From Cenococcum geophilum (taxonomy: Eukaryota): a stretch of DNA of 64,000 nt. This document shows, piece after piece, positions 1 to 64,000 of the stretch. The notes below the pieces were generated by a model. That model was given only the letters and a program-made list of their open reading frames with translations. It ran no database searches and had not been told where the DNA came from. Positions within the stretch are counted from its first letter, which is position 1; each line of letters opens with the position of its first letter. Made by a program: the position numbers and the translations under genes. The DNA lies in assembly GCA_050273025.1 (NCBI GenBank), contig CP158635.1, positions 2,418,001 through 2,482,000 of the forward strand, in the 5' to 3' direction.

Positions 1-1560
1 AGTAGGCCTTTACTATAGTATAAAATAGCTTTTATAGTTTTTAGAGGACTACTATAATAAAGTCTTTAAACGGTTTTAGGTAATATCTAATTGCTATATA
101 GCTATAAAAGAGTTTAGCCAGCACTAGGGCTAGCTACTCTCCACACATCTTAAGAAATTAATTAGTAATCTTTTTTAGACCTAGGGCCTTATTAGGGGCA
201 AGCCCCTTTAGGGCCGCAATAATATCCTCCTCCTTAACTACTTCCTTTACTATTCACGGCTCTAAGTATATAAACCCTAGTATATTACTAAGGTCCGCCT
301 CTATAGGCAGTAGAAAAAACTACTTTATAAGAATAATAGCCTTCTCCTTATTATTATAATATAGGGTCTCCTCTTCTAGTCTGCTAATAGAAGGAAACTA
401 TAGTAGGGCCTTCAGCTTCCCGTCCGCTATACGCGCCTATTTTACTATCCTCTATATCCATTTAGGGTTATTTATTAACTTTTTAACGGTCCTCCTCTAT
501 AGCTTATTAGCCTCTTATTAGATTGCCCTTTTCTCCTTATTCTATATAACTCTATAGTTAATTTAATTAGGTATTAACTAAAAGACCTTTTACGCCTAAA
601 AGGCCTATTAGGTTTTTTTTTACCACTTCTATATATTCCTCTAACTATACTTTAAAAGCTTACAGCAAGGGCCACGCGTTAGGTACTGTTTTTACTATAG
701 TATTTTTAATCGCCTAGTATATAGCCTCCACTAGCGCGTTTAGTTTATCTCTTATATTATATAGGAGTCTATATAGGGGCTAGAGTTAGCCCTCTAGCTT
801 ACTCTATACTACCTTCTAATTAGCCTTCTTTTATAGTGGTCTTCTAAGTAAAGGGGGCCCCTTTAGCGCCTCTATATTTACCTCCATAATAATAAAAAAG
901 TAGTTAGACCCTATATGCTAGCGGTCTTATCTTTAACTTTATAGCAGCCTATTAGTATTTTAAGGGGAGGTAAATACTAGGTCTAGTGTACTCCTTAATA
1001 TACCCTTTACCCACATCTCTATACCCGCCTTAGTAGCTAGGTTTAGGCTAGTTACCTCTATAGCGCAAATAAAGTTATCCGCTGCGTTATCCGCGCATAT
1101 TACTATTACATCCCCCTAAAAGGGGTAGCGTAAATTAAAATCACCTAATAGTCTATATTCTCCTTCGGCCCTTAGCAGCTCTAGTAGCATATAGATACTA
1201 CTATTTATTTATTAGGGGTTATAAATATTAATATACGGAACGTTAATCCCCTAACGTAAATTTTAACCCAAGTTTATAAGTAATAAGCCAATTAATTTTA
1301 GAGCTTTATTATATAGACTTTAATTAATATATATAAAGATAAGGTTTTCCAGGGGGAGACCCCCTAGGACCCCCCTATATGGAGCTTTTGCTTAATTTAG
1401 AAGTAGTAGTAAGATTAAAGCGCCTTAGTTACTACTAGGTAAAGATCTACTATAGTAACTAAGGCGCCCTACTTAAGCTAGGCTTAAGGATTATATTAGT
1501 TACAAATCTAGTATATATTTAGACTGCAGAGCTTTAATATAAAGCCCTCTATATAGGATC
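1..1560 (-). mobile_element. RIP-degraded Tad1-like LINE ORF2 fragment (AP endonuclease and start of RT), running off the left edge
   Basis: Minus-strand translation gives LLGDFNLRYPF*G (~1110-1155; APE GDFNxHHP-W motif) and LAPNKALGLKKITN*FLKMCG (~140-210; KAPGxD at the RT start). Stops fit RIP transitions. Upper boundary approximate. Confidence 0.8.
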
Positions 1561-2119
1561 TAATATAGTAGATTATAATTCTAATTTAAAGCTTTATATA
1601 CTAAATATTTTTAATACCTAATAACTAAATCGCCGCATAGCTAGAATTAAAGTAAGTTTATTACCTTAACTTAATTAAATACGTATATAGAAAGAGATAT
1701 AACTATATACAGAGACGTCTAATATAATTAAGTAACTATATTATTACCTACCCAGTTTGGACGTATAACGATGCGATGGCTTAGTAATAACGTAAAAGCT
1801 TAGTGCCGAGTAATAGGAGGGGGGAGAAGGGGGAGGAGATTAGGGGTGGCTTAGCCACTGCAAGAAGGTTATAATATTAGTATAGTATTAAACTTTAAAA
1901 ATTATATCCCGGGAGCTTAATTAACAACCCCTATATAAAATATTAACAACGTTTAATTATAGAGCTTTAAACTGGTAGATCTTTTAGGAATGCCTATTAT
2001 AAGTAGCTCTAAGTATAAAATTTAAAATATTTAGTAGTGGTATAAGTATGGGACGGGGGTATATATTTATATTCCTAAATATTATTACGTAACGTAATTT
2101 TTAGGTAATAAAAACCGCC

Positions 2120-3118
2120 GTTAATATTACTTAACTAACACCTACTAGAGGTTCCTCTGTCCTTCCTATCTCCTTTATTACCTATCTCTTCGTCTAATAC
2201 TATTTATATCGCTATATTAACTAATAGATCCCTTAGTAGAGACTAGGGAGGGGTATTAGAGCGCCTCTAGCTCTTATAAGGAAGAAGAAAGAAGAAGAGA
2301 GGAAAGTATAAAGGAGGGAGTATTTATAAATGGGAGGAGACCTATAAATGGGATATTAGGTAGCTATAATATAGACATTAACGTTACTTAACTAATACCT
2401 ACTAGACGCCCCTCTATCCTTCCTATCTTCTCTCTTATCCGTCTCCTCGTTAGATACTATCTATATCGCTATATTAACTAATAGATCCCTTAATAGAGAC
2501 TAAGGAGGGATATTAGAGCGCCTCTAGCTCTTATAAGGAAGAAGAAAGAAAAAGAGAGAAAGGTATAGAGGAGGGAGTATTTATAGATAGGAGGAGGCCT
2601 ATAAATAGGAGATTAGGCAGCTATAATATAGACATTAATATTACTTAACTAATACCTACTAGACGCCCCTCTATCCTTCCTATCTCCTCTCTTACCCGTC
2701 TTCTTGTTAGATACTATTTATATTACTATATTAACTAATAAATCCCTTAATAGGGACTAGGGAGGAGTATTAGAGCACCTCTAGCTCTTATAAGGAAGAA
2801 GAAAAGAAAAGAGGAAGGTATAAAGGAGGGAGTATTTATAGATAGGAGGAGGCCTATAAGTATAGGAGATTAGGCAGCTATAATATAGCTAGTAATGTTG
2901 CTCAACTAATATATACTAGAGGCTCCTCCGTCCTTCCTATTCTCTTTCGCCCGTCTCGTTATCTAATGCTATTTATATTACTACGTTAACCAATAGATCC
3001 CTTAGTGGGGACTAAAAAGGGGTATTAGAGTACCTTTAGCTCTTATAAGGAAGAAAAAAGAAGAAGAGAGGAAAGTATAGAGGAGGGAGTATTTATAGAT
3101 AGGAGGAGGCCCTATAAG
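2120..3118. repeat. Tandem repeat, ~257-bp unit x4
   Basis: Anchor AGATCCCT/AAATCCCT recurs at ~2226, 2483, 2740 and 2995; copies differ mainly by transitions. Confidence 0.9.
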
Positions 3119-3199
3119 CACGTGATTTAGTAAGTATTAATAGCATAATATTCTTATATAAGATGGGCTTAATTACTTACTAAAATACGGGGTGTCTCT

Positions 3200-3620
3200 G
3201 TTACTATAGTGGCTACTATAATAGTAGAGACGCCTTAAATATTTAATGTAACTAATTACTAAGGCTGTTAATAAGTAAAAGGTAGGCTACTAATATGGTG
3301 CGAATAATATAGTTATTAATATCATTTATAGCCTATTTTTGCTTCTAGTGTACGCGTAAATAATCCTTATATTTGGCGTAGAGCTAGTTATAGGCAGTAA
3401 GCTAATTTAGGTCTAGCTTTACTATTAATATAGCTGTAGGTAATATATCCCTTAGTATAGGCCGACTTAGTAGTTCTAGCTTTAGAAGATTGTCTTTTTT
3501 CTTAGATAGGTTAATATACTGCTATACTTTATTAGTTTTAGCTATATCTTAGATAATAAAGAACTATTAAATCTAATCGGATAGCTTATTAAGGATAAGG
3601 TTAATTTTTAATTTAGTAGA
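3200..3620 (-). pseudogene. Degenerate ORF fragment, possibly a copia-type gag N-terminus
   Basis: Reads LNKLSD*I**FFII*DIAKTNKV*QYINLSK, which de-RIPs to LDKPSDWxxW...VWQYIDP; resembles fungal copia gag N-termini from memory. Confidence 0.35.
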
Positions 3621-5026
3621 GGTTATTATTTTTAAAATTTAATAGGTTAGGAAGAGTCCAGGTTAGGGTTTAGCTAGCATCTTAATAGAACCTTATTTAG
3701 ACGTTCCGAACTTTTAATTTAATTTATTAGTTTATTTATTAGTCGGATTTTGTTATAGGGAGCGCGATTAATAACCCCTACTAATAGCTTTAACCACGTC
3801 TAAATTTTAATTTATAAATAGGTAGATCTATAGGTAATAGTTATTTTAAGCAGCTCTAGGTGCGGTATATATAAAATCTTAACTATAGTATAGAGAAGTT
3901 GTGGCTGCTAATATGCGGTCCTAAGTAGCATATATTTTTAGAGGTTACGTAACTCCTTATATAAGCCACATTTCCGCCCTTTAAATTTTTTTTAAAAAAT
4001 TCCAAAAATTAATTAACGCTATAGATAGCATCAATATTAAACCGGCAAGACTGCTAATTCTTTTTATATACTATTATATGTATATCTAACAGCTCTAAAA
4101 GCGGTAAGAAGGTAGGACTGATAGAGGGGTTAAAATTTAGAAAATTAGATTTTGTGGTTAAGCTGTTTAAAACTTAGGAAACTAAGATAAATGCCGCATT
4201 CTCCGCTTACCTCTAAGCCAGTATATAATTTCCTAATTAGGAAAAGTCGTTTATAAGTAGTTACTACTGCCTCTATACAAAATCTTCTTATTATACCTCT
4301 TTAGTCTTACTTATAGATGACTAAAATTGTTCTATATTAAACCTATATTTAAATATAAGCCCTAAAAGCTTCTTAACTTATAAGATTGCTATATAGGTTA
4401 GCCTAGCTATCTTATCCTTTTCCTTAATATCTAGAACCATCTAGTTAAGTATTAGGCTTTAGCTTTTATATACGGTAAGAGCAAAAGCTAGAATAATTGG
4501 AAATTAACGCTGTAAGTAAGAGCCTCTTATACCCTCCTACTTATAAAGTACGGAAATATAGGGATAACTTTCTTACCATCCTACTAAGTAAATAGGGTAG
4601 GTCCGTTATACCCATTTACTATAATTAGTAGTAACTAAGGCTAATCCTTTTTAATATCCGCGTGTCCCTTCTATACAACATCTTTAACTATACTAGTAGT
4701 ACTGTTTACTAAGCCTAGTTTAACCTAGATATTCTATATTAGAATTACTTTCGCGCTAATATATAGGGCTAGATTCTCTATAGTATTATACTAATTAGGA
4801 GTAACTTTCCGTATACCTATACTAGTGTTAACTAACTTAATAGCTCCACTAGTTGTAAAAGGTTGCGAAGCTAAGTAGTGTTATACTTACCTATAGTAGC
4901 GCGTGTGCTATATAGCCGAATTGCGTTATTAAAGCCCGTAACCTTATTAGTAGATAAGCCCTACTTATACCTAGTTAAAAGAAGCTTCTAGGTTAGATTA
5001 TTTATAAAATCACTACGTAGCTTTAT

Positions 5027-5347
5027 CCCTTAACCCGCTGGCGTCCATCGAGTGTGTGGTCCGTGCGGAACACCAGAATTAGAAGTACGCGTATACCCTA
5101 CATAGATTTAATTAATACAATATCGTCAGCCATGCCTTCCAATCGTACTTCCAATGATATAGACCTTGTTCAGCCGACTCAATACAACGTTTAACTAAAT
5201 TGGGTCGCTAAAAACCTACCACCAGAGCCGTGGCTGCTGCCCGATTTTACAACGGCTACGTATTTCTAATCACGACGATTTAATTGCATTGATCTTATTG
5301 GTTGGTTCTTATCGATACCGAATGGACGAATTTCAGCGGGTTAAGGG
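5027..5347. mobile_element. 321-bp MITE with 14-bp TIRs (CCCTTAACCCGCTG), piggyBac-like CCCT...AGGG ends, apparent AT duplication
   Basis: Perfect TIRs at 5027-5040 and 5334-5347. Removing the element plus one AT restores the helicase frame (SSIFRTALIKLRSD). Interior shows little RIP. Confidence 0.85.
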
Positions 5348-5594
5348 ATAAGGGCGGTCCTAAATATAGAGCTCTTAGCGTTATTACCGCCCTACTATAT
5401 AACTTAATCTAAAACAGCTATTCGGTTAATCGCCTTATAAGCTCCCTTTCTATAGCTAGTAAGCTCTAATGGCCTAGCGGATAGATTGTTATATAAGGCC
5501 GCCTAACCTATAGGGGGAAGTTAATAGAAATCGCCTACTAGCAAGATGTTTAAGCCTCTAAAATAGTCGTTATTACGCGTAGGGTAGATCTAAC

Positions 5595-6181
5595 TATTAT
5601 ATCTAAGCCTAACCCACTTGACCATACAAACCACCAAAAAGGTAGTAGTAGTGTCTCGCGACTGGACGGACTGCCGGTTGGAATGCCTTATAAGCTCTCC
5701 AGCCCATACCGTAGGTATAAGTAGCGCATTGTATAACAACTACACCCCCTCCTAGGGCGCATGTCCTCAGGCGCCTAAACTGCGATAAATGGCTGGCCTT
5801 TCGCTAGGTGGTCTTTGCCACGCAGTACGCAAACTGCCTATAGCACCCTAGCTGCAATGTAAGGCGTCCGCCAGCACCCTAGCTAGCGTTAAGCTTAATA
5901 AGGTGACCTCTAGCAAGCACGTGCGATAACCCCGCACTCGACTATAGGCAGTGCAGTCGCTTAGGCTGTCCTATACTTGTGAATATTCAACCCCATACCG
6001 GATTAAACACTAACCTCTAGGTAGTCGCGAGACACATTATTATGCCTAAGCCTAACCTACTTAACCATACAAACCACCAAAAAGGTAGCAGCAGTGTCTC
6101 GTAACTGGACGGACTGCCGGTTAGAATGCCTTATAAGCTCTCTAGCCTATACCGTAGGTATAGGTAGCGCATCGCATAACA
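5595..6181 (-). mobile_element. TRIM (non-coding mini LTR element): 144-bp LTRs, ~300-bp interior, CTAAC TSD
   Basis: Direct repeats at 5595-5738 and 6038-6181 ending in ...AACA; CTAAC at 5590-5594 and 6182-6186; minus-strand polypurine tract AGGAGGGGGTGTAGT abuts the left LTR. Excision restores the helicase frame INYRLR*IYP. Confidence 0.85.
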
Positions 6182-9100
6182 CTAACGGAGGCGGTAATTG
6201 ATTTAGGCTAGATATACTTACCCGATTGTAGATTTCTCGTTAAAGATAAGATAGTAAATATCCTTAAAAGCTTGCTATAGAGGCATAAGACTAGTAGTAG
6301 GTAATTTATTAAATGGGCAATTTACTAGCAACCTTAGTAGATCGTATATAGTTCTGCCGTTAATATTAAAGGTAGCTACCCTAGTAGGGGCCGCTTAAGC
6401 CAATAGTATTGGCTTACTATAAGCCCTTACTATATTATAGAGCGTAATAAAGAGGACAGTAATAAAATATAATTTGCCGGTTTCTACCTCTCTATTAATA
6501 TTAATCCGCAGTAGGGAGGGACTAAGGCCCACTTAGATCTGCCTATAGTAATTAACTATAACGTTATAGATATAACGCTAACCTAGTTATAAGGAGAATA
6601 GAGTTGCTATTTAGGATAGGCGGCTCCACGGTAGAGGCTATAGCTATACTTTCTACCAATAAGTCCTCTTATTAAGCTGCGGGTATATACCCTAATACGT
6701 ACTCTAGTTATAGTTATAATCAAGCTCCCTATTACTAAGCCTGTTAGAATCCTTAATTTTAACTCCGTTAGTATTTTAAACGCGGGTATATAGGGCCTTA
6801 AAGGACTAATATAGCTCCAAGTCGTCTATAAAATCGCCCTTAAACTCATTAATATAATTAGTAGTTTTGCAATTTTCCTCTAGTTTCTAATTGCAGAAGT
6901 AGTTAGGTGGGTGCTAATAAGAGTTAATATAAGGCTAATAGGAGGCTATATAATTAGGGGCCCAAATTTATTAGTATAAGTAGCTACTTCCTTATGCTCC
7001 CTCTACGGGTAATAAAGAATGAGCTTTATATAGTAGAACTTAGGATACTACGGATAGAAAGAATTGCCTTTATATTACGGAAAGTACGATATAACTTAAG
7101 GCCTTGCTCTTAGTTAACGCTTATAAGTAGAGTAATTAAAATAGAGGAGAAAATTAAGGAAAGTAACGTCCTCTACCCTATCTAGGCGGCGCTTATATTT
7201 CTTATAGTTAGACAACCTATACCCTCTTAGTTGCCTATTCTTAAGCTTATATATAGCGCTTTAATCGTCCTCCTAATAGTAGTCTAAAGTTACTATATTC
7301 CTAGAGCCTTTATAAAGGGAAATATTAAAAAGTAGATAGTATACCTCCTGCGCTAACTAATTACGTTTAGTAATAAGCTTATTTATAAACCTGGCTACTA
7401 CTAAACTAAAAGGCATAAAGGCTATTAGCGTGCGGCTATACTAATTAGAGTAGCTCCTAGTAGGAAGTTAACTTCTTCTCTTTCTTACTGCAATATTTGC
7501 TTATATAGTTAACTATTACTAATATGCTTATAGCGGGTGACGTATTAATATTCGCCATCTACGCTAATATTATAGCTGTATTATAACTATTAAGAAGCTT
7601 ATTATTACGCTACGGATAGAACGTCTAGTAATGCGGATTTTAATCCTTTAATATAGCAGCCTTATTATAAAGAGAGCGTAGAAAATAGAAGCAGCACTCC
7701 TTTACTCTAGTAAAGCCTTTCTTTAATCTTAAGCAGTAAAATTCGGTGCAATTACTGTGCTATTAAAACCGATTAAGGTAGGCAGTAAAAAGCTTACTAG
7801 TATTAAGCTATTCTTTATAGCTAAGAGCAGAAGGATATTAGAGATTGGGAGGCCTAGATTAATTGGGATTTATTACGGATATAAAAGTAGCCCAGTACTT
7901 AGTAAAAGCCGCCCTTAATTTAATAGCTAATAAATCTAGCCTTGGGGCTATTAAACTCCATAAGAAGCTATATATATAGCCGCTACCTTATACCTACTAC
8001 TTATATTAAAACTAAAAGTTAGTGCTATTAAATAGACCTATAAGCACGTGCTTCCTAAATGGATTAAAGCGACGATACAGTCAGTAAGCAGCAATATGCG
8101 GATTATTATTAAGATTTTAAGAAGCAATCTAGTAGCGCTAAGTATAAAGAATAGAGACCCGCTCTTAATGTTTTTAGCATAAGCCGTAAGCTTATTTCTC
8201 TTCTGCCTCTAGTAAGGTCTAGTGCCCTTAAGGTTCTATATATGCCGTACAATCTTATTTAGCAACTACTTAGCCCTTTTACCATTTATAAGATTACTAA
8301 GCTTATTTAAAGATAGACTATTTTTATTTAATTAGCCGTAAAGGAAGCGGGTAGTATTAAGGGCTTACTTTTTTATAATCCGATTAAATATATAATAGCG
8401 AAATAAGGGGTGGCGGCTAAACCGACCGTCCTAATACTTAAGTATATACTTGGCGTACGCAGCTAGGGTAACTATACGGCTTTATAATATATTAAAGTCG
8501 GCTTTGCCATAAAGAAATAGATAGGAAAGGCGCCGCGTATAATAAAACTAGCTAATTACTTAGAAAGAGGTGTCTGTCGCATAGTAGGAACCTCTAAACC
8601 CGCTTATAGGTCTTATTAATATTAAACCTTACGACTTAAAAGCTCTAATTTATTAAGGTTAGGTACTAGATTAGGAACTAAAGTATCTAGTATATTATTA
8701 TTAAATTCGCTATCTAGTATATTACTACCAAGCTTAGTAGGCAGAGGATTAATAGCAGGAGGACGTTATATAGGAGCAGTAGGGTAAGCTATTGGGCCAC
8801 TAGAATTAGACTTTAACTTATTAATATAAGGTAGCTAATCTAATATAAAGCTATTTTCGGGTAAGCTAGTAAGCTAGGTGCTATATATTTTAACGTTACA
8901 ATAATTAGAATAATTAACCTTTAGAAAGTAAAGCCACTATACTATAGTAGAGCGCCTTATAGTATACTGCTTAGTAAACCGCCAACTTAGGTATTTGCCA
9001 CCCTCTACTACTATAGGCCTTATAACTAGTATATTAAGTTTAGTAGGTAGCCATGGTAGCTACTTTTAAGTCTTTAGTATGTTTTGGCTAAAGTAGTAAA

Positions 9101-10226
9101 CGTAGCTAGTATAGCGATATTGCTAGCCATATACACGCACGACTTGCAGATAAACGTATACGCGCGTAATTAGAAGCTCCTCTACCGCGGTAAGTATAGG
9201 TAGGAAGCTAGGAACAGGCCCCGGATTAAGCCTATTGCTTTTACTAAATAGGGGAGAAAGGGTTAGATCTTTAAGGCTATTAGCATTCTTAATGTAGGCT
9301 TTATATATACCTATATTGTTACCCTCTATAGCTAGGCCCATTTAGAACTACCGCTCCTTATAATAACTGCACGTCTCTATACATTTAGCCTATAGTATAC
9401 TCCTAAACTTCTTAATTTACTCCCAATTAACAGCCGAAATAGGTAGTAGTATGGCTGTAGTTAGAGCTTATTAAGAGGAAGCTTACTAAAAAGGAGCCTA
9501 CGGAGAGAGAGCTTACTATAAGGAAGGTAGTATTAGCTATAAAGTGGCCGTAGTTGGAGCTTACTAAGAGGGAGCTTGCTAAGAGGGAGCCTATAGAGAG
9601 GGAGCTTACCGTAAGGGAGCTTGCCGCGAGGGAGCTCGCCGTAAGGAAGGTGGTATTAGTAGTAGAGTAGGTATTGGTGGTAGAGTAGGCATAGGAGCTA
9701 GTTCCAGTAGGGATATATTTAGGTTATTTAGAGTGCCTCTTCTACTATATAGAGCTTTATCTATAGTATATAGCGGAGGAGTAGGCGAGTAAGCTTTACC
9801 CCGCCAATTAAAAATACGGTGCTCCCGTTATATTGCCCTAATTGTCTTCTACCATTAAGCTATTTTAGGGGTATCTTAACTATTCTGGCCGCGAGGTAAG
9901 AAGATATCCTTAGTATTAGTTTTAGGTAAAGTATTTCGCTAGCGCTTTATAGGATAAGTCTTAGTAAAACTAAGCTCTGCTTTCTGCCTATTTAAATTAT
10001 ATATAGAGCCCTAGGAAAGTAAGTAAAAGTAGAAATAATATATAGGGAAAACGCGCCTTTAACCGATATAATTAATATTACTTTAAAAGTTTAGTAAATA
10101 GGCCGTTTTTAATAAAATTAATACGGGGTTATATTAAACAGCACTTGCTATACTTAATTAAAGCAGGTTTTACTATAGTTAAGATGCGTATAGTAGTATT
10201 AATAGAGATGCTAATAAAAAGGTTAT

Positions 10227-13200
10227 TGTAACGGAACCTTGTAGCAAGAACTACGGTAGGCTTATTATTAGGCTAGGTATATAGGTAGCGTAAATTAAAG
10301 TTAATAACGTAACAATAATAACTAGTAGAGTGGTTGCCTAATAGATTAACTCTAATTATATTCTAAGAATTACTATAAGGAAGGAACTATCTAGGTAGGG
10401 ACTAAGGGTCCTTAAATACACAACTATACTCCTATAAAATCCTTCTTATACGTAATATACATATACTCTATCTACTCTATTACAGATTATATAGATCCTA
10501 TAGATTATATAGATCACGTTATATAACCTTAGTTACTATTTCTCATTATATAGCTTTATCGGCTCTATCTTAGACTATACCTATATTAACTAACTAGCTT
10601 CTTCTAACTTTTCCCTAAGTAGTTATAATATTGTACTTAAAGCGTCCGTAACACTATCTCCCTCCTCTCTATTTTCGTCCTTAAAGATTTCTAATATCTT
10701 TAAGTCGTTCACTAGAGGTATAATATCTGTTTAATTAATTTAGTTAATATCGTTGCTTATTATACCTAAAGTAATTTCTTCCTCGTTAACTGCTCGTCGT
10801 GCTCGCACTATTGCTATAATATTATCTCTTAGTAAGATTATACCATCTCCATATTCTTACTGTTTAAAAAAGGTGTTAGTCTATATTACGTTAGTAAACC
10901 TATCTTTACAACAACCGCCCTCTTATTTAGAGTGCACTAAAGCGAATATTTATTTGTCCTATAACGTTCGCTCTACCTTTAATATTAAATATACGCGACC
11001 TATTACTCTTAATAGTTATCTAGTTCCCTAATTAATTTGTCTTAGGGTCTTATATTTAATCTATTACTATATAGCTAAATAATAAACTATCTATTACTCT
11101 GGCGGAGTTGCGCCATTTCTATAATATAGAGTAGGAGGTTGCTAATGCTTAGCATCGGGCTCTTAAATCTCGTCTTATAGCGTCCGCTTAGTTAATCCGT
11201 CTTAAGAAGGTACGTAAGAAGGTTTATTTTAAGGAGTAGAAACTTATAAAATAGGGTTTATAAAAACTTAGTAATAAAAGAATGGACTTTTTTTTAATAG
11301 AGAAGGAAATAGATCTAAGTAGTTTAGCAACTACTCTTCTTAGGTCCCCCTTAGGTAACTTATTCTTTAGTAATCTTTTTTTATTAATACTGCCTAACCT
11401 AATCTCTTTTAATACTCCTATACCTTTCCTATAGCATTTTTTAAATTCTTTAGTAGTTCCTAGGTAGTTTTATTATAGCCTATCTACTTTACCTTATACT
11501 ATATCTTGTTATTAATATCCTTATAACTAATAATCTTTAAAACTTACTATTTGTCTTCCTTTTATCCTTTATATATATCTACTTTATAAACTAGTAGCTT
11601 AATATTCCTATATACTGGCTCTAGTATTACGATATACTATATAGGGTAAATCTTTATTTTAGCTAGTAGATTTAACTTAAATATAACTAGTAAAATCCTC
11701 TATATAATTTTAAAAGGTCCTAGTCTAACGTAGTCTAACTTCTTACTTAGTCGTTAACTTTTAAAATTTTTGTGTAGTAGCTATACTTTATCTCCCTCCT
11801 TAAGATCTAGTCCCTTAGATCTCTTAACGTTATAGTACTTTTTTATTCTCTTTTATATTTTCTTTACTAATTCTATAAGGTCTATATAAAGATTTATTAA
11901 CGTCTTTATTCTTTCTTTAGCTATACTACTCGTTTTCTTTACTTACTGTAGTAATAATAATATTCTTAGCTTATATCCGTAATTTACCTTAAATAGTAAT
12001 ATACCTATCCCTTTTTATAGTGTTATATTGTATATAAACTATATAACTAGTAATAGTAATACCTAATTATTCTATGCGTAATTAATATAGTGCCTTAGAT
12101 ACTGCTCTAGTGTCTAGTTTAATCTTTCTATTTAACCATCTATCTATAAATAATATGCGGTAGAAGTTACTACTCTAACCCCTTATTCCGCTAAGAATAC
12201 CTCCTAAAATACTGCTATAAATCTTAGATCTCTATCTAATATAATTTTACTTAATACTCTATATTTTATAAATACTTCTTTAATATAGATTCTAGTAATA
12301 TCTTCTACTAATATTTCTTCTATATATGCTATAAAGTATCCCTACTTTATAAGCTTGTCTACTATTACTAAAATTATGTTATAATCTTGTCCAGTAATAG
12401 GGTCTCTTTACTTTAGTAACTTAATAATAAAGTCCTATAATATAACCTCTTATAGTCTCTCTAGTGTTTTAATAGGTTATAGCCCTCTATATAGCTTATG
12501 CCTTATTAGTTTATTTCTTTAGCAATCTAAATATTCCTTTATAATTTTTCGTACTATACCTTAAATTCCGTTAATAATATACTCTTCTTAGAGTCTTAAT
12601 ACTAAGCCTATAGCTCTATTATATCCTTAAGTTAATCCCTTATAAAAATCTTCTATAAATTACTCTGCTATACTTCTTAGGATATACTTTACTTCTTAAT
12701 TTTTGTATATATCCATCTATAGATCTTCTAGCTATACTTTTAGAATTCTTTATACCTAAAAGCTCTCTAATAACTTGTAAACTTTCTCTAATTTCTTTTA
12801 AGTTGCTATAATTTTTGGATAATTATATCTAATTAATCCGTCTATATCTTTTTGCAGTAAAGCCCCTAATAGCTTCTTATTACTTTATAGTTTAGCCTTT
12901 TAACTTAGAGCATCTACTTATATATTGTCTATACCCTTAATATACTAAATCTTAAAATAGTATTCTATAAGTATCTTTGCCTATCTAACCTATCTTTAGT
13001 TAAGTTTCTTTATTATTAGGAATCCTATTAGGTTCTTATAATCCATTTTAACTATAAATAGTTTTTCTATACCTTATAAGAATACTCTTTATTCCTTTAG
13101 TGCTATAACTATATCTAATCACTCCTTATTATAGATGTTGTAGTTTAACTCTAGTAGTGTTATCTTCCAAGTATAGTATGCTACTAAGTGCTATCTATCT

Positions 13201-16200
13201 TAATGTTTTTATATAAAGTACGCCCCTAGTATATAATCTAATGCATTTATTTCTATAACTATCTCTAGTCCTAGTTAATAGATTCTAAAAACTGGCTCCT
13301 AGGTAAATAATTCTTTAATTTTCCTAAATAACCCCTACTATTCCTTTCCCTATATCTATGGTTCTTCTTTCTTCGTTAATTACGTAAGCGGTTTAATATT
13401 TTTTAACTACTGCGCTATAAACCTCCTATAGTAATTACAAAACCCTAAGAATAATCTTAATTACGTAACATTCTCTAGTTCTTACTAATTTACTATAGCC
13501 TTAATCTTTTTTAAACCTATACTAAGTTAGCCTAGTTTAATAATAAATCTAATAAAATTGGTCTTCCTAGTAAAGAACTTGCATTTTTTAATTACTACTA
13601 GCATCTATTCTTCCTATAGTCTCTTTAAAACCTATTTAATGTGCTCTTTATGCTCTTCCTTAGTTATAAAGTAGATAATAATATTATTAAAATATACCGT
13701 AATAAATTCATCTAAGTATTCTCCTAACACATTATTAATACGCTTTTAGAATATTACTAGTGTGTTTATAAGCCTAAATTGCATAACTAATAGCTTATAT
13801 AGTCCTTCCTTTAACCTAAAGGCTACTTTCTATTTATCGCCTTCCTTAATTCTAATCTAATGGTACGCCTATCTTAGATCTATCTTTATAAAGATTTACG
13901 TATTACCTATCCTATCTTAGATTTTACTAATTAAGGGTAAAGGATATCTATCCTTCCTAGTAATGTTATTTAACTGTCTATAGTTAATATACAGCCTTAG
14001 CTTACCGTTTTTCTTTAGTATAAATAGTACTAGATAACCTACTAATAACTACAATAGTCTAATATATCCCTTTTGTAGGTTTTTCTAAACAAACTCTTTT
14101 AATGCTCTACCTTCTTCTTTAGTAAGCTTATAGATTGGAAAGAACCTTAGACTTATTCCTAGTTCTAATTCTATCTTATAGTCCTATACTATATACTCTA
14201 ACAGCTTTTTACTTTTTATTAACTATAGTTTCTTACTATACTTATAGTATCTCTTTAGTATATAGCTTAGTCCTTTTTCTATTCCTTTATAGGTTACTCC
14301 CACTTAGTACTATACTAACTTAGTTTATTATTATATCTTATAATATTAAGTATTTTTAATATCGACCTGACCTATAACCTAATCGATCTTTAGATTATAT
14401 TCCTATAACTAAGGCATTCCTAGTACTACCTTATTATTCCCTAATAGTAATATATTAAAAGACATCTTAATTTATCTTCCTTTAATAGTTCACTAAATAG
14501 GTCCTATTTTAAGATTAATAATCCCTCCTCTATAGGTTATTAGATCTCCTAAAATTATAACTAATAGGTAAGGTTACTCCTTCTTCCTATAAGGTAGCCC
14601 TATTCTTTTAACTACTACTAATAAAATATAGTTTCATATTACTCCACTATCTATTAATGCTTTAAACTGTTAATCTTACCATTTTACTCGTAAATTTAGG
14701 TATTATCCTTAAATTCCTTTAAGGGTCTAAGGCTCTACTACTAGTTCCCTCTAGTCCTATAGGCCTCTACTTTTCCCAACTATTAGCTTCTTAATCCTAT
14801 TTATACTTAGTCCGTCTTTAGCCAATACTTAATTTACTTTTTATCTTTAATATACTATAGACACGTGTTTTCTAGGCATTCCCACCACTATTATCTATCT
14901 AGGTATTTTTCTATAAGGAATCTTCCTAGCTAAAGTATTAAGTCCCCTTAGGTTTGCACTTTTACTAGGTGCTAACTATATATATACTTAGTATTTCTAT
15001 ACTTTCCCTTATCTAGTACCTAATATATCCTTACTAGGTACTTCTAGTTCTTATTTTTTAGCGTTCTATATATATTATACGCATTATCTATATATGCAAT
15101 CTATACCAATATATAGTATACTTAGTGTCTTAGGTTAACTCTTAGCTTATCTTTATCCTTAAGTTTAAACCTTTTTGTATTAATCTAAGCGTTATAACTT
15201 TATTTACAGGTACTAAGATTTACCTCTTACTTCTCTAGTCCTCTAATTACTCCTTTAGATCTTTTAACGTCATAATTAAGGCTCCTTTAATATAACTTAT
15301 AGCCTTTTCCGTAATCGGGTGGTTCTAGATAACTTTTTCGTCCAACTATATATAGAAATCTTCCCACTTATCGTTATGCCTCTGCCTATACCACTTTTAG
15401 TATAGCTGCTAGAGTATATACGGCTTATCCGTAAGGAAGTATCTTCTTATTACTATATTGTAATAGCCCTTTATATTTCATTCATTAAATCTAGTTAGAA
15501 TCCCTAGATCCTCTTCTTATTCCAATTTAATAAGCTACTTAACTCTTAGTGTGCCTGCTCTAGGCCTATTAGTAATTCTTTATACTAGCGCTCTGTCCCT
15601 TATACATCTTAATATACTAGATTTCTTATCTAATTTCTGTTCTTGCCATAAGGTAATTCTTACTCTAAATTCCTCCGTAGTTTCTTTCCTTTCGCGTCTT
15701 ATAAGTAGATCCTTAAAGTCCTCTTACTTCTTAATCTTAATCTTATCTTTTTAATCTTTAGGCCGAACACTATATTCTCCTGGTAAGTCTTTTAGGTCTA
15801 TATATCTGTCTCCTAGTCTAACTGCTATTTATATCGCAGATTCTCTAATCTATAAAGAGGCTCCTTGCCTTTCGCTTATAGGTGTCCTAATTTATACTCT
15901 AAATTCTTAGTTCCTTAGATTCTTTAATTCTAAGCTTGCTTTTAACTTAAGCTTGGCTTCTACCTTAGTCTGACTAGGCTTAGGTGTTCTTATCTCGTTT
16001 TAAGAGTCTTAAATCTTACTTATCTTGTCTTAAGAATCTTATGCCTATAGGAAACTCTATTCTAAGCTTATTTGTATATCTTTAAACTAAGCTACTGCTC
16101 TACTCTATTAGTTTTTATCCGTTATAGGTCCTTAAGCTTACCTTATCTCACTTTAAGAATCTTAGTCGTCTCTTATCTTATCTTAAGAATCTTAAGCCTT

Positions 16201-18196
16201 TAGCCTTTTGCCTTTATTAAGTGCTAAAGTAATTCACTATCCTACTTCTCTTACATCTTATAAAGCGATAGATATCGTGTCTAGTAGGGTCTTAATCCCA
16301 ACTAATATTCCCTATTCTATAGTGGAATTATCCTCTACCTCTTATATAACACCTCTAAGGTCTATATACTTCTAGTAAGCCGCCCTTATTACCTTATTAT
16401 TATGGAATATTTTACCTACGTTAAACTTATTATCTTTAATATCCGATCTACAAACTAGTTCGTTTATTCCCCTATAATTTAAGGATTTTAGCTCCTATAG
16501 CTAATAGCTTACGCTATACTTAGCGTCTTTATAAATTTAGCATGCGTTATTATAATAAAACGCAAAACTTCTAATTAAACATTCTTTTATTCCCCGTAGT
16601 ATACTGTCGTTTCTCTATACGTATATATCTTCTACTGTTAGTCTAGTTCCCTTTATTATATAATAACTCTAACTATCTTTATAATCCCTTACAAAGTAAC
16701 CTTATTTCCTATAATTTATATAAGCTCCGTCTTTAAACTACTAACTTTACTATAGAGTCCGCCTAAACATCTTCTACTACTAAGATCCCTGGTTTAGCCT
16801 TTACTCCTTAGTCCTATAATTACTAGATCCTTAACCTCTAGGTTTTTATAGTTTTTTACTCTATCTCTTATAGGCTTCTCTAGTACCACTTAGGTCTATT
16901 AGCTCCGCGCTATACTATAGTTTCTAACTTAGCTTTAGTTATTGCGTACTCTACATTTTATATAACTATAAAGCTCTATCCTAACCCTTCTTAGCCTATT
17001 CCCTTTAGTAGATCCAATTATTAATCTTAATCACTTAATCTATTAAATCCTATAGGGTATCCGCATCTTCTATTAGGATAATTACATCCTAGACTTTAGC
17101 CTTAAGTCCCTATTTATACTATGCCATAAGCGCCCTATTATTCTACTTAACTTACGTTACTAGCGTCTAAAACTACACTATATATTTAATTACTGAGGTT
17201 TATTACATAATATTTTAAAGTTTTCTTTCTACTGTAGTTACTACCTCTAGGTCTCTAAATATTTACGTAAGTTATTCTATAAATCCATTCTAGCTTAAGA
17301 ATATAAACCGTACCTCTTAGTTTATAGTTGTTATTCCGTTTACCTAAATTTCCATAAGGTAAGGCTTAAACCACTTAAGTGCCCTTCCTGTTAAGAACAA
17401 TCCTACATACGCTATTTGATCTATAGATATTACCAGCTTAGCTCCTTCCTATATAACCTTAAAGTATATTTATATAAGGAATCCTTTAAGCTTTAATCTC
17501 TCTCCTAAGAATCTTTTAATTAATAGTAACTTAACCTTTACTGCGCCTATCCCATTAATCCTAGTTTTAAGTACTACATTATTTTCCGTTAACTGGTTAA
17601 CTATCTCTTATAGTTGTTTAACCGTTACAGGTTACTATAAGTTAGTATCTGCCATACTAGTATCACCTAACCTTAAAGTAGTTGCCGCCGTTAATGGCGT
17701 TATAGTGGCTGCTTTTAGTGGTATATTGTTTAACTTTCTATATTTAGTACCGTAACTAGGTAGTAATTATATAATGGAACCTTATAGCAAAAACTACGGT
17801 GGGCTCGTTATTAGGCTAGGTGTATAGGTGGCGTAAATTAAAGTCAATAACGTAACAATAATAACTAGTAGAGTAGTTGCCTAATAGATTAACTCCAATT
17901 ATATTCTAAGAATTACTATAAGGAAGGAACTATCTAGGTAGGGACTAAGGGTCCTTAAATACACAACTATACTCCTATAAAACCCTTCTTATACGTAATA
18001 TACGTGTGCTTTGTCTACTCTATTACGGATTATACAGATTCTACAGATTATATAGATTATGTTATATAACCTTAGTTATTATTCCTCATTATATAGCTCT
18101 ATCGGCTCCATCCTAGACCGTACCTATATTAACTAACTAGCTTCTTCCAACTCTTCCCCAAGTAGTTATAATATTGTACTTAAAGCGTCCGTAATA
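10227..18196 (-). mobile_element. Ty3/Gypsy chromovirus, family A copy 1 (427-bp LTRs at 10227-10653 and 17770-18196), RIP-inactivated
   Basis: Matching LTRs TGTAACGG...GTAACA; PPT complement CTATCTCCCTCCTCT at 10654; gag ~17730-16600; RT GEYLDEFITVYFNNII (~13670-13720); RNase H, integrase, chromodomain (~11400-11560). Flanks GTTAT and TTAAT do not form a TSD. Confidence 0.92.
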
Positions 18197-18463
18197 TTAA
18201 TCTATTAATAGTAAGATCTTAAATATTTTGGTATTCGTTACGTGTATTCTATAGGTAGATACCACTCGCGTTTTTTTTTCTAACTAATAAAAAGCTGGCT
18301 TTCTAATTAATTAGAAGCTAGCTTAGTGGGAGTTTAAAATCTAAAACCCCTAAACCCAAATATATAGACCACTTATACCTTAGGTCAATAAATCCAGATA
18401 GTCCTCTTATAGCCCTTTAGCTTAATTATATATATATCCACTAAGTAGTGCATAGGCGCCTAC

Positions 18464-21400
18464 TATAACAGCGCTATCGCACGTTACCTACTAAATTCTA
18501 CCATATTCTGCCGACTTGCGATTAGCCCGCCCAAAGCTAGCGCCTTAGCGGCTCACCCTATATAATTATTTACATCGGTCCTAGCGACCCCTTTTCCTTC
18601 TCTTTAGCTTAGTATCTTTATAAGATAGTATTCTACAAGCTTTGGTTTAGAAGCACTTATATAAGCTATTATATTATACTAAGCTCTCCCTATATTACCT
18701 AGGAAGGCCTTAATAATATCCTATCCTAAAAAGAAAACTTTGTCTATAATAACGCGTTAATATGCTATACTTAGACACTAAAACAACTTTATATTACCTA
18801 GGAAGGCCTAGATAATATCCCACCTTATAAGCTAGATAGAACTAGACCTATACCCCTAGAATTAAAACTAAAGCATATAATACTGATAAACCCTAGGAAG
18901 CTAATAATGGCACCTAAAGTAAGCTTATTTAAGAGAGTTGCCTCTACCTAAGAGAAACCTAAGATCCAATTGGGATTAGAAATTAAAGATAATAATAATA
19001 TTATAGACATACGCAAGCAGATTCGCGCCCTCGTAGCTAGCTAGAAAGCCAATTGTCTTAAGGTAAAAAATATATAAAAGATCCTATAAGAGATCCTAGA
19101 AAGCCTTACAGCCCTATAAAATAGCCTAGCTTCCCCTTCTTAAAGCCCTAGCTAATATACTTACTCTACTAAATATAATATACTAGGGAGTATAGATATA
19201 ATAATAAAGTAATTAAAGTTTGTTAAGCTCCCTAACCCCTAACTACTACCTAATAGAATAGACCCTACCTTTAAGAATTAGAGGATTTAAGTATAAGGAA
19301 AGCTCTGCGTTAACTATAACTATTTCCTTTCTAAGGAAGCCAAAATGCTCTACCTTTTTAGTCGAACTATTAGGGACGCCCAACGGCACCTTTAAGCCAA
19401 ATTTAAGGACACAATTCCCCTATCCAATTTATATCTATTAATAAGATAATATGGTACCTAGTAGCTATTTATATTAACCTAAACAAAGTATAGGACGCCT
19501 GGTATAATTATAATCGCCTAATAATAAAACCGAACTAACCCTTTATGTCACAGCACTGACCTAACGCATACTGTTTTATACTGTCTTATACTATTTCCTA
19601 CTATTAGCTAGCCTACTACTAGCGACTTAGCGGCCGGCCCTACTATTTGTATACAATACCCCCTTTCCACCTTCTTCCCCTCTTTATACTATAACGTAGT
19701 TATTCAGTCTACTTTATTGCAGCACTGTGACAGTTTATAGTATCTTTAATTTACCCCCCATCGCAATTACTAATTCCCCGTACCCTAGCTAATTGACCTC
19801 CACCCTAGAGCAATCGCAACCTATACGCGCCCCTGCTAAAACCGACACGTCCCCAGCACAGTCCTAGAACGATCCTTAGTTTTTACCTAGTACTTAGATG
19901 GGCGACACTAATAACGCCAAAATAGCCGAAACCTAGAACCCCTATGACATTTTCACAGACCTCTTTATAGAGATATACCCTAATATTATATAGACAATCC
20001 GCCGCTCCCCATTGTACCCTAAGACCTTTAAGCCTAACAAAGCTTACCTTACCCTTATTAACTATACTAACGAGTTCCTTAGTAATATTAAAGTAGGACT
20101 ATAGTGCATATATAATATAAACACCGCTAATAAAAAAGCTAACGAAAACCTTAGTGCCCTTATCGCTTCCCAGATAGGAACTATTAACTCCTAGGTAAAG
20201 ACTATTACCATTTTAAAACAATTAACCCCTATAATAATAGTAGTAACCTAGTAGAAAAAACGGAGATCTAAAGACCCGCTAATATTTAGCGGAAAAGGCA
20301 CCCTACTAGAACGATAAGCTAATTTTAAAACCTAGCATATTAAGATTAAGGGAGTCTTTAACCGGGACTGGGACTACTTTAATATAGTTTAGTCCCAGAT
20401 CCTTTATATCTTAGATATACTAAAGGATAAGGCCTATAAGTTTATTAAGCAGGGCTTAGAGCTTATATATAAGAACCCAAACAATACATCTGCGTGAAAA
20501 TGGCCTACTAAGGAAAATATACTTAAAGACCTTACTACCTACTATAAGGTCCTTAATATAACCCAAGTTATAAAGAATAAGCTTAACTATTTCCCCTAGG
20601 GCAAGTATAATTACTAGTCCTAGAAGGGAGAGCTTAATAAGCTAATAGTTTACGCTAAGAAGACAGACAAATAGAAGGTAGACCTACTCTAAAAGTTTAT
20701 CTCTCCAAAGATAGAAGAGCTAGTACTTAGACTTGCCTATAAAATTAATAACAGCAACTATATAGGTTAGAGTAAGCAGATAGATATATTCGCTAAAAAC
20801 CTCGTAAACTATATATATTAAGCTAACCTTAAGAAAAACGCCAACCACCGCCTACCTGCCCAAGCCCCTACCCCTATATTAACCCCAACCCTAGTAGTAA
20901 CTAGAGAACTTATAAACCTTAATAGAATCTTAGATATAGAGCGTAAGCGCCGCATTAATAATAGACTATACCTTGCCTATAGCCTACCTAGCTACTAAAA
21001 AGATGCCTATAACCCCGCTAAAATAGTAAACCTAGTCCTAATGCCACCTTGTTAAATAACGCGAACTAATAACCGCGGACGTGGTAACCGTGGAGTCTAT
21101 TATAAACGCGGCAACTGTAGAGCCTATTATAGCCGCGGCGGACAACCCCCCCCCCTTTAACCCTACGGCTTAGTTATTTTAAACTATGCCCTATATAGGA
21201 GCCCAACCCGTTAATAACGCCTAGTATTAGCGACTTCGCGCTAGCGAATATAAACACGGCTACGTTATTAGCAAGGTATTATCTTCCTATACCCTAACCA
21301 AAACTAAAACTAATACCACCAGCCAGACGGACACTAGACCGCCCCGCTAAGACAGCCTTATACCCTAGTCGTTAAAAGGTAAACCCTTAAACTAAGTTAT

Positions 21401-24400
21401 ATTTAAGGATCTAAACCATATAAGGAGGAAGACGAGAAAATTAGGTCCCTATTACTAGATTAATTAGTCCTTTCTATTAGTAAACTACTACTTAATCTTA
21501 AATCAGCAAATAGTAATAAGAAATTAATCCTTATTTAAACCTAACTCTCCTTATTACGTAACCTATACCCCTAAGTTTATATTAATATAGTAAGCCTAGT
21601 AGACTCCGGTAATACTATAATGGTATTTACTAACGCAGAGTCTATTATAAGAAAATATAACGTTATAACTAAGAAGCTACTGGCACTTAAGCTACTACGC
21701 CTTGTAAATAGCATCCCAACTTCGCTTATTACAAACTACTTTACCGCCCAAATATTAATCGGCCTCTATACTAAAGCTATACTCTTTTTTATTACTAAAC
21801 TCTCGCCCACTACCCTAATTATCCTAAGTATACCCTAGCTTTAGAAGTATAAGCCCCATCCCAGCTTTAGGAAACTTAAGATCCGCTTTAACTTAGACTA
21901 CTACTTTAAGCACTACCTCCTATAGAGGATAACCGACATTAGCAAGGACGCCTTATATAGATACTCAACACTACTAAGCCTAGTGCCTAGGACTATATAT
22001 AAAGCCCTAATAGTAAAAGACGTTCCTAATAAAGGGGAGCCTATATAGCTGTAAAGAAATAAGATAGTAGAAGACTGGACTACCCTAGCACTTAAGACTA
22101 AAACGATGGGCTAGCCAGCCCCACCAAGACCAAGGAAGAAGGTCCGCTTCGCGCCGCTACTACTAAGAATCCAACCCTAACCTAGGCACTATTTAAACCC
22201 TAGCCGCCTAGCCTAATACCTAGAACTAAGCTATATACTATATACGCACACTATAGCTCGCGTTATAGTAAGGACTAGCTATAGAACTACTAAGACCCAG
22301 ATAATAGAAACCGCGCTACTATAACGCCTAACCTTACACCTGTCTCCCGCGCGTACTATATAGGGCCACCACCTTGTTTCCGCCCCCCTAGGCTAACTAA
22401 GCTGTACTAGCCTAGCCGTAGCACTAGAGAACCAAATACGCCCTAACCTAGACAATATTAAATGCACTTATGCTATTAATTTTACCCAGTTCTATAAATA
22501 AAAAGATATAAAGGTAATAAGGATCTATATAGCGGAGCTAGTAAAACTAGTTAAATAAGATAAGCACCGACAGCTACTTAAAGAGCTACCTATAGGCCTA
22601 ATAGAAGTACCAAACCTATTAAAAAGGTCTTTCCGCTAGCTAGTAAAAGGCAACTATATAATAAAGGAAGCCCGTAAAGTGCTCCCCCCCTATTTCTATA
22701 ACTTCCTTAAGATAAATCTAAAAACTAAACCCAAGCTTTTACATCGGAAGATAGTCGACACTAATGTTAAAAAATTCCTAAAAAGTAAACCAGGATTAAC
22801 CTACGAAGATATTCTACAACGCCTACTAAAGGAGTTTAGTAAATATATTAAGCACTTCTTCCCTAAAAATATAGATAAGCTGCCCCTTTACCAACCATAG
22901 GACTATAAAATTAAGATTACCCCTAGAAACTAGGCCCCATACTATAAAAATAAACCACTCTTACCTACTAAACTTAGGTGTATAAAAAAGTGGATTAATA
23001 AGATGCTAGATAAGGGTTTTATCCGCGAATTAACCTCACTAGCTATTACACTACTCCTCTTTACTACTAAGCCCAGGGTAATATATAAATCTACTATAAC
23101 TACCAAGGCCTAAATATAGTCACTATTAAAAATTAATACCCACTACTACTAATTCGCGAGACACTTAACGCACTTTATAGTGCTAAGTACTTTACTAAAC
23201 TTAATATAATTACTATATTTAACCGGATCCGGATTATAAAGGGCTATAAGTAGCTTATAGCATTTATTACCCGGTTCGGACTCTATAAGATACTAGTTAT
23301 ACTATTTAGCCTTTATAACGCACCCGCTATATTTTAAAACTATATTAACTATATTTTATACAACGCCCTTAACAACTACTGCACTGCCTACCTTAATAAT
23401 ATTCTTATCTTTTCTAAAATATACGCCGAGCACACTAAGTATGTAAATGAAATTATCCAAAGACTTGGTAATACTGGACTTTAGATTAATATTAATAAGT
23501 CTAAGTTCTACTCTACTAAAATAAAATACCTCGGCTTAATTATCTTAACTAATAGTATAACTATGGACCCTAAGAAGGTACAGGCCTTATAGGAATAGAA
23601 AAACCCAACATTAATTAAAGAACTATAACAATTTCTTAGCTTCGCGAACTTCTACTAACGATTTATCTAAGGCTACTCTGCTATTGCTACACCTATAACA
23701 AAACTCTTAAAGAAGGATATTAGATGGCTATAGGGACCAAAATAAGCTAAATCGTTTAAGGCCCTTAAGGGAGCCTTTACTTTAGCACTAGTACTAGCAT
23801 ACTATAACTATATAAAGAAAACAGTGGTAGAGACAGATGTATTAAATTAGGCTTCTAGCGAAGTCCTTTCCCAGTATAACAATAACGGAAAATTAAGACC
23901 GGTCGCATTCTTCTCTATAAAGTACTTTGCGCTAAAGTATAACTATAAGATCTATAATAAAGAACTCTTAGCTATTATTAAGGCTTTAGAGGAATAGCGT
24001 CCTAAGCTATAAGGGACTAAGGAGCCGTTTAAAATTATTACCGACTATAAAAACCTATAGATATTTATAACTACTAAGTAGCTAAACTAGCGCCAAGTCT
24101 AGTGGGTAGAGTTCCTTTTATAGTTTAACTTTATAATTATATACAGACCTAGTAATAAAGCTACGCTCCCTAATACCCTAAGCTGGCTACTAGGAATAAA
24201 ACCTAAGGATACTAATAATAAACGCCTCCGCCACTGAGCCTAAGTCGTTATACCGCCCTAGAAAGTTAACCCTATAATCTTAGAAGAATTACTATACAAG
24301 TCCTATAACTCTAACAACGCGGAGTTTATAGCCGCTCTAGACCCTAAAATAGCTAAAAGGTTACTAGATAAGTTAATCTGGCTAAAATACTAGGAGAATA

Positions 24401-27400
24401 AACTCGCAAGAGATATAGTAGCAGCCCTACGTAATTAAAAAGCTTACCATTAGCTAAAGAAGATTAGGAAATTACTTTATTGCAATAAGTTAGAATATAG
24501 TATTATTAACGGATAGATCTACTTCCGCTAACGTCTTTTTATCCCTAACGCCCTAGACCTCTACCTAGAAGTTACCTATTACTCTTATAGCAGTAGCCCC
24601 ACTAATTACCCCAGCCGGGTTAAAACTCTTAACCTCTTAAACTAAATATACTAGTAGCTAGGAATCTCCTAGTTTACGGCTACCTTCGTTAAAGACTATG
24701 CCCTATACTTTCGCACTAAGACCCCCTATTCTACCCCACCCAGTTTCCTAAAGCTACTAAAATTACCCACTCGCCTATAGACCGATATTTTAATCAACTA
24801 TATTATAACGCTGCTAGTATACTAACGCTACGGTAAGGTATATAAACATATCCTTATTATTATAGACCGCCTAACTAAAACGCGACACCTTATTCTAGTA
24901 ATAGGACTCTTAATAAAGGAGCTAGTTAATAGCTTTATTAACAACATATATAAGCTCTATGGTGCACTAAGCACGATTATCTCTAATTACAGTATATAAT
25001 TTATTAGCAACTTCTAGTAATAACTAAGTAAACGCCTTAAGACAACCTTGCGATTAAGCTTAGCCTAATACTTAGAAATAGACGGCCAAACCGAAATTAT
25101 TAATACTGCTATAAATAAATACTTCTGTGCTTTTATTAGCTTTATATAGGACAACTAGGTTAACTATCTACCACTTACTAAGTTTGCTATAAATAACCAA
25201 GTTAATAAGAGTATAGGTATCTCCCCGTTTTTTACAAACTATAGCTTTAACCCTCGCCTTAAAATCAAGCCTGCTGGCCCCTACCTACTAACACTATTAG
25301 TATAAGCAAAGAAGGAGTTCTTTTGCGTAAACTCTATAGCCAACCGCTTTAAGCGGATATTAATACAGCTTAAGGCCCTAGCCTAGATTTCATAGCAACG
25401 CTATAAAGACAATGCTAATACCTATAGGGATAAGAGCGCGTTATTCTATAAAGGTAATATAGTTATAGTTAGCTTAGAAAATATAAAGATAAATAGACCT
25501 AAGAAGAAATAGGACGATAAATGGGACAGCCTATACCCCATACTCGCAGTATACTAAAGGGTAATTATAGTAAACCTTCTGGACCATATCCGAGTAAACA
25601 AATCCTTTTATATATTTAAGGTCCGCCTTTAGGCTGCTAAAGAGATCCCTAGCTAAGTAAATATTAATACTATAGAGCGCCGTAATATACAAGGACAAGT
25701 GGTAGAAAGAGATAACGACGGCAATATAGAAGACAAATAGGAGTTTAAGAAAATCCTTAATATACACAACGAAGACCCCTAGGGCCTAACTTATAAGATT
25801 AAATAGAAATATTATAAGGATATAACCTAGCAGCTAGAGGAAGACCTAAAGGTTTGCAAATAAGCTATATAGCGTTTTTATAAGCAATACCCTAAAAAGC
25901 TAGGACCCCTAGACTAGGTATAAGATAAGGAAAAGTTACGCTAAGGTCGCAGCCGACCACCGTATTAAAATTTATGGTGGTTAAGATGTTATAAAACTTT
26001 AACTAGCGGTTAAAGTTATCTAATTAGCCAAATTCTCGCTAAGAAACGCCATATAGACCAATTTAGGTGGCGGTATAGAGTTCTGCCAACCTTACTTACT
26101 AAACTAACTAATTAGGATTTTCCATGCCCGGTATAGAAAATTGCTATTAGCTTAGTTAAGGGCGGTAAGCGGAACTAATATCTTCGCGGTAAAAAATAGG
26201 CAACCCCGTATACTGCCTATTTTTAAGTTATCTATTTAGTTTAGGGACTAAACCATCTAGGGGAGAGGAGTACTGTTACGGCACTAACCTAACGCATACT
26301 GTTTTATACTATCTCGTACTATTTCCTACTATTAGCTAGCCCACTACTAGCGACTTAGCGGCCGGCCCTACTATTTATATACAATACCCCCTTTCCACCT
26401 TCTTCCCATCTTTATACTACAACGTAGTTATTTAGTCTACTTCATTGCAGTATTGTAACACTTTACTAAATTCTAGACTTAATTCCTATACCTTATAGAA
26501 GAAGGCTAGGTTCCCCTTAAGAACTACTAATTAGACCTATATAATAAGCTAATAATTCGGCTATAAGAGAAGATTGCTATAACCTTTAGATAACCTTCTA
26601 CCGTATAACAAACTTATAACTTATTACCTATTACTAAATTTAAAACTAAAGCGAATTAACGCCCGCCCTAATTGGCAGAAGCAACCCTAGAATAATTAAA
26701 ACTTATTAGCTACACCTATAGGAGCTAAAGTAGAAAGATAAGCTATAACCGCTTATATACTAAAAGCGGTCATATCTATGTATCAGCGGGCCTCGCCTGA
26801 CTAGCTATGTACTATACCCCTAACTAATACTTATCGCAATACCCCGATTAACCCTGCCTTAGCTACTTACTATAACTATAATAAGGAAGGTTACTTTGCC
26901 TTATCTTGCCCAGAGCTAAAGGATATAGGCGATATTAAAGAAATAGAGGAAGGAGAAACGTCCAACGAGTTGGGAAAAACTCCTCCCTAGGGTACCCTAT
27001 TAATCTTAAAGAGATTAATCTTAATTAGTTAATAGGTGGAAAGCATTTTACCGTTTTATATATAGTATCTTAAAATAGATATAGAGTAAATATAACTACC
27101 CTTATTAATACTAAAGCAAATAGCTTCGCCTTTATAAATACTACCTATATAAATAATGTTGCTAAATTTCTAAATATAGAAGCCACCTAATTAGAGAAGC
27201 CTGTCTAAGTAAAAGGCTATAATGGCTAAGCCGGTTAGCCGGTTACCCATATCTTAAAGTTATATATCGCTCTTAACGGACGACGCTAATATAGTATCCC
27301 TTTCTGCATTTTAGACCTAGGGTCCTATAATATAATCCTTAGCCAAAAATAGATATCCTATTTTAATATTTGGCTAAATATATAATAAAGACAATTTATT

Positions 27401-30400
27401 TGGCCGGAGGATAGACCAAAACTACCCTTATTTATTAGGAAAATCTAAACTAATTATAAAACACTAGCCGTAAAGGCTAACCCTACCTACTAGTAGGATG
27501 TCTGGGCCTATAACCTAGCCTTTACCTAAGAAGACGCCCGCCGTAAAGCTGGAAAGAACTCTATACTAATAAAGATACTCTCTCGAAGCGCTATATTTAA
27601 AGAAGACTCTATATATAGAAGCAAGATAGATAGTAATATAGATGGTGTTTAAATTACGGAGATCTAACCGGTATAAAAAAGAATATATTAACAGAATATA
27701 AGGGATAACCTCCGAAAGATACGATAGGAGCTAAAAGGAGTAATAATAACACTAGTACCCTAGAAGCCCCTAAGGCTATATACGCTCCCATTATTATATA
27801 ACCCCCCTATAGTAGACATTACCATAATTAGCGCTATAGCGTTCCACTTTAATATATACTAAAAGGATAATAAGGTCTTTATAATAAGCCTATATAAGAT
27901 TAACCGAATTATTAATAATAGGGAGGAAAAGCTAGCTAAGGAAACTAACGAGGAACTAGTCGAATGCCTTTTTTTTACTATTTATACAGAGTATAAGGAT
28001 ACATTTTTAAAAGCAGCCTTAAATAAGTTACCCCCTTACCAGATATATAATTATAAGATTTAATTAAAAGCTAATAACTCGCTAGGCTATAGCCCCCTAT
28101 ACTAATAATTAACGGATAAGCTAAAAGTAATAAAGCAGTACTTAATTATTAACCTAGATAAAGGGTTTATTAAGCCAAGTTAAGCCCCTTTTACTTCCCC
28201 TATTCTGTTTATAAAAAAGCCTAATAGGGGCCTTTGTTTTTATATTAACTATTAAAAGCTAAACGCTATTACTTAAAAGGACTAGTACCCTATTCCTTTA
28301 ATTAACAAGACCCTTATACGTTTAAGCTAGGCAAAAATCTTTACTAAACTTAATATTCGCTAAGCTTTCTACTAAATTAGGATAGACCCTATATCTAAAG
28401 ATTTAATAATATTCCGTACCTATTATAGTTTCTATAAATATAAAGTTCTCCCTTTTAGACTAATAAACGGACCGGCTATATACTAAAGGTATATAAATAA
28501 CGTTCTTTTTAATTACCTTAATAAGTTCTATACAGTATACCTAGACAATATTCTTATATACTTAGACAATGAACTTAAGTATTAAGTTTATATTAAAAAT
28601 GTTTTAGAAAGACTATAAAACGCGGGCTTATAAGTTAATGTTAAGAAATATAAGTTTAGGGTAAAACGTATAAAATACCTTAGGTTTATCGTAACTATAG
28701 AAGGAATTAAGGTTAACCCTAAGAAGGTAGAGGCAATTTATAACTAAAAACCCCCTTATATAGTAAAAGGAATCTAATCCTTCCTTAGTTTTTATAACTT
28801 CTACTACCAGTTTATCCGCGACTATAGAGTTATAGTAAAACCTCTTATATAACTGATAAGGAAGGATACGCTTTTTATCTTTAATAATAGCTATATAAAA
28901 GCCTATAAAGAGATAAAAGATCGGCTTATTTCTTCCCTAATTCTTTATTACTATAACCTAGACCCTAAATTAATGCTAGAAATGGATGCCTCTAATAGGG
29001 TTATAGCGGGAATCCTATTACAGTTATATCTAGACGGCAAATAGTACCCTATTACTTTCTTTTTAAAAATAATAAACCTAGCTAAGTATAACTATAAAGT
29101 ACACAATAAAGAAATACTAGCTATTATTTAATTACTCTCCTAATAGCGTATAGAGCTTAAAGGTATAAACTCCTAGATTAAAATATATATAGATTATAAA
29201 GCCCTAGAGTACTTTATAACTATAAAGCAGCTTACTAAATAATAAGCCTAGTAAGCTAAAATACTCTCCTAATTCTTTTTTATAATTATATATCGTTCTA
29301 GTAAGTAAAACTCTAAGGCTAATATCCTAACCTAAAGAGAATAAGATATAGGACCTTAGGATAAGCTAAAGACCTAATATCGAACGTGTGCCCTTCTTTA
29401 TTTAGAACAGCTTAACCTACGGATCCTTAAGGAGCTAGACTTCTAGTAAAATAAGCTAGCACTAATAGAGGAGTCCTTAGATAAGCTAATAGGGCTAATT
29501 AACTACCTCCTAACTATAAACCGTACGGCTAATGCCTTAAGGGCTCTTCGCGAATAAGCCGTAAAAAAAGACCCTAATTTTAAAATAGAGGAAGGATTGG
29601 TCCTATACTAGAAGCGGCTTATAGTCCCTAACGTTAACAATCTATGGACTAAACTAATCTGCAAAGCTTATTGCTAAGTCTCTATAGTATACCCTAGTAA
29701 AAACAAAACCTATAAAATTATTAACTACCGCTACTACTAGCTAAGAATAGTTGTGGATATTAATTAATATATACGGAACTGCAAAGACTGCTAAAGAGCT
29801 ATAATCCTATAGGATAAAACCCTAGAACTACTTAAGCCACTCCTAATACTAGAGCGCCCTTAGTAGTATATTTTTATAGACTTTTATAAACTACCTAGGG
29901 ACCGTAACAAATATAATATAGTTATGGTTATAGTTAACCGCTTTAGTAAACGCCTATTCTTAATTCCCTATTACAAAAACAATAATACTAAAGAGGTAGC
30001 CTAGCTATATATCTATTATATCTACTAAATCTACGGACTACTAAATACTATTATATCTAATTATAGGCCATAGTTTATATCGGCCTTCTAGAATAAGTTT
30101 ACCTAAATCTTAGGCATTAAGCTAAAGCTTTCTACGGCTTATTACCTCTAAATAGATGGTTAGACGGAGATTATAAATTAGTACCTAGACTAGAGGCTTA
30201 GGCCCTTTATTAACTATTTCCAGAATAACTGGTCTAAATTATTACCCTTAATAAACTACGCGCAAGCAACCCTACCCTATAACTCTATAGGGTTTGCCCT
30301 AATTTAGCTAGAAATAGAATACTTACCCTATATAAGCTTTAACTAGAAAAGGCTAGAAGAACTCCAAACTATATAAGAGAAGCTATTCTATATTAAGGCC

Positions 30401-31555
30401 TAATAGTACGCTAAACGATTAAAGGAAGCCTAGATGGTAGCCTATAAGAACCTAGAAAAAGCTTAGAGGTTAATAGAACAGTAGGCAAACAAATACCGTT
30501 AAGAGCCTAACTTTGCCCCTAGCGATATAGTCTAAGTTATAATAAGAAATTAGAAGACTAAACGACCTAGCTATAAGCTAAACTACTAAATAGTAAGACT
30601 ATATAAGGTTCTTAAGAAAATAGGTAACTTATATAAGATAAAGCTCCCAGATTTAATTAGGGTTTACTCTATTTTCTTACTAGATAAGTTATAAAAAGCT
30701 ATAAATAACCTATTACCTAGACAAAAGAACAAGCCTCCCCTACTAGTTTAAGTAAATAGTGATAATAAATAGGAGGTTAACAAAATACTAGCCTATAAGA
30801 TAGTATAGGGAATGCTAAAATACCGTATTAAATAGAAGGGCTATAATCCTAACCTAACCTGGTACCCTATATAGAACTTTATAGGCTGCCCCTAAAAGCT
30901 TAAAGAGTTTTATAACTAATACCCTAATACGCCTAGACCCCTAAAGTACCTAAACAAATAGATGGAATGCTAATATAATAAAGATAATAAGTTACTGGAA
31001 GAATATAGGGACAAAAACGCCCCAAAGCCCTAATACAGCTATCTACTAAATTCTACCGTATTCTACCGTTTTCTACCAGTACTAAAAAAAATTCAGATAT
31101 CTAAGAACTTCGACCGCCGGTTAAAGTTGTCTAATTAGTTAGATTTGTGCTAAAACTTTTAGCGGCTACTCTTTCTAGCCTAGTGCTTCCACTTAGCCTA
31201 CAATTGCCTTTTATACTTAGTTTAGACGTACTTAAATCCCCTTTATCTCCTTATCTTATATTTTATAATCCTACGTTTATAAGCCTAGTACTACCCTATT
31301 TCTAACTAAGCCTAAGGGCAGGCTTTCGTTTAAAGAAGGGGGTAATATAATAGCGCTATTGCACATTACCTGCCAAATTCTGCCATATTCTACCGACTTA
31401 TAATTAGCCCGCCTAAAGCTAGCACCTTAGCGGCTCACCCTATATAATTGTTTACATTAGTCCTAGTAACCCCTTTTTCTTTTCTTTAGCTTAGTATTTT
31501 TATAAGATAGCATTCTATAAGCTTTGGTTTAGAAGCACTTATACAAGCCATTACA
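18464..31555 (+). mobile_element. Ty3/Gypsy chromovirus, family B (~210-bp LTRs at 18464-18672 and 31346-31555), CCTAC TSD, with element C nested in gag
   Basis: CCTAC at 18459-18463 and 31556-31560; PPT AAAGAAGGGGGTAA before the 3' LTR; gag split at 19545/26461; pol ~26990-31020 with YLDN (~28540), integrase and chromodomain (~30770-30950). Confidence 0.92.
19546..26460 (+). mobile_element. Ty3/Gypsy chromovirus, family C (187-bp LTRs at 19546-19732 and 26274-26460), CTTTA TSD
   Basis: TGTCAC...GTGACA and TGTTAC...GTAACA LTRs; CTTTA at 19541-19545 and 26461-26465; PPT AGGGGAGAGGAG; RT AYLNNILIFS (~23390), RNase H, integrase, chromodomain ~25730-25920. Confidence 0.93.
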
Positions 31556-31560
31556 CCTAC

Positions 31561-32640
31561 TTATTTATATTAATAGCCTTATTTATATAAAAGCAGACCC
31601 TTATATTACCCACTCCCGTATACACTAAATAGTAGGATTTTATAGTGTATGTTATCTTTCCTTAATCCCTCCGCTATAGCTCCTAAATAGCTAATATATC
31701 TAGCTAGGGGTCCGCCTACTCTACCTCTTATAAAAAGTAAAGCAGTACGCCGTTCCTACTATTATTAGTATTATACTATATAATTATAAATGTTTTCCAA
31801 TATCCTAATATAAGAGATCTATACTAGCCTCTAAGTTAGCTAAGTCTGTGCCCTTTAGTATCTATTTACTTCCTTATAACGCAGTTTTAGAGCCTCTAAA
31901 TGCCTCTCTCCAGATTTAGGCTTTTACTTCCACCTCTATATTAAACTTTATATTTAGTAGGGGCTCCTAGGTTACTAAGATTTAAATTAGGGCGTATATA
32001 CTACTATATAGTGCTATTTAAAGTATTAATTAAAGGGTCCTCTAACTTATTTCCTTTCTAAAATAATTAAAAGTCTATAGTGGCCAACCTTTTAGGGGGC
32101 TTCCTCTACCTATATAGAGCTCTCCCGTATAACTATCTCCGTTAGCTTCCTTTTCTTAGCTTATTACAAGGCCTCCTTAATAGTAATCTCGTACTATAAT
32201 TGTAATTGCTATCCGCTTATAGGTGCCTTATAGGTACCTACGTAGTATATTAACGTATAGGCCCTAATTGCTATAGCCTTTTCCTACTATGTCCGCTTAA
32301 CACTATACGCCCCATTCTATACCTTATAGTCTGCTTTATAGTTAATACACTTTTTAGGTAAATCTCCTATACATTCACTAGTGTTATATTACCTAGCGCA
32401 GAGTCCGCATCTAGCCTCTCTCCTATAGCTCTTAGCTATATAGTTAAAGCCTTAGCATTTAAAGCACTGCGTTACTAGAAACGTTGTCTCGTGCCTTATA
32501 ACTAGGTAGTAGTCTCCTCCTAGGAATAGACCCTAATTAAATAACGTATTTACTAACTCTTCTAACTGTATACCTATAATAAGTAATTAATTTCCTTATA
32601 GTCTTTAAATAAAAGCACCTTTAATTAGTGTAATTCTATA
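31561..32640 (-). mobile_element. Tad1-like LINE relic: ORF1 CCHC zinc knuckles and ORF2 AP-endonuclease N-terminus, split by element B (continues at ~18385-18463)
   Basis: QCFKC*GFNYIAKSY..RCGLCAR*YNTSEC (~32370-32480); II*YNTNNSR, LDILAI*EL*RR and RVCFYINK (~31570-31800). The frame continues across the CCTAC TSD as *APMHYLVDIYIIKL..IWIY. Confidence 0.8.
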
Positions 32641-32807
32641 GGATAAATGGTTTATTAAGTATATATAACCTTAGAAAATGGTTAAATAATTAAATAATTA
32701 ATAATTAAACAATTTATTATTATTTTCTTATATAAAACTAAATTATTTAGTAATAAAGCTTAACCATTATTCTTTAATGGTTATATAAGCCACTATATAA
32801 TTAAGTT

Positions 32808-32892
32808 GCCCGCGAAGCCCTACTGCACGCGTCCACGTCGCCGCGGGTGGAAACATCATCAGGAAATCGTTCCTTTTGATGGCTAAGTGCAG
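32808..32892 (+). ncRNA. HDV-like (nested double pseudoknot) self-cleaving ribozyme
   Basis: P1 GCCCGCG (32808-14)/CGCGGGU (32842-48, G1.U wobble); P2 CUGCAC (32823-28)/GUGCAG (32887-92); P3 GCG/CGC; L3 UCCACGU; P1.1 CC/GG (GG at 32849-50); P4 CAUCA..AGGAA-AUCG-UUCCU..UGAUG; J4/2 GCUAA with the catalytic-position C at 32883. Confidence 0.9.
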
Positions 32893-34247
32893 AGGCGATG
32901 GTAGAGAGCCGTCGCAGCGCATGCGACGCGCTGTGGTGTTGAGCTCGCGACGCGTACGAAGCATCGTACAAAGCATCGCCCTCGACAACACCAGGAGCCT
33001 CACTGCCTCCGCTTGAGGCTCCCGTTCTACCACCTAGGGAGGCCTATCAAGGGAAACTGGGATACGAAAACCACCCGACGTACGACTACCTAGCTCGTAG
33101 CTAGGGCCGAAACTGGTCTTATCAAGCCAGCGGATGCGGACGCGTCCTAGGCGTACGACAGGACACCCTTGGGCTTGCACTAGCTCTGAGACCGAGAGGA
33201 TACGGCGAGGGCGTAGGGAACCTCTTTTTATAAGAACTTGTTAAGGTTAACGCGTCGCAGATACTTCGTACGAAACTTGTTAAGGCCCCAAGGCCACCGC
33301 GAAGAACTTGTTAAGGCCCTGCCTAGAGAACTCGTTAAGGCCCCTCTACGAGGGCCTATCTGGTACATTCAGGAGACTCAGAAGAGGGTCTTAATAGGCG
33401 TGGTGCGCGCGACCTGGATGACGACTGCGACGCGACTGCGACGCGACGGCGACGCGACGGCAACCAGACGGCTCAACGAGGTGGAAACACGGGCAAAGCT
33501 CTAGGCAGCGGAAACACAGGCCAGCTTCGACGGCCCCATGGCGTCAAAGGCGACTCACAGGAGGGTCTTAATAGGCGTGGTGCACGCAACCTGATGCATA
33601 TACATATGGGGGAGGCTTTGGAGGAAACACAGGCCAGTCGGACGAGGACTCAACAGTTAGAGACACAGGCCAGCTTATAAAAAGGGGGGACACAAGCTTG
33701 GTTAGTAGAATAGGGTAGAGTAGATCGCCTGGCACGGGATCTAGTCTATAGCCCGTTCTGCAAGACACGGTCGGCCTGTCATGAGGAGACTCCTACAGGC
33801 AACGCGAAACGGGAACTGGCAGTATATAGGGTGTTGCGCCCCTATATTACTACTAGCCTCCCGCGGGGCGTAGTGCGTAGTAGCCACTGCTGGCTCTAGG
33901 GACCTCACCCCTTGACTGGGCTCTGACCCCTAGTGCACCTGGTAGGCAGGCAGGATCACGTCCTGGCCGGAGAGACTACTACGTGGCTCGAGAGAACGGA
34001 TGCGCGTGTCGGTACACCAACAGACGGAACCGTTCGCTAGGACGGCACGCCGGTGAGATGTGCTTAAGGAGCAAACAGGAGTTACCCAGGCGGGAGAGGT
34101 TTTTGGCCGGGCCTCAACCGTAGAAGGTGTGTGAGGTGTCCAATAGATGTGACGAAGCCACTGGAAAACTGGGGTAGAGGCCTGGATAAGCAGGCATGTC
34201 GAACTCTACTGTATTACTAGCACTACTAGCTAATATATAACTACCTG
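32808..34247 (+). repeat. Full-length GC-rich non-coding unit (~1.44 kb), copy 1
   Basis: Homologous to 34248-35611 and 60376-61064; no credible ORF; internal sub-repeats and hairpins; ends ...TAGCTAATATATAACTACCTG. Confidence 0.85.
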
Positions 34248-35611
34248 GCTTGCGACGCGTACCACCGTACAAGGCATCGCCCTCAACAACACCAGGAGCC
34301 TCACTGCCTCCGCATGAGGCTCTTGCCCTACCACCTAGGGAGGCCTATCAAGGGATACTGGGATACGAAAACCACCCGATGTACGACTACCTGGCTCGTA
34401 GCCAGGCCCGAAACTGGCCTTATCATCTAGTCAGTCGACGTGGACGCGTCCTAGTCGTACAACAGGACACCCTTGGGCTTGCACTAGCTCTGAGATCGCA
34501 AAGGGACGCGGCGAGGGCGTAGGGAACCTCTTTTTATAAGAACTTGTTAAGGTTAACGCGTCGCAGATACCTCGTACGAAACTTGTTAAGGCCCCAAGGC
34601 CACCGCGAAGAACTTGTTAAGGCCCTGCCTAGAGAACTCGTTAAGGCCCCTCTACGAGGGCCTATCTGGTATCCGGTACACTCAGGTGACTCAGAAGAGG
34701 GTCTTAATAGGCGTGGTGCGCGCGACCTGGAAGACAGCGACGCGGCGACGCGACAGCAACGCGACGGCGACGCGACGGCGACCAGACGGCTTAACGAGGT
34801 GGAAACACGGGCAAAGCTCTAGGCAGCGGAAACACAGGCCAGCTTCGACGGCCCCATGGCGTTCGACCAGGTGACTCACAGGAGGGTCTTAATAGGCGTG
34901 GTGCACGCAACCTGACGCATATGTATAAGGCGACTCACAGGAGGGTCTCAATAGGCGTGGTGCACGCAACCTAATACACACATATGGGGGAGGCTGTAGG
35001 GGAAACACAGGCCAGTCGGACGAGGTCTCGACAGTTAGAGACACAGGCCAGCTTATAGGAAGGGGGGACACAAGCTTGGTTAGTAGGAGAGGGGGAGTAG
35101 GTCGCCTGGCACGGGACCTAGTCTATGGCCCCCTCCTGCAAGACACGGTCGGCCTGTCATGAGGAGACTCTTACAGGCAACGCGAAACGGGAACTGGCAG
35201 TAGTATAGGGTGTTGCGCCCCTACACTACTACTAGCCTCCTGCGGGGCGTAGTACGTAGCAGCCACTGCTGGCTCTAAGGACCTCACCCCTTAGCTGGGC
35301 TCTGACCCTTAGTGCACCTGGTAGGCAGGCAGGATTACACCTGGCCGGAGAGACTGCTACGTAGCTCGAGAGAACGGATGCGCGTGTCGGTATATCAACA
35401 GACGGAACCGTTCGCCTCTAGGGCGGCACGCCGGTGAGATATGCTTAAGGAGCAAACAGGAGTTACTCAGGCGGGAGAGGTTTTGGCCCGGCCTTAACCG
35501 TAGAGGTGGTGACGCCCAAAGGTGGGAATAAGCCACTGAAAACTGGGGTAGAGGCCTGGATAAGCAGGCATGTCGAACTCTACTATATTATAGCTAATAT
35601 ATAACTACCTG
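34248..35611 (+). repeat. 5'-truncated copy 2 of the non-coding unit (lacks the ribozyme)
   Basis: Starts GCTTGCGACGCGTAC (equivalent to ~32943 in copy 1) and ends at the same ...ATATAACTACCTG terminus. Confidence 0.85.
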
Positions 35612-37913
35612 TCCAAATGAGGCCCTAAAAACCTGTGGGCCACTTATAGCACCTTGGCTTGCAGATGTAGCCAGAGCATGCTTTGCTATAGGCTACTACC
35701 CGCGACTCGGAAGATCTATGACGACGGTTGTCCTACGAAAAGAAGGCAAAGTAGATTACTCAATCCCAGGAAGCTACCGCCCTATTGCCTTAGAAAACAC
35801 CCTTAGCAAGATCTTAGAAAGGGTAATAGCGGAACACATGGCAGACACGGCAGAGGAACACGCCCTACTACCACAAAGCCAAATAGGGGCAAGAAAGAAC
35901 CGCTTAACACTATCAGCACTTACGCTACTCGCTGCCACCATTAAATCTGCATGGGCGATGCGAAAGGACTTTATAGTATTAATGCTTAGCCTAAACATCA
36001 GTGGTGCCTACGACAATATACCCTACGAGCGTCTCCTGCATATCCTTAGGGCAAAGGGCTTCCTAAAATAGATTATATAATTTATCCAAGGGTTTACAGG
36101 CCAGAAAGAAATATTACTGGTCTTCAGCGGATACCAGAGCCCCCCTATCGCAGTTATAATAGGAATACCATAAAAATCACCCCTCTCACCTATACTCTTC
36201 CTTTTCTTTATAAGCAACCTACTTAACTCCTTTAAGAAAGGGGCGACCCAGGGGATAGGCTTTATTAACGACACAAACCTAATTATATATGGGCCAACAG
36301 CCGTAAAGAATTGCAGAACACTAGAGAAAGCCTATAACACTTATATAGAATAGGCAAAACGTTATAAAGTCTAATTCTTATTAAAGAAATACCAACTAAT
36401 CTATTTCACAAGAAAACGCAACTAATCTGTAGATCTCTAATATATAATTCGCATCTAAGGCTTTAGGGGTTAACCAGTTCAGGGCCTAAGGGTATTAGAA
36501 GTATAGGTAGATAGCAAGCTCCGGTAGAGCGCATATGCGGCATAAGTAGCCCGTAAAGGCCAAGCACAGTTTATTGCTTTATCTAGGATTATCAACTCCA
36601 CATAGGGTCCATACTTCTAGAGGTCACGCCTACTATATACAGCAGTTATCCGGCCAACCATAATATATAGATCCAGTATTTGGGCCATTAAAGAAACTAA
36701 AAAGGGCCCCCCTAAATTACTCCTTAAACTACTTTAAAAGGTCCAGACAGCCTACCTTTAGAGTATTACAGGCGGGTATAAGCAAACGGCCACAGCACTA
36801 CTTAAGAAGGAATCTAATATTCCCCCCTTATAGTTATATATTAAAGCTGCTGTAATATAAAGGACGCAAAATAAACATAACTCTAATGTTATAAAGTATA
36901 TTAAGACACGCCTAAGTAAACTATAGAGGGACCCTAGGGTGCCCCGTAGGAGAACAAACCAACAACTCTAAAGTAGGAAAGAGATATTAGAGAAATAGGT
37001 AAAGAAAGTAAAAGAAGAATAGTGCCGCTTTAGGGCCCAGGCCTATATAGAGGAGAAAGGGAAACGCGTAAGAGGTTAGCAAAGATAACAGTAAGATAAA
37101 GAAAGGAGCTAAAGTAGAACATGTAAGAATGCCAGGAAACTATCTACCGTAATACAATACTGGTTGGACCAACGCTGGAGAGGTAAATAGGAGTCGAAGG
37201 TATAAAGGCTAACTTAGATAAGACAAACCTAAGCCATAGCATAGTTAACGCTATAGGGGGTAAATACCTAAGAGCTCCGAGAAGGCCTAATAAAGGCAGA
37301 AAACATAATAGTAACACTCTTAAGAACAGGAATAATAGGACTAAAAGATTGGCTTTACTAGGTAGGTATCCTAGTAGGTAGCCCGAGATGTAAATATAGC
37401 TAGCTAAAACAGACACCAAAACACGTAATACTGCTATACCCCCTACGCACTAATTAAGAAATAATACTCTTAGTAGCTAATATAGAGAACTATAATACAC
37501 TGCTCTTAATATAAAAAGGCCTTAAGGCGGTTACCTAGTGGCTTATTAGTTAAAATGTGCTAAATCAGTTCTGGGTTGCAAGAGAAATAGTAATAAAAGG
37601 TAAGGGGGCGAGCAGCAGGTGCCCCCTAGTAACTCTATAGTAGTAGAGTAATAGTTTATAATACTAGCGCGTTTATAGGCTTGTTACGGCAGCAGTGGTT
37701 CCTAAAAAGGTTAAACAGTAAGGTAGTAGAGCACCATAGGCGACTTATAGGCGCTAAGTAGGCGAGTCCTAAAAGGCGGGGAGATAGATCACGGGGTTTT
37801 CTCATTTTTCTTAAATAGAGTTTTCTCCCCATATGTAAATAAGGAGTAGTCCGCGTGGGCCTAATAGGGATCTAAATCGGACGTTAAGCAATGAATTATT
37901 ATTATTATTATTA
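35612..37913 (+). mobile_element. 5'-truncated Tad1-like LINE: RT, C-terminal zinc-knuckle region, 3' UTR, (ATT)n tail
   Basis: Begins mid-RT (PNEALKTCG...YRPIALENTLSKILE...LNISGAYDN; ORF 35718-36071), then GIP*KSPLSPILF, GFINDT and a C-terminal C..QTPKHV motif (~37390-37430). Confidence 0.92.
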
Positions 37914-38779
37914 ATATAATTAAGTTTTTATTAAAAAATAAATGATATAATATATAACTTGTTTTTCTACTACTTTATTTAATATAGTAACCCTTAAATC
38001 TATTATACTTTTCTTCTATAAAATTAAAGTATTAGGACTATATTTTAAAGTATTTTTTTAATAATATAGGCTTAATTTAGAAACATTATATTTTTAAATA
38101 ATAATATAAGGCCTAGAAAGAAAGTCTGAAAGCACAAATAATTAAACTTAAATAATATACCTTTAATATTTATTTGTAAAATCTATAAAAGGGCTTTATA
38201 TTTATATAGTTTAAAAATAAGGCTTTAATAAAGGCTATAGGTTTTAAATAAGCAAATAGCAATTAGTTTAATATTATAGATACCTTAAAAAAGCCATATA
38301 ATATATATTATATTATTTAAAGTCTCTGCACTAAGTATATACTTAATTAAAAGATTTATCTACTTTTATAAAAAGTAAGTTAATAACTTTAGCAACTTAC
38401 TATAAAGGCTATATATAAGGTCACTAAAATATACTACCTATAATCACAGCTTAAGGACCTTAAAGGCTTAAAAATTTATAAGTAGGTAGCAATAGATTTA
38501 GATATATAATTTATAAATTTAAATTTAAGTAAGTAAGTAAAAGAGGAGGTAGTAGGGAATAAAGGCTAAAATAAGGGTAAAAGAGCTAAAATCAAAGCCT
38601 TAAAAGGTGATAGATGGAAAGGCGAAGGTCGATATACTAAATAGCACGTAAGGGCAAATAATCAATTAAATTTAGTTAGGTGTAGTTGGCTTCTAAAGTA
38701 GTAGTGATTAATTTGGTAAGGTAACTAAGTTTAGGGGTTAACCGAGTTCTAGGGGTCCAAGCTTAGCTTATATTTACTA

Positions 38780-39900
38780 AGTTTACTATAAATAATTCCG
38801 TTTTAGAAACTATAAAGCTCTCCCTATTCCTAGCTAACTATAGCTAGTACCTATAAATAGGTTTTAAACTCTTTAGTAATATTCCTTACCCCGCTTATTA
38901 GGCCTTATAAGTTATAAAAGTAAATTAATTTATAGAAAAGATAGAGAAACTATAACAGTTTCTTACTACTAAGATAATATAGGCCTAATCTATCTATAAA
39001 GCTATAGTAAATAAAAACTAAACCCTAGTACTAGCCTATTAAATTAGTAACTTTGTTTAGCTAAATATAAGGAACCTAAATATAAAATAACCTGCTAAGA
39101 AACTTAGTTAAAAAACGCTAGTCTTTATAAGGTTAAGAAGGTTACTTTCTCTTACGCCTACTAACTAAAGCTTTCTAATACGGTTAAAATCTACCCTATA
39201 TTCTATACGTTAGTCGTCTACCTTACTACCCCTATATTAAATGCCCTACCTATATAAATATATGACCCTCCCCTACTAGTTAAAGTGGATAGTAAAAATA
39301 AGCACTTTATTAAAAGAATTAATAATATTAAGTATAATAAGCGGAAACGCTAATATATAGACCTTATAAAATAGAGAGGCTTTACTAAGCCCTTATAGAA
39401 ATCTATTAACTCTATAGGACTTATATAAGCTATAGAAGACTTTTATAAACTTTACTTAAAATTACTATAACCCTATCTTATAGAAGGTTAAGTTTAAAGA
39501 CGGGATACTATTATAGGATACTCCTGTAACACCTTATATATATCTACCTATTTCTACTAACTTAGTAACTAAAGACTAACTATAAGATAGTAATCTAATA
39601 GTAATCTACGGTAATCTGATAGCAATCTGCTATATTTTGCTATATTCCGCTAAGTTTTACTAAATTCTACTAAGTTCTACTAGGACTACTACCTAAATTC
39701 TATTCTACTCCATGTATGTATTAACTAAGTACTAAGCTAATAATATATACCCTTTCTTCTTATTTCTAACCTTCTTTTCTTATATAGCGTCCTAACTTTA
39801 TTATATAGTTTATATATATAGCTTAATAATATTTACCCTGCTATATATTACTGTCGCTTATACTTACTCCATAATACTTTATGCCTATTTATTATAACTA
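38780..39900 (+). mobile_element. Degraded Gypsy 3' remnant (integrase C-terminus, chromodomain, probable LTR)
   Basis: GPY/F-type region followed by IYPIFY (~39120-39210) and chromodomain-like YLIK*RGF (~39360); probable LTR ~39510-39900. Confidence 0.6.
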
Positions 39901-40012
39901 TTTATAAGTTGTCGCTTTCCGCTATATTTATATCTTTCTAAAACCTAAAGGTTAATCCTTTTGGCGTTATTATAAGTGCTATTTAAGGTAGTATCTTGTC
40001 TAACTTATTATA

Positions 40013-41973
40013 CTATAACTAGGTAATAAATATATAATAAAGCCTTATAGTAGGTAATATAGTAGACTTATTAATAAGCTAGATATATAGGTAAATAATA
40101 TTTAATAAAAGTAAATATAACTACTAGAGTGGTTGCTTAATGCACAACCTAACTCCTAAGAAAGATATTTAGTAAGTTAGTACGTTTAGTAAGTTGGTAT
40201 ATAGTACGTTAGTATGCTTATTGTATTAATTATATAAGCCCTATAACTTATTATATAACTTAGCTACCTATTATTCTATAGTTTATCTAGTTCCAGCGCC
40301 TCTTACGCTTTCACTACTAGTTTGTTTATATCCTCCCTAAGTAGCTATACTATTACTAATATAAGGTCCACACCAATTTTACTTATTATCCAATTCTTAT
40401 ATGCCTCAGAGTTCTCTTAACTAAGGTTCTTATAGCCAATAGTTTATACCGTATTTAGTGTCCTTATAAATTTAATATACGTTATTATAATAAAGGGTAA
40501 AGTATTTAATTAAATACTTCCTCGTACTTCTTAGTACTAATTACCCCTCTAGCGTACTAGTGCCCTTTACTATATTAGTACTTTGACTACTTTTAAAGTC
40601 TTTAGTATAGTGATTTTATTTACTGTAATTTATATAAGCTTCCTTTTTAATCTACTTATCTTATTCTAGAGTCCGCCTAAACGGCTTTTACTACTAAGAT
40701 CTCTAGTTTAGCCTCTACTCTTTAGTCTTTTAATTACTTAATTCTTAAACTTTAGATTTCTATAGTTTCTTATTTTACTCTCTAGATTCTTTAGCATTAC
40801 TTAGGTCTATTAACTCTAGTCCGCTATAATATAGCTTAAATACTTACTATAACGTCTTATTTGTCTATATCGTTTTAATTATATTTCTATTACCCTTATT
40901 AGCCTAGTAAAGTTAATTAATTAAGTCCTTTATAGTTTTTGCATCTTCTATAGGTATTGTTATAGTTTAGACTTTAGCTTTTAGTCCTTATCGGTATTAT
41001 ATTATTAACGCCCCTTTATTCCAATTAACCTATACTGCTAATATTTAGAACTACGTTATATAATCTATTGCTAACGCTTACTAAGTAAGTTTATACAACT
41101 TTTATGTTACTATTATTGCTAATTTTAGGTCTCCGTATATCTACGTAAGTCTATCTATAAGTCCCTTCTATATTATATGCTAAACTTTTAAATTACTAGT
41201 AGCTAACCCATTAGTTTATATCTCTATAAAGTAGGATTTACACTATTTTAAAGCCCTACCTGTTAAGAATAACTCTATATACGCGACCTAATCGGCTAGT
41301 TTAGGTAGCTTAGTTCCTTTATATCGTATCTTAAGTTTTATTTATATAAGGAACCCCTTAAGCTTTAATTTTCGCTTAAGAATAGTTTAATCAATAGTAT
41401 CTTTATCTTTATTGCTCCAAAGTCGTTAAGCTTATTCTTAAAACCTACCTAATTATCTTTATAAAATTTACTACAGAGCTAGGTTAAGCTGTCACTACTT
41501 TCCGCTATACTTATCTCCCTCTAGGACCTAAAGCTTAATACTCCTACGTTATTATAGACACTATCCTAGGTAGCATCTTGTTATTTATAATACTATAACT
41601 AAATAATAAATATATAATAAAGCTTTATAAATATACTACGGTGGACTTATTAATAGGCTAGGTATATAGGTAAATAAAATAATAAGCTTTACTATAGAGT
41701 AAGTGCCTAATAGATTAACTCTAATTATATTCTAGGATTTACTATAAGGAGAGAACTATCTTTAGTAGGGACTAAGGTCTTTTAAGTATATAACCATATG
41801 CCTAAAAAACCCCCCTTATACGTAAGATACGTAATAGTCCTTATAGCTCTTATAGAGCTTATAGAGCTCTTAATATAACCTTACTTACCACCTATTATAT
41901 AGCTCTACTAATTCTATCGTGGCCTATACTACGTCCTACAGCTTATCTAGTTCACTAAAAAGTATCCGTAATA
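40013..41973 (-). mobile_element. Gag-only LTR remnant related to family A
   Basis: gag segment 40300-41580 aligns by eye with 16600-17600; LTR-like sequence at ~41592-41973 and partial at ~40013-40290. Confidence 0.65.
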
Positions 41974-43167
41974 CTTTTATTATAAGGTCCGTAATAATAG
42001 CTACTTAGAACGGAACTTAAGGAGCTATAGGGGGTAATATAGGCTGTAATAAAACTTGTAGGACTATATAATAAGTACTAGGCGAGTTATATAATATTAT
42101 AAGCGAAGTCCACGAGGTATAACGTATATATATAAAATAAACTTAAAGGGATTTCCTAGGAGTTAGGAGTTATACTTAAAGATCTATAGTCCCTACCAGA
42201 TTTAGTTTACTCTTTATAGTAAATCTTAGAATTAATTAGAGTTAATTAATTAGGTACTTACTCTCTAGTTTAGCATAGTATATTTATTTCCTATATATTT
42301 AGCCTATTAATATAACTACCGTAGTATTTCCTATAAGCTATTGTTATACACAAGACCTTCTATATCCGATATAGATATTAATTATTAAAAAACTTCAAAT
42401 CGTAAAACGGGAGGCGAAGGAATGCGATAATAGCGATAACGACGATAATGGTAAGGAGCTTCTAGCTAAGGTTACTTATATATATAACTTTTATTAATAG
42501 TATTAACTTCCTTACCACCATATCTAAAGTAACGATAGACTGTTTAGCTACCTTTAGTAAGAGGAATTTAAACGTTGTAAGTGTATATAAGAGGACTATA
42601 GCTTTAAAATATACTACGGCGATAATAAGAAACATATTACTAAGGATATTAATAATAATCCTTTTGCTCCCTAACAAACGCGACTTAAGATAAGAGAGGC
42701 TTTAGAAACCATTAAGGATTAGTTTTACTAGATTAAGGAGAAGACCACTTAATTAGAGCCCGATATACGGGAGAAGTTAATAAACTAATAGCTATTAAAG
42801 CTCAATTAAGCCGCTAGTAAAGCGTGGCAATAGGACGTTAAGGAGTTTATTAAGGAAATCGGTAGGAATATACGAGTGAGCAATATAGAATACCAGAATA
42901 TCTGTATACAAACTGGATCTTATATATTAAAAGAACTTTATTTTTGACCATGCGCTGTGGATGTTAGGGAGATGGACGTGCAAAGCACGTTCTCCAATAA
43001 TTAGTATGGGCGTCCCATAGTAAACATCGGAGATGGAGCTTTCCGACACCACCGACGATGGCCCGCGCAGGCACTATTATGTAAGTAATACCGCTTAATC
43101 GAATTTTCGCAGCACTTTCGAGTCACTCTTTTCCTTACAAGCGCCCACACCTTCAACAATCTCTATC

Positions 43168-44625
43168 ATGGCTCCATCAACCCCTCCAATCGGCGGGATT
43201 GCTCAACTCGCTGTGGGTAAGCACCGAAAGTCCCTCAATCTTAGCAGAGCAGCTTCTACATACGATCCCATGAATGTACAAGATCCAATAAAGCCGGCAA
43301 TCCGCCAGCGCATCGCATCCCTTGAGAAGACCCATCAGGATTTTTTAGAAGAGGACAAGAAAAGAAAACGAGACATTTCGGACTCTTCAGTTGAGTCTAT
43401 TTGCGACCGTTACGTCAAACAGAAGCAGAGTAAAATAAGCCCCGATGCACTCGACAAGTTGTACATGGAGAAGATCCAGAGCCGTATTAGTGCCCGAATA
43501 CGCCTCACTGAGTCCCACCTGGGATACCGAAACCTCGAGCTGCAACATCTACTAGACGCCCGGAAGAGCGGTGCGTTAAAGTACCCTGAATTCGCCCAGA
43601 GTCGAGACCTTCTCGAGGGGCAAATCCGGCATATGCGCTTAGAACTAATAGGACTAAAGCGTCAAGAGGGCGTTCTTAGGGGCAAACTCTGGGATTCTCG
43701 TCATTTCATTCAAGAGCAAAACGATGTGGATGTGGCCGTGGATCAACTAATGGATAACATCATCCGCACATATAGTATTACTCCAGCAGCTCCGACTAGC
43801 TATCCGGAATACCACAAACCGCAGAACAAGCGCGACGGTCATCAGTCCCAGTTTAGACAAGCGCTGATCAAATTTTACAACGCTCCAGATCCTGATAATG
43901 CAACAGTCAGCGTACCGGATGACTATTGTTACTGGTGTCCTATCTCCCACCAATACTTTAGGAGCCAGTCTATAACAGCGGCACATATCGTGCCATTTGC
44001 TATCGGAGAAACCAATTGCAATTACCTCTTTCCTGACGACGATATGAGTCCAACAGGTCACCTTATGCATCCGGGAAATGGTCTCCTAATGCATTCTTCT
44101 CTCGAACAGGCTATGGACAAAGCACGCATCGCCATAGTTCCTGCCGATGAAATGAACCCGAGCGCACGCGATCTTAAGGTTGTGGTCTTTGATCGGACTA
44201 TTATTAAATCTAGGGATAGTGGCTTGGGCATTCCATGGGCTAAGCTTGATGGACTCCGATTAGAGTTTAAGAATGACAACCGGCCTAGACTCCGGTACCT
44301 CTACCTCACCTTCCTAATGAGCCTGTTTCGCCGCCGAAGATTTGAATGCACCGGTTGGAGGAGTGACTTGGCACGATATGCAAGTGGGAAAATGTGGGCT
44401 TCTCCTGGGAATTGGGTTCGGGGGTCGAGTATTAGAGTAATCGCACGTCGTGTTGCCTATGAAACTCATCTCGAAGCCTTCGTGGGTACTCACGACTTGC
44501 CGTTGCAACCAAGGACGATAGATGAACGAGATGATGAAGTTATGGCGGATGAGGTCATGGAATCGTATGAAGCCAAAGTTTTAGGAAGCTTGAAAGAGCA
44601 GGAAGTGAATGACGAGGAGGATTGA
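43168..44625 (+). CDS. Intact intronless 485-aa protein: N-terminal coiled coil + HNH-type (HNH_2-like) endonuclease domain + acidic tail
   Basis: Only long ORF in the window; normal GC and CpA content (no RIP). Motif WCPIS..ITAAHIVP...NGLLM..LEQAMD followed by L.F.ND.RPRLRYLY, typical of fungal HNH nuclease-domain proteins. Confidence 0.85.
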   Translation: MAPSTPPIGGIAQLAVGKHRKSLNLSRAASTYDPMNVQDPIKPAIRQRIASLEKTHQDFLEEDKKRKRDISDSSVESICDRYVKQKQSKISPDALDKLYMEKIQSRISARIRLTESHLGYRNLELQHLLDARKSGALKYPEFAQSRDLLEGQIRHMRLELIGLKRQEGVLRGKLWDSRHFIQEQNDVDVAVDQLMDNIIRTYSITPAAPTSYPEYHKPQNKRDGHQSQFRQALIKFYNAPDPDNATVSVPDDYCYWCPISHQYFRSQSITAAHIVPFAIGETNCNYLFPDDDMSPTGHLMHPGNGLLMHSSLEQAMDKARIAIVPADEMNPSARDLKVVVFDRTIIKSRDSGLGIPWAKLDGLRLEFKNDNRPRLRYLYLTFLMSLFRRRRFECTGWRSDLARYASGKMWASPGNWVRGSSIRVIARRVAYETHLEAFVGTHDLPLQPRTIDERDDEVMADEVMESYEAKVLGSLKEQEVNDEED

Positions 44626-46965
44626 TGGATATGGCGTGGCGCGTTGAATTGACGTTATGTATAAAGCCGAGTGGCGAGTAGAGTACCTTGGTCTCTTGTG
44701 CAATACCATAGCGGAGGAGCCAATACGTTAATAAGGAAAGCCTTAATGCATGCGTTTCGATAAATGTGAGGACTTTTGTTTAACATTATAGCCTGCTTTT
44801 AACCTCCAAGATCCTCTTGTTTAGTGTGGCCTACTTGCGGATAAGATTGACAAATTGAAACACCTATTAGATTTTTCTTGCGCAAATGATTTATCCAAGT
44901 ACTATAATATTAACGAATTAACAAAGGCCTTTATTATAACAAATAGACCCGTTCTCTAAAGCTAACTACGCTTTACGTCTAACACTCTATAATCTCAATA
45001 TATACTTTAAAATATAATACTCTTAAAAAGTATGAAAATCTTATATACAACACTATAGACCTTAATATTACCTAATTCTATATACTCTTAAGAACTAATA
45101 AACGAAGGACTTAAGCCGTAAATTGTTATATAAGCTTATAGGAAATACTACAATGGCTTAGTAAATAGGCTAGGTATATAGGAAACAATAACTAATAAGA
45201 ATGACTCCAATTATATTCTAAATTTTGCTATAAAAAGAAAGCTATTTACTATAAGGACTATAGGTCCTTTTTTATATTTTTATATCTATTATATAATACT
45301 ATATATAATACTATATATAGGCCATAGGCTATAGCGCTATAGTTTTATATATATAAATCCTTTTTAAATACCTTAATATTTATTAGTAGCTATATACTAG
45401 TAGTTTATAAACCTTTAAGCTAGTATTAGGTAAAACCTAAGTAGATAGTTATATAGCTATAAGGTATAGACGACCCGTATATAACTTGCCTATAAGGTAC
45501 GTACACTATATATATATAAGGAAAATTCTTCCTTACTTTATATCTTAGACATCTCCTTTTCCTTTAAGGATTTCTCTATTTATATAATATACCCTATTAT
45601 TCTATTAATTGGACTTACTATTTAAATCCTAACCTAATATTTAAATCCTTATTAATCTCCTTAAAAGGGTAACCGGTTTAATTTTTCTATAATGCCTATA
45701 CTTAATAGTAATACGCTAGCAATTTAACTGTAAAACGCCTTAGGATTTAGCGTAGATAAAACCGCTAAAAGTATACTAGTATAATTTAAGCTATAGACTA
45801 AACCTTAAAACGATTAAATATCTATAAACGTTATAAACTAGTTTAACTTATATACCTAGGACTAATAGAACATCGGCAAAATATAGTACCCTACTAATAG
45901 CCTCAATGGTTAGTGGTTGACGTAATTAGCGCGCAGTTAAGGGCATTTAGCAACTCGACCAACTAGCCTATATCGTGTTTTTTTAACACGTAGCCTACGC
46001 GTAGCCTACGCGTAATCTACGTATAACCTGCGCACAACCTATACGCAACCTACAACTATAATTATATTTAGAGCCACCTACCTCTTTTATACTAATAGTA
46101 TATTTTAGGTAATAAATAAAGGCTACTTTAAAGCTATTTATAAGGCTAGTAAGGCAAATTATATATACTTCCTTATATAATCCATTATATTATTTTAGAT
46201 AATTTAATATAATATCCCAACTATTTTATAATATATTTTAAAAGCATAAAACCTTTCCTACTCTCTTTATAATAATAATAATATACTATAAGTATATAGC
46301 TTTACTAGTATAGTATATACATATAGCCAAAAAGCAGCTATTAAGAGTAGTAGATATAGGCTAAAAGAAAGGTAAATTAAAAGCTAGTATATATAATAAA
46401 GAAGCTGTAAATATCCTATAGGAGAGTATAGAAAGTCCTACACCTAATCTTTTACTAAAAACTCTACTAGCTCCTCTATACTAGAGTCTAGAGCATATAT
46501 TATAAACTTTATATACTACTCCTTATTTTTAATTAAATTAAGTATTACTTTCCTATTACTATACTAGCTATAGCTATCCTCCATAAGGCTATAGTACTGC
46601 TTAAATTATATAAATAACTTATTAGATTTAAACCTTTCTAGCCTAGGCTTACTAGTTCCTATATTTAGGATAAAGTAATATACTAGGGCGGAGGATATAT
46701 ATTCTACTAAATTTAATAAACTTAGCTAGTTCTAAAAGTTAAATTAGTAAATATTATAGTAGTAGTAGGGCCCTAGATTTTCTAGCTTACTCTAGAGCTC
46801 TCCCTTTATAACGGACTTAGCGAACTAGTCTAGCCTACTCTAGGGCTCTCTATTTAAGATAGACTTAGTAAACTAGTCTAGCCTACTTTAGAGCTCTCCC
46901 TTTAATATAGGCTTAGTAGATTAGATAGTATAGCCCAGCTTACTAATAAATAGCCTAAGTTAATA

Positions 46966-47038
46966 ATCGCGTTAGTTTTGTTATCGCGTTAGTTTTGTTA
47001 TCGCGTTAGTTTTGTTATCGCGTTAGTTTTGTTATCGC
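46966..47038. repeat. 17-bp minisatellite (ATCGCGTTAGTTTTGTT) x~4.3
   Basis: ATCGC recurs at 46966, 46983, 47000, 47017 and 47034. Confidence 0.9.
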
Positions 47039-47811
47039 TAAGGCTTATAAGAAACCTTTCTCTTATATTATTGCTTAGATCTACTATAAGGTTATTAAGG
47101 TTATCTTTATACGGGTCCTTAATAATTTCTATAGTTAATTAATTTAGTATTAGGCCTATAGTATATTTAATAACTATAGGCTAAAGCCGCAGCCAGATTC
47201 TAAATTGCTATTTTTTAGATATCTAGTTCTAGCCGCCTAAGAGGTTAGCATAGGCTTCTATAATAGGTTAGAGAATAATAATATGTAGTAAAATATTAGA
47301 TATATACTAACCGCTAATAATAGTACTATAAAAGTTATCTATTCCCTTAGACCTAGTTTTATACTCCCTAATTATATAATATATTGCTATTAAAATAAAA
47401 GTAATAGTATTACTAATAAACTTTTAAAATATATTATAAGAGTAGGGTAATTAGGTAAGGCCATTTCTTCTTTTACTATAAAATATACTAGGTATACTAG
47501 TAACTATCGCGTTAGAATAGAGGTGGTTATTTCTTAGCTATTAACTTTTATTAGTATTTTACTAAATAATATAGGCAAAATACCTTTATATAATCTAGCG
47601 CAATAAAATTATAATTAGTTAGTAGTTATATAATTAGTTTAGACGCGTTATTAAACCCTAGCCTATATACCTCCCTTATAACTATATAAGCCTTTATAAT
47701 TATATAGTTCCTAAAGTTCCCTATTACGTTAAATAGCTATATATATTATTAATATTATTAATATTATTAATAGATAATTTAATATCATATTTCTAGTATA
47801 TAAATATTTTA

Positions 47812-50800
47812 TATAACGGAACCTTATAGCAAAAACTACAATGGGTCCTGTTATTGGGCTAGGTGTATAAGAAATGCAAATAATAGTAGTCGACAATGTA
47901 ATAATAACTAGTGGAGTAGTTGCCTAATAAATTAACTTTAATTGTATTCTAAGAATTACTATAAGGAAGGAACTATCTAGGTAGGGACTAAGGGTCCTTA
48001 AATACACAACCGTACTCCTATAAAATCCTTCTTATACATAATATATATCTTATATATAAGGTATATAAGTTCCTCTCATTCCTCTCGTTTAATATATAGC
48101 ATATTATATAACCTTAGCTACTATTCCTTATTATATAGTTCTACTAGTTCTATCCTAGACTGTACTTAAATTAACTAACTAGCTTCTTCTAACTCTTCTT
48201 TAAGTAGTTATAATATTATACTTAAAGCGTCCATAATACTATCTCCCTCCTCTTTATCTTTGTCCTTAAAGATTTAAAATATCTCTAAGTTGTTTACTAG
48301 AGGTATAATATCTATTTAATTAATTTAGTTAATATTGTTGCTTATTATACCTAAAGCAATTTCTTCTTTATACGCCCAACGTCGTGCTTATACTATTGCT
48401 GCAATATTATCTCTTAGTAAGATTATACCGTCTCTATATTCTTGTTATTTAAAAGAGGGGTTAGTTTATATTGCGTTAGCGAACCCATTTTCGCAATAAC
48501 CGTCCTCTTACTTAGAGTGCACTAAAGCGAATATTTATTTATCCTATAATGTTTGCTTTACTTCTAATACTAAATATACGTAACCTATTACTCTTAATAG
48601 TCGTCTAGTTCCCTAATTAATTTGTCTTAGGGTCTTATGTTTAATCTACTACTATATAGCTAAATAGTAAACTGTCTTAAGCCCTTACTAAGTTAGAATG
48701 TTCTTATAATGCGGAATAGAAGGCCCTAAACGCTTATATTACAGCGTCTGCTTAACTATTTCGTCTTAAGAAGGTTTGTAAGAAGGTCTGTTTTAAGAAG
48801 TAGAAACTTATAAAATAAGGTTTATAGGAACTTAGTAATAAAAGAATGGATTCTCTTTTAATAGAGAAGGAAATAAATCCAAGTAGCTCGGCAACTGCTC
48901 TTCTTAGGTCCCCCTTAGGTGACTTATTCTTTAACGATCCTTTTTTATTAATACTACCTAACCTAATCTCTTCTAATACTCTTATACCTTTTTTATAGCA
49001 TTCTTTAGATTCTCTAGTAGCTCTTAGGTAGTCTTAGTGTAGCCTATCCACTTAACCTTATACTATATTTTATCGTTAATATTTTTATAACTAATAATCT
49101 TTAAAACTTACTATTTGTCTTCTTCCTATCCTCTATATATGTCTACTTTATAGACCGGTGGCTTAATATTTCTATATACTAGCTCTAGCATTATAATATA
49201 CTATATAGGGTAGATCTTTATTTTAGCTAGTAGGTTTAACTTAAATATAACCGGTAAAATCCTTTATATAATTTTAAAAGGTCCTAGTCTAATATAGTTT
49301 AACTTCTTACTTAGTCGTTAACTCTTAAAATTTTTGTATAGTAGCCATACTTTATCTCCCTCTTTAAGATCTAGTCCCTTAGATCTCTTAGTATTATAGT
49401 ACCTTTTTATTCTCTCTTATACTTTCTTTACTAATTCTATAAGGTTTATATAAAGATTTATTAATATCTTTATTCTTTCTTTAGCTATGCTACTCGTTTT
49501 CTTCGCTTACTATAGTAATAATAATATTCTTAGCTTATATCTATAATTTGCCTTAAATAGTAATATACCTATTCCTTCTTAAGGTATTATATTATATATA
49601 AACTATATAATTAGTAATAGCGATACCTAATTATTCTATATATAATTAATATAATACCTTAGATACTACTCTAGTATTTAATTTAGTCTTTCTATTTAAC
49701 CGTCTGTCTGTAAATAATATGCGGTAAAAGTTACTGCTTAAACTTTTTGCTTTACTAAGAATACTTTCTAAAATACTACTATAAATCTTAGATCTCTGTC
49801 TAATATAATCTTACTTAGTACTCTATATTTTATAAATACTTCTTTAATATAGATTCTAGCAATATCTTTTACTAAGATTTCTTCTATATATACTATAAAG
49901 TATCCCTACTTTATAAGCTTATCTACTATTACTAAAATTACGTTATAATCTTATCCGGTAATAGGATCTTTTAACTTTAGTAACTTTATAATAAAGTCCT
50001 ATAATATAACCTCCCATAGTCTTTCTAGTGTTTTAATAGGTTGTAGCCCTCTATATAGCTTATGCCTTATTAGTTTATTCCTTTAGCAATCTAAACACTC
50101 TTTTATTACTTTTCTTACGATATTCCAGATTCTATTAATAATGTATTCTTCCTAAAGTCTTAACACTAAGCCTATAGCTCCATTATATCCTTAGGTTAAT
50201 CCCTTATAAAATTCTTCTATAAATTGCTCCGCTATACTTCTTAGGATATACTTTACTTCTCAGTTTTCGTATATATTTGTTTATGGATCTTCTAGCTATA
50301 CTTTTAGAATTCTTTATACCTAAAAGCTCTCTAGTATCTTATAGACTTTTTTTAGTTCTTCCTAAGTTGCTATATTTTTTGGATAATTATACCTAATTAA
50401 TCCGTCTGTGTCTTTTTACAGTAAAGCCCCTAATAGCTTTTTATTATCTTATAGTTTAGCCTTTTATCTTAGAGCGTCTGCTTACGTATTATCTATACCC
50501 TTAGTATATTAAATCTCGAAATAGTATTCTATAAGCATCTCTACCCATTTAACCTATCTTTAGTTAAGTTCCTTTGTTATTAGGAATCCTATTAGGTTTT
50601 TATAATCTATCTTAACTATAAATAGTTTCTTTATACCTTGTAAGAATGCTCTCTATTTCTTTAATACTATAACTATACCTAATAACTCTTTATTATAGAT
50701 ATTATAGTTTAACTCTAGTAGTGTTATCTTCCAACTATAATATACCACTAGGTGCTATCTATTTTAATATCTCTATATAAAGCACGCCCCTAGTATATAG

Positions 50801-53800
50801 TTTAATATATTTGTTTTTATAACCGTCTCTAGTCCTAGTTAATAGATCTTAAAAACTGGCTTCTAGGTAAATAACTCTTTAACTTTCTTAAATAGCTCTT
50901 ACTATTCCTTTCCCTATACCTATAGTTCTTCTTTCTTTATTAATCGCGTAAATAGTTTAATATCCTTTAACTATTGCGCTATAAACCTTCTATAGTAATT
51001 ACAAAACCCTAGAAATAATCTTAACTATATAACGTTCTCTAGTTCTTACTAATTTACTATAGCCTTAATTTTCTTTAGATCTATACTAAGTTGGCCTAGT
51101 TTAATAATAAATTCTATAAAATTAGTCTTCCTAGTAAAGAACTCGCATTTCTTAATTACTACTAGCATCTATTCTTCTTATAGTCTCTTTAAGACCTATT
51201 TAACGTGTTCCCCGTGTTCTTCCTTAGTTATTAAGTAGATAATAATGTTATTAAGGTATACTATAACGAATTTATCTAAGTATTCTCCTAACACATTATT
51301 AATACGCTTTTAGAATATTACTAGTGCGTTTATAAGCCCAAATTATATAACTAATGGCTTATATAGTTCTTCCTTTAACCTAAAAGCTGCCTTTTATTTA
51401 TTACCTTCCTTAATCCTAATCTAATGGTATGCCTATCTTAGATCTATCTTTATAAAGATTTACGCGTTGCCTATCCTATCTTAAATTTTACTAATTAAGG
51501 GTAAAGAATACCTATCCTTCCTAGTAATGCTATTTAACTATCTATAGTTAATATATAGCCTTAGTTTACTATTCTTCTTTGGTATAAATAGTACTAGGTA
51601 ACCTGCTAATAACTATAATAGTCTAATATATCCCTTTTGTAAATTTTCTTAGACAAACTCTTTTAATGCTCTACCTTCTTCTTTGGTAAGCTTATAGATT
51701 GGAAAGAACCTTAGACTTATTCCCAGTTTTAATTCTATCTTATAGTCCTATACTATATAATCTGCTAGCTTTTTACTATACTTATAGTATCTCTTTAGTA
51801 CGTAACTTAAGCCTTACTTAGTCTCTTTATATATCACTCCGACTTAGTACTATACTAACTTAGTTTACTATTACCTCTTACGTTATTAAGTATCTCTAAT
51901 ATTAACCTAGCCTATAATCCAATTAATTTTTAGATTATATTCCTATAACTAAGGCATGTCTAATACTGCCTTATCCCTTCCTAATAGTAGGATATTAAAA
52001 GATATCTTAATTTATCTCCCTTTAATAGTTATCTAAATAGGTCCTGTTTTAAGACTAATAATCCCTCCTCTATAGGCTATTAGATTTCCTAAAATTATAA
52101 CTAATAAGTAAGGTTGCTCCTTCTATCTATAAGGTAATTCTATTCACTTAACTGCTATTAATAAGATATAGTTTCGCGTTACTTTACTATCTATTAGCAC
52201 TTTAAACTACTAATCTTACTATTTAACTTATAAATTTAGGTATCGTCTTTAAATTCCTTTAAGGGTCTAAGGCTTTACTACTAGCTCCCTTTAATCCTAT
52301 AGGCCTTAACTTTTCCTAACTATTAGCTACTTAATCCTTATATACTTAGCTTAATTTTTAGCTAATACCTAGTTTACTTCTTATCTTTAATATACTATAG
52401 ATACGTATTCTCTAAGCATTTCTACTACTATCCGTCTAAGCATTCTTCTATAAGAAATCTTTTTAGTTAAAGTATTAAGTCTTCTAACTCTTAAACTTCT
52501 GTTAAATGCCATCTATATATATACTTAGTATTCCTATACTATCGCTTATCTAGCGCCTAATATATCCTTATAGGGTATTTCTGATTCTTTTCCTTTAGAT
52601 TCTTATACATTTTATATATATCGTCTACGTATGCAATCCATAATAGTATATAGTATACTAGGTACTTTAGGTTAACTCTTAATTTATCTTTATTCTTAAG
52701 TTTAAACCTCTACTATGCTAATCTAAACGTTGCGACTTTATTTGTAGGTACTAAAATATGCCTTTTACTTCTCTAGTCCTCTAATTATTTCTTTAGATCC
52801 TTTAACGTTATAATTAAGGCTCCTTTAATATAAGTTATAGCCTTCTTTATAATTAGGTAGTCCTAGATAACTTTTTCATCCAACTATATATAGAAATCTT
52901 CCCACTTATCGTTATGTCTTTATCTATACTACTTTTAGTATAGCTATTAGAGTATATATAGCTTGTCTATAAGAAAGTATCTTCTTATTACTATATTATA
53001 ATAGCCCTTTATATATCGTTCTTTAAACCTAATAGTAATCCCTAAATCCTTTTCATTTTCCAGTTTAGTAAGCTACTTAGCTCTTAGTATGCCTGCCCTA
53101 GGCCTATTAGTAATTCTTTATACTAGTACTTTATCCCTTATACATCCTAATATGCTAAATCTCTTATTTAGTTTCTGTTCTTACTATACGATAATTCTTT
53201 GCCTAAATTCTTCTATAGTTTCCTTTAGTTTACGTCTTACTAATAGATCCTTAAAGTCTTCTTGCTTCTTAATCTTAGTATTAACTTTTTAATCTTTAGG
53301 CCAAACACTGCGTTCCCCTAGTAAGTCTTCTAGGTCTATATATCTGTCTCCTAACCTAACTACTATTTATACTGCGGATTCTCTAATCCCTTACCTTTTA
53401 CTTATAGGTGTCTTTATTCGTACTCCGAATTCTTAATCCCTTAGATTCTTTAATCCTAAGCTTACTTCTAACTTAAGCTTAGCTCTAGCCTTAGTCTAAC
53501 TAGGCTTACTTAGTGTTCTTATCTCGTTTTAAAAGTCTTAAATCTTACTTATCTCTTCTTAAGAATCTTATACCGGTAGAAAACTTCGTCCTAAGCTTAT
53601 TCGTATATTGCTAAACTGAGCTATTACTCTACTCTATCGGTTATTGTCCATTATAGGTTCTTAAGCTTGCCTTATCTCGTCTTGAGAATCTTAATTATCT
53701 TATATCTTATCTTAAGCTTATGGCCTTTTACCTTTATTAAGTGCTAAAGTGATTTACTATCCTACTTCTCTTATATTTTATAAAGCGATAGATATTATAT

Positions 53801-56800
53801 CTAGTGGGGTCTTAATCCCTACTAATGTTCCCTATTCTATAGTGGAATTATCCTCTACCTCTAGTATAACATCTCCAATAGCTATATATTCCTAGTAAAC
53901 CGCCTTTATTACCTTATTATCACGAAATATTTTACCTTTATTAAATTCATTATCCTTAATATCCAATCTATAAACTAGTTCGTTAGTTCCTTTATATTCT
54001 ACTAAGTATAGCTTTTATAGCTAATAGCTTGCGCCGTACTTAGCGTCTTTATAAATTTAGTATGCGTTATTATAACAAAACGCAAAACTTTTAATTAAAT
54101 ATTCTTTTGTTTTTTATAGCATATTATTATCCCTCTATACGTATATATTATCTACTATTAGTCTAGTTTCCTTTATTATATAGTACTTCTAACCATCTTT
54201 ATAATCCCTTATAAAGTAACCTTATTTCCTGCAATTTATATAAGCTCCCTCTCTAAACTATTTTTTTTACTATAGAGTCCGCCTAAATATCTTCTACTAT
54301 TAAGATCCCTAATTTAGCCTCTGCTCCTTAGACCTTTAATTACTTAATCCTTATCCTTTAGGTTTTTATAATTTCTTATTCCATCTTTTAGGTTCTTTAG
54401 TACTACTTAGGTCTATTAGCTCTGCGCTATACTATCCCCTCCGCGGGCAATACCTTCCGCACAGACCAGAACATTGCACGTGATGCCCCATTAGAATGTA
54501 TGCAATACACCCCTTTTTAATTAATTCTAACTACTAGTAGTATACGAATCTAGGTGCTCTTGCCAGCAAGGCCCATCTCTGCATAAGGCTATATTACATT
54601 GATTATATACATAGTTCGTACGTGGCGCCCTAGGTGGTTTACTAGCAATATTAGTAGAAATCTCACCTAGAGCTGGCCTGTCAAATCTACGTTTAGATGC
54701 GTATCGAGCTCCAGCCTAGCATGCCATACATGCACTCTGTTTTGTACCTTTAACTAGCTAGCCAGAATGGCTACCAGAGGGTTTAAGCACCGTAGCTAGT
54801 ACTGTACGTTTTCCTGGTACACTACTATGTATAAATATATGCAAATGGGCTCGATTTCTAGCCATTAATTTAATGGCTAGTTCCCTCCGGAATATATTAT
54901 GCAATCCCATCCTTTTCTGCCTATTATAATATCCACATACATCCCATATTTTAGCCATATTATATAGCGCTGTATCAAAAAGGTAGCCGAATAGGGGTTT
55001 CCATGTATAATACGTACGACGAGTAATTAGACACTCAGCACGCCCCTAATCCGCCAAATCAACACCATTCATACTATGGTTATAGCCATTAATAAAAACT
55101 GGGATATCTAGAGGCTTTTAAAAAGCCTTACCCTATATACGCTTCGTAATCGCATTACTATTCTTTAGATGTTTTCAAATACGTTCAATGGTATCTTTAC
55201 CGTTATATACGGTAGACATAAACAGTACGACATTACTGTCCTTCCATGCAAACTGGAGTACGCTAGGTTTAGTATGCGATATCTCTATATATAGCGTGCC
55301 CCATAGAACCTTTATATTGTGTTAAATTTTAATATCCATAATAGATTGGTTGAGTCCACAATTAGATTCGGAGGTACGTTTTTCACTAGATATTCCAGAA
55401 ATTTAAGATTTAGCCTTAATTTAAGTAACTTCTTCCTGCTCTTCTCTCTTTATTTTAGTTATTCGTATAATACTAGCAGCACCAATTCCAAGTCTTTAAA
55501 GTTCTGTAAGGAGACGTGCACTTATAAATAGATTGTCCATCCAAACCACTTAGTTAACTCCTAAACGTTAACCTTAGAGCATTAATTCCAGTACTACTAC
55601 CTAGGTAGCCGTAAAACCTTATTATTACCATTTCGGATTAAGGCCTTATAGTCTATTAATCTTGCGTATTCCACGCGCATGCCAGATAAAATTAAAAACA
55701 TAGCCATCTAAAGCCTTTACCCAAATCTTATATCTAGTAGGGATTGGTTTACTAGGAATTGTAACAATCTCAGAAGCCCTCCCCTAGAATCCCTAAATAT
55801 ATTCATTGACAGCAATATAAGTACCTGGAATTATATATGTCTATAACGCAGTTCTAATAATATCGTCTAGTGGCTCCATTTTTTTAAAAGGTCATAAATT
55901 TAGTTGTCCAGGTCGATTTACATAGAAAAATCTATATATTTGCTCCCATCGTTTTAAAGCCATTAACTGTTAAATTAAGTCAAATACTACTCCATTTTGT
56001 GGCTGTGTATTCTAGTATTTATCGATTATTTAAAGTCTTTAACATCCTATAAATACTGCAATACCTAGATAGGCTAGTATTTTATTTAAATTCACAGGAC
56101 GCCAAGCTCTTGCATACTTTTGCTAAGGATATTTTGTACGTTTAATATCGGCATTTTTATTAGTTGCGTTAACAAGCATTTAAATAATAGATTCTTTAAA
56201 AAATAGCTTAAATAAAGCTTCTAGGTCGCTTAAATTAACAGTAGTAGGAATATATAGCGTGTTTTGTTTACTTTTATAAACAAATGGTTCAAAGTAAGGA
56301 ATAGGGGGGACAGACAGTGCAGGTCCTTTAATAGGTTTTAATTCTAAATATATAACAAGATCGTAGTCATTACATTTCCTAGGCATGTTTCCTAGTAAAT
56401 TAATAAGGTAGTAGATGGACAGGAATAGTAGCCATTATAGCTCGTTGCATGCATTGCATACATCTTAATGGGCATCACGTGCAATGTTCTGGTCCGTGCG
56501 GAAGGTATTGCCCGCGGAGGGGATAGTTTTTAACTTAGCTTTGGTCGTTGTATACTCTACGCCTTATATAATTATAGAACTCTATCCTAACCTCTCTTAG
56601 CCTGTTCCGTTTAGTAAATCCAATTATTAATCTTAATTGCTTAATCTATTAACTCTTATAGGGTTTCCGCATCTTTTATTAGGATAATTACGTTCTAGAC
56701 TTTAGCCTTAAGTCCCTATTTATACTATACTATAAGCGCCCTATTATTTCACTCTACTTATATTACTAACGTCTAGAATTACGTTATATACTTAATCGCT

Positions 56801-57804
56801 AAGATTCGTTGTATAATATTCTAGATTTTTTTTTCTACTATAGTTGCTGCCTCCGGGTCTCTAAATATTTATATAAGTCGCTCTATAAACCCTTCCTAGC
56901 TTAAGAACATAAATCGTATATCTTAATTAGTGGTCGTTATTTCATTTGCCTATATCTCCGTAAGGTAGGCTTAAACCACTTAAGTGCTCTTCCTAATAGA
57001 AACAGTCCTGCATAGGCTATTCGATCCATAGGTATTAGTAGTTTTGCCCCTTCCTATATAACCTTAAAGTGCATTTACATAAAAAATCCCTTAAGTTTAG
57101 ACTTTTCGCCTAAGTACCTTTTAATTAAGGGTAATTTAATATTCGCTGCTCTAATCCTATTAAGCCTATTTTCTAATATTATATTATTTTCTATTAGCTA
57201 GTTAACTATCTCTTATAACTATCCAACTGTTATAGGTTGCTATAAGTTAGTATCTACTATACTAGTGTCGTTACCTAACCTTAAAGTAGTTGGCACCGTC
57301 AATAGCGTTATAGTGGCTGCTTTTAGTAGCATATTGTCCGACCTTCTATATTTAATACCATAACTAGGTAATAATTATATAACGGAACCTTGTAGTAAGA
57401 ACTATAATAGGTCCTGTTATTAGGCTAGGTGTATAGGAAATGTAAATAATAGTAGTTGACAATGTAATAATAACTAGTGGAGTAGTTGCCTAATAAATTA
57501 ACTCTAATTATATTCTAAGAATTACTATAAGGAAGGAACTATCTAGGTAGGGACTAAGGGTCCTTAAATACACAACTGTACTCCTATAAAATCCTTCTTA
57601 TACGTAATATACGTCTTATATATAAGGTACCTAAGTTCCTCTTATTCCTCTCGTTTAATACGTAGCATATTATGTGACCTCGGCTACTATTCCTCATCAT
57701 ATAGTTCTACCGGTTCCATCCTAAACCGTGCTTAAATTAACTAACTAGCTTCTTCCAACTCTTCTTTAAGTAGTCGTAACATCGTACTTAAAGCGTCCGT
57801 AACA
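47812..57804 (-). mobile_element. Ty3/Gypsy family A copy 2 (LTRs at 47812-48238 and 57378-57804), TTTTA TSD, with a piggyBac-type element nested in gag
   Basis: Colinear with 10227-18196; TTTTA at 47807-47811 and 57805-57809. Confidence 0.93.
54436..56522 (-). mobile_element. piggyBac-type DNA transposon (2087 bp, ~70-bp TIRs CCCCTCCGCGGGCAATACC...), transposase pseudogene ~56386-54550
   Basis: Near-perfect long TIRs. Minus-strand fragments AYLGIAVFIG, MALKRWEQIYRFF, IAVNE...GRASEIVTIPSKPIP, FAWKDSNVVLFMST, YNHSMNGVDLAD*GR and a Cys-rich C-terminus (LCRDGPCWQEH). Confidence 0.9.
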
Positions 57805-58929
57805 TTTTATAAGCGGATACCGGGTTAGGAATATAATTAGCTTTTTTTATACTACTTTTAGCTGCTTTAAAATAGCTTCTAACTATACCTTTTTTATTAT
57901 ACCTTTAATAAGGCCTAAAAAGCGGTTAAACTATAGGTTAATAAGATACCCATTATAAGTTCTAGAGTTAGTTACTAGCCTTACTAGTAAAATAGACCTA
58001 TAAAGCGTAAATATAGGCTTATGTTTCTTAAGTGAGTTTTCTTTTATATATCGCCGTTATAATATTTAAAGGTACTCTTCTCTTACCTATGGCGCAGTAG
58101 TTAAGTTAAAATTGTCTTTATAGTCTAACTCGTCCTTACTTTCCCTAGTACTATTTAGGTCCCCTTTAGATTAAATACTAAGTTTATATACTCTATATTA
58201 AAGGAAGGTTACTTATTTTATAGACAAAGCTATATTAGGGTTTAGGCGAATATAGCTTACTAGGGAGAATATAAAGCTAAATATTAGTTATTTACACGAT
58301 AAGGTATAGATTAGGCGCGTAAAAGAGTATTTTAAACTAGTATGCAATTATTTACGTAGTAAGGTATAGATTAGGCATATAGAAGAGTATTTTAAACTAA
58401 TACGTAATTACTAAGAGCCAGAGGTATATTATAAAGATACTACTTTTTATAGCAGTAAGTAGTTAGATAGGAAAGAGAGTATTCTATTCACTAGGGTTTA
58501 TTAAGTGCCAAATAGTAAAGGAGACTATTAAGTATTATAGTTAGACTCCGGTTATATATAAAGGTATAACCTACTTTAACTAAAAGATTAGGACTTCGCG
58601 TCTTTAACTAAGCTAGTTTTACTACCAGATTATTAATAGATTTAGTAGATTTATTAATATTTAGTCGCTATTATTTTATAAAAAAAGTAGGTATAGACTC
58701 ACAGTCACTATCCTTATTATTAGAGATTACCCTTTTTAGCCAGAGGCGGCCATGTATATTCTATATATTATTAGCTAGCTTAATATATTATATATAATGT
58801 TAATAGGGTCTATTATATACCTACTTCTCTTTATATTTAGATATAACTAGACCAGAGTCGCTATTCTTATTATTAGATATTACCCTTTTTAGCCAGAGGC
58901 AGCTATATATATTCTATATATTATTAGCT

Positions 58930-59354
58930 TATTACGGACGCTTTAAGTACGATGTTACGACTACTTGGAGAAGAGACGGAAGAAGCTAGTTGGTTAATTC
59001 AGGCACGGTCCACAATGGAATCAGTAGAACTATGTGACGAGGAATAGTAACCGAGGTCACATGATGTGCTACGTATTAAACGAGAGGAGCGAAAGGAACT
59101 CACGTACCTTACGTATAAGACGTATATTACGTACAAGAAGGATTTTATAGGAGTACGGTTGTGTATTTAAGGACCCTCAGTCCCTACCTAGATAGTTCCT
59201 TCCTTGTAGTGATTCTTAGAATACAATTAGAGTTAATCTATTAGGCAACCACTCCACCAGTTGTTATTACGTTGTTGACTTTTATACTTGCATTTCCTAC
59301 ACACCTAGCCCAATAACGAGCCCATCGTAGTTCTTGCTATAAGGTTTCGTTATA
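58930..59354 (+). mobile_element. Solo LTR of family A, TAGCT TSD
   Basis: Reverse complement of the family A LTRs; TAGCT at 58925-58929 and 59355-59359; inserted in a ~150-bp local duplication (~58710-59440). Confidence 0.9.
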
Positions 59355-60375
59355 TAGCTAGCTTAATATATTATATATAACGCTAATAGGGTCTATTATA
59401 TGCCTACTCTTCTCTATACCTAAATGTAACTAAACTAGAGTTATAATATTACTCGTTTTAGCTAGGTTCCATATACTTATTCTGGCTAGGTTTAATATAC
59501 TTATTCTTTATTAGCGTGTTCTTCCTTCTATTAACTAAGATATAGGCAACTTTTAGTAATAGGCTAGATAGAGATATAAGGTTAATTATACCAGTTATCC
59601 TTATTTCCTTATTCTATATTAACTTAAAATAGGGTTCTTGCTACTGGTTTAAGTATTTAATAATATATTTTTATATTTACCTACTATAGTAACATTCCTA
59701 TATTTGCCTAGTTAGTAAAAGGTATAGCTTATAGCTAGAATAGGTTATCTTATAGCTGTTTTTATAATATTTAGGGCGTATATAGATTAATAACTTAAAA
59801 GAATGTATACTAGTATAGTATATATTAGACTAATAGCAGTATTAGTAAGAGTATTATTACTATAGTGTTTATAAATAACTTAAATAGGGTGTATTTATTG
59901 TAATTAGCTACTAGTTCTAACTAGTTACAGTTAAGCCGCAACAATAACCTATTAACTTACGTTAAGTTAGTAGTTAAAGATTATTTAATACTATTTACTA
60001 TTATATGCGAAACTGTTTTATTTTATTAGTATATCTCTTAGTAGATATAGTATAGGTATATAAAAGGTTAAACATTAATCCCAATAACAAAAGTATTAGG
60101 CTAGTAAGGCTTATATCTAAATTTAATAGGAAGGTACCTTATTAAACCGCTTTATCTACCTAAGGTGCTGGCTTTTAGATCCTATACCTTATTCCAGTCT
60201 ACCTATACTAGGTTTAACACCTATCTCACGCTTAAAGTAAAGCTTATTTACCTTATCTATATATCTTACTAGTATAAATAATGCTAGGGTAGGTATAGGC
60301 GGCATATAGGACAGTAATAACACTTCTATATAGTTATATCGCTATATTCTACACCCTTATATAACACCTAGTATG

Positions 60376-60461
60376 GCCCACAAAGCCCTACTGCACGCGT
60401 CCACGTCGCCGCGGGTGGAAACATCATCAGGAAATCGTTTTCTTTTGATGGCCAAGTGCAG
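60376..60461 (+). ncRNA. Second HDV-like ribozyme copy (P1 5' strand damaged: GCCCACA)
   Basis: P2, P3, L3, P1.1 and the P1 3' strand are identical to 32808-32892; two G->A changes in P1; J4/2 is GCCAA. Confidence 0.8.
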
Positions 60462-61064
60462 AGGCGATGGTAGGGAGCCGTCGCAGCGCGTGCAGCACGC
60501 TGTCGTCGCGGTTCTGTGGTGTTGAGCTCGCGACGCGTACTATCGTACAAAGCATCGCCCTTAACAACACCAGGAGCCTTACTGCCTCCGCTTAAGGCTT
60601 CTGCTCTACCACCTAGGGAGGCCTATCAAGGGATACTAGGATACGAAAACCACCTAATATACGACTACCTGGCTTATAGCTAGGCCCGAAACTGGCCTTA
60701 TTATTAGCTAGTTAACGTGGACGCGCCCTAGTCATACAACAGGACACCCTTAGGCTTGCACCAGCTCTGAGATCGTAAGACGAGGGCGTAGGGAAACCCT
60801 TTTTTATAAGAACTTGTTAAGGTTAACGCGTCGTAGATACCTCGTATAAAACTTATTAAGGCCCCTAAAGCCACCGCGAAGAACTTGTTAAGGCCCTACC
60901 TAGAGAACTCGTTAAGGCCCCTCTACGAGAGCCTATCCGGTACATCCAGGAGACTTAGAAGAGGGTCTTAATAGGCGTGGTGCGCGCGACCTGGATGAGA
61001 CAGTGACGCGACAGCGACGCGACGGCGACGCGACGGCGACCAGATGGCTCGACGAGGTGGAAAC
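60376..61064 (+). repeat. 3'-interrupted copy 3 of the ribozyme-headed non-coding unit
   Basis: Homology to copy 1 starts at the ribozyme G1 and stops after GAGGTGGAAAC. Confidence 0.85.
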
Positions 61065-61994
61065 GAGTCTGAAGCTCGGAGAGTGTAGCCGAAAGCTCCG
61101 GGAGTGTTCAAATACGCCACGTCGCAAAATCTTACACTTGATGAACTTTAGCCCTGTGCGCGCACACCTAATGAGCTTTTAATACAAAATTCTTCAAAAT
61201 TATCGCGATTAATATATTAAAGCTACACATCATCATATAATATTGCAACCATACTCTATCTTTGGCGTATTTAAGATCGTGCAAATCTTAGCATTAAAAA
61301 TGGCTAATAATACGTAAGTATCCCGAAGTGCGTAAAGATATATCTAGGATAGATTAATAATGTATCTAGGATATAATCTAGGTACCCTTACGCACCTACC
61401 TATCTTAGGTAGTTCTTCTATACTACTGCTAATAGAAGAAACTTAGCCCTTAATTAAAGACTTAGAATAATTACGGGAGGACTTCTTCTATAAAGGGTAA
61501 TGGGTGTAGGAGGAACGCATATATATAAATATTAAAGATAGTAATTAGGATATATCCGGCTTATATTAGGAGTACCACGAAGATATTTAATCCTAAATGC
61601 CTATACTATAACAATCTGCCAATGCCTCTTCTTTAACGATAGTAGTAAGTAGAATTATATAACGCGAGCTATATATAATATATAAACTAATTATCTCTAT
61701 AATATAGCCAGGCTTAATATTAATTACACAAACTAGATCGCTTATAGTAGAAAGACTTATATTTAGTTAAGAGATACTAAAATATCCTGTGTCCTCTAAG
61801 CACAGAATTAAATATATTATAGATTTATCTAGCCTATAGCTAAATAATAAGAATATTATAAAGATGTACAAAAATATAAGATACTATATCCTAGATAGAT
61901 CCTATATATAACTTAGCTCTAATATAGATAGATATAATACTTATATATATTAAAGAACAAAATAAGTATAATATACCCTCTTCTTGGCCTCTAA

Positions 61995-64000
61995 TGTTAC
62001 AGACGCTTTAAGTACAATGTTACGACTACTTGGAGAAGAGACGGAAGAAGCTAGTTGGTTAATTTAGGCACGGTCCATGATGGAACCGGTAGAACTATAT
62101 AACGAGGAATGGTAACCAAGGTTATATAATATGCTACATATTAAACGAGAGGAATAAGAGGAACTTATATACCTTACATATAAGACGTATATTACGTATA
62201 AGAAGGATTTTATAGGAGTACGGTTGTGTATTTAAGGACCCTCAGTCCCTACCTAGATAGTTCCTTCCTTATAGTAATTCTTAGAATATAATTAGAGTTA
62301 ATCTATGGGCAACCACTCCACCAGTTAATATTACGTTGTTGACTTTTATACTTGCATTTCCTATATACCTAGCCCAATAACAAGCCCATCATAGTTCTTG
62401 CTACAAGGTTCCGTTACATAATTACTACCTAGTTATAGTATTAATATAAGAAGTTAAACAACATGCCACCAAAAGCAGCTACCACGATGCCATTAATGGC
62501 AGCAACTACTTTAGGGACAGGAGGTAATACTAGTATGGCAGATACTAACTTATAGCAACCTATAACGGTCGGGCAACTATAGGAGATAGTTAACTAGCTA
62601 ATAGCTAACAATATAGTGTTAGAAGAAAGACTTAACGGAATAAAAGCAGCAAAGATTAAGCTACTATTAATTAAGAGATTTATAGAAGAGAGGTTAAAAC
62701 TTAAAGAATTCCTTACGTAGATGCACTTTAAGGTCTTATAGGAGGGAGTAAAGTTACCTACACCCATGGATTGGATAGCCTACGTAGGACTATTCTTATT
62801 AGGAAAAGCACTTAAGTAGTTTAAACCTTACCTTATAGAGATATAGGCAAACGAAATAACGACTACTAACCAAAATATATAATTTATGTTCTTAAGTTAG
62901 AAAGGATTTGTAAAGCAACTTACGCAGATATTCGGAGACCCGGAAGAAATAATTATAGCGGAAAGAAAACTCCAGAACCTTATACAACGAACTTTAGTAA
63001 TTAAGTATATAATATAGTTCTAGACACTAGCAATATAAGTAGAGTAGAATAATAGGGCGCTTATAGCATAGTATAAATAAGGACTTAAGGCTAAAGTCTA
63101 GGATGCGATTATCCTAATAGAAGATGCGGATACCCTAAGGGAACTAATAGATTAGGCGATTAAGATTAACAATTAGATCTACTAAAGGGAACAGGCTAAG
63201 AAAGGCTAAGATAGAGTTCTATAGTTATATAAGGCGCAGAGTACGTAACAACAAAAGCTAAGTTAGAAACTATAGTATGGCGCAGAGCTAATAGACCTAA
63301 GTAGTACCAAAGAAGCCCATAAGGGAGGGAGCAAACTATAGAAACCTAGAGGATAAGGATTAAGTAATTAAAGGTCCAAAGAGCAGAGGCTAAATCAGGG
63401 ATCTTAATAGCAGAAGATATTTAGGCAGACTCTATAATAAAAGAAATGGTTTAAAGAAGGAGCTTTTATAAATTATGGAAAATAGGGTTATTACGTCAGA
63501 GACTATAGAAGTGGGTAGAGTTACTACGTAGTAAAGGGCATAAGACTAGTAGACAATATATACGTATAGAGGGACGATAATATACTATAAGGAACAAAAG
63601 AATGTTTAATTAAAAGTTTTGCGTTTTATTATAATAACATATACCAAATTTATAAGGACGCTAAGTATGGCGTAAGCTATTAGCTATAAGAGCTAGCACC
63701 TATAGGATACAGAGGAACTAATAAACTAGTTCGCAGATTAGATATTAAGGACAATAAATTTAACCTAGGCAAAATATTCCGTAACGATAAGGCAATAAAG
63801 GCCGCTTACTAGGAGCGAGCAGACCTTAGAGATATTATACTAGAAGTAGAGGATAATTCCACTATAAAATAGGGAATATTAGTAGGGATCGAAACCCTAC
63901 TAGATATAATATCTATTGCTTTATAAGACGTAAGAGAAATAGGACAGCAAACTACTTCGGCACTTAATAAAGGCAAAAGGCCAAAGGCTTAAGATTCTTA
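61995..64000 (+). mobile_element. Ty3/Gypsy family A copy 3: 5' LTR (61995-62418) and gag (ATG 62463), running off the right edge
   Basis: LTR TGTTAC...GTTACA; MPPKAATTMP gag start homologous to the other family A copies. Confidence 0.9.

Follow-up and report, generated by a model that had tools for sequence, protein, structure and literature searches.

The locus lies in a window of 64 kb, the whole stretch of DNA analysed, and carries a composite insertion on the forward strand in which two copies of a non-coding repeat, hereafter the unit, precede the 3' portion of a retrotransposon, LINE-A, the whole being enclosed by a target-site duplication (TSD). A separate copy of the same unit family is found further along the window. 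The features are the following:

32795..32807, + strand: TSD 5' copy, 13 bp, ATATAATTAAGTT, whose last base adjoins G1
32808..32895, + strand: HDV-like ribozyme, predicted self-cleaving (sub-threshold Rfam matches, structure count, family covariance model)
32808..34247, + strand: unit 1 (U1), full-length, non-coding, 1,440 bp, 3' end ...TATAACTACCTG
34170..34213, + strand: conserved unit 3' stem-hairpin (RNAalifold)
34248..35611, + strand: unit 2 (U2), 5'-truncated and without the ribozyme, with the same 3' end ...TATAACTACCTG as U1
35612..37894, + strand: 3' portion of LINE-A, 2.3 kb (RVT_1 match; alignment to the L024 copy)
37895..37913, + strand: LINE-A tail (ATT)6A
37914..37926, + strand: TSD 3' copy, 13 bp, directly after the (ATT)6A tail
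60376..61064, + strand: separate second insertion of the same unit family (family covariance model, 104.6 bits)

The insert proper (32808-37913) has three parts, U1, U2 and the LINE piece. The initial annotation had placed a 13-bp TSD around all of it and had identified the first inserted base as G1 of an HDV-like ribozyme, and both claims were borne out: ATATAATTAAGTT is found without mismatch at just two places in the 64 kb, 32795-32807 and 37914-37926 (seven matches against 2.16 expected when up to one mismatch is allowed), the former directly abutting G1 at 32808 and the latter the LINE-A tail. Nor does the 13-mer match appear fortuitous, with TSDs of 12-16 bp placed likewise, before G1 and after the LINE tail, in 22 of the 56 related loci examined; no allele with an empty site turned up. 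U2 matches U1 from 32943 on, which puts its start at unit position 136 and leaves the first 135 nt missing; the two units are 90.4% and 89.5% identical over two BLAST pieces and are set apart by 67 transitions and 25 transversions as well as indels, one of them a 57-bp extra subrepeat. The unit was originally described as devoid of coding capacity, and indeed its stop-to-stop frames in U1 and U2 reach at most 113 aa, no Pfam match was obtained in the seven open frames scanned, and U1 contains no further Rfam family at E up to 1. Two boundaries needed correction: U2 ends at 35611 rather than 35606, and the LINE piece begins about 40 codons upstream of the RT domain rather than within it. The latter domain is marked by a Pfam RVT_1 match (E 1.9e-15; residues 43-264 of the frame from 35613, nt 35739-36404) in a piece that corresponds approximately to positions 3261-5544 of the 5,544-bp LINE-A reference copy in L024, whose frame stays open as far as 36071, beyond which 51 TAA/TAG stops of RIP-like character interrupt it (RIP indices were computed). 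Other LINE-A chimeras likewise terminate in ...GGACGTTAAGCAATGAA(TAA/ATT)n before the TSD.

Judged from base pairing and comparison among copies, positions 32808-32895 constitute a well-formed HDV-like ribozyme that is predicted to cleave itself. Its helices, which we name on the presumption of the known HDV fold, are P1 (GCCCGCG/CGCGGGU, with a G1-U wobble), P2 (CCU.CUGCAC/GUGCAGAGG), P3 (GCG/CGC, with L3 UCCACGU), P1.1 (CC/GG) and P4 (CAUCA..GGAA/UUCC..UGAUG), and J4/2 reads GCUAA. We take G1 to be the cleavage-site base, in the G-U wobble closing P1, and the C at 32883, within J4/2 (GGCUAAG context), is presumably the catalytic one. The window copy aligns over its full length with RF02682 (31.8 bits, gathering 44; E 2.3e-4) and RF00094 (30.9 bits, gathering 50; E 7e-3) and stays below gathering for every Rfam family, where the HDV models are built from few viral and bacterial sequences; the ribozyme of the divergent L118 subfamily is likewise sub-threshold, at 33.3 bits. 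When the double pseudoknot was written by hand (P1, P1.1, P2, P3 and P4 in canonical order; 30 pairs, 6 helices), 98.1% of 2,755 pair cells over 92 distinct copies were paired, versus 38-53% with partners slid by 1-3 columns, and the G1-U41 pair was G-U in 86 of these 92 copies and A-U in five, figures to be read with positions 18-46 preset by the search pattern and conservation there therefore partly by construction. No copy departs from C at alignment column 79 (window 32883), and L118 shows a compensatory, transversion-type change in P2 (U17-A87 to A-U), while two-sided changes in P4 are mostly RIP-type (C-G to U-A) and able to arise without selection. A nested MFE fold, computed without pseudoknots, is no better than those of shuffled sequences (z -1.37). 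Across 841,880 bases the family covariance model returned 67 matches, namely 64 index copies and three known second copies, and none away from unit 5' ends. The second insertion in the window, at 60376, starts at the same G1 with P1 altered by G-to-A changes (GCCCACA); it is 87% identical to U1 positions 1-681 and breaks off after ...GGTGGAAAC, where other repeated DNA follows.

Public metagenome contigs were scanned for additional unit copies with a pattern demanding an intact ribozyme core, and yielded at least 121, a figure that covers core-keeping copies only and is silent on the number of 5'-truncated ones. Among the matches listed, homology starts exactly at G1 in 117 of the 119 copies with upstream sequence (GCCCGCG in 107, RIP-type variants in 10), the exceptions being one truncated copy (L110) and one ambiguous one (L108); the 117 flanks that extend to 40 nt or more show no relationship to one another (27/40 identical at most), and the first 40 nt of the unit are on average 39.2/40 identical. 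At the opposite end all 59 verified termini, from 53 sources, read CCTG (40) or CCTA (19). The 3' stem-hairpin, 34 nt before the unit 3' end, comprises an outer stem GGUAGAG/CUCUACU around a hairpin GCCUG/CAGGC, and in an RNAalifold analysis of 20 copies eight of its 14 pairs show compensatory changes, mainly in the divergent L028 and L074. The unit 3' end contains no known ribozyme or tRNA-like element and is unlike all four LINE tails described below. Subfamilies with large indels coexist, from about 1,430 to 1,850 bp and each joined to the same LINEs, one of them (L012 and L015) carrying ~318 nt near the 3' end that are absent from U2. No clear case of a solo unit with a TSD was seen among the 59 unit ends of the fetched loci, and a search for head-to-tail full units gave no real matches. 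At L001, one ambiguous 9-mer could be taken as a solo-type TSD, and a better 13-bp TSD lies after its LINE tail. Unit relatives are present in more than one fungal lineage, and copy number in the DNA runs is very high, amounting to thousands of contigs. A SINE-like nature of the unit was considered and rejected on account of the lack of both a solo copy with a TSD among these ends and a LINE-like 3' end.

What follows the unit end varies. LINE-A is the partner in 31 chimeras, at 26 distinct LINE-A positions, the poly(A)-tailed LINE C in 12, at no fewer than 10 positions, LINE B in four and LINE D in two; RVT_1 is the sole domain detected in LINE-A, LINE D has Pfam Exo_endo_phos_2 and RVT_1 matches, and the RT motifs of LINEs B and C were judged by eye only. 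The unit end is also joined to 5'-truncated units, in multi-unit insertions with other truncation points (L011, L031, L063 with three unit ends, and one contig of run X1), and once to tyrosinase coding sequence, an mRNA-like partner. Certain positions recur: the junction at LINE-A 3261, CCTG joined to TCCAAAT, is common to the window, L012 and L015 at different sites, and those at 3273, 2010 and 3114 are each common to two loci. Donor sites start with CC in 16 of 26 cases, versus a background of 5.7%, which suggests a preference of template switching for such sites. In L024, L078 and L049 the unit is joined to LINE-A positions 1, 2 and 28, the first two loci thus showing the unit followed by a complete LINE-A, and six further full-length LINE-A copies (L022, L040, L042, L063, L072 and L100) stand without any unit, all starting ...ACTTTTGGAGCTC in unrelated flanks; no Rfam ribozyme was found at the LINE-A 5' end. 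Together, the fixed unit end, the variable junctions, the TSDs and the unit-free LINE-A copies support the view that the unit is a discrete RNA, probably acquired by template switching during LINE reverse transcription.

The unit family is transcribed, and with a sense bias provided that the library was made by the usual dUTP method. In the raw data of run X21, 306 reads map to 32797-34216 and practically none to the 5' flank, and first mates fall mainly on the minus strand, corresponding to plus-strand RNA under that library type. Coverage is uneven, at ~5 over the ribozyme, 0-4 at 32868-33080 and ~100 at 33507-33648, with no X21 read pile-up at G1 or at the unit 3' end.

We propose that the composite element is, in all likelihood, the product of one LINE-mediated insertion with template switching onto ribozyme-headed unit RNAs, and that the family spreads as a template-switch acceptor. 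Target-primed reverse transcription would start at the (ATT)n end of LINE-A RNA, and the enzyme would quit this template after ~2.3 kb to continue on the 3' end of a unit RNA (...CCUG), quit that first unit RNA at position 136 to resume at the 3' end of another unit RNA, distinct from the first, and then run to the latter's 5' end, the G1 of the HDV-like ribozyme. Since the 5' end of the unit RNA coincides with ribozyme G1, the ribozyme most likely excised this RNA from the surrounding transcript, in the manner of R2 and L1Tc RNAs; it would also possess a free ...CCUG 3' end, for which the conserved 3' stem-hairpin is a candidate signal. At least four LINE families would serve the unit as template-switching reverse transcriptases, and its occurrence only at the 5' side of LINE insertions argues for spread as an acceptor. 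More tentatively, and with somewhat less than even confidence, we suggest that the unit is a selfish "5' hitchhiker" RNA which has neither an RT nor a LINE-like 3' end and spreads solely as a switch acceptor. As new copies land without a promoter, the 5' end would have to be remade by the ribozyme from read-through transcripts, and as LINE debris follows each new copy, the 3' stem-hairpin and ...AUAACUACCUG would be needed to remake or present the 3' end; Magnaporthe WEIRD, long considered a possible housekeeping RNA whose gene is missing, may fall in the same class.

Of the one insertion and three templates initially proposed, the TSD-bounded three-part insert stands, whereas the recurrence of junction 3261 means that two templates are possible. 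The sharing of this junction with L012 and L015 suggests that part of the window insertion may copy an older chimera: the U2-LINE part would then be a pre-existing unit-LINE-A chimera, a MINE-like non-autonomous element provided with the 3' end of the LINE, that was transcribed and retrotransposed, and the sole switch would have led from its unit position 136 to a free unit RNA. The paired junctions at 3273, 2010 and 3114 and the transcription of MINE chimeras described in the text of PMC2104539 are consistent with such a history, but L012 and L015 carry a unit subfamily different from that of U2, so that the common 3261 junction looks like a hot spot, hot spots common to distinct chimeras are reported for MINE in the same text, and LINE-A junctions are spread over 26 sites in 31 chimeras; we therefore consider two templates unlikely. 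Far more improbable is a U1-U2 tandem formed after insertion by tandem duplication or unequal crossing-over, which the adjacency of two 90%-identical units might call to mind: U1 is joined by its exact 3' terminus to an internal unit position in U2, a register not expected of unequal crossing-over, U1 and U2 differ by indels and 25 transversions, and joints of the same end-to-internal kind, at other truncation points, are seen again in L011, L031, L063 and the X1 contig.

As to the origin of the unit itself, it could be a host non-coding RNA gene, as proposed for WEIRD or in the manner of U6, whose product is abundant near LINE particles and passively captured, in which case the copies would be dead pseudogenes and the ribozyme would serve the host transcript. 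Such a gene would accord with the transcription of the family, with a 3' stem-hairpin conserved with covariation across divergent lineages, and with the lack of a solo or master copy both here and, according to the text of PMC2104539, in Magnaporthe; yet several subfamilies on the same LINEs fit many sources better than one gene, the copy number is very high, and a copy lacking a promoter needs just such a ribozyme, at its extreme 5' end, to be expressed again, all of which makes this origin doubtful. The unit might instead be the LINE's own 5' UTR and the element an internal-deletion derivative, given that LINE 5' ends bearing HDV-like ribozymes, and elements derived from them by deletion, are described for R2 SIDEs (PMC3414825) and L1Tc/NARTc (PMC4035085) and that L024 and L078 do show the unit ahead of a complete LINE-A. 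A normal 5' UTR with one fixed junction is contradicted by the six unit-free full-length copies, all starting ACTTTTGGAGCTC, which argue that the unit is not the LINE-A 5' UTR, and by the 26 junction positions and three other LINE families; furthermore, the unit side of each junction is fixed while the LINE side varies even between L024, L078 and L049, and the LINE-A 5' end has no ribozyme. We attach hardly any probability to it, and retain the reading of a discrete RNA taken up by template switching.

Chimeras of non-coding RNA and LINEs were first described from the rice blast fungus in 2005-2007, and one of them inactivated the avirulence gene ACE1; as set out in the text of PMC2104539, the nature of the MINE RNA partner and its missing gene were left open. 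The chimera layout, three-part insertions included, is thus already published for MINE in that text, and it is the ribozyme-defined partner that appears new; the ribozyme head, the conserved 3' stem-hairpin, the several LINE families and the CC donor preference likewise look new. A ribozyme at base 1 offers a bench-testable answer, in that the partner could be a self-processing RNA, re-expressible from any copy, which, if true, would account for the partner's abundance as well as for the missing "master gene". HDV-like ribozymes would then also be known from fungal mobile DNA, and in a new role, at the head of a passenger RNA and not of a LINE. The family further provides a natural system, comprising hundreds of independent events, in which to study the sites and the manner of template switching by LINE reverse transcriptases.

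Retrozymes are non-coding, ribozyme-bearing, non-autonomous retroelements that give rise to circular RNAs, their hammerhead repeats cutting out the monomer. The unit resembles them in being non-coding, ribozyme-bearing and, as we propose, mobilised by another element's reverse transcriptase, but has only one ribozyme, of HDV-like type, in each unit, and the search for head-to-tail units gave none. In R2 and SIDEs (PMC3414825), as in L1Tc and NARTc/SIDER Pr77 (PMC3185411 and PMC4035085), an HDV-like ribozyme occupies the 5' end of the element RNA. The unit shares with them a ribozyme at the first base of its RNA, which would allow release from any co-transcript and would make DNA copies begin at the cleavage site; there, however, the ribozyme belongs to the LINE 5' end and derivatives keep the LINE 3' end by internal deletion, whereas here the LINEs lack a ribozyme, and the RNA that bears one is devoid of a LINE 3' end. 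In U6-L1 and other mammalian snRNA-LINE chimeras, as summarised in the text of PMC2104539, template switching adds an abundant RNA 5' of a truncated, TSD-flanked LINE. The unit chimeras are alike in having a partner RNA with a fixed 3' end, placed 5' of a 5'-truncated LINE with TSDs around the whole, but the mammalian partner is a known small RNA, made by Pol III from a known gene and serving a cellular function, and here it is a 1.4-kb ribozyme-headed RNA of very high copy number with no identified gene.

The closest parallel is MINE (WEIRD-MGL) of Magnaporthe grisea/oryzae, which, as described in the main text of Gogvadze et al. 2007 (PMC2104539), consists of a full-length non-coding RNA of ~1 kb (1.1 kb) followed, in 3' direction, by a 5'-truncated LINE, with 10-20-bp TSDs, numerous junction sites that include some shared hot spots, no solo RNA copies, and tripartite elements from double template switches, one with a 14-bp TSD; the RNA is transcribed, and template switching was proposed as the mechanism. 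Both systems therefore combine a full non-coding RNA 5', a truncated LINE 3', variable junctions and one TSD, lack solo copies and include tripartite forms, the likeness being one of layout. The word "ribozyme" occurs 0 times in that main text, whereas the unit RNA is headed by a predicted HDV-like ribozyme; the unit measures 1.4-1.85 kb against 1.1 kb for WEIRD, and its donor sites start with CC (16/26) where those of MINE follow GCC*A/U. WEIRD had no matches outside Magnaporthe in 2007 by the same account, whereas the unit has relatives in more than one fungal lineage and joins four LINE families, other units and mRNA-like sequence.

The 13-bp target-site duplication (TSD) proposed in the initial annotation is borne out by the sequence ATATAATTAAGTT, which has exactly two exact matches in the window, and these bracket two copies of the non-coding unit and a LINE fragment:

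32795-32807: first copy of the 13-mer
32808-34247: U1, GC-rich and 1,440 bp long, lying between the two 13-mer copies
34248-35611: U2, a second unit, matching U1 from position 136 onward at ~90% identity
35612-37894: LINE piece of 2.3 kb, followed by (ATT)6A
37914-37926: second copy of the 13-mer

The earlier description of this anatomy was accurate save for two boundaries: U2 ends at 35611, and the LINE piece, which had been placed as beginning in mid-RT, actually starts ~40 codons upstream of the RT domain. U2 differs from U1 by an extra 57-bp subrepeat, further indels, 67 transitions and 25 transversions, and the two units share the 3' terminus TATAACTACCTG. Neither appears to be coding, with no Pfam match in the seven unit frames scanned and stop-to-stop frames of at most 113 aa. 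The LINE frame from 35613, on the other hand, matches Pfam RVT_1 (E 1.9e-15, residues 43-264) and is open for 152 codons, after which it accumulates 51 stops, all of them TAA or TAG, a signature of RIP.

RIP-like damage is patchy within this single insertion: the LINE piece (35612-37894) is clean over its first 460 nt, with a (CpA+TpG)/(ApC+GpT) index of 1.16, and the remainder, which holds the 51 stops, is heavily damaged, the index being 0.75 and dropping to 0.56. The GC content of U1 and U2 stays at 57% despite such damage in the adjoining LINE piece; the template RNA may have been transcribed from a LINE copy already mutated by RIP. Elsewhere in the window, two long stretches of strongly negative GC skew (-0.2 to -0.37) and 25-38% GC, 11000-22000 and 49000-55000, are probably large RIP-degraded minus-strand elements, and an open frame of 508 aa, intact and encoding an HNH_2 endonuclease domain (43099-44625, plus strand; Pfam E 2.4e-8), sits in a GC-richer island (0.44-0.49) amid AT-rich, RIP-degraded surroundings. 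The units also contain internal repeats: a 45-47-bp subrepeat, GACTCACAGGAGGGTCTTAATAGGCGTGGTGC..., occurs two to three times per unit in numbers that differ among units (33370-33416 and 33548-33593; 34683-34729 and 34868-34972) and is where RNA read depth is highest (~100 vs. 5-25 elsewhere), and 33227-33340 holds four repeats resembling GAACTTGTTAAGGCC.

The first 88 nt of U1 (32808-32895), starting at the predicted cleavage site G1, fit a canonical HDV-like double pseudoknot when folded by hand, with the helix names and roles usual for the HDV fold:

P1: GCCCGCG/CGCGGGU, with a G1-U pair
P2: CCU.CUGCAC/GUGCAGAGG
P3: GCG/CGC, around the L3 loop UCCACGU
P1.1: CC/GG
P4: a two-part stem
J4/2: GCUAA

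Two Rfam models align with this segment over their full length at sub-threshold scores (RF02682, 31.8 bits against a gathering score of 44; RF00094, 30.9 against 50), and no Rfam match in the window reaches its gathering score. On 92 distinct copies among the matches listed, 98.1% of cells in the hand-written structure are paired, as compared to 38-53% in a control where the 3' partners were slid by 1-3 columns; covariation is limited, ribozyme positions 18-46 being fixed by the search pattern and two-sided changes in the helices being mostly of RIP type. A divergent subfamily, represented by the metagenomic locus L118 and also by L028 and L074, has its own version of P4 and, in P2, a compensatory change of the transversion type; it too matches RF02682 (33.3 bits). 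The plain minimum free energy (MFE) fold of the ribozyme is indistinguishable from those of shuffled sequences (z -1.37), and viral contigs scanned for the ribozyme core gave 0 matches.

Scanning of public metagenome contigs with the same core yielded at least 121 related loci (given L-numbers here), 80 of them with 8-kb flanks. Among the matches listed, homology starts at ribozyme position 1 in 117 of the 119 loci for which upstream sequence is available, the exceptions being the 5'-truncated L110 and the ambiguous L108, and none extends upstream of G1, the scan detecting only copies that retain the core. The 117 upstream flanks (at least 40 nt) in this set are mutually unrelated, with a mean identity of 12.7/40 and a maximum of 27/40, and the unit itself averages 39.2/40 over its first 40 nt. 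Such a universal 5' end at G1 fits an RNA whose 5' terminus is made by the predicted ribozyme. Thousands of contigs from DNA sequencing runs align to the unit, and the family is therefore highly repeated. A second copy within the window (60376-61064) starts at the same base as U1 and breaks off after 689 bp; this 3' truncation at unit position ~681, for which template switching offers no explanation, probably stems from a later insertion or deletion, and an abundant unrelated repeat begins at ~61987 and is also found at 16184-18199, 56523-57806 and many loci. Later multi-kilobase insertions interrupt the units of L009 (unit positions 1-188, then 180-733 after a 5.5 kb gap), L040, L045 and L076, so the family is of sufficient age for other elements to have struck it.

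Could the unit simply be the 5' UTR of LINE-A, the family joined to U2, with the chimera an internal-deletion derivative? Full-length LINE-A copies starting ...ACTTTTGGAGCTC and carrying no unit lie in unrelated flanks at six loci (L022, L040, L042, L063, L072 and L100), Rfam finds no ribozyme in the LINE-A 5' end, and a family covariance model run over 841,880 bases matches at unit 5' ends only. These observations rule out the 5' UTR and internal-deletion readings, which the initial annotation had named as refuting its view. Unit ends are moreover found joined to LINE-A position 1 (L024), 2 (L078) or 28 (L049), and a rough count from the biased sample of LINE-A copies lying in fetched flanks gives 2 with and ~9-10 without the unit.

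What follows the unit is, by contrast to its own terminus, variable: all 59 verified unit ends (53 sources) read CCTG (40) or CCTA (19), and the sequence beyond differs among loci. LINE-A is the partner in 31 chimeras, the window's included, with joints at 26 distinct positions ranging from 1 to 5169 on a 5,544-bp reference copy from L024. The poly(A)-tailed LINE C, in which a YIDD motif and a segment resembling RNase H can be recognized by eye, is the partner in 12 chimeras with joints at at least 10 positions, and LINE B in 4, both families being assigned from RT motifs read by eye; LINE D, with Pfam Exo_endo_phos_2 and RVT_1 domains, is found in 2. TSDs of 12-16 bp, placed before G1 and after the LINE tail, were identified at 22 of 56 loci, most of the others running off the fetched DNA, and none of the 59 unit ends clearly abuts a TSD of its own: a single ambiguous 9-mer follows the unit of L001, where a better 13-bp TSD is found after the LINE tail. 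Serial unit ends with internal 5'-truncated units recur at L011, L031 and L063 (three ends), as well as, with another truncation point, on a contig of DNA run X1, which leads us to reject a local duplication and to view U1-U2 as a recurrent type of arrangement.

Several loci extend this range of configurations. At L074 (1290-1495), a divergent, non-RIPped copy from another metagenome, the unit end AATAACTACCTG is fused in sense to the coding sequence PAFWLHHTNVDRLFALWQ..., which matches the end of the Pfam Tyrosinase domain (E 1.1e-7); it looks like a unit-mRNA chimeric retrocopy, its joint again starting with CC, and the contig stops 97 nt further on. The divergent unit of L028 (1340-1420) runs, likewise at a CC, into sequence coding for a CCHC zinc knuckle (Pfam zf-CCHC, E 3.3e-4), probably a LINE ORF1 of another fungus. 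At L042 (4625-13699), a full-length LINE-A is split into halves (positions 12-2201 and 2188-5541) by an opposite-strand chimera of unit and LINE-A, which is nested between them and has a 15-bp TSD.

A fixed acceptor end, a variable donor point, varied donors and a single TSD are together what one would expect of a LINE reverse transcriptase that left its own template and resumed synthesis at the 3' end of free unit RNA, the 5' end of which (G1) would be made by its ribozyme. The same template-switch argument is made for MINE, the WEIRD-MGL chimeras of Magnaporthe, and for U6-L1 chimeras in PMC2104539. Donor sites are not random: CC stands at the start of 16 of the 26 distinct LINE-A donor sites, against a LINE-A CC frequency of 5.7% (binomial P ~4e-14), and of 31 of all 59 junctions, and it is native to the donor. 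Non-templated or CCA-type addition is rejected, as the LINE reference carries CC at that point in every LINE-A case once C-to-T RIP is allowed for; that CC belongs to the unit 3' end is unlikely, CCTG or CCTA being joined straight to other donor sequence in 28 of 59 junctions. Since junctions lacking CC show CCTG fused directly to the donor, the acceptor most likely ends in ...CCUG. Four LINE-A junctions recur at different loci, partly with different unit subfamilies, and because the window junction, at LINE-A position 3261, is among them, we grant a small chance to a variant in which the U2-LINE part derives from the transcript of an older chimera, and otherwise favor a switch to free unit RNA.

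The unit 3' end carries a conserved element 13-37 nt before the terminus, in which an outer stem (GGUAGAG/CUCUACU) surrounds a hairpin (GCCUG/CAGGC), with compensatory changes in 8 of 14 predicted pairs contributed chiefly by the divergent L028 and L074, where even the terminal AUAACUACCUG is kept; the MFE fold of the last 158 nt is indistinguishable from shuffles (z -0.81). All fetched unit copies are followed by LINE debris, and no head-to-tail full units, in which the next ribozyme could set the 3' end, were found, the four regex matches all being spurious (ribozyme half only). Outside the ribozyme, Rfam searches of the unit with E values of up to 1 returned no other family and no known 3' ribozyme, and no tRNA-like gene was detected in 32000-38500. 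Read mapping covered 32300-34400, with U2 and the U2-LINE joint outside. Raw RNA reads of run X21, which bears the same species label as the best-matching DNA run, number 306 on 32797-34216 with essentially none on the 5' flank; being mostly 90-95% identical to the unit, they come from other copies, and their first mates, mostly on the minus strand, point to sense transcripts provided that the library follows the usual stranded protocol. RNA contigs of run X15, from a type of library that may contain DNA, likewise cover the unit but leave the flank bare. The unit family is thus transcribed; a discrete RNA is not evident from the uneven X21 coverage, and RNA reads on 32300-34400 pile up neither as starts at G1 nor as ends at 34247.

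Retrotransposon RNAs that carry an HDV-like ribozyme from their first base are described for R2 (PMC3414825) and L1Tc (PMC3185411, PMC4035085) together with their deletion derivatives; there the ribozyme belongs to the LINE, whereas here it heads the partner RNA, an arrangement for which no description was found in a search that reached few subscription journals. Within the same coverage, which does not include the 2005 MINE paper, no paper was found that connects a ribozyme with WEIRD, MINE or the LINE chimeras of fungi. According to PMC2104539, MINE shares with the chimeras presented here their layout, the lack of solo copies, hot spots with junctions that recur at different loci, and a tripartite form, and differs in its donor motif, GCC*A/U, as opposed to the CC preference observed here; the main text of that paper gives the WEIRD RNA a length of 1.1 kb and no known function, and does not mention a ribozyme. 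With WEIRD compared by description, the boldest reading, to which we give somewhat less than even likelihood, is that the unit represents a selfish "5' hitchhiker" class of RNA that also includes WEIRD.

Follow-up and report, generated by a model that had tools for sequence, protein, structure and literature searches.

Introduction

HDV-like ribozymes, which cut at their own 5' edge, head a range of non-LTR retrotransposons (R2, RTE, L1Tc/NARTc and others), and their hallmark is a nested double pseudoknot (P1/P1.1/P2/P3/P4) in which P1 is closed by a G1-U wobble and J4/2 contains a C. The retrozymes of de la Pena and co-workers reportedly carry hammerhead ribozymes, have an LTR-type or tandem organisation and give rise to circular RNAs. 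The mammalian U6-L1 and snRNA-L1 retrogenes of Buzdin and co-workers are said to form when the LINE reverse transcriptase (RT), while copying LINE RNA, moves to a small nuclear RNA that lacks a poly(A) tail and resumes exactly at its 3' end.

The closest precedent for the locus analysed here is provided by the MINE chimeras of Magnaporthe grisea/oryzae, in which the WEIRD RNA is fused to a 5'-truncated MGL LINE (Gogvadze et al., 2007; PMC2104539). The available text of that paper also describes a 14-bp-flanked tripartite WEIRD/Mg-SINE/MGL chimera, which is a published double jump, and presents Mg-SINE as a non-autonomous partner mimicking the 3' tail of the LINE MGL (PMC2104539).

The present locus lies in a 64,000-nt stretch of the Cenococcum geophilum contig CP158635.1 (the whole stretch is hereafter called the window). 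It is a 5.1-kb tripartite block made up of a full copy of a non-coding sequence (the unit), a truncated copy of the unit and a LINE starting in mid-ORF2 and ending in an (ATT)n tail. Positions 32808-37913 are in all likelihood one retrotransposition product, a chimeric retro-copy made by the RT of a LINE encoding an endonuclease and an RT. The event is of a known kind; what is new is a passenger RNA with a ribozyme at its head.

As reported for U6-L1, the target duplication flanks the chimera, and the point of LINE truncation varies while the 3' end of the partner is constant. Unlike the U6 partner, the RNA partner here measures 1.44 kb, is not known to serve any cellular function, has a 5' end that would be defined by a ribozyme, and is polymorphic, with several sub-families and long and short forms. 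With R2, RTE and L1Tc the unit shares the ribozyme at the extreme 5' end, a DNA copy starting at G1 and the presumed release of the RNA from upstream co-transcripts, but in those elements the ribozyme is that of the LINE or its deletion derivative, whereas here it sits on an unrelated passenger RNA. The unit resembles retrozymes as a non-coding RNA bearing a putative ribozyme and relying on retrotransposon enzymes for its DNA copies, and differs from them by its single 5' HDV-like ribozyme, its LINE-type insertions and the absence of head-to-tail arrays in 1.08 Mb.

Judged by the available text of PMC2104539, MINE and the window have in common a non-coding RNA copy of roughly 1.1-1.4 kb on the 5' side, a partner 3' end fused to 5'-truncated LINEs at many LINE positions, target duplications of 10-20 bp around the whole chimera, a double-switch product within a 13-14-bp repeat, junctions without microhomology, and a partner RNA seen mostly or only inside chimeras. 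In contrast to what that text describes for MINE, both jumps here would have been made onto one RNA family (unit-unit-LINE), and 5'-truncated partner copies as well as a LINE-free two-unit insertion (locus L045) occur. A further difference is the HDV-like head, the word ribozyme being absent from the available text of PMC2104539 and WEIRD being compared by its description. The LINE donor sites begin with CCC in 3/3 cases here as against the published GCC*A/U for MINE (PMC2104539), and the LINE family and the (ATT)n tail differ from those of MINE. Mobilisation of a non-coding RNA in trans by a LINE is shared with SINEs such as Mg-SINE; a common 3' tail is not.

Structure of the composite insertion

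The features of the block are listed in Table 1. The target-site duplication is perfect over 13 bp and flanks the whole composite, and its 13-mer has no third site in the window (control: 2/8000 random positions). A paralogous empty site was identified at L057 8090-8240, where both flanks are contiguous around a single copy of ATATAATTAAGTT; the block was therefore inserted as a whole, and the (ATT)n tail at its end is that of the LINE itself. Copy 1 directly adjoins the truncated copy 2, which in turn directly adjoins LINE ORF2 sequence. The LINE part corresponds to positions 3272-5412 of the LINE reference, is 89% identical to an intact ORF2 (P0001), gives an RVT_1 match at 35598-36068 (E 3.8e-10) and ends in a complete LINE 3' UTR and tail.

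Table 1. Features of the composite insertion and of a further unit copy, in window coordinates.
Feature	Position	Strand	Remarks
Target-site duplication, left copy	32795..32807	+	13 bp, ATATAATTAAGTT
Putative self-cleaving HDV-like ribozyme	32808..32900	+	G1 (32808) is the first inserted base
Unit copy 1, complete copy of the non-coding RNA (1440 nt)	32808..34247	+	ends ...ACTACCTG
Unit copy 2, 5'-truncated, from unit position 136	34248..35611	+	3' terminus as in copy 1
5'-truncated LINE, from just upstream of the ORF2 RT domain to the LINE 3' end	35612..37894	+	ends ...CGGACGTTAAGCAATGA; RIP-mutated
LINE tail, (ATT)6A	37895..37913	+	other LINE copies have (ATT)n or (ATA)n here
Target-site duplication, right copy	37914..37926	+	ATATAATTAAGTT
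Unit copy 3, unit 1-681, from ribozyme G1, 3'-cut	60376..61064	+	RIP-hit; followed by an unrelated repeat

For comparison 75 related loci (1,017,408 nt of metagenome contigs; 1,081,408 nt together with the window) were used. These loci were fetched via the LINE ORF2, so that unit copies near LINEs are over-sampled among them.

The putative ribozyme

The first bases of the unit cover the whole of two Rfam models, RF02682 (31.8 bits, cut-off 44, E 0.0027) and RF00094 (30.9 bits, cut-off 50, E 0.082); both scores are below the cut-offs, and no Rfam match at gathering level was obtained in the window. The 27 pairs of P1/P1.1/P2/P3/P4 are formed in 94.4% of cells, vs 34-55% when the structure is slid along the alignment, and in the window copy all 27 pairs of the double pseudoknot are standard as read from the alignment. 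P1 is closed by a G1-U41 wobble, and the candidate catalytic C76 lies within GGCUAAG. Three compensatory pairs were observed, all of them from one RIP-hit copy, and 28/500 shuffles do as well. In the RIP-hit copy 3 two P1 pairs are broken. The ribozyme G1 is the start of the unit in 4/4 copies that reach the 5' region, and in three of them the target duplication abuts G1. Scanning 1,081,408 nt with a model built from these copies (R1) gave no match beyond the 4 copies used to train it. The structural features thus agree with an HDV-like ribozyme at the head of the unit, for which self-cleavage 5' of G1 is predicted.

Relation of the unit to the LINE

No significant similarity was found between unit and LINE (best match 11 nt, E 1.7). 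Their ends differ, the unit terminating in ...AACTACCTG and the LINE in ...AAGCAATGA(ATT)n with no shared 3' tail; a SINE-type partner sharing the LINE 3' tail was rejected for want of this 3'-terminal homology. The longest stop-free frame overlapping the two unit copies does not exceed 113 aa, and the indels that separate the copies are mostly not multiples of 3.

Alternatively, the LINE might use the unit as a monomer-type 5' UTR, like that of mouse L1, with the window copy representing an internally deleted element. At L051 the unit indeed immediately precedes ORF1 and shares its orientation, and several LINE families are headed by HDV-like ribozymes. The LINE part of L051, however, starts at reference position 381 and lacks most of the standard 380-nt 5' UTR. 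That different 5' UTR follows the standard LINE 5' end TGGAGCTCTTGC..., at which 42 BLAST matches begin (L001 2169-2171) without the unit; no HDV-like match was found in it, and roughly 50 full-length LINE copies are without the ribozyme. A monomer-array 5' UTR was rejected on the same ground, the unit being absent from the standard 5' end of full-length LINE copies. The LINE is joined at three different points (positions 381, 3272 and 5099), always to the same unit end, and the units of L045 occur without any LINE part. We regard a 5' UTR origin as highly improbable, and the unit has the sequence characters expected of an independent RNA.

The unit terminus and its partners at other loci

Within the window the 21-mer TAGCTAATATATAACTACCTG is confined to 34227-34247 and 35591-35611, even with up to 3 mismatches allowed (2 matches vs 0.05 expected; at least 2 matches in 0/100 shuffles). 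The shared terminus was also recovered within repeat family D16 of the window. In the related contigs it reads ACTACCTG, once ACTACCTA; the unit closes with a conserved stem-loop and, behind it, a tail. In six of the seven unit 3' regions ACTACCT is followed by a single final base, which is G in 5 and A in the RIP-hit L051, so the ends are not heterogeneous; L045b, the seventh, stops about 9 nt short and would be the priming member of its chain and not a jump acceptor.

The sequences joined to this terminus vary. They are the LINE at reference positions 3272, 381 and 5099, the unit at position 136, and the last ~395 nt of a unit. L051 consists of a full unit followed by the LINE from 381 to the tail, within a 13-bp duplication ACTATATAGCGGA (control 0/48,188), and L066 of a unit followed by the LINE from 5099. 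At L045 a full unit and the last ~395 nt of a unit are joined at ACTACCTG and flanked by a 9-bp repeat, ATTAGTATA (control 27/75,527), with no LINE part. L047 carries the last 40 nt of the unit, 35 unassigned nt, and a full-length LINE. No target duplication was recognised for the L066 chimera or L047. The junctions are without microhomology.

A constant end with variable neighbours would also be obtained if the unit 3' end were a preferred DNA target, behind which a site-specific LINE and later a truncated unit had inserted next to a resident unit. Many full-length LINE copies share an upstream flank ...GAACTTT or ...GACTTT, and the stem-loop and tail at the unit end could be read in the same sense. 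Yet in the window, L051 and L045 the duplications flank whole composites and not the LINE part alone, and the empty site of L057 is without units and LINE together, which makes targeted insertion barely credible.

More weight has to be given to an older chimeric master, already composed of unit, truncated unit and LINE tail, that was re-copied, both jumps having taken place one or more generations earlier. Its transcript would be cut 5' by the unit ribozyme and recognised via the LINE 3' end, and as copy 1 has an intact ribozyme and the block a complete LINE 3' UTR and tail, the RT could well use such a transcript as its template. A master accounts equally well for the target duplication and the empty site. 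Neither window junction, however, recurs in the other unit copies of 1.02 Mb, a small and LINE-biased sample, and every junction seen differs. We consider re-copying unlikely, while noting that the MINE chimeras of Magnaporthe are transcribed according to the available text of PMC2104539.

Comparison of the two unit copies

Over 1282 aligned columns, 67 transitions and 25 transversions (92 substitutions in all) distinguish copies 1 and 2, which are further separated by 16 indel events of 1-57 nt. An earlier sequence-only reading of this DNA had proposed one 3' terminus common to both copies, internal indels between them, a 5'-truncated unit behind copy 1 and mid-RT LINE sequence behind copy 2. 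All of this was recovered, TAGCTAATATATAACTACCTG ending both copies and the LINE joint lying just upstream of the RT domain of ORF2. The double template jump proposed there, from LINE RNA to a unit RNA and on to a different family member, gained support from the 13-bp duplication, the empty site and the other partners. The extra sub-repeat of ~50 bp ascribed to copy 2 (~34930-34975) is present as 57 nt (~34931-34987), but it is also found in L051, L045a and L040; it is the common state of the family, and copy 1 is the copy without one repeat.

The layout might also have arisen in two steps, from a bipartite chimera (unit plus truncated LINE) that later underwent a local tandem DNA duplication of unit 136-1440. 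Such a duplication would yield the observed order, and copies 1 and 2 do show the fewest transition differences of any pair. We attribute the latter to their having the least RIP, although a recent common origin would have the same effect. By transversions no pair is further apart than these two in columns 151-716 (12, other pairs 4-9), and in columns 919-1460 they do not lie closer together than the rest. Both states occur in other copies at 6/23 of the transversion differences and at the indels at columns 409, 573, 1157, 1370 and 1436. When RIP-type transitions are ignored, the alignment thus supports the view that the two copies are not nearest relatives, the relationship that the earlier reading had named as evidence against itself. 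The breakpoint of a duplication must moreover hit exactly the last base of the unit, and the layout of full plus truncated unit recurs in L045 with the same terminal G and another truncation point. Tandem duplication is accordingly very unlikely.

RIP is little in the two units and heavy in the attached LINE part; in copy 3, 28/35 private changes are C>T or G>A. The contrast between unit and LINE calls for an extra assumption, namely that the unit had few partners when RIP acted.

Origin of the unit ends

The fixed, non-polyadenylated 3' end and the ribozyme-defined 5' end suggest a further possibility, already raised by the sequence-only reading, in which both ends of the unit RNA would be ribozyme-made, monomers being cut from a head-to-tail multimer or rolling circle, perhaps via circles. 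Cutting at their own 5' edge would suit HDV-like ribozymes to this role. The search of 1.08 Mb for head-to-tail arrays (ACTACCT followed by GCCCGCG) returned none; on both strands and with RIP-tolerant patterns, ...ACTACCTG never has the first ribozyme strand in the 10 nt downstream of it. All unit-unit junctions seen lead into 5'-truncated copies lacking the ribozyme. A cut between ACTACCT and GCCCGCG leaves the G downstream, yet this G (A in L051) is kept by the unit at 6/6 ends; this would remain compatible with an array carrying two Gs where the monomers meet. The proposal of a tandem precursor or of circles has found no support so far, and we think it quite improbable. A retrozyme-like tandem element was rejected as well, with no arrays in 1.08 Mb and no second, flanking ribozyme in 32500-35900 at E up to 10.

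Proposed mechanism

We infer the unit RNA, its ends and the ribozyme activity from the DNA. In the preferred reading, a double template switch at this locus, target-primed reverse transcription would start on LINE RNA and copy its last 2.3 kb. The enzyme would then quit the LINE template in mid-ORF2 and resume at the exact 3' end of a unit RNA (...ACUACCUG). This first unit RNA would be abandoned at unit position 136 in favour of a second one of different sequence, which would be copied from its 3' end up to its 5' end at G1, the end that self-cleavage would leave. Such a series of events would make the unit a ribozyme-headed, non-polyadenylated passenger RNA that reaches DNA via the LINE machinery. 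Its usual role appears to be that of template-switch acceptor, and at least once (L045) it was probably the primed template itself. The ribozyme presumably frees the 5' end of the RNA from read-through transcripts, so that any full-length copy can be a source.

More tentatively, and in our view with a low probability, the unit may stand for a class of non-autonomous retroelements in its own right, hitchhiker RNAs headed by a ribozyme. Such an element would have neither a LINE-like tail nor coding capacity, and would reach DNA only as switch acceptor, occasionally as primed template, of a LINE that itself has no ribozyme. It would be self-sustaining because the 5' ribozyme of each full-length copy would trim read-through transcripts to the correct 5' end. 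WEIRD of Magnaporthe, the origin of which has been open since 2005-2007, would then belong to this class too. Taken furthest, the proposal would have the fixed 3' end also come from self-processing of the RNA, from a multimeric or circular precursor.

Implications

The behaviour of LINE RTs at template ends is recorded in nature mainly by template-switch chimeras. The present locus is a clean case, with a three-part product, a perfect duplication and an empty site, and with both acceptor molecules stemming from one RNA family and yet distinguishable. It would extend HDV-like ribozymes to a fungal retroelement, of which our literature search returned no published description. The ribozyme head also suggests an answer to a question left by the work on Magnaporthe, namely the source of the partner RNA where no solo gene is found: with a promoter upstream, each full-length copy of the unit could give rise to a properly trimmed RNA.

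Sequences Compared and Methods

The window consists of AT-rich fungal repeat DNA with RIP-type decay (GC mostly 0.25-0.38) and includes a GC island (57%) at 33-36 kb; no family reached the Rfam gathering score anywhere in the window. The RT fragment of the window LINE showed 89% identity to an intact 1026-aa ORF2 protein (P0001), which has endonuclease (PF03372, PF14529) and RVT_1 domains. Using P0001, 75 loci (L001-L075; 1,017,408 nt) were retrieved from two metagenome assemblies for comparison; because they were picked via the LINE, LINE neighborhoods are over-sampled. The repeat families and RIP-type decay of these loci were the same as in the window, and copies of the unit were identified in L019, L040, L045, L051, and L066, plus a 40-nt 3' fragment in L047. 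A separate GC-richer island of the window (0.44-0.49) with RIP-degraded surroundings contains an unbroken 508-codon frame (43099-44625, +) with an HNH_2 endonuclease domain (PF13391, E 2.4e-08).

The unit was delimited by BLAST of the window against itself and a three-way alignment, and the kinship of copies 1 and 2 was examined in a nine-copy unit alignment. RIP was assessed against L001, the least-mutated LINE copy, of which L001:2169-7608 served as LINE reference. The HDV-type nested double pseudoknot was drawn by hand and its pairs were counted on the four copies reaching the 5' end.

Unit copies in the window and partners directly behind the unit 3' terminus
Feature	Position	Extent or locus	Basis
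Unit copy 1	32808-34247	1440 nt	self-BLAST and alignment
Unit copy 2	34248-35611	from unit position 136	self-BLAST and alignment
Unit copy 3	60376-61064	unit positions 1-681	self-BLAST and alignment
Partner behind terminus	unit position 136	window copy 1	
Partner behind terminus	LINE reference position 3272	window copy 2	
Partner behind terminus	LINE position 381	L051	
Partner behind terminus	LINE position 5099	L066	
Partner behind terminus	last ~395 nt of long-form unit	L045	
Partner behind terminus	35 nt without assignment, then 5' end of full-length LINE	L047	

Extent and Divergence of the Unit Copies

The sequence-only reading had described copies 1 and 2 as ending alike but differing internally, with an extra sub-repeat in copy 2. 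Both copies indeed end in the 21-mer TAGCTAATATATAACTACCTG, which has 2 matches in the window at up to 3 mismatches (0.05 expected). Over 1282 aligned columns they show 92 substitutions (67 transitions and 25 transversions), and they are further set apart by 16 indel events, among them a 57-nt sub-repeat that copy 2 has and copy 1 lacks. The junctions it had proposed, of copy 1 to a 5'-truncated unit and of copy 2 to the LINE, were located at 34248 (unit position 136) and 35612; at the latter, LINE ORF2 begins directly behind copy 2, just 5' of the RT domain (RVT_1, E 3.8e-10). All stop-free frames overlapping copies 1 and 2 were at most 113 aa long and the indels between unit copies were mostly not multiples of three; the unit is regarded as non-coding.

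A long form of the unit, with approximately 330 extra nt ahead of the terminal stem-loop, occurs at L045:718-2577 (-), L066:7259-8215 (-), and L040:16082-17042, and the short form is represented by the window copies and L051. The copy number of the 12-nt GTCGACTYACAG repeats and of the ~57-nt sub-repeats varies among units. Copy 3 is interrupted at unit position 681 by another repeat (61065-61994), which was also found at L072:17620-18540, with unrelated, non-RIPped sequence on its 5' side, and at L031:5567-6344.

Insertion of the Composite

The LINE part ends in ...CGGACGTTAAGCAATGA followed by (ATT)6A. The 13-mer ATATAATTAAGTT lies immediately behind this tail and immediately before the first ribozyme base (G1) of copy 1, with no further occurrence in the window; among 8000 random control positions, recurrence of a 13-mer within an 80-nt zone at equal distance was seen 2 times. 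In locus L057, which has a diverged paralogue of this flanking repeat, both flanks are contiguous and the duplicated sequence is single; this is an empty site. The tail, the 13-bp duplication, and this empty site show that 32808-37913, comprising the unit, the truncated unit, the truncated LINE part, and the tail, came in as one piece through target-primed reverse transcription.

Relative to L001, RIP-type changes (C>T, G>A) in window 35612-37760 affect 7-11% of C/G in the 400 nt adjoining the unit and 22-30% farther on; the two units attached to the LINE part are hardly RIP-hit (GC 0.57). Since the gradient begins at the homology boundary, it suggests that RIP acted in place after insertion, at a time when the unit would have had few partners.

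Ribozyme at the 5' End of the Unit

A sensitive Rfam scan of 32500-35900 returned two full-length model matches at 32806-32899, both of HDV type, namely HDV-F-prausnitzii (31.8 bits, cut-off 44, E 0.0027) and HDV_ribozyme (30.9 bits, cut-off 50, E 0.082); other ribozyme families and RNA genes gave weak, chance-level matches in this region. By score alone the HDV-like element is not a family member. Of the cells in the 27 pairs of the double pseudoknot, 94.4% were paired, as compared with 34-55% when the partners were slid by 1-3 columns. Support from covariation is weak, as the 3 compensatory pairs (in P2, P3, and P4) all derive from one RIP-hit copy, L045a (one of the two units in L045), and were equalled by 28 of 500 shuffles. 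According to our reading of the alignment, copy 1 forms all 27 pairs with a G1-U wobble and has a C, C76 at window 32883, in the GGCUAAG joiner. The catalytic C of HDV-like ribozymes is located in that joiner, and we take the C of copy 1 to occupy this position. G-to-A changes break two P1 pairs in copy 3. The plain MFE fold (z -1.02) is uninformative, which is usual for a pseudoknot.

The unit starts at G1 in all four copies extending to the 5' region, and units meeting ordinary flank at their 5' side (L019, L040, L066) are 5'-truncated at differing points, like LINE-type insertions. In 1,081,408 nt, the covariance model built from the ribozyme (R1) matched its four training copies only.

Relation of the Unit to the LINE

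The possibility that the unit is the 5' UTR of the LINE was rejected, as the standard 5' UTR differs and is without an HDV-like match (none at E up to 10 in the LINE 5' UTR region): 42 BLAST hits start at L001 2169-2171, where a 380-nt 5' UTR begins with TGGAGCTCTTGCTGCACC. Comparison of unit and LINE for a shared tail or motif gave no significant similarity (best E 1.7).

The 12-nt motif GG(C/T)GACT(C/T)(A/G)CA(G/A) occurs in the unit sub-repeats (window 33548-33560, 34870-34940) and, in 1-2 tandem copies, in the LINE 3' UTR (L001 reference position 5397, L019), with 30 hits in 2.03 Mb, both strands counted. It lacks statistical significance and could be a common protein-binding site or chance; by our estimate an 11/12 match between sequences of 1.4 kb and 5.5 kb is expected by chance, and the motif was therefore given no weight. 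Immediately ahead of TGGAGCTC, many full-length LINE copies among the 75 loci carry ...CCTAG(C/T)ATAGAACTTT or ...AAGAAGACTTT as a common upstream flank, which would fit a target preference or a few extra bases of the element.

Constant 3' End and Variable Partners

Seven unit 3' regions were seen, of which five (window copies 1 and 2, L066, L045a, L047) end in ACTACCTG. The L051 unit ends in ACTACCTA, a G-to-A change that fits RIP decay of that copy, and L045b, the other unit in L045, lacks the final ~9 nt. Heterogeneous 3' ends, which the sequence-only reading had held to speak against a template jump, were not found, the six complete termini being alike save for the change in L051. The partners behind the terminus vary (see table). 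No microhomology was seen at the junctions, and the terminal G of the unit is not contributed by the downstream partner.

In the L051 chimera a full unit is joined to the LINE from position 381 through the tail; ACTATATAGCGGA abuts G1 of this chimera and recurs directly behind its tail (control 0/48,188). The 9-mer ATTAGTATA borders the unit pair in L045 on both sides (control 27/75,527, 20-nt zone), and this pair is without a LINE part; here priming seems to have been on the unit RNA itself, beginning a few nucleotides short of its end. Target duplications were looked for in L066 and L047 and none was recognizable. At L047:8210-8281 the unit is represented by its final 40 nt, with the ending ACTACCTG; another 35 nt separate these from a full-length LINE that begins precisely at its 5' end, an arrangement that may reflect a jump after read-through of donor flank. 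The LINE exit points 3272, 381, and 5099 each begin with CCC (RNA sense; n=3, may be chance).

A stem (GGTAGAG/CTCTACT) with a small hairpin is conserved within the last ~120 nt of the unit, and the A/T-rich tail behind it is single-stranded, variable in length, and always ends in CCTG. In window 34183-34247 and 35556-35611, L051, L066, and L045, the stem is of 7 bp and encloses the hairpin GCCTG-GATAAG-CAGGC. The unit 3' end is without poly(A), and the 3' end of the unit RNA is predicted at ...ACUACCUG. It is improbable that the following ribozyme of a tandem array cuts this end: the head-to-tail arrays that the sequence-only reading had proposed to look for were not found (0 junctions in 1.08 Mb scanned with RIP-tolerant patterns), and the terminal G remaining on the upstream product would have to be accommodated.

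Two Source RNAs or a Local Duplication

Copy 2 might alternatively be a local tandem duplication of a unit segment, and copies 1 and 2 do have the lowest transition count of all pairs, which we attribute to RIP having hit these two copies least. By transversions they are not nearest relatives: in columns 151-716 they differ by 12, the maximum of all pairs (others 3-9), and in columns 919-1460 by 6, as compared with 5 between copy 2 and L040. Among their 23 transversion differences, both states occur elsewhere at 6 sites, only that of copy 2 at 13, and only that of copy 1 at 4, and the unit family is also polymorphic for the indels at columns 409, 573, 1157, 1370, and 1436. A duplication would also need a breakpoint precisely at the final unit base, and the order of a full followed by a truncated unit recurs in L045, truncated elsewhere. 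On these grounds we consider a local duplication very improbable.

Mechanism and Known Systems

The double template jump proposed from the sequence is supported: the composite is a single insertion that has a LINE tail and is bounded by a target duplication, the passenger terminus is constant and its partners vary, and the 5' end lies at G1. The LINE RT would have primed on LINE RNA and left it in mid-ORF2 for the 3' end of a unit RNA; at unit position 136 it would have jumped once more, to the 3' end of a different unit RNA, and presumably run off at the self-cleaved 5' end of the latter. It is unlikely, if less so than the preceding alternatives, that an older chimera supplied the template transcript and both switches predate the present event.

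R2, RTE, and L1Tc are known to carry HDV-like ribozymes at their 5' end. Template-switch chimeras are an already known phenomenon, and U6-L1 chimeras are known.

In Magnaporthe, the paper of Gogvadze et al. (2007, PMC2104539) describes 31 MINE elements, each with a full-length copy of the 1.1-kb non-coding WEIRD RNA and a fragment of the LINE MGL (230-5461 nt), flanked by repeats of 10-20 bp. It also gives a switch-point consensus of GCC*A/U for MGL, reports that no solo WEIRD gene was found, and presents a single WEIRD/Mg-SINE/MGL chimera, bounded by 14-bp repeats, as proof that a double switch had occurred. The composite in the window is of the same type as the MINE chimeras. They differ in that here both jumps are onto one RNA family, truncated passenger copies and one LINE-free insertion occur, and the LINE exit points are CCC in 3/3 rather than GCC*A/U, which with n=3 may be chance. 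The passenger is here headed by an HDV-like ribozyme; WEIRD was compared by the text of the paper, in which "ribozyme" has 0 occurrences (PMC2104539). Judged by titles and abstract openings, literature searches on HDV-like ribozymes in fungal retrotransposons returned no paper that seemed relevant. What is new here is a passenger headed by a ribozyme that is missing from the LINE itself.
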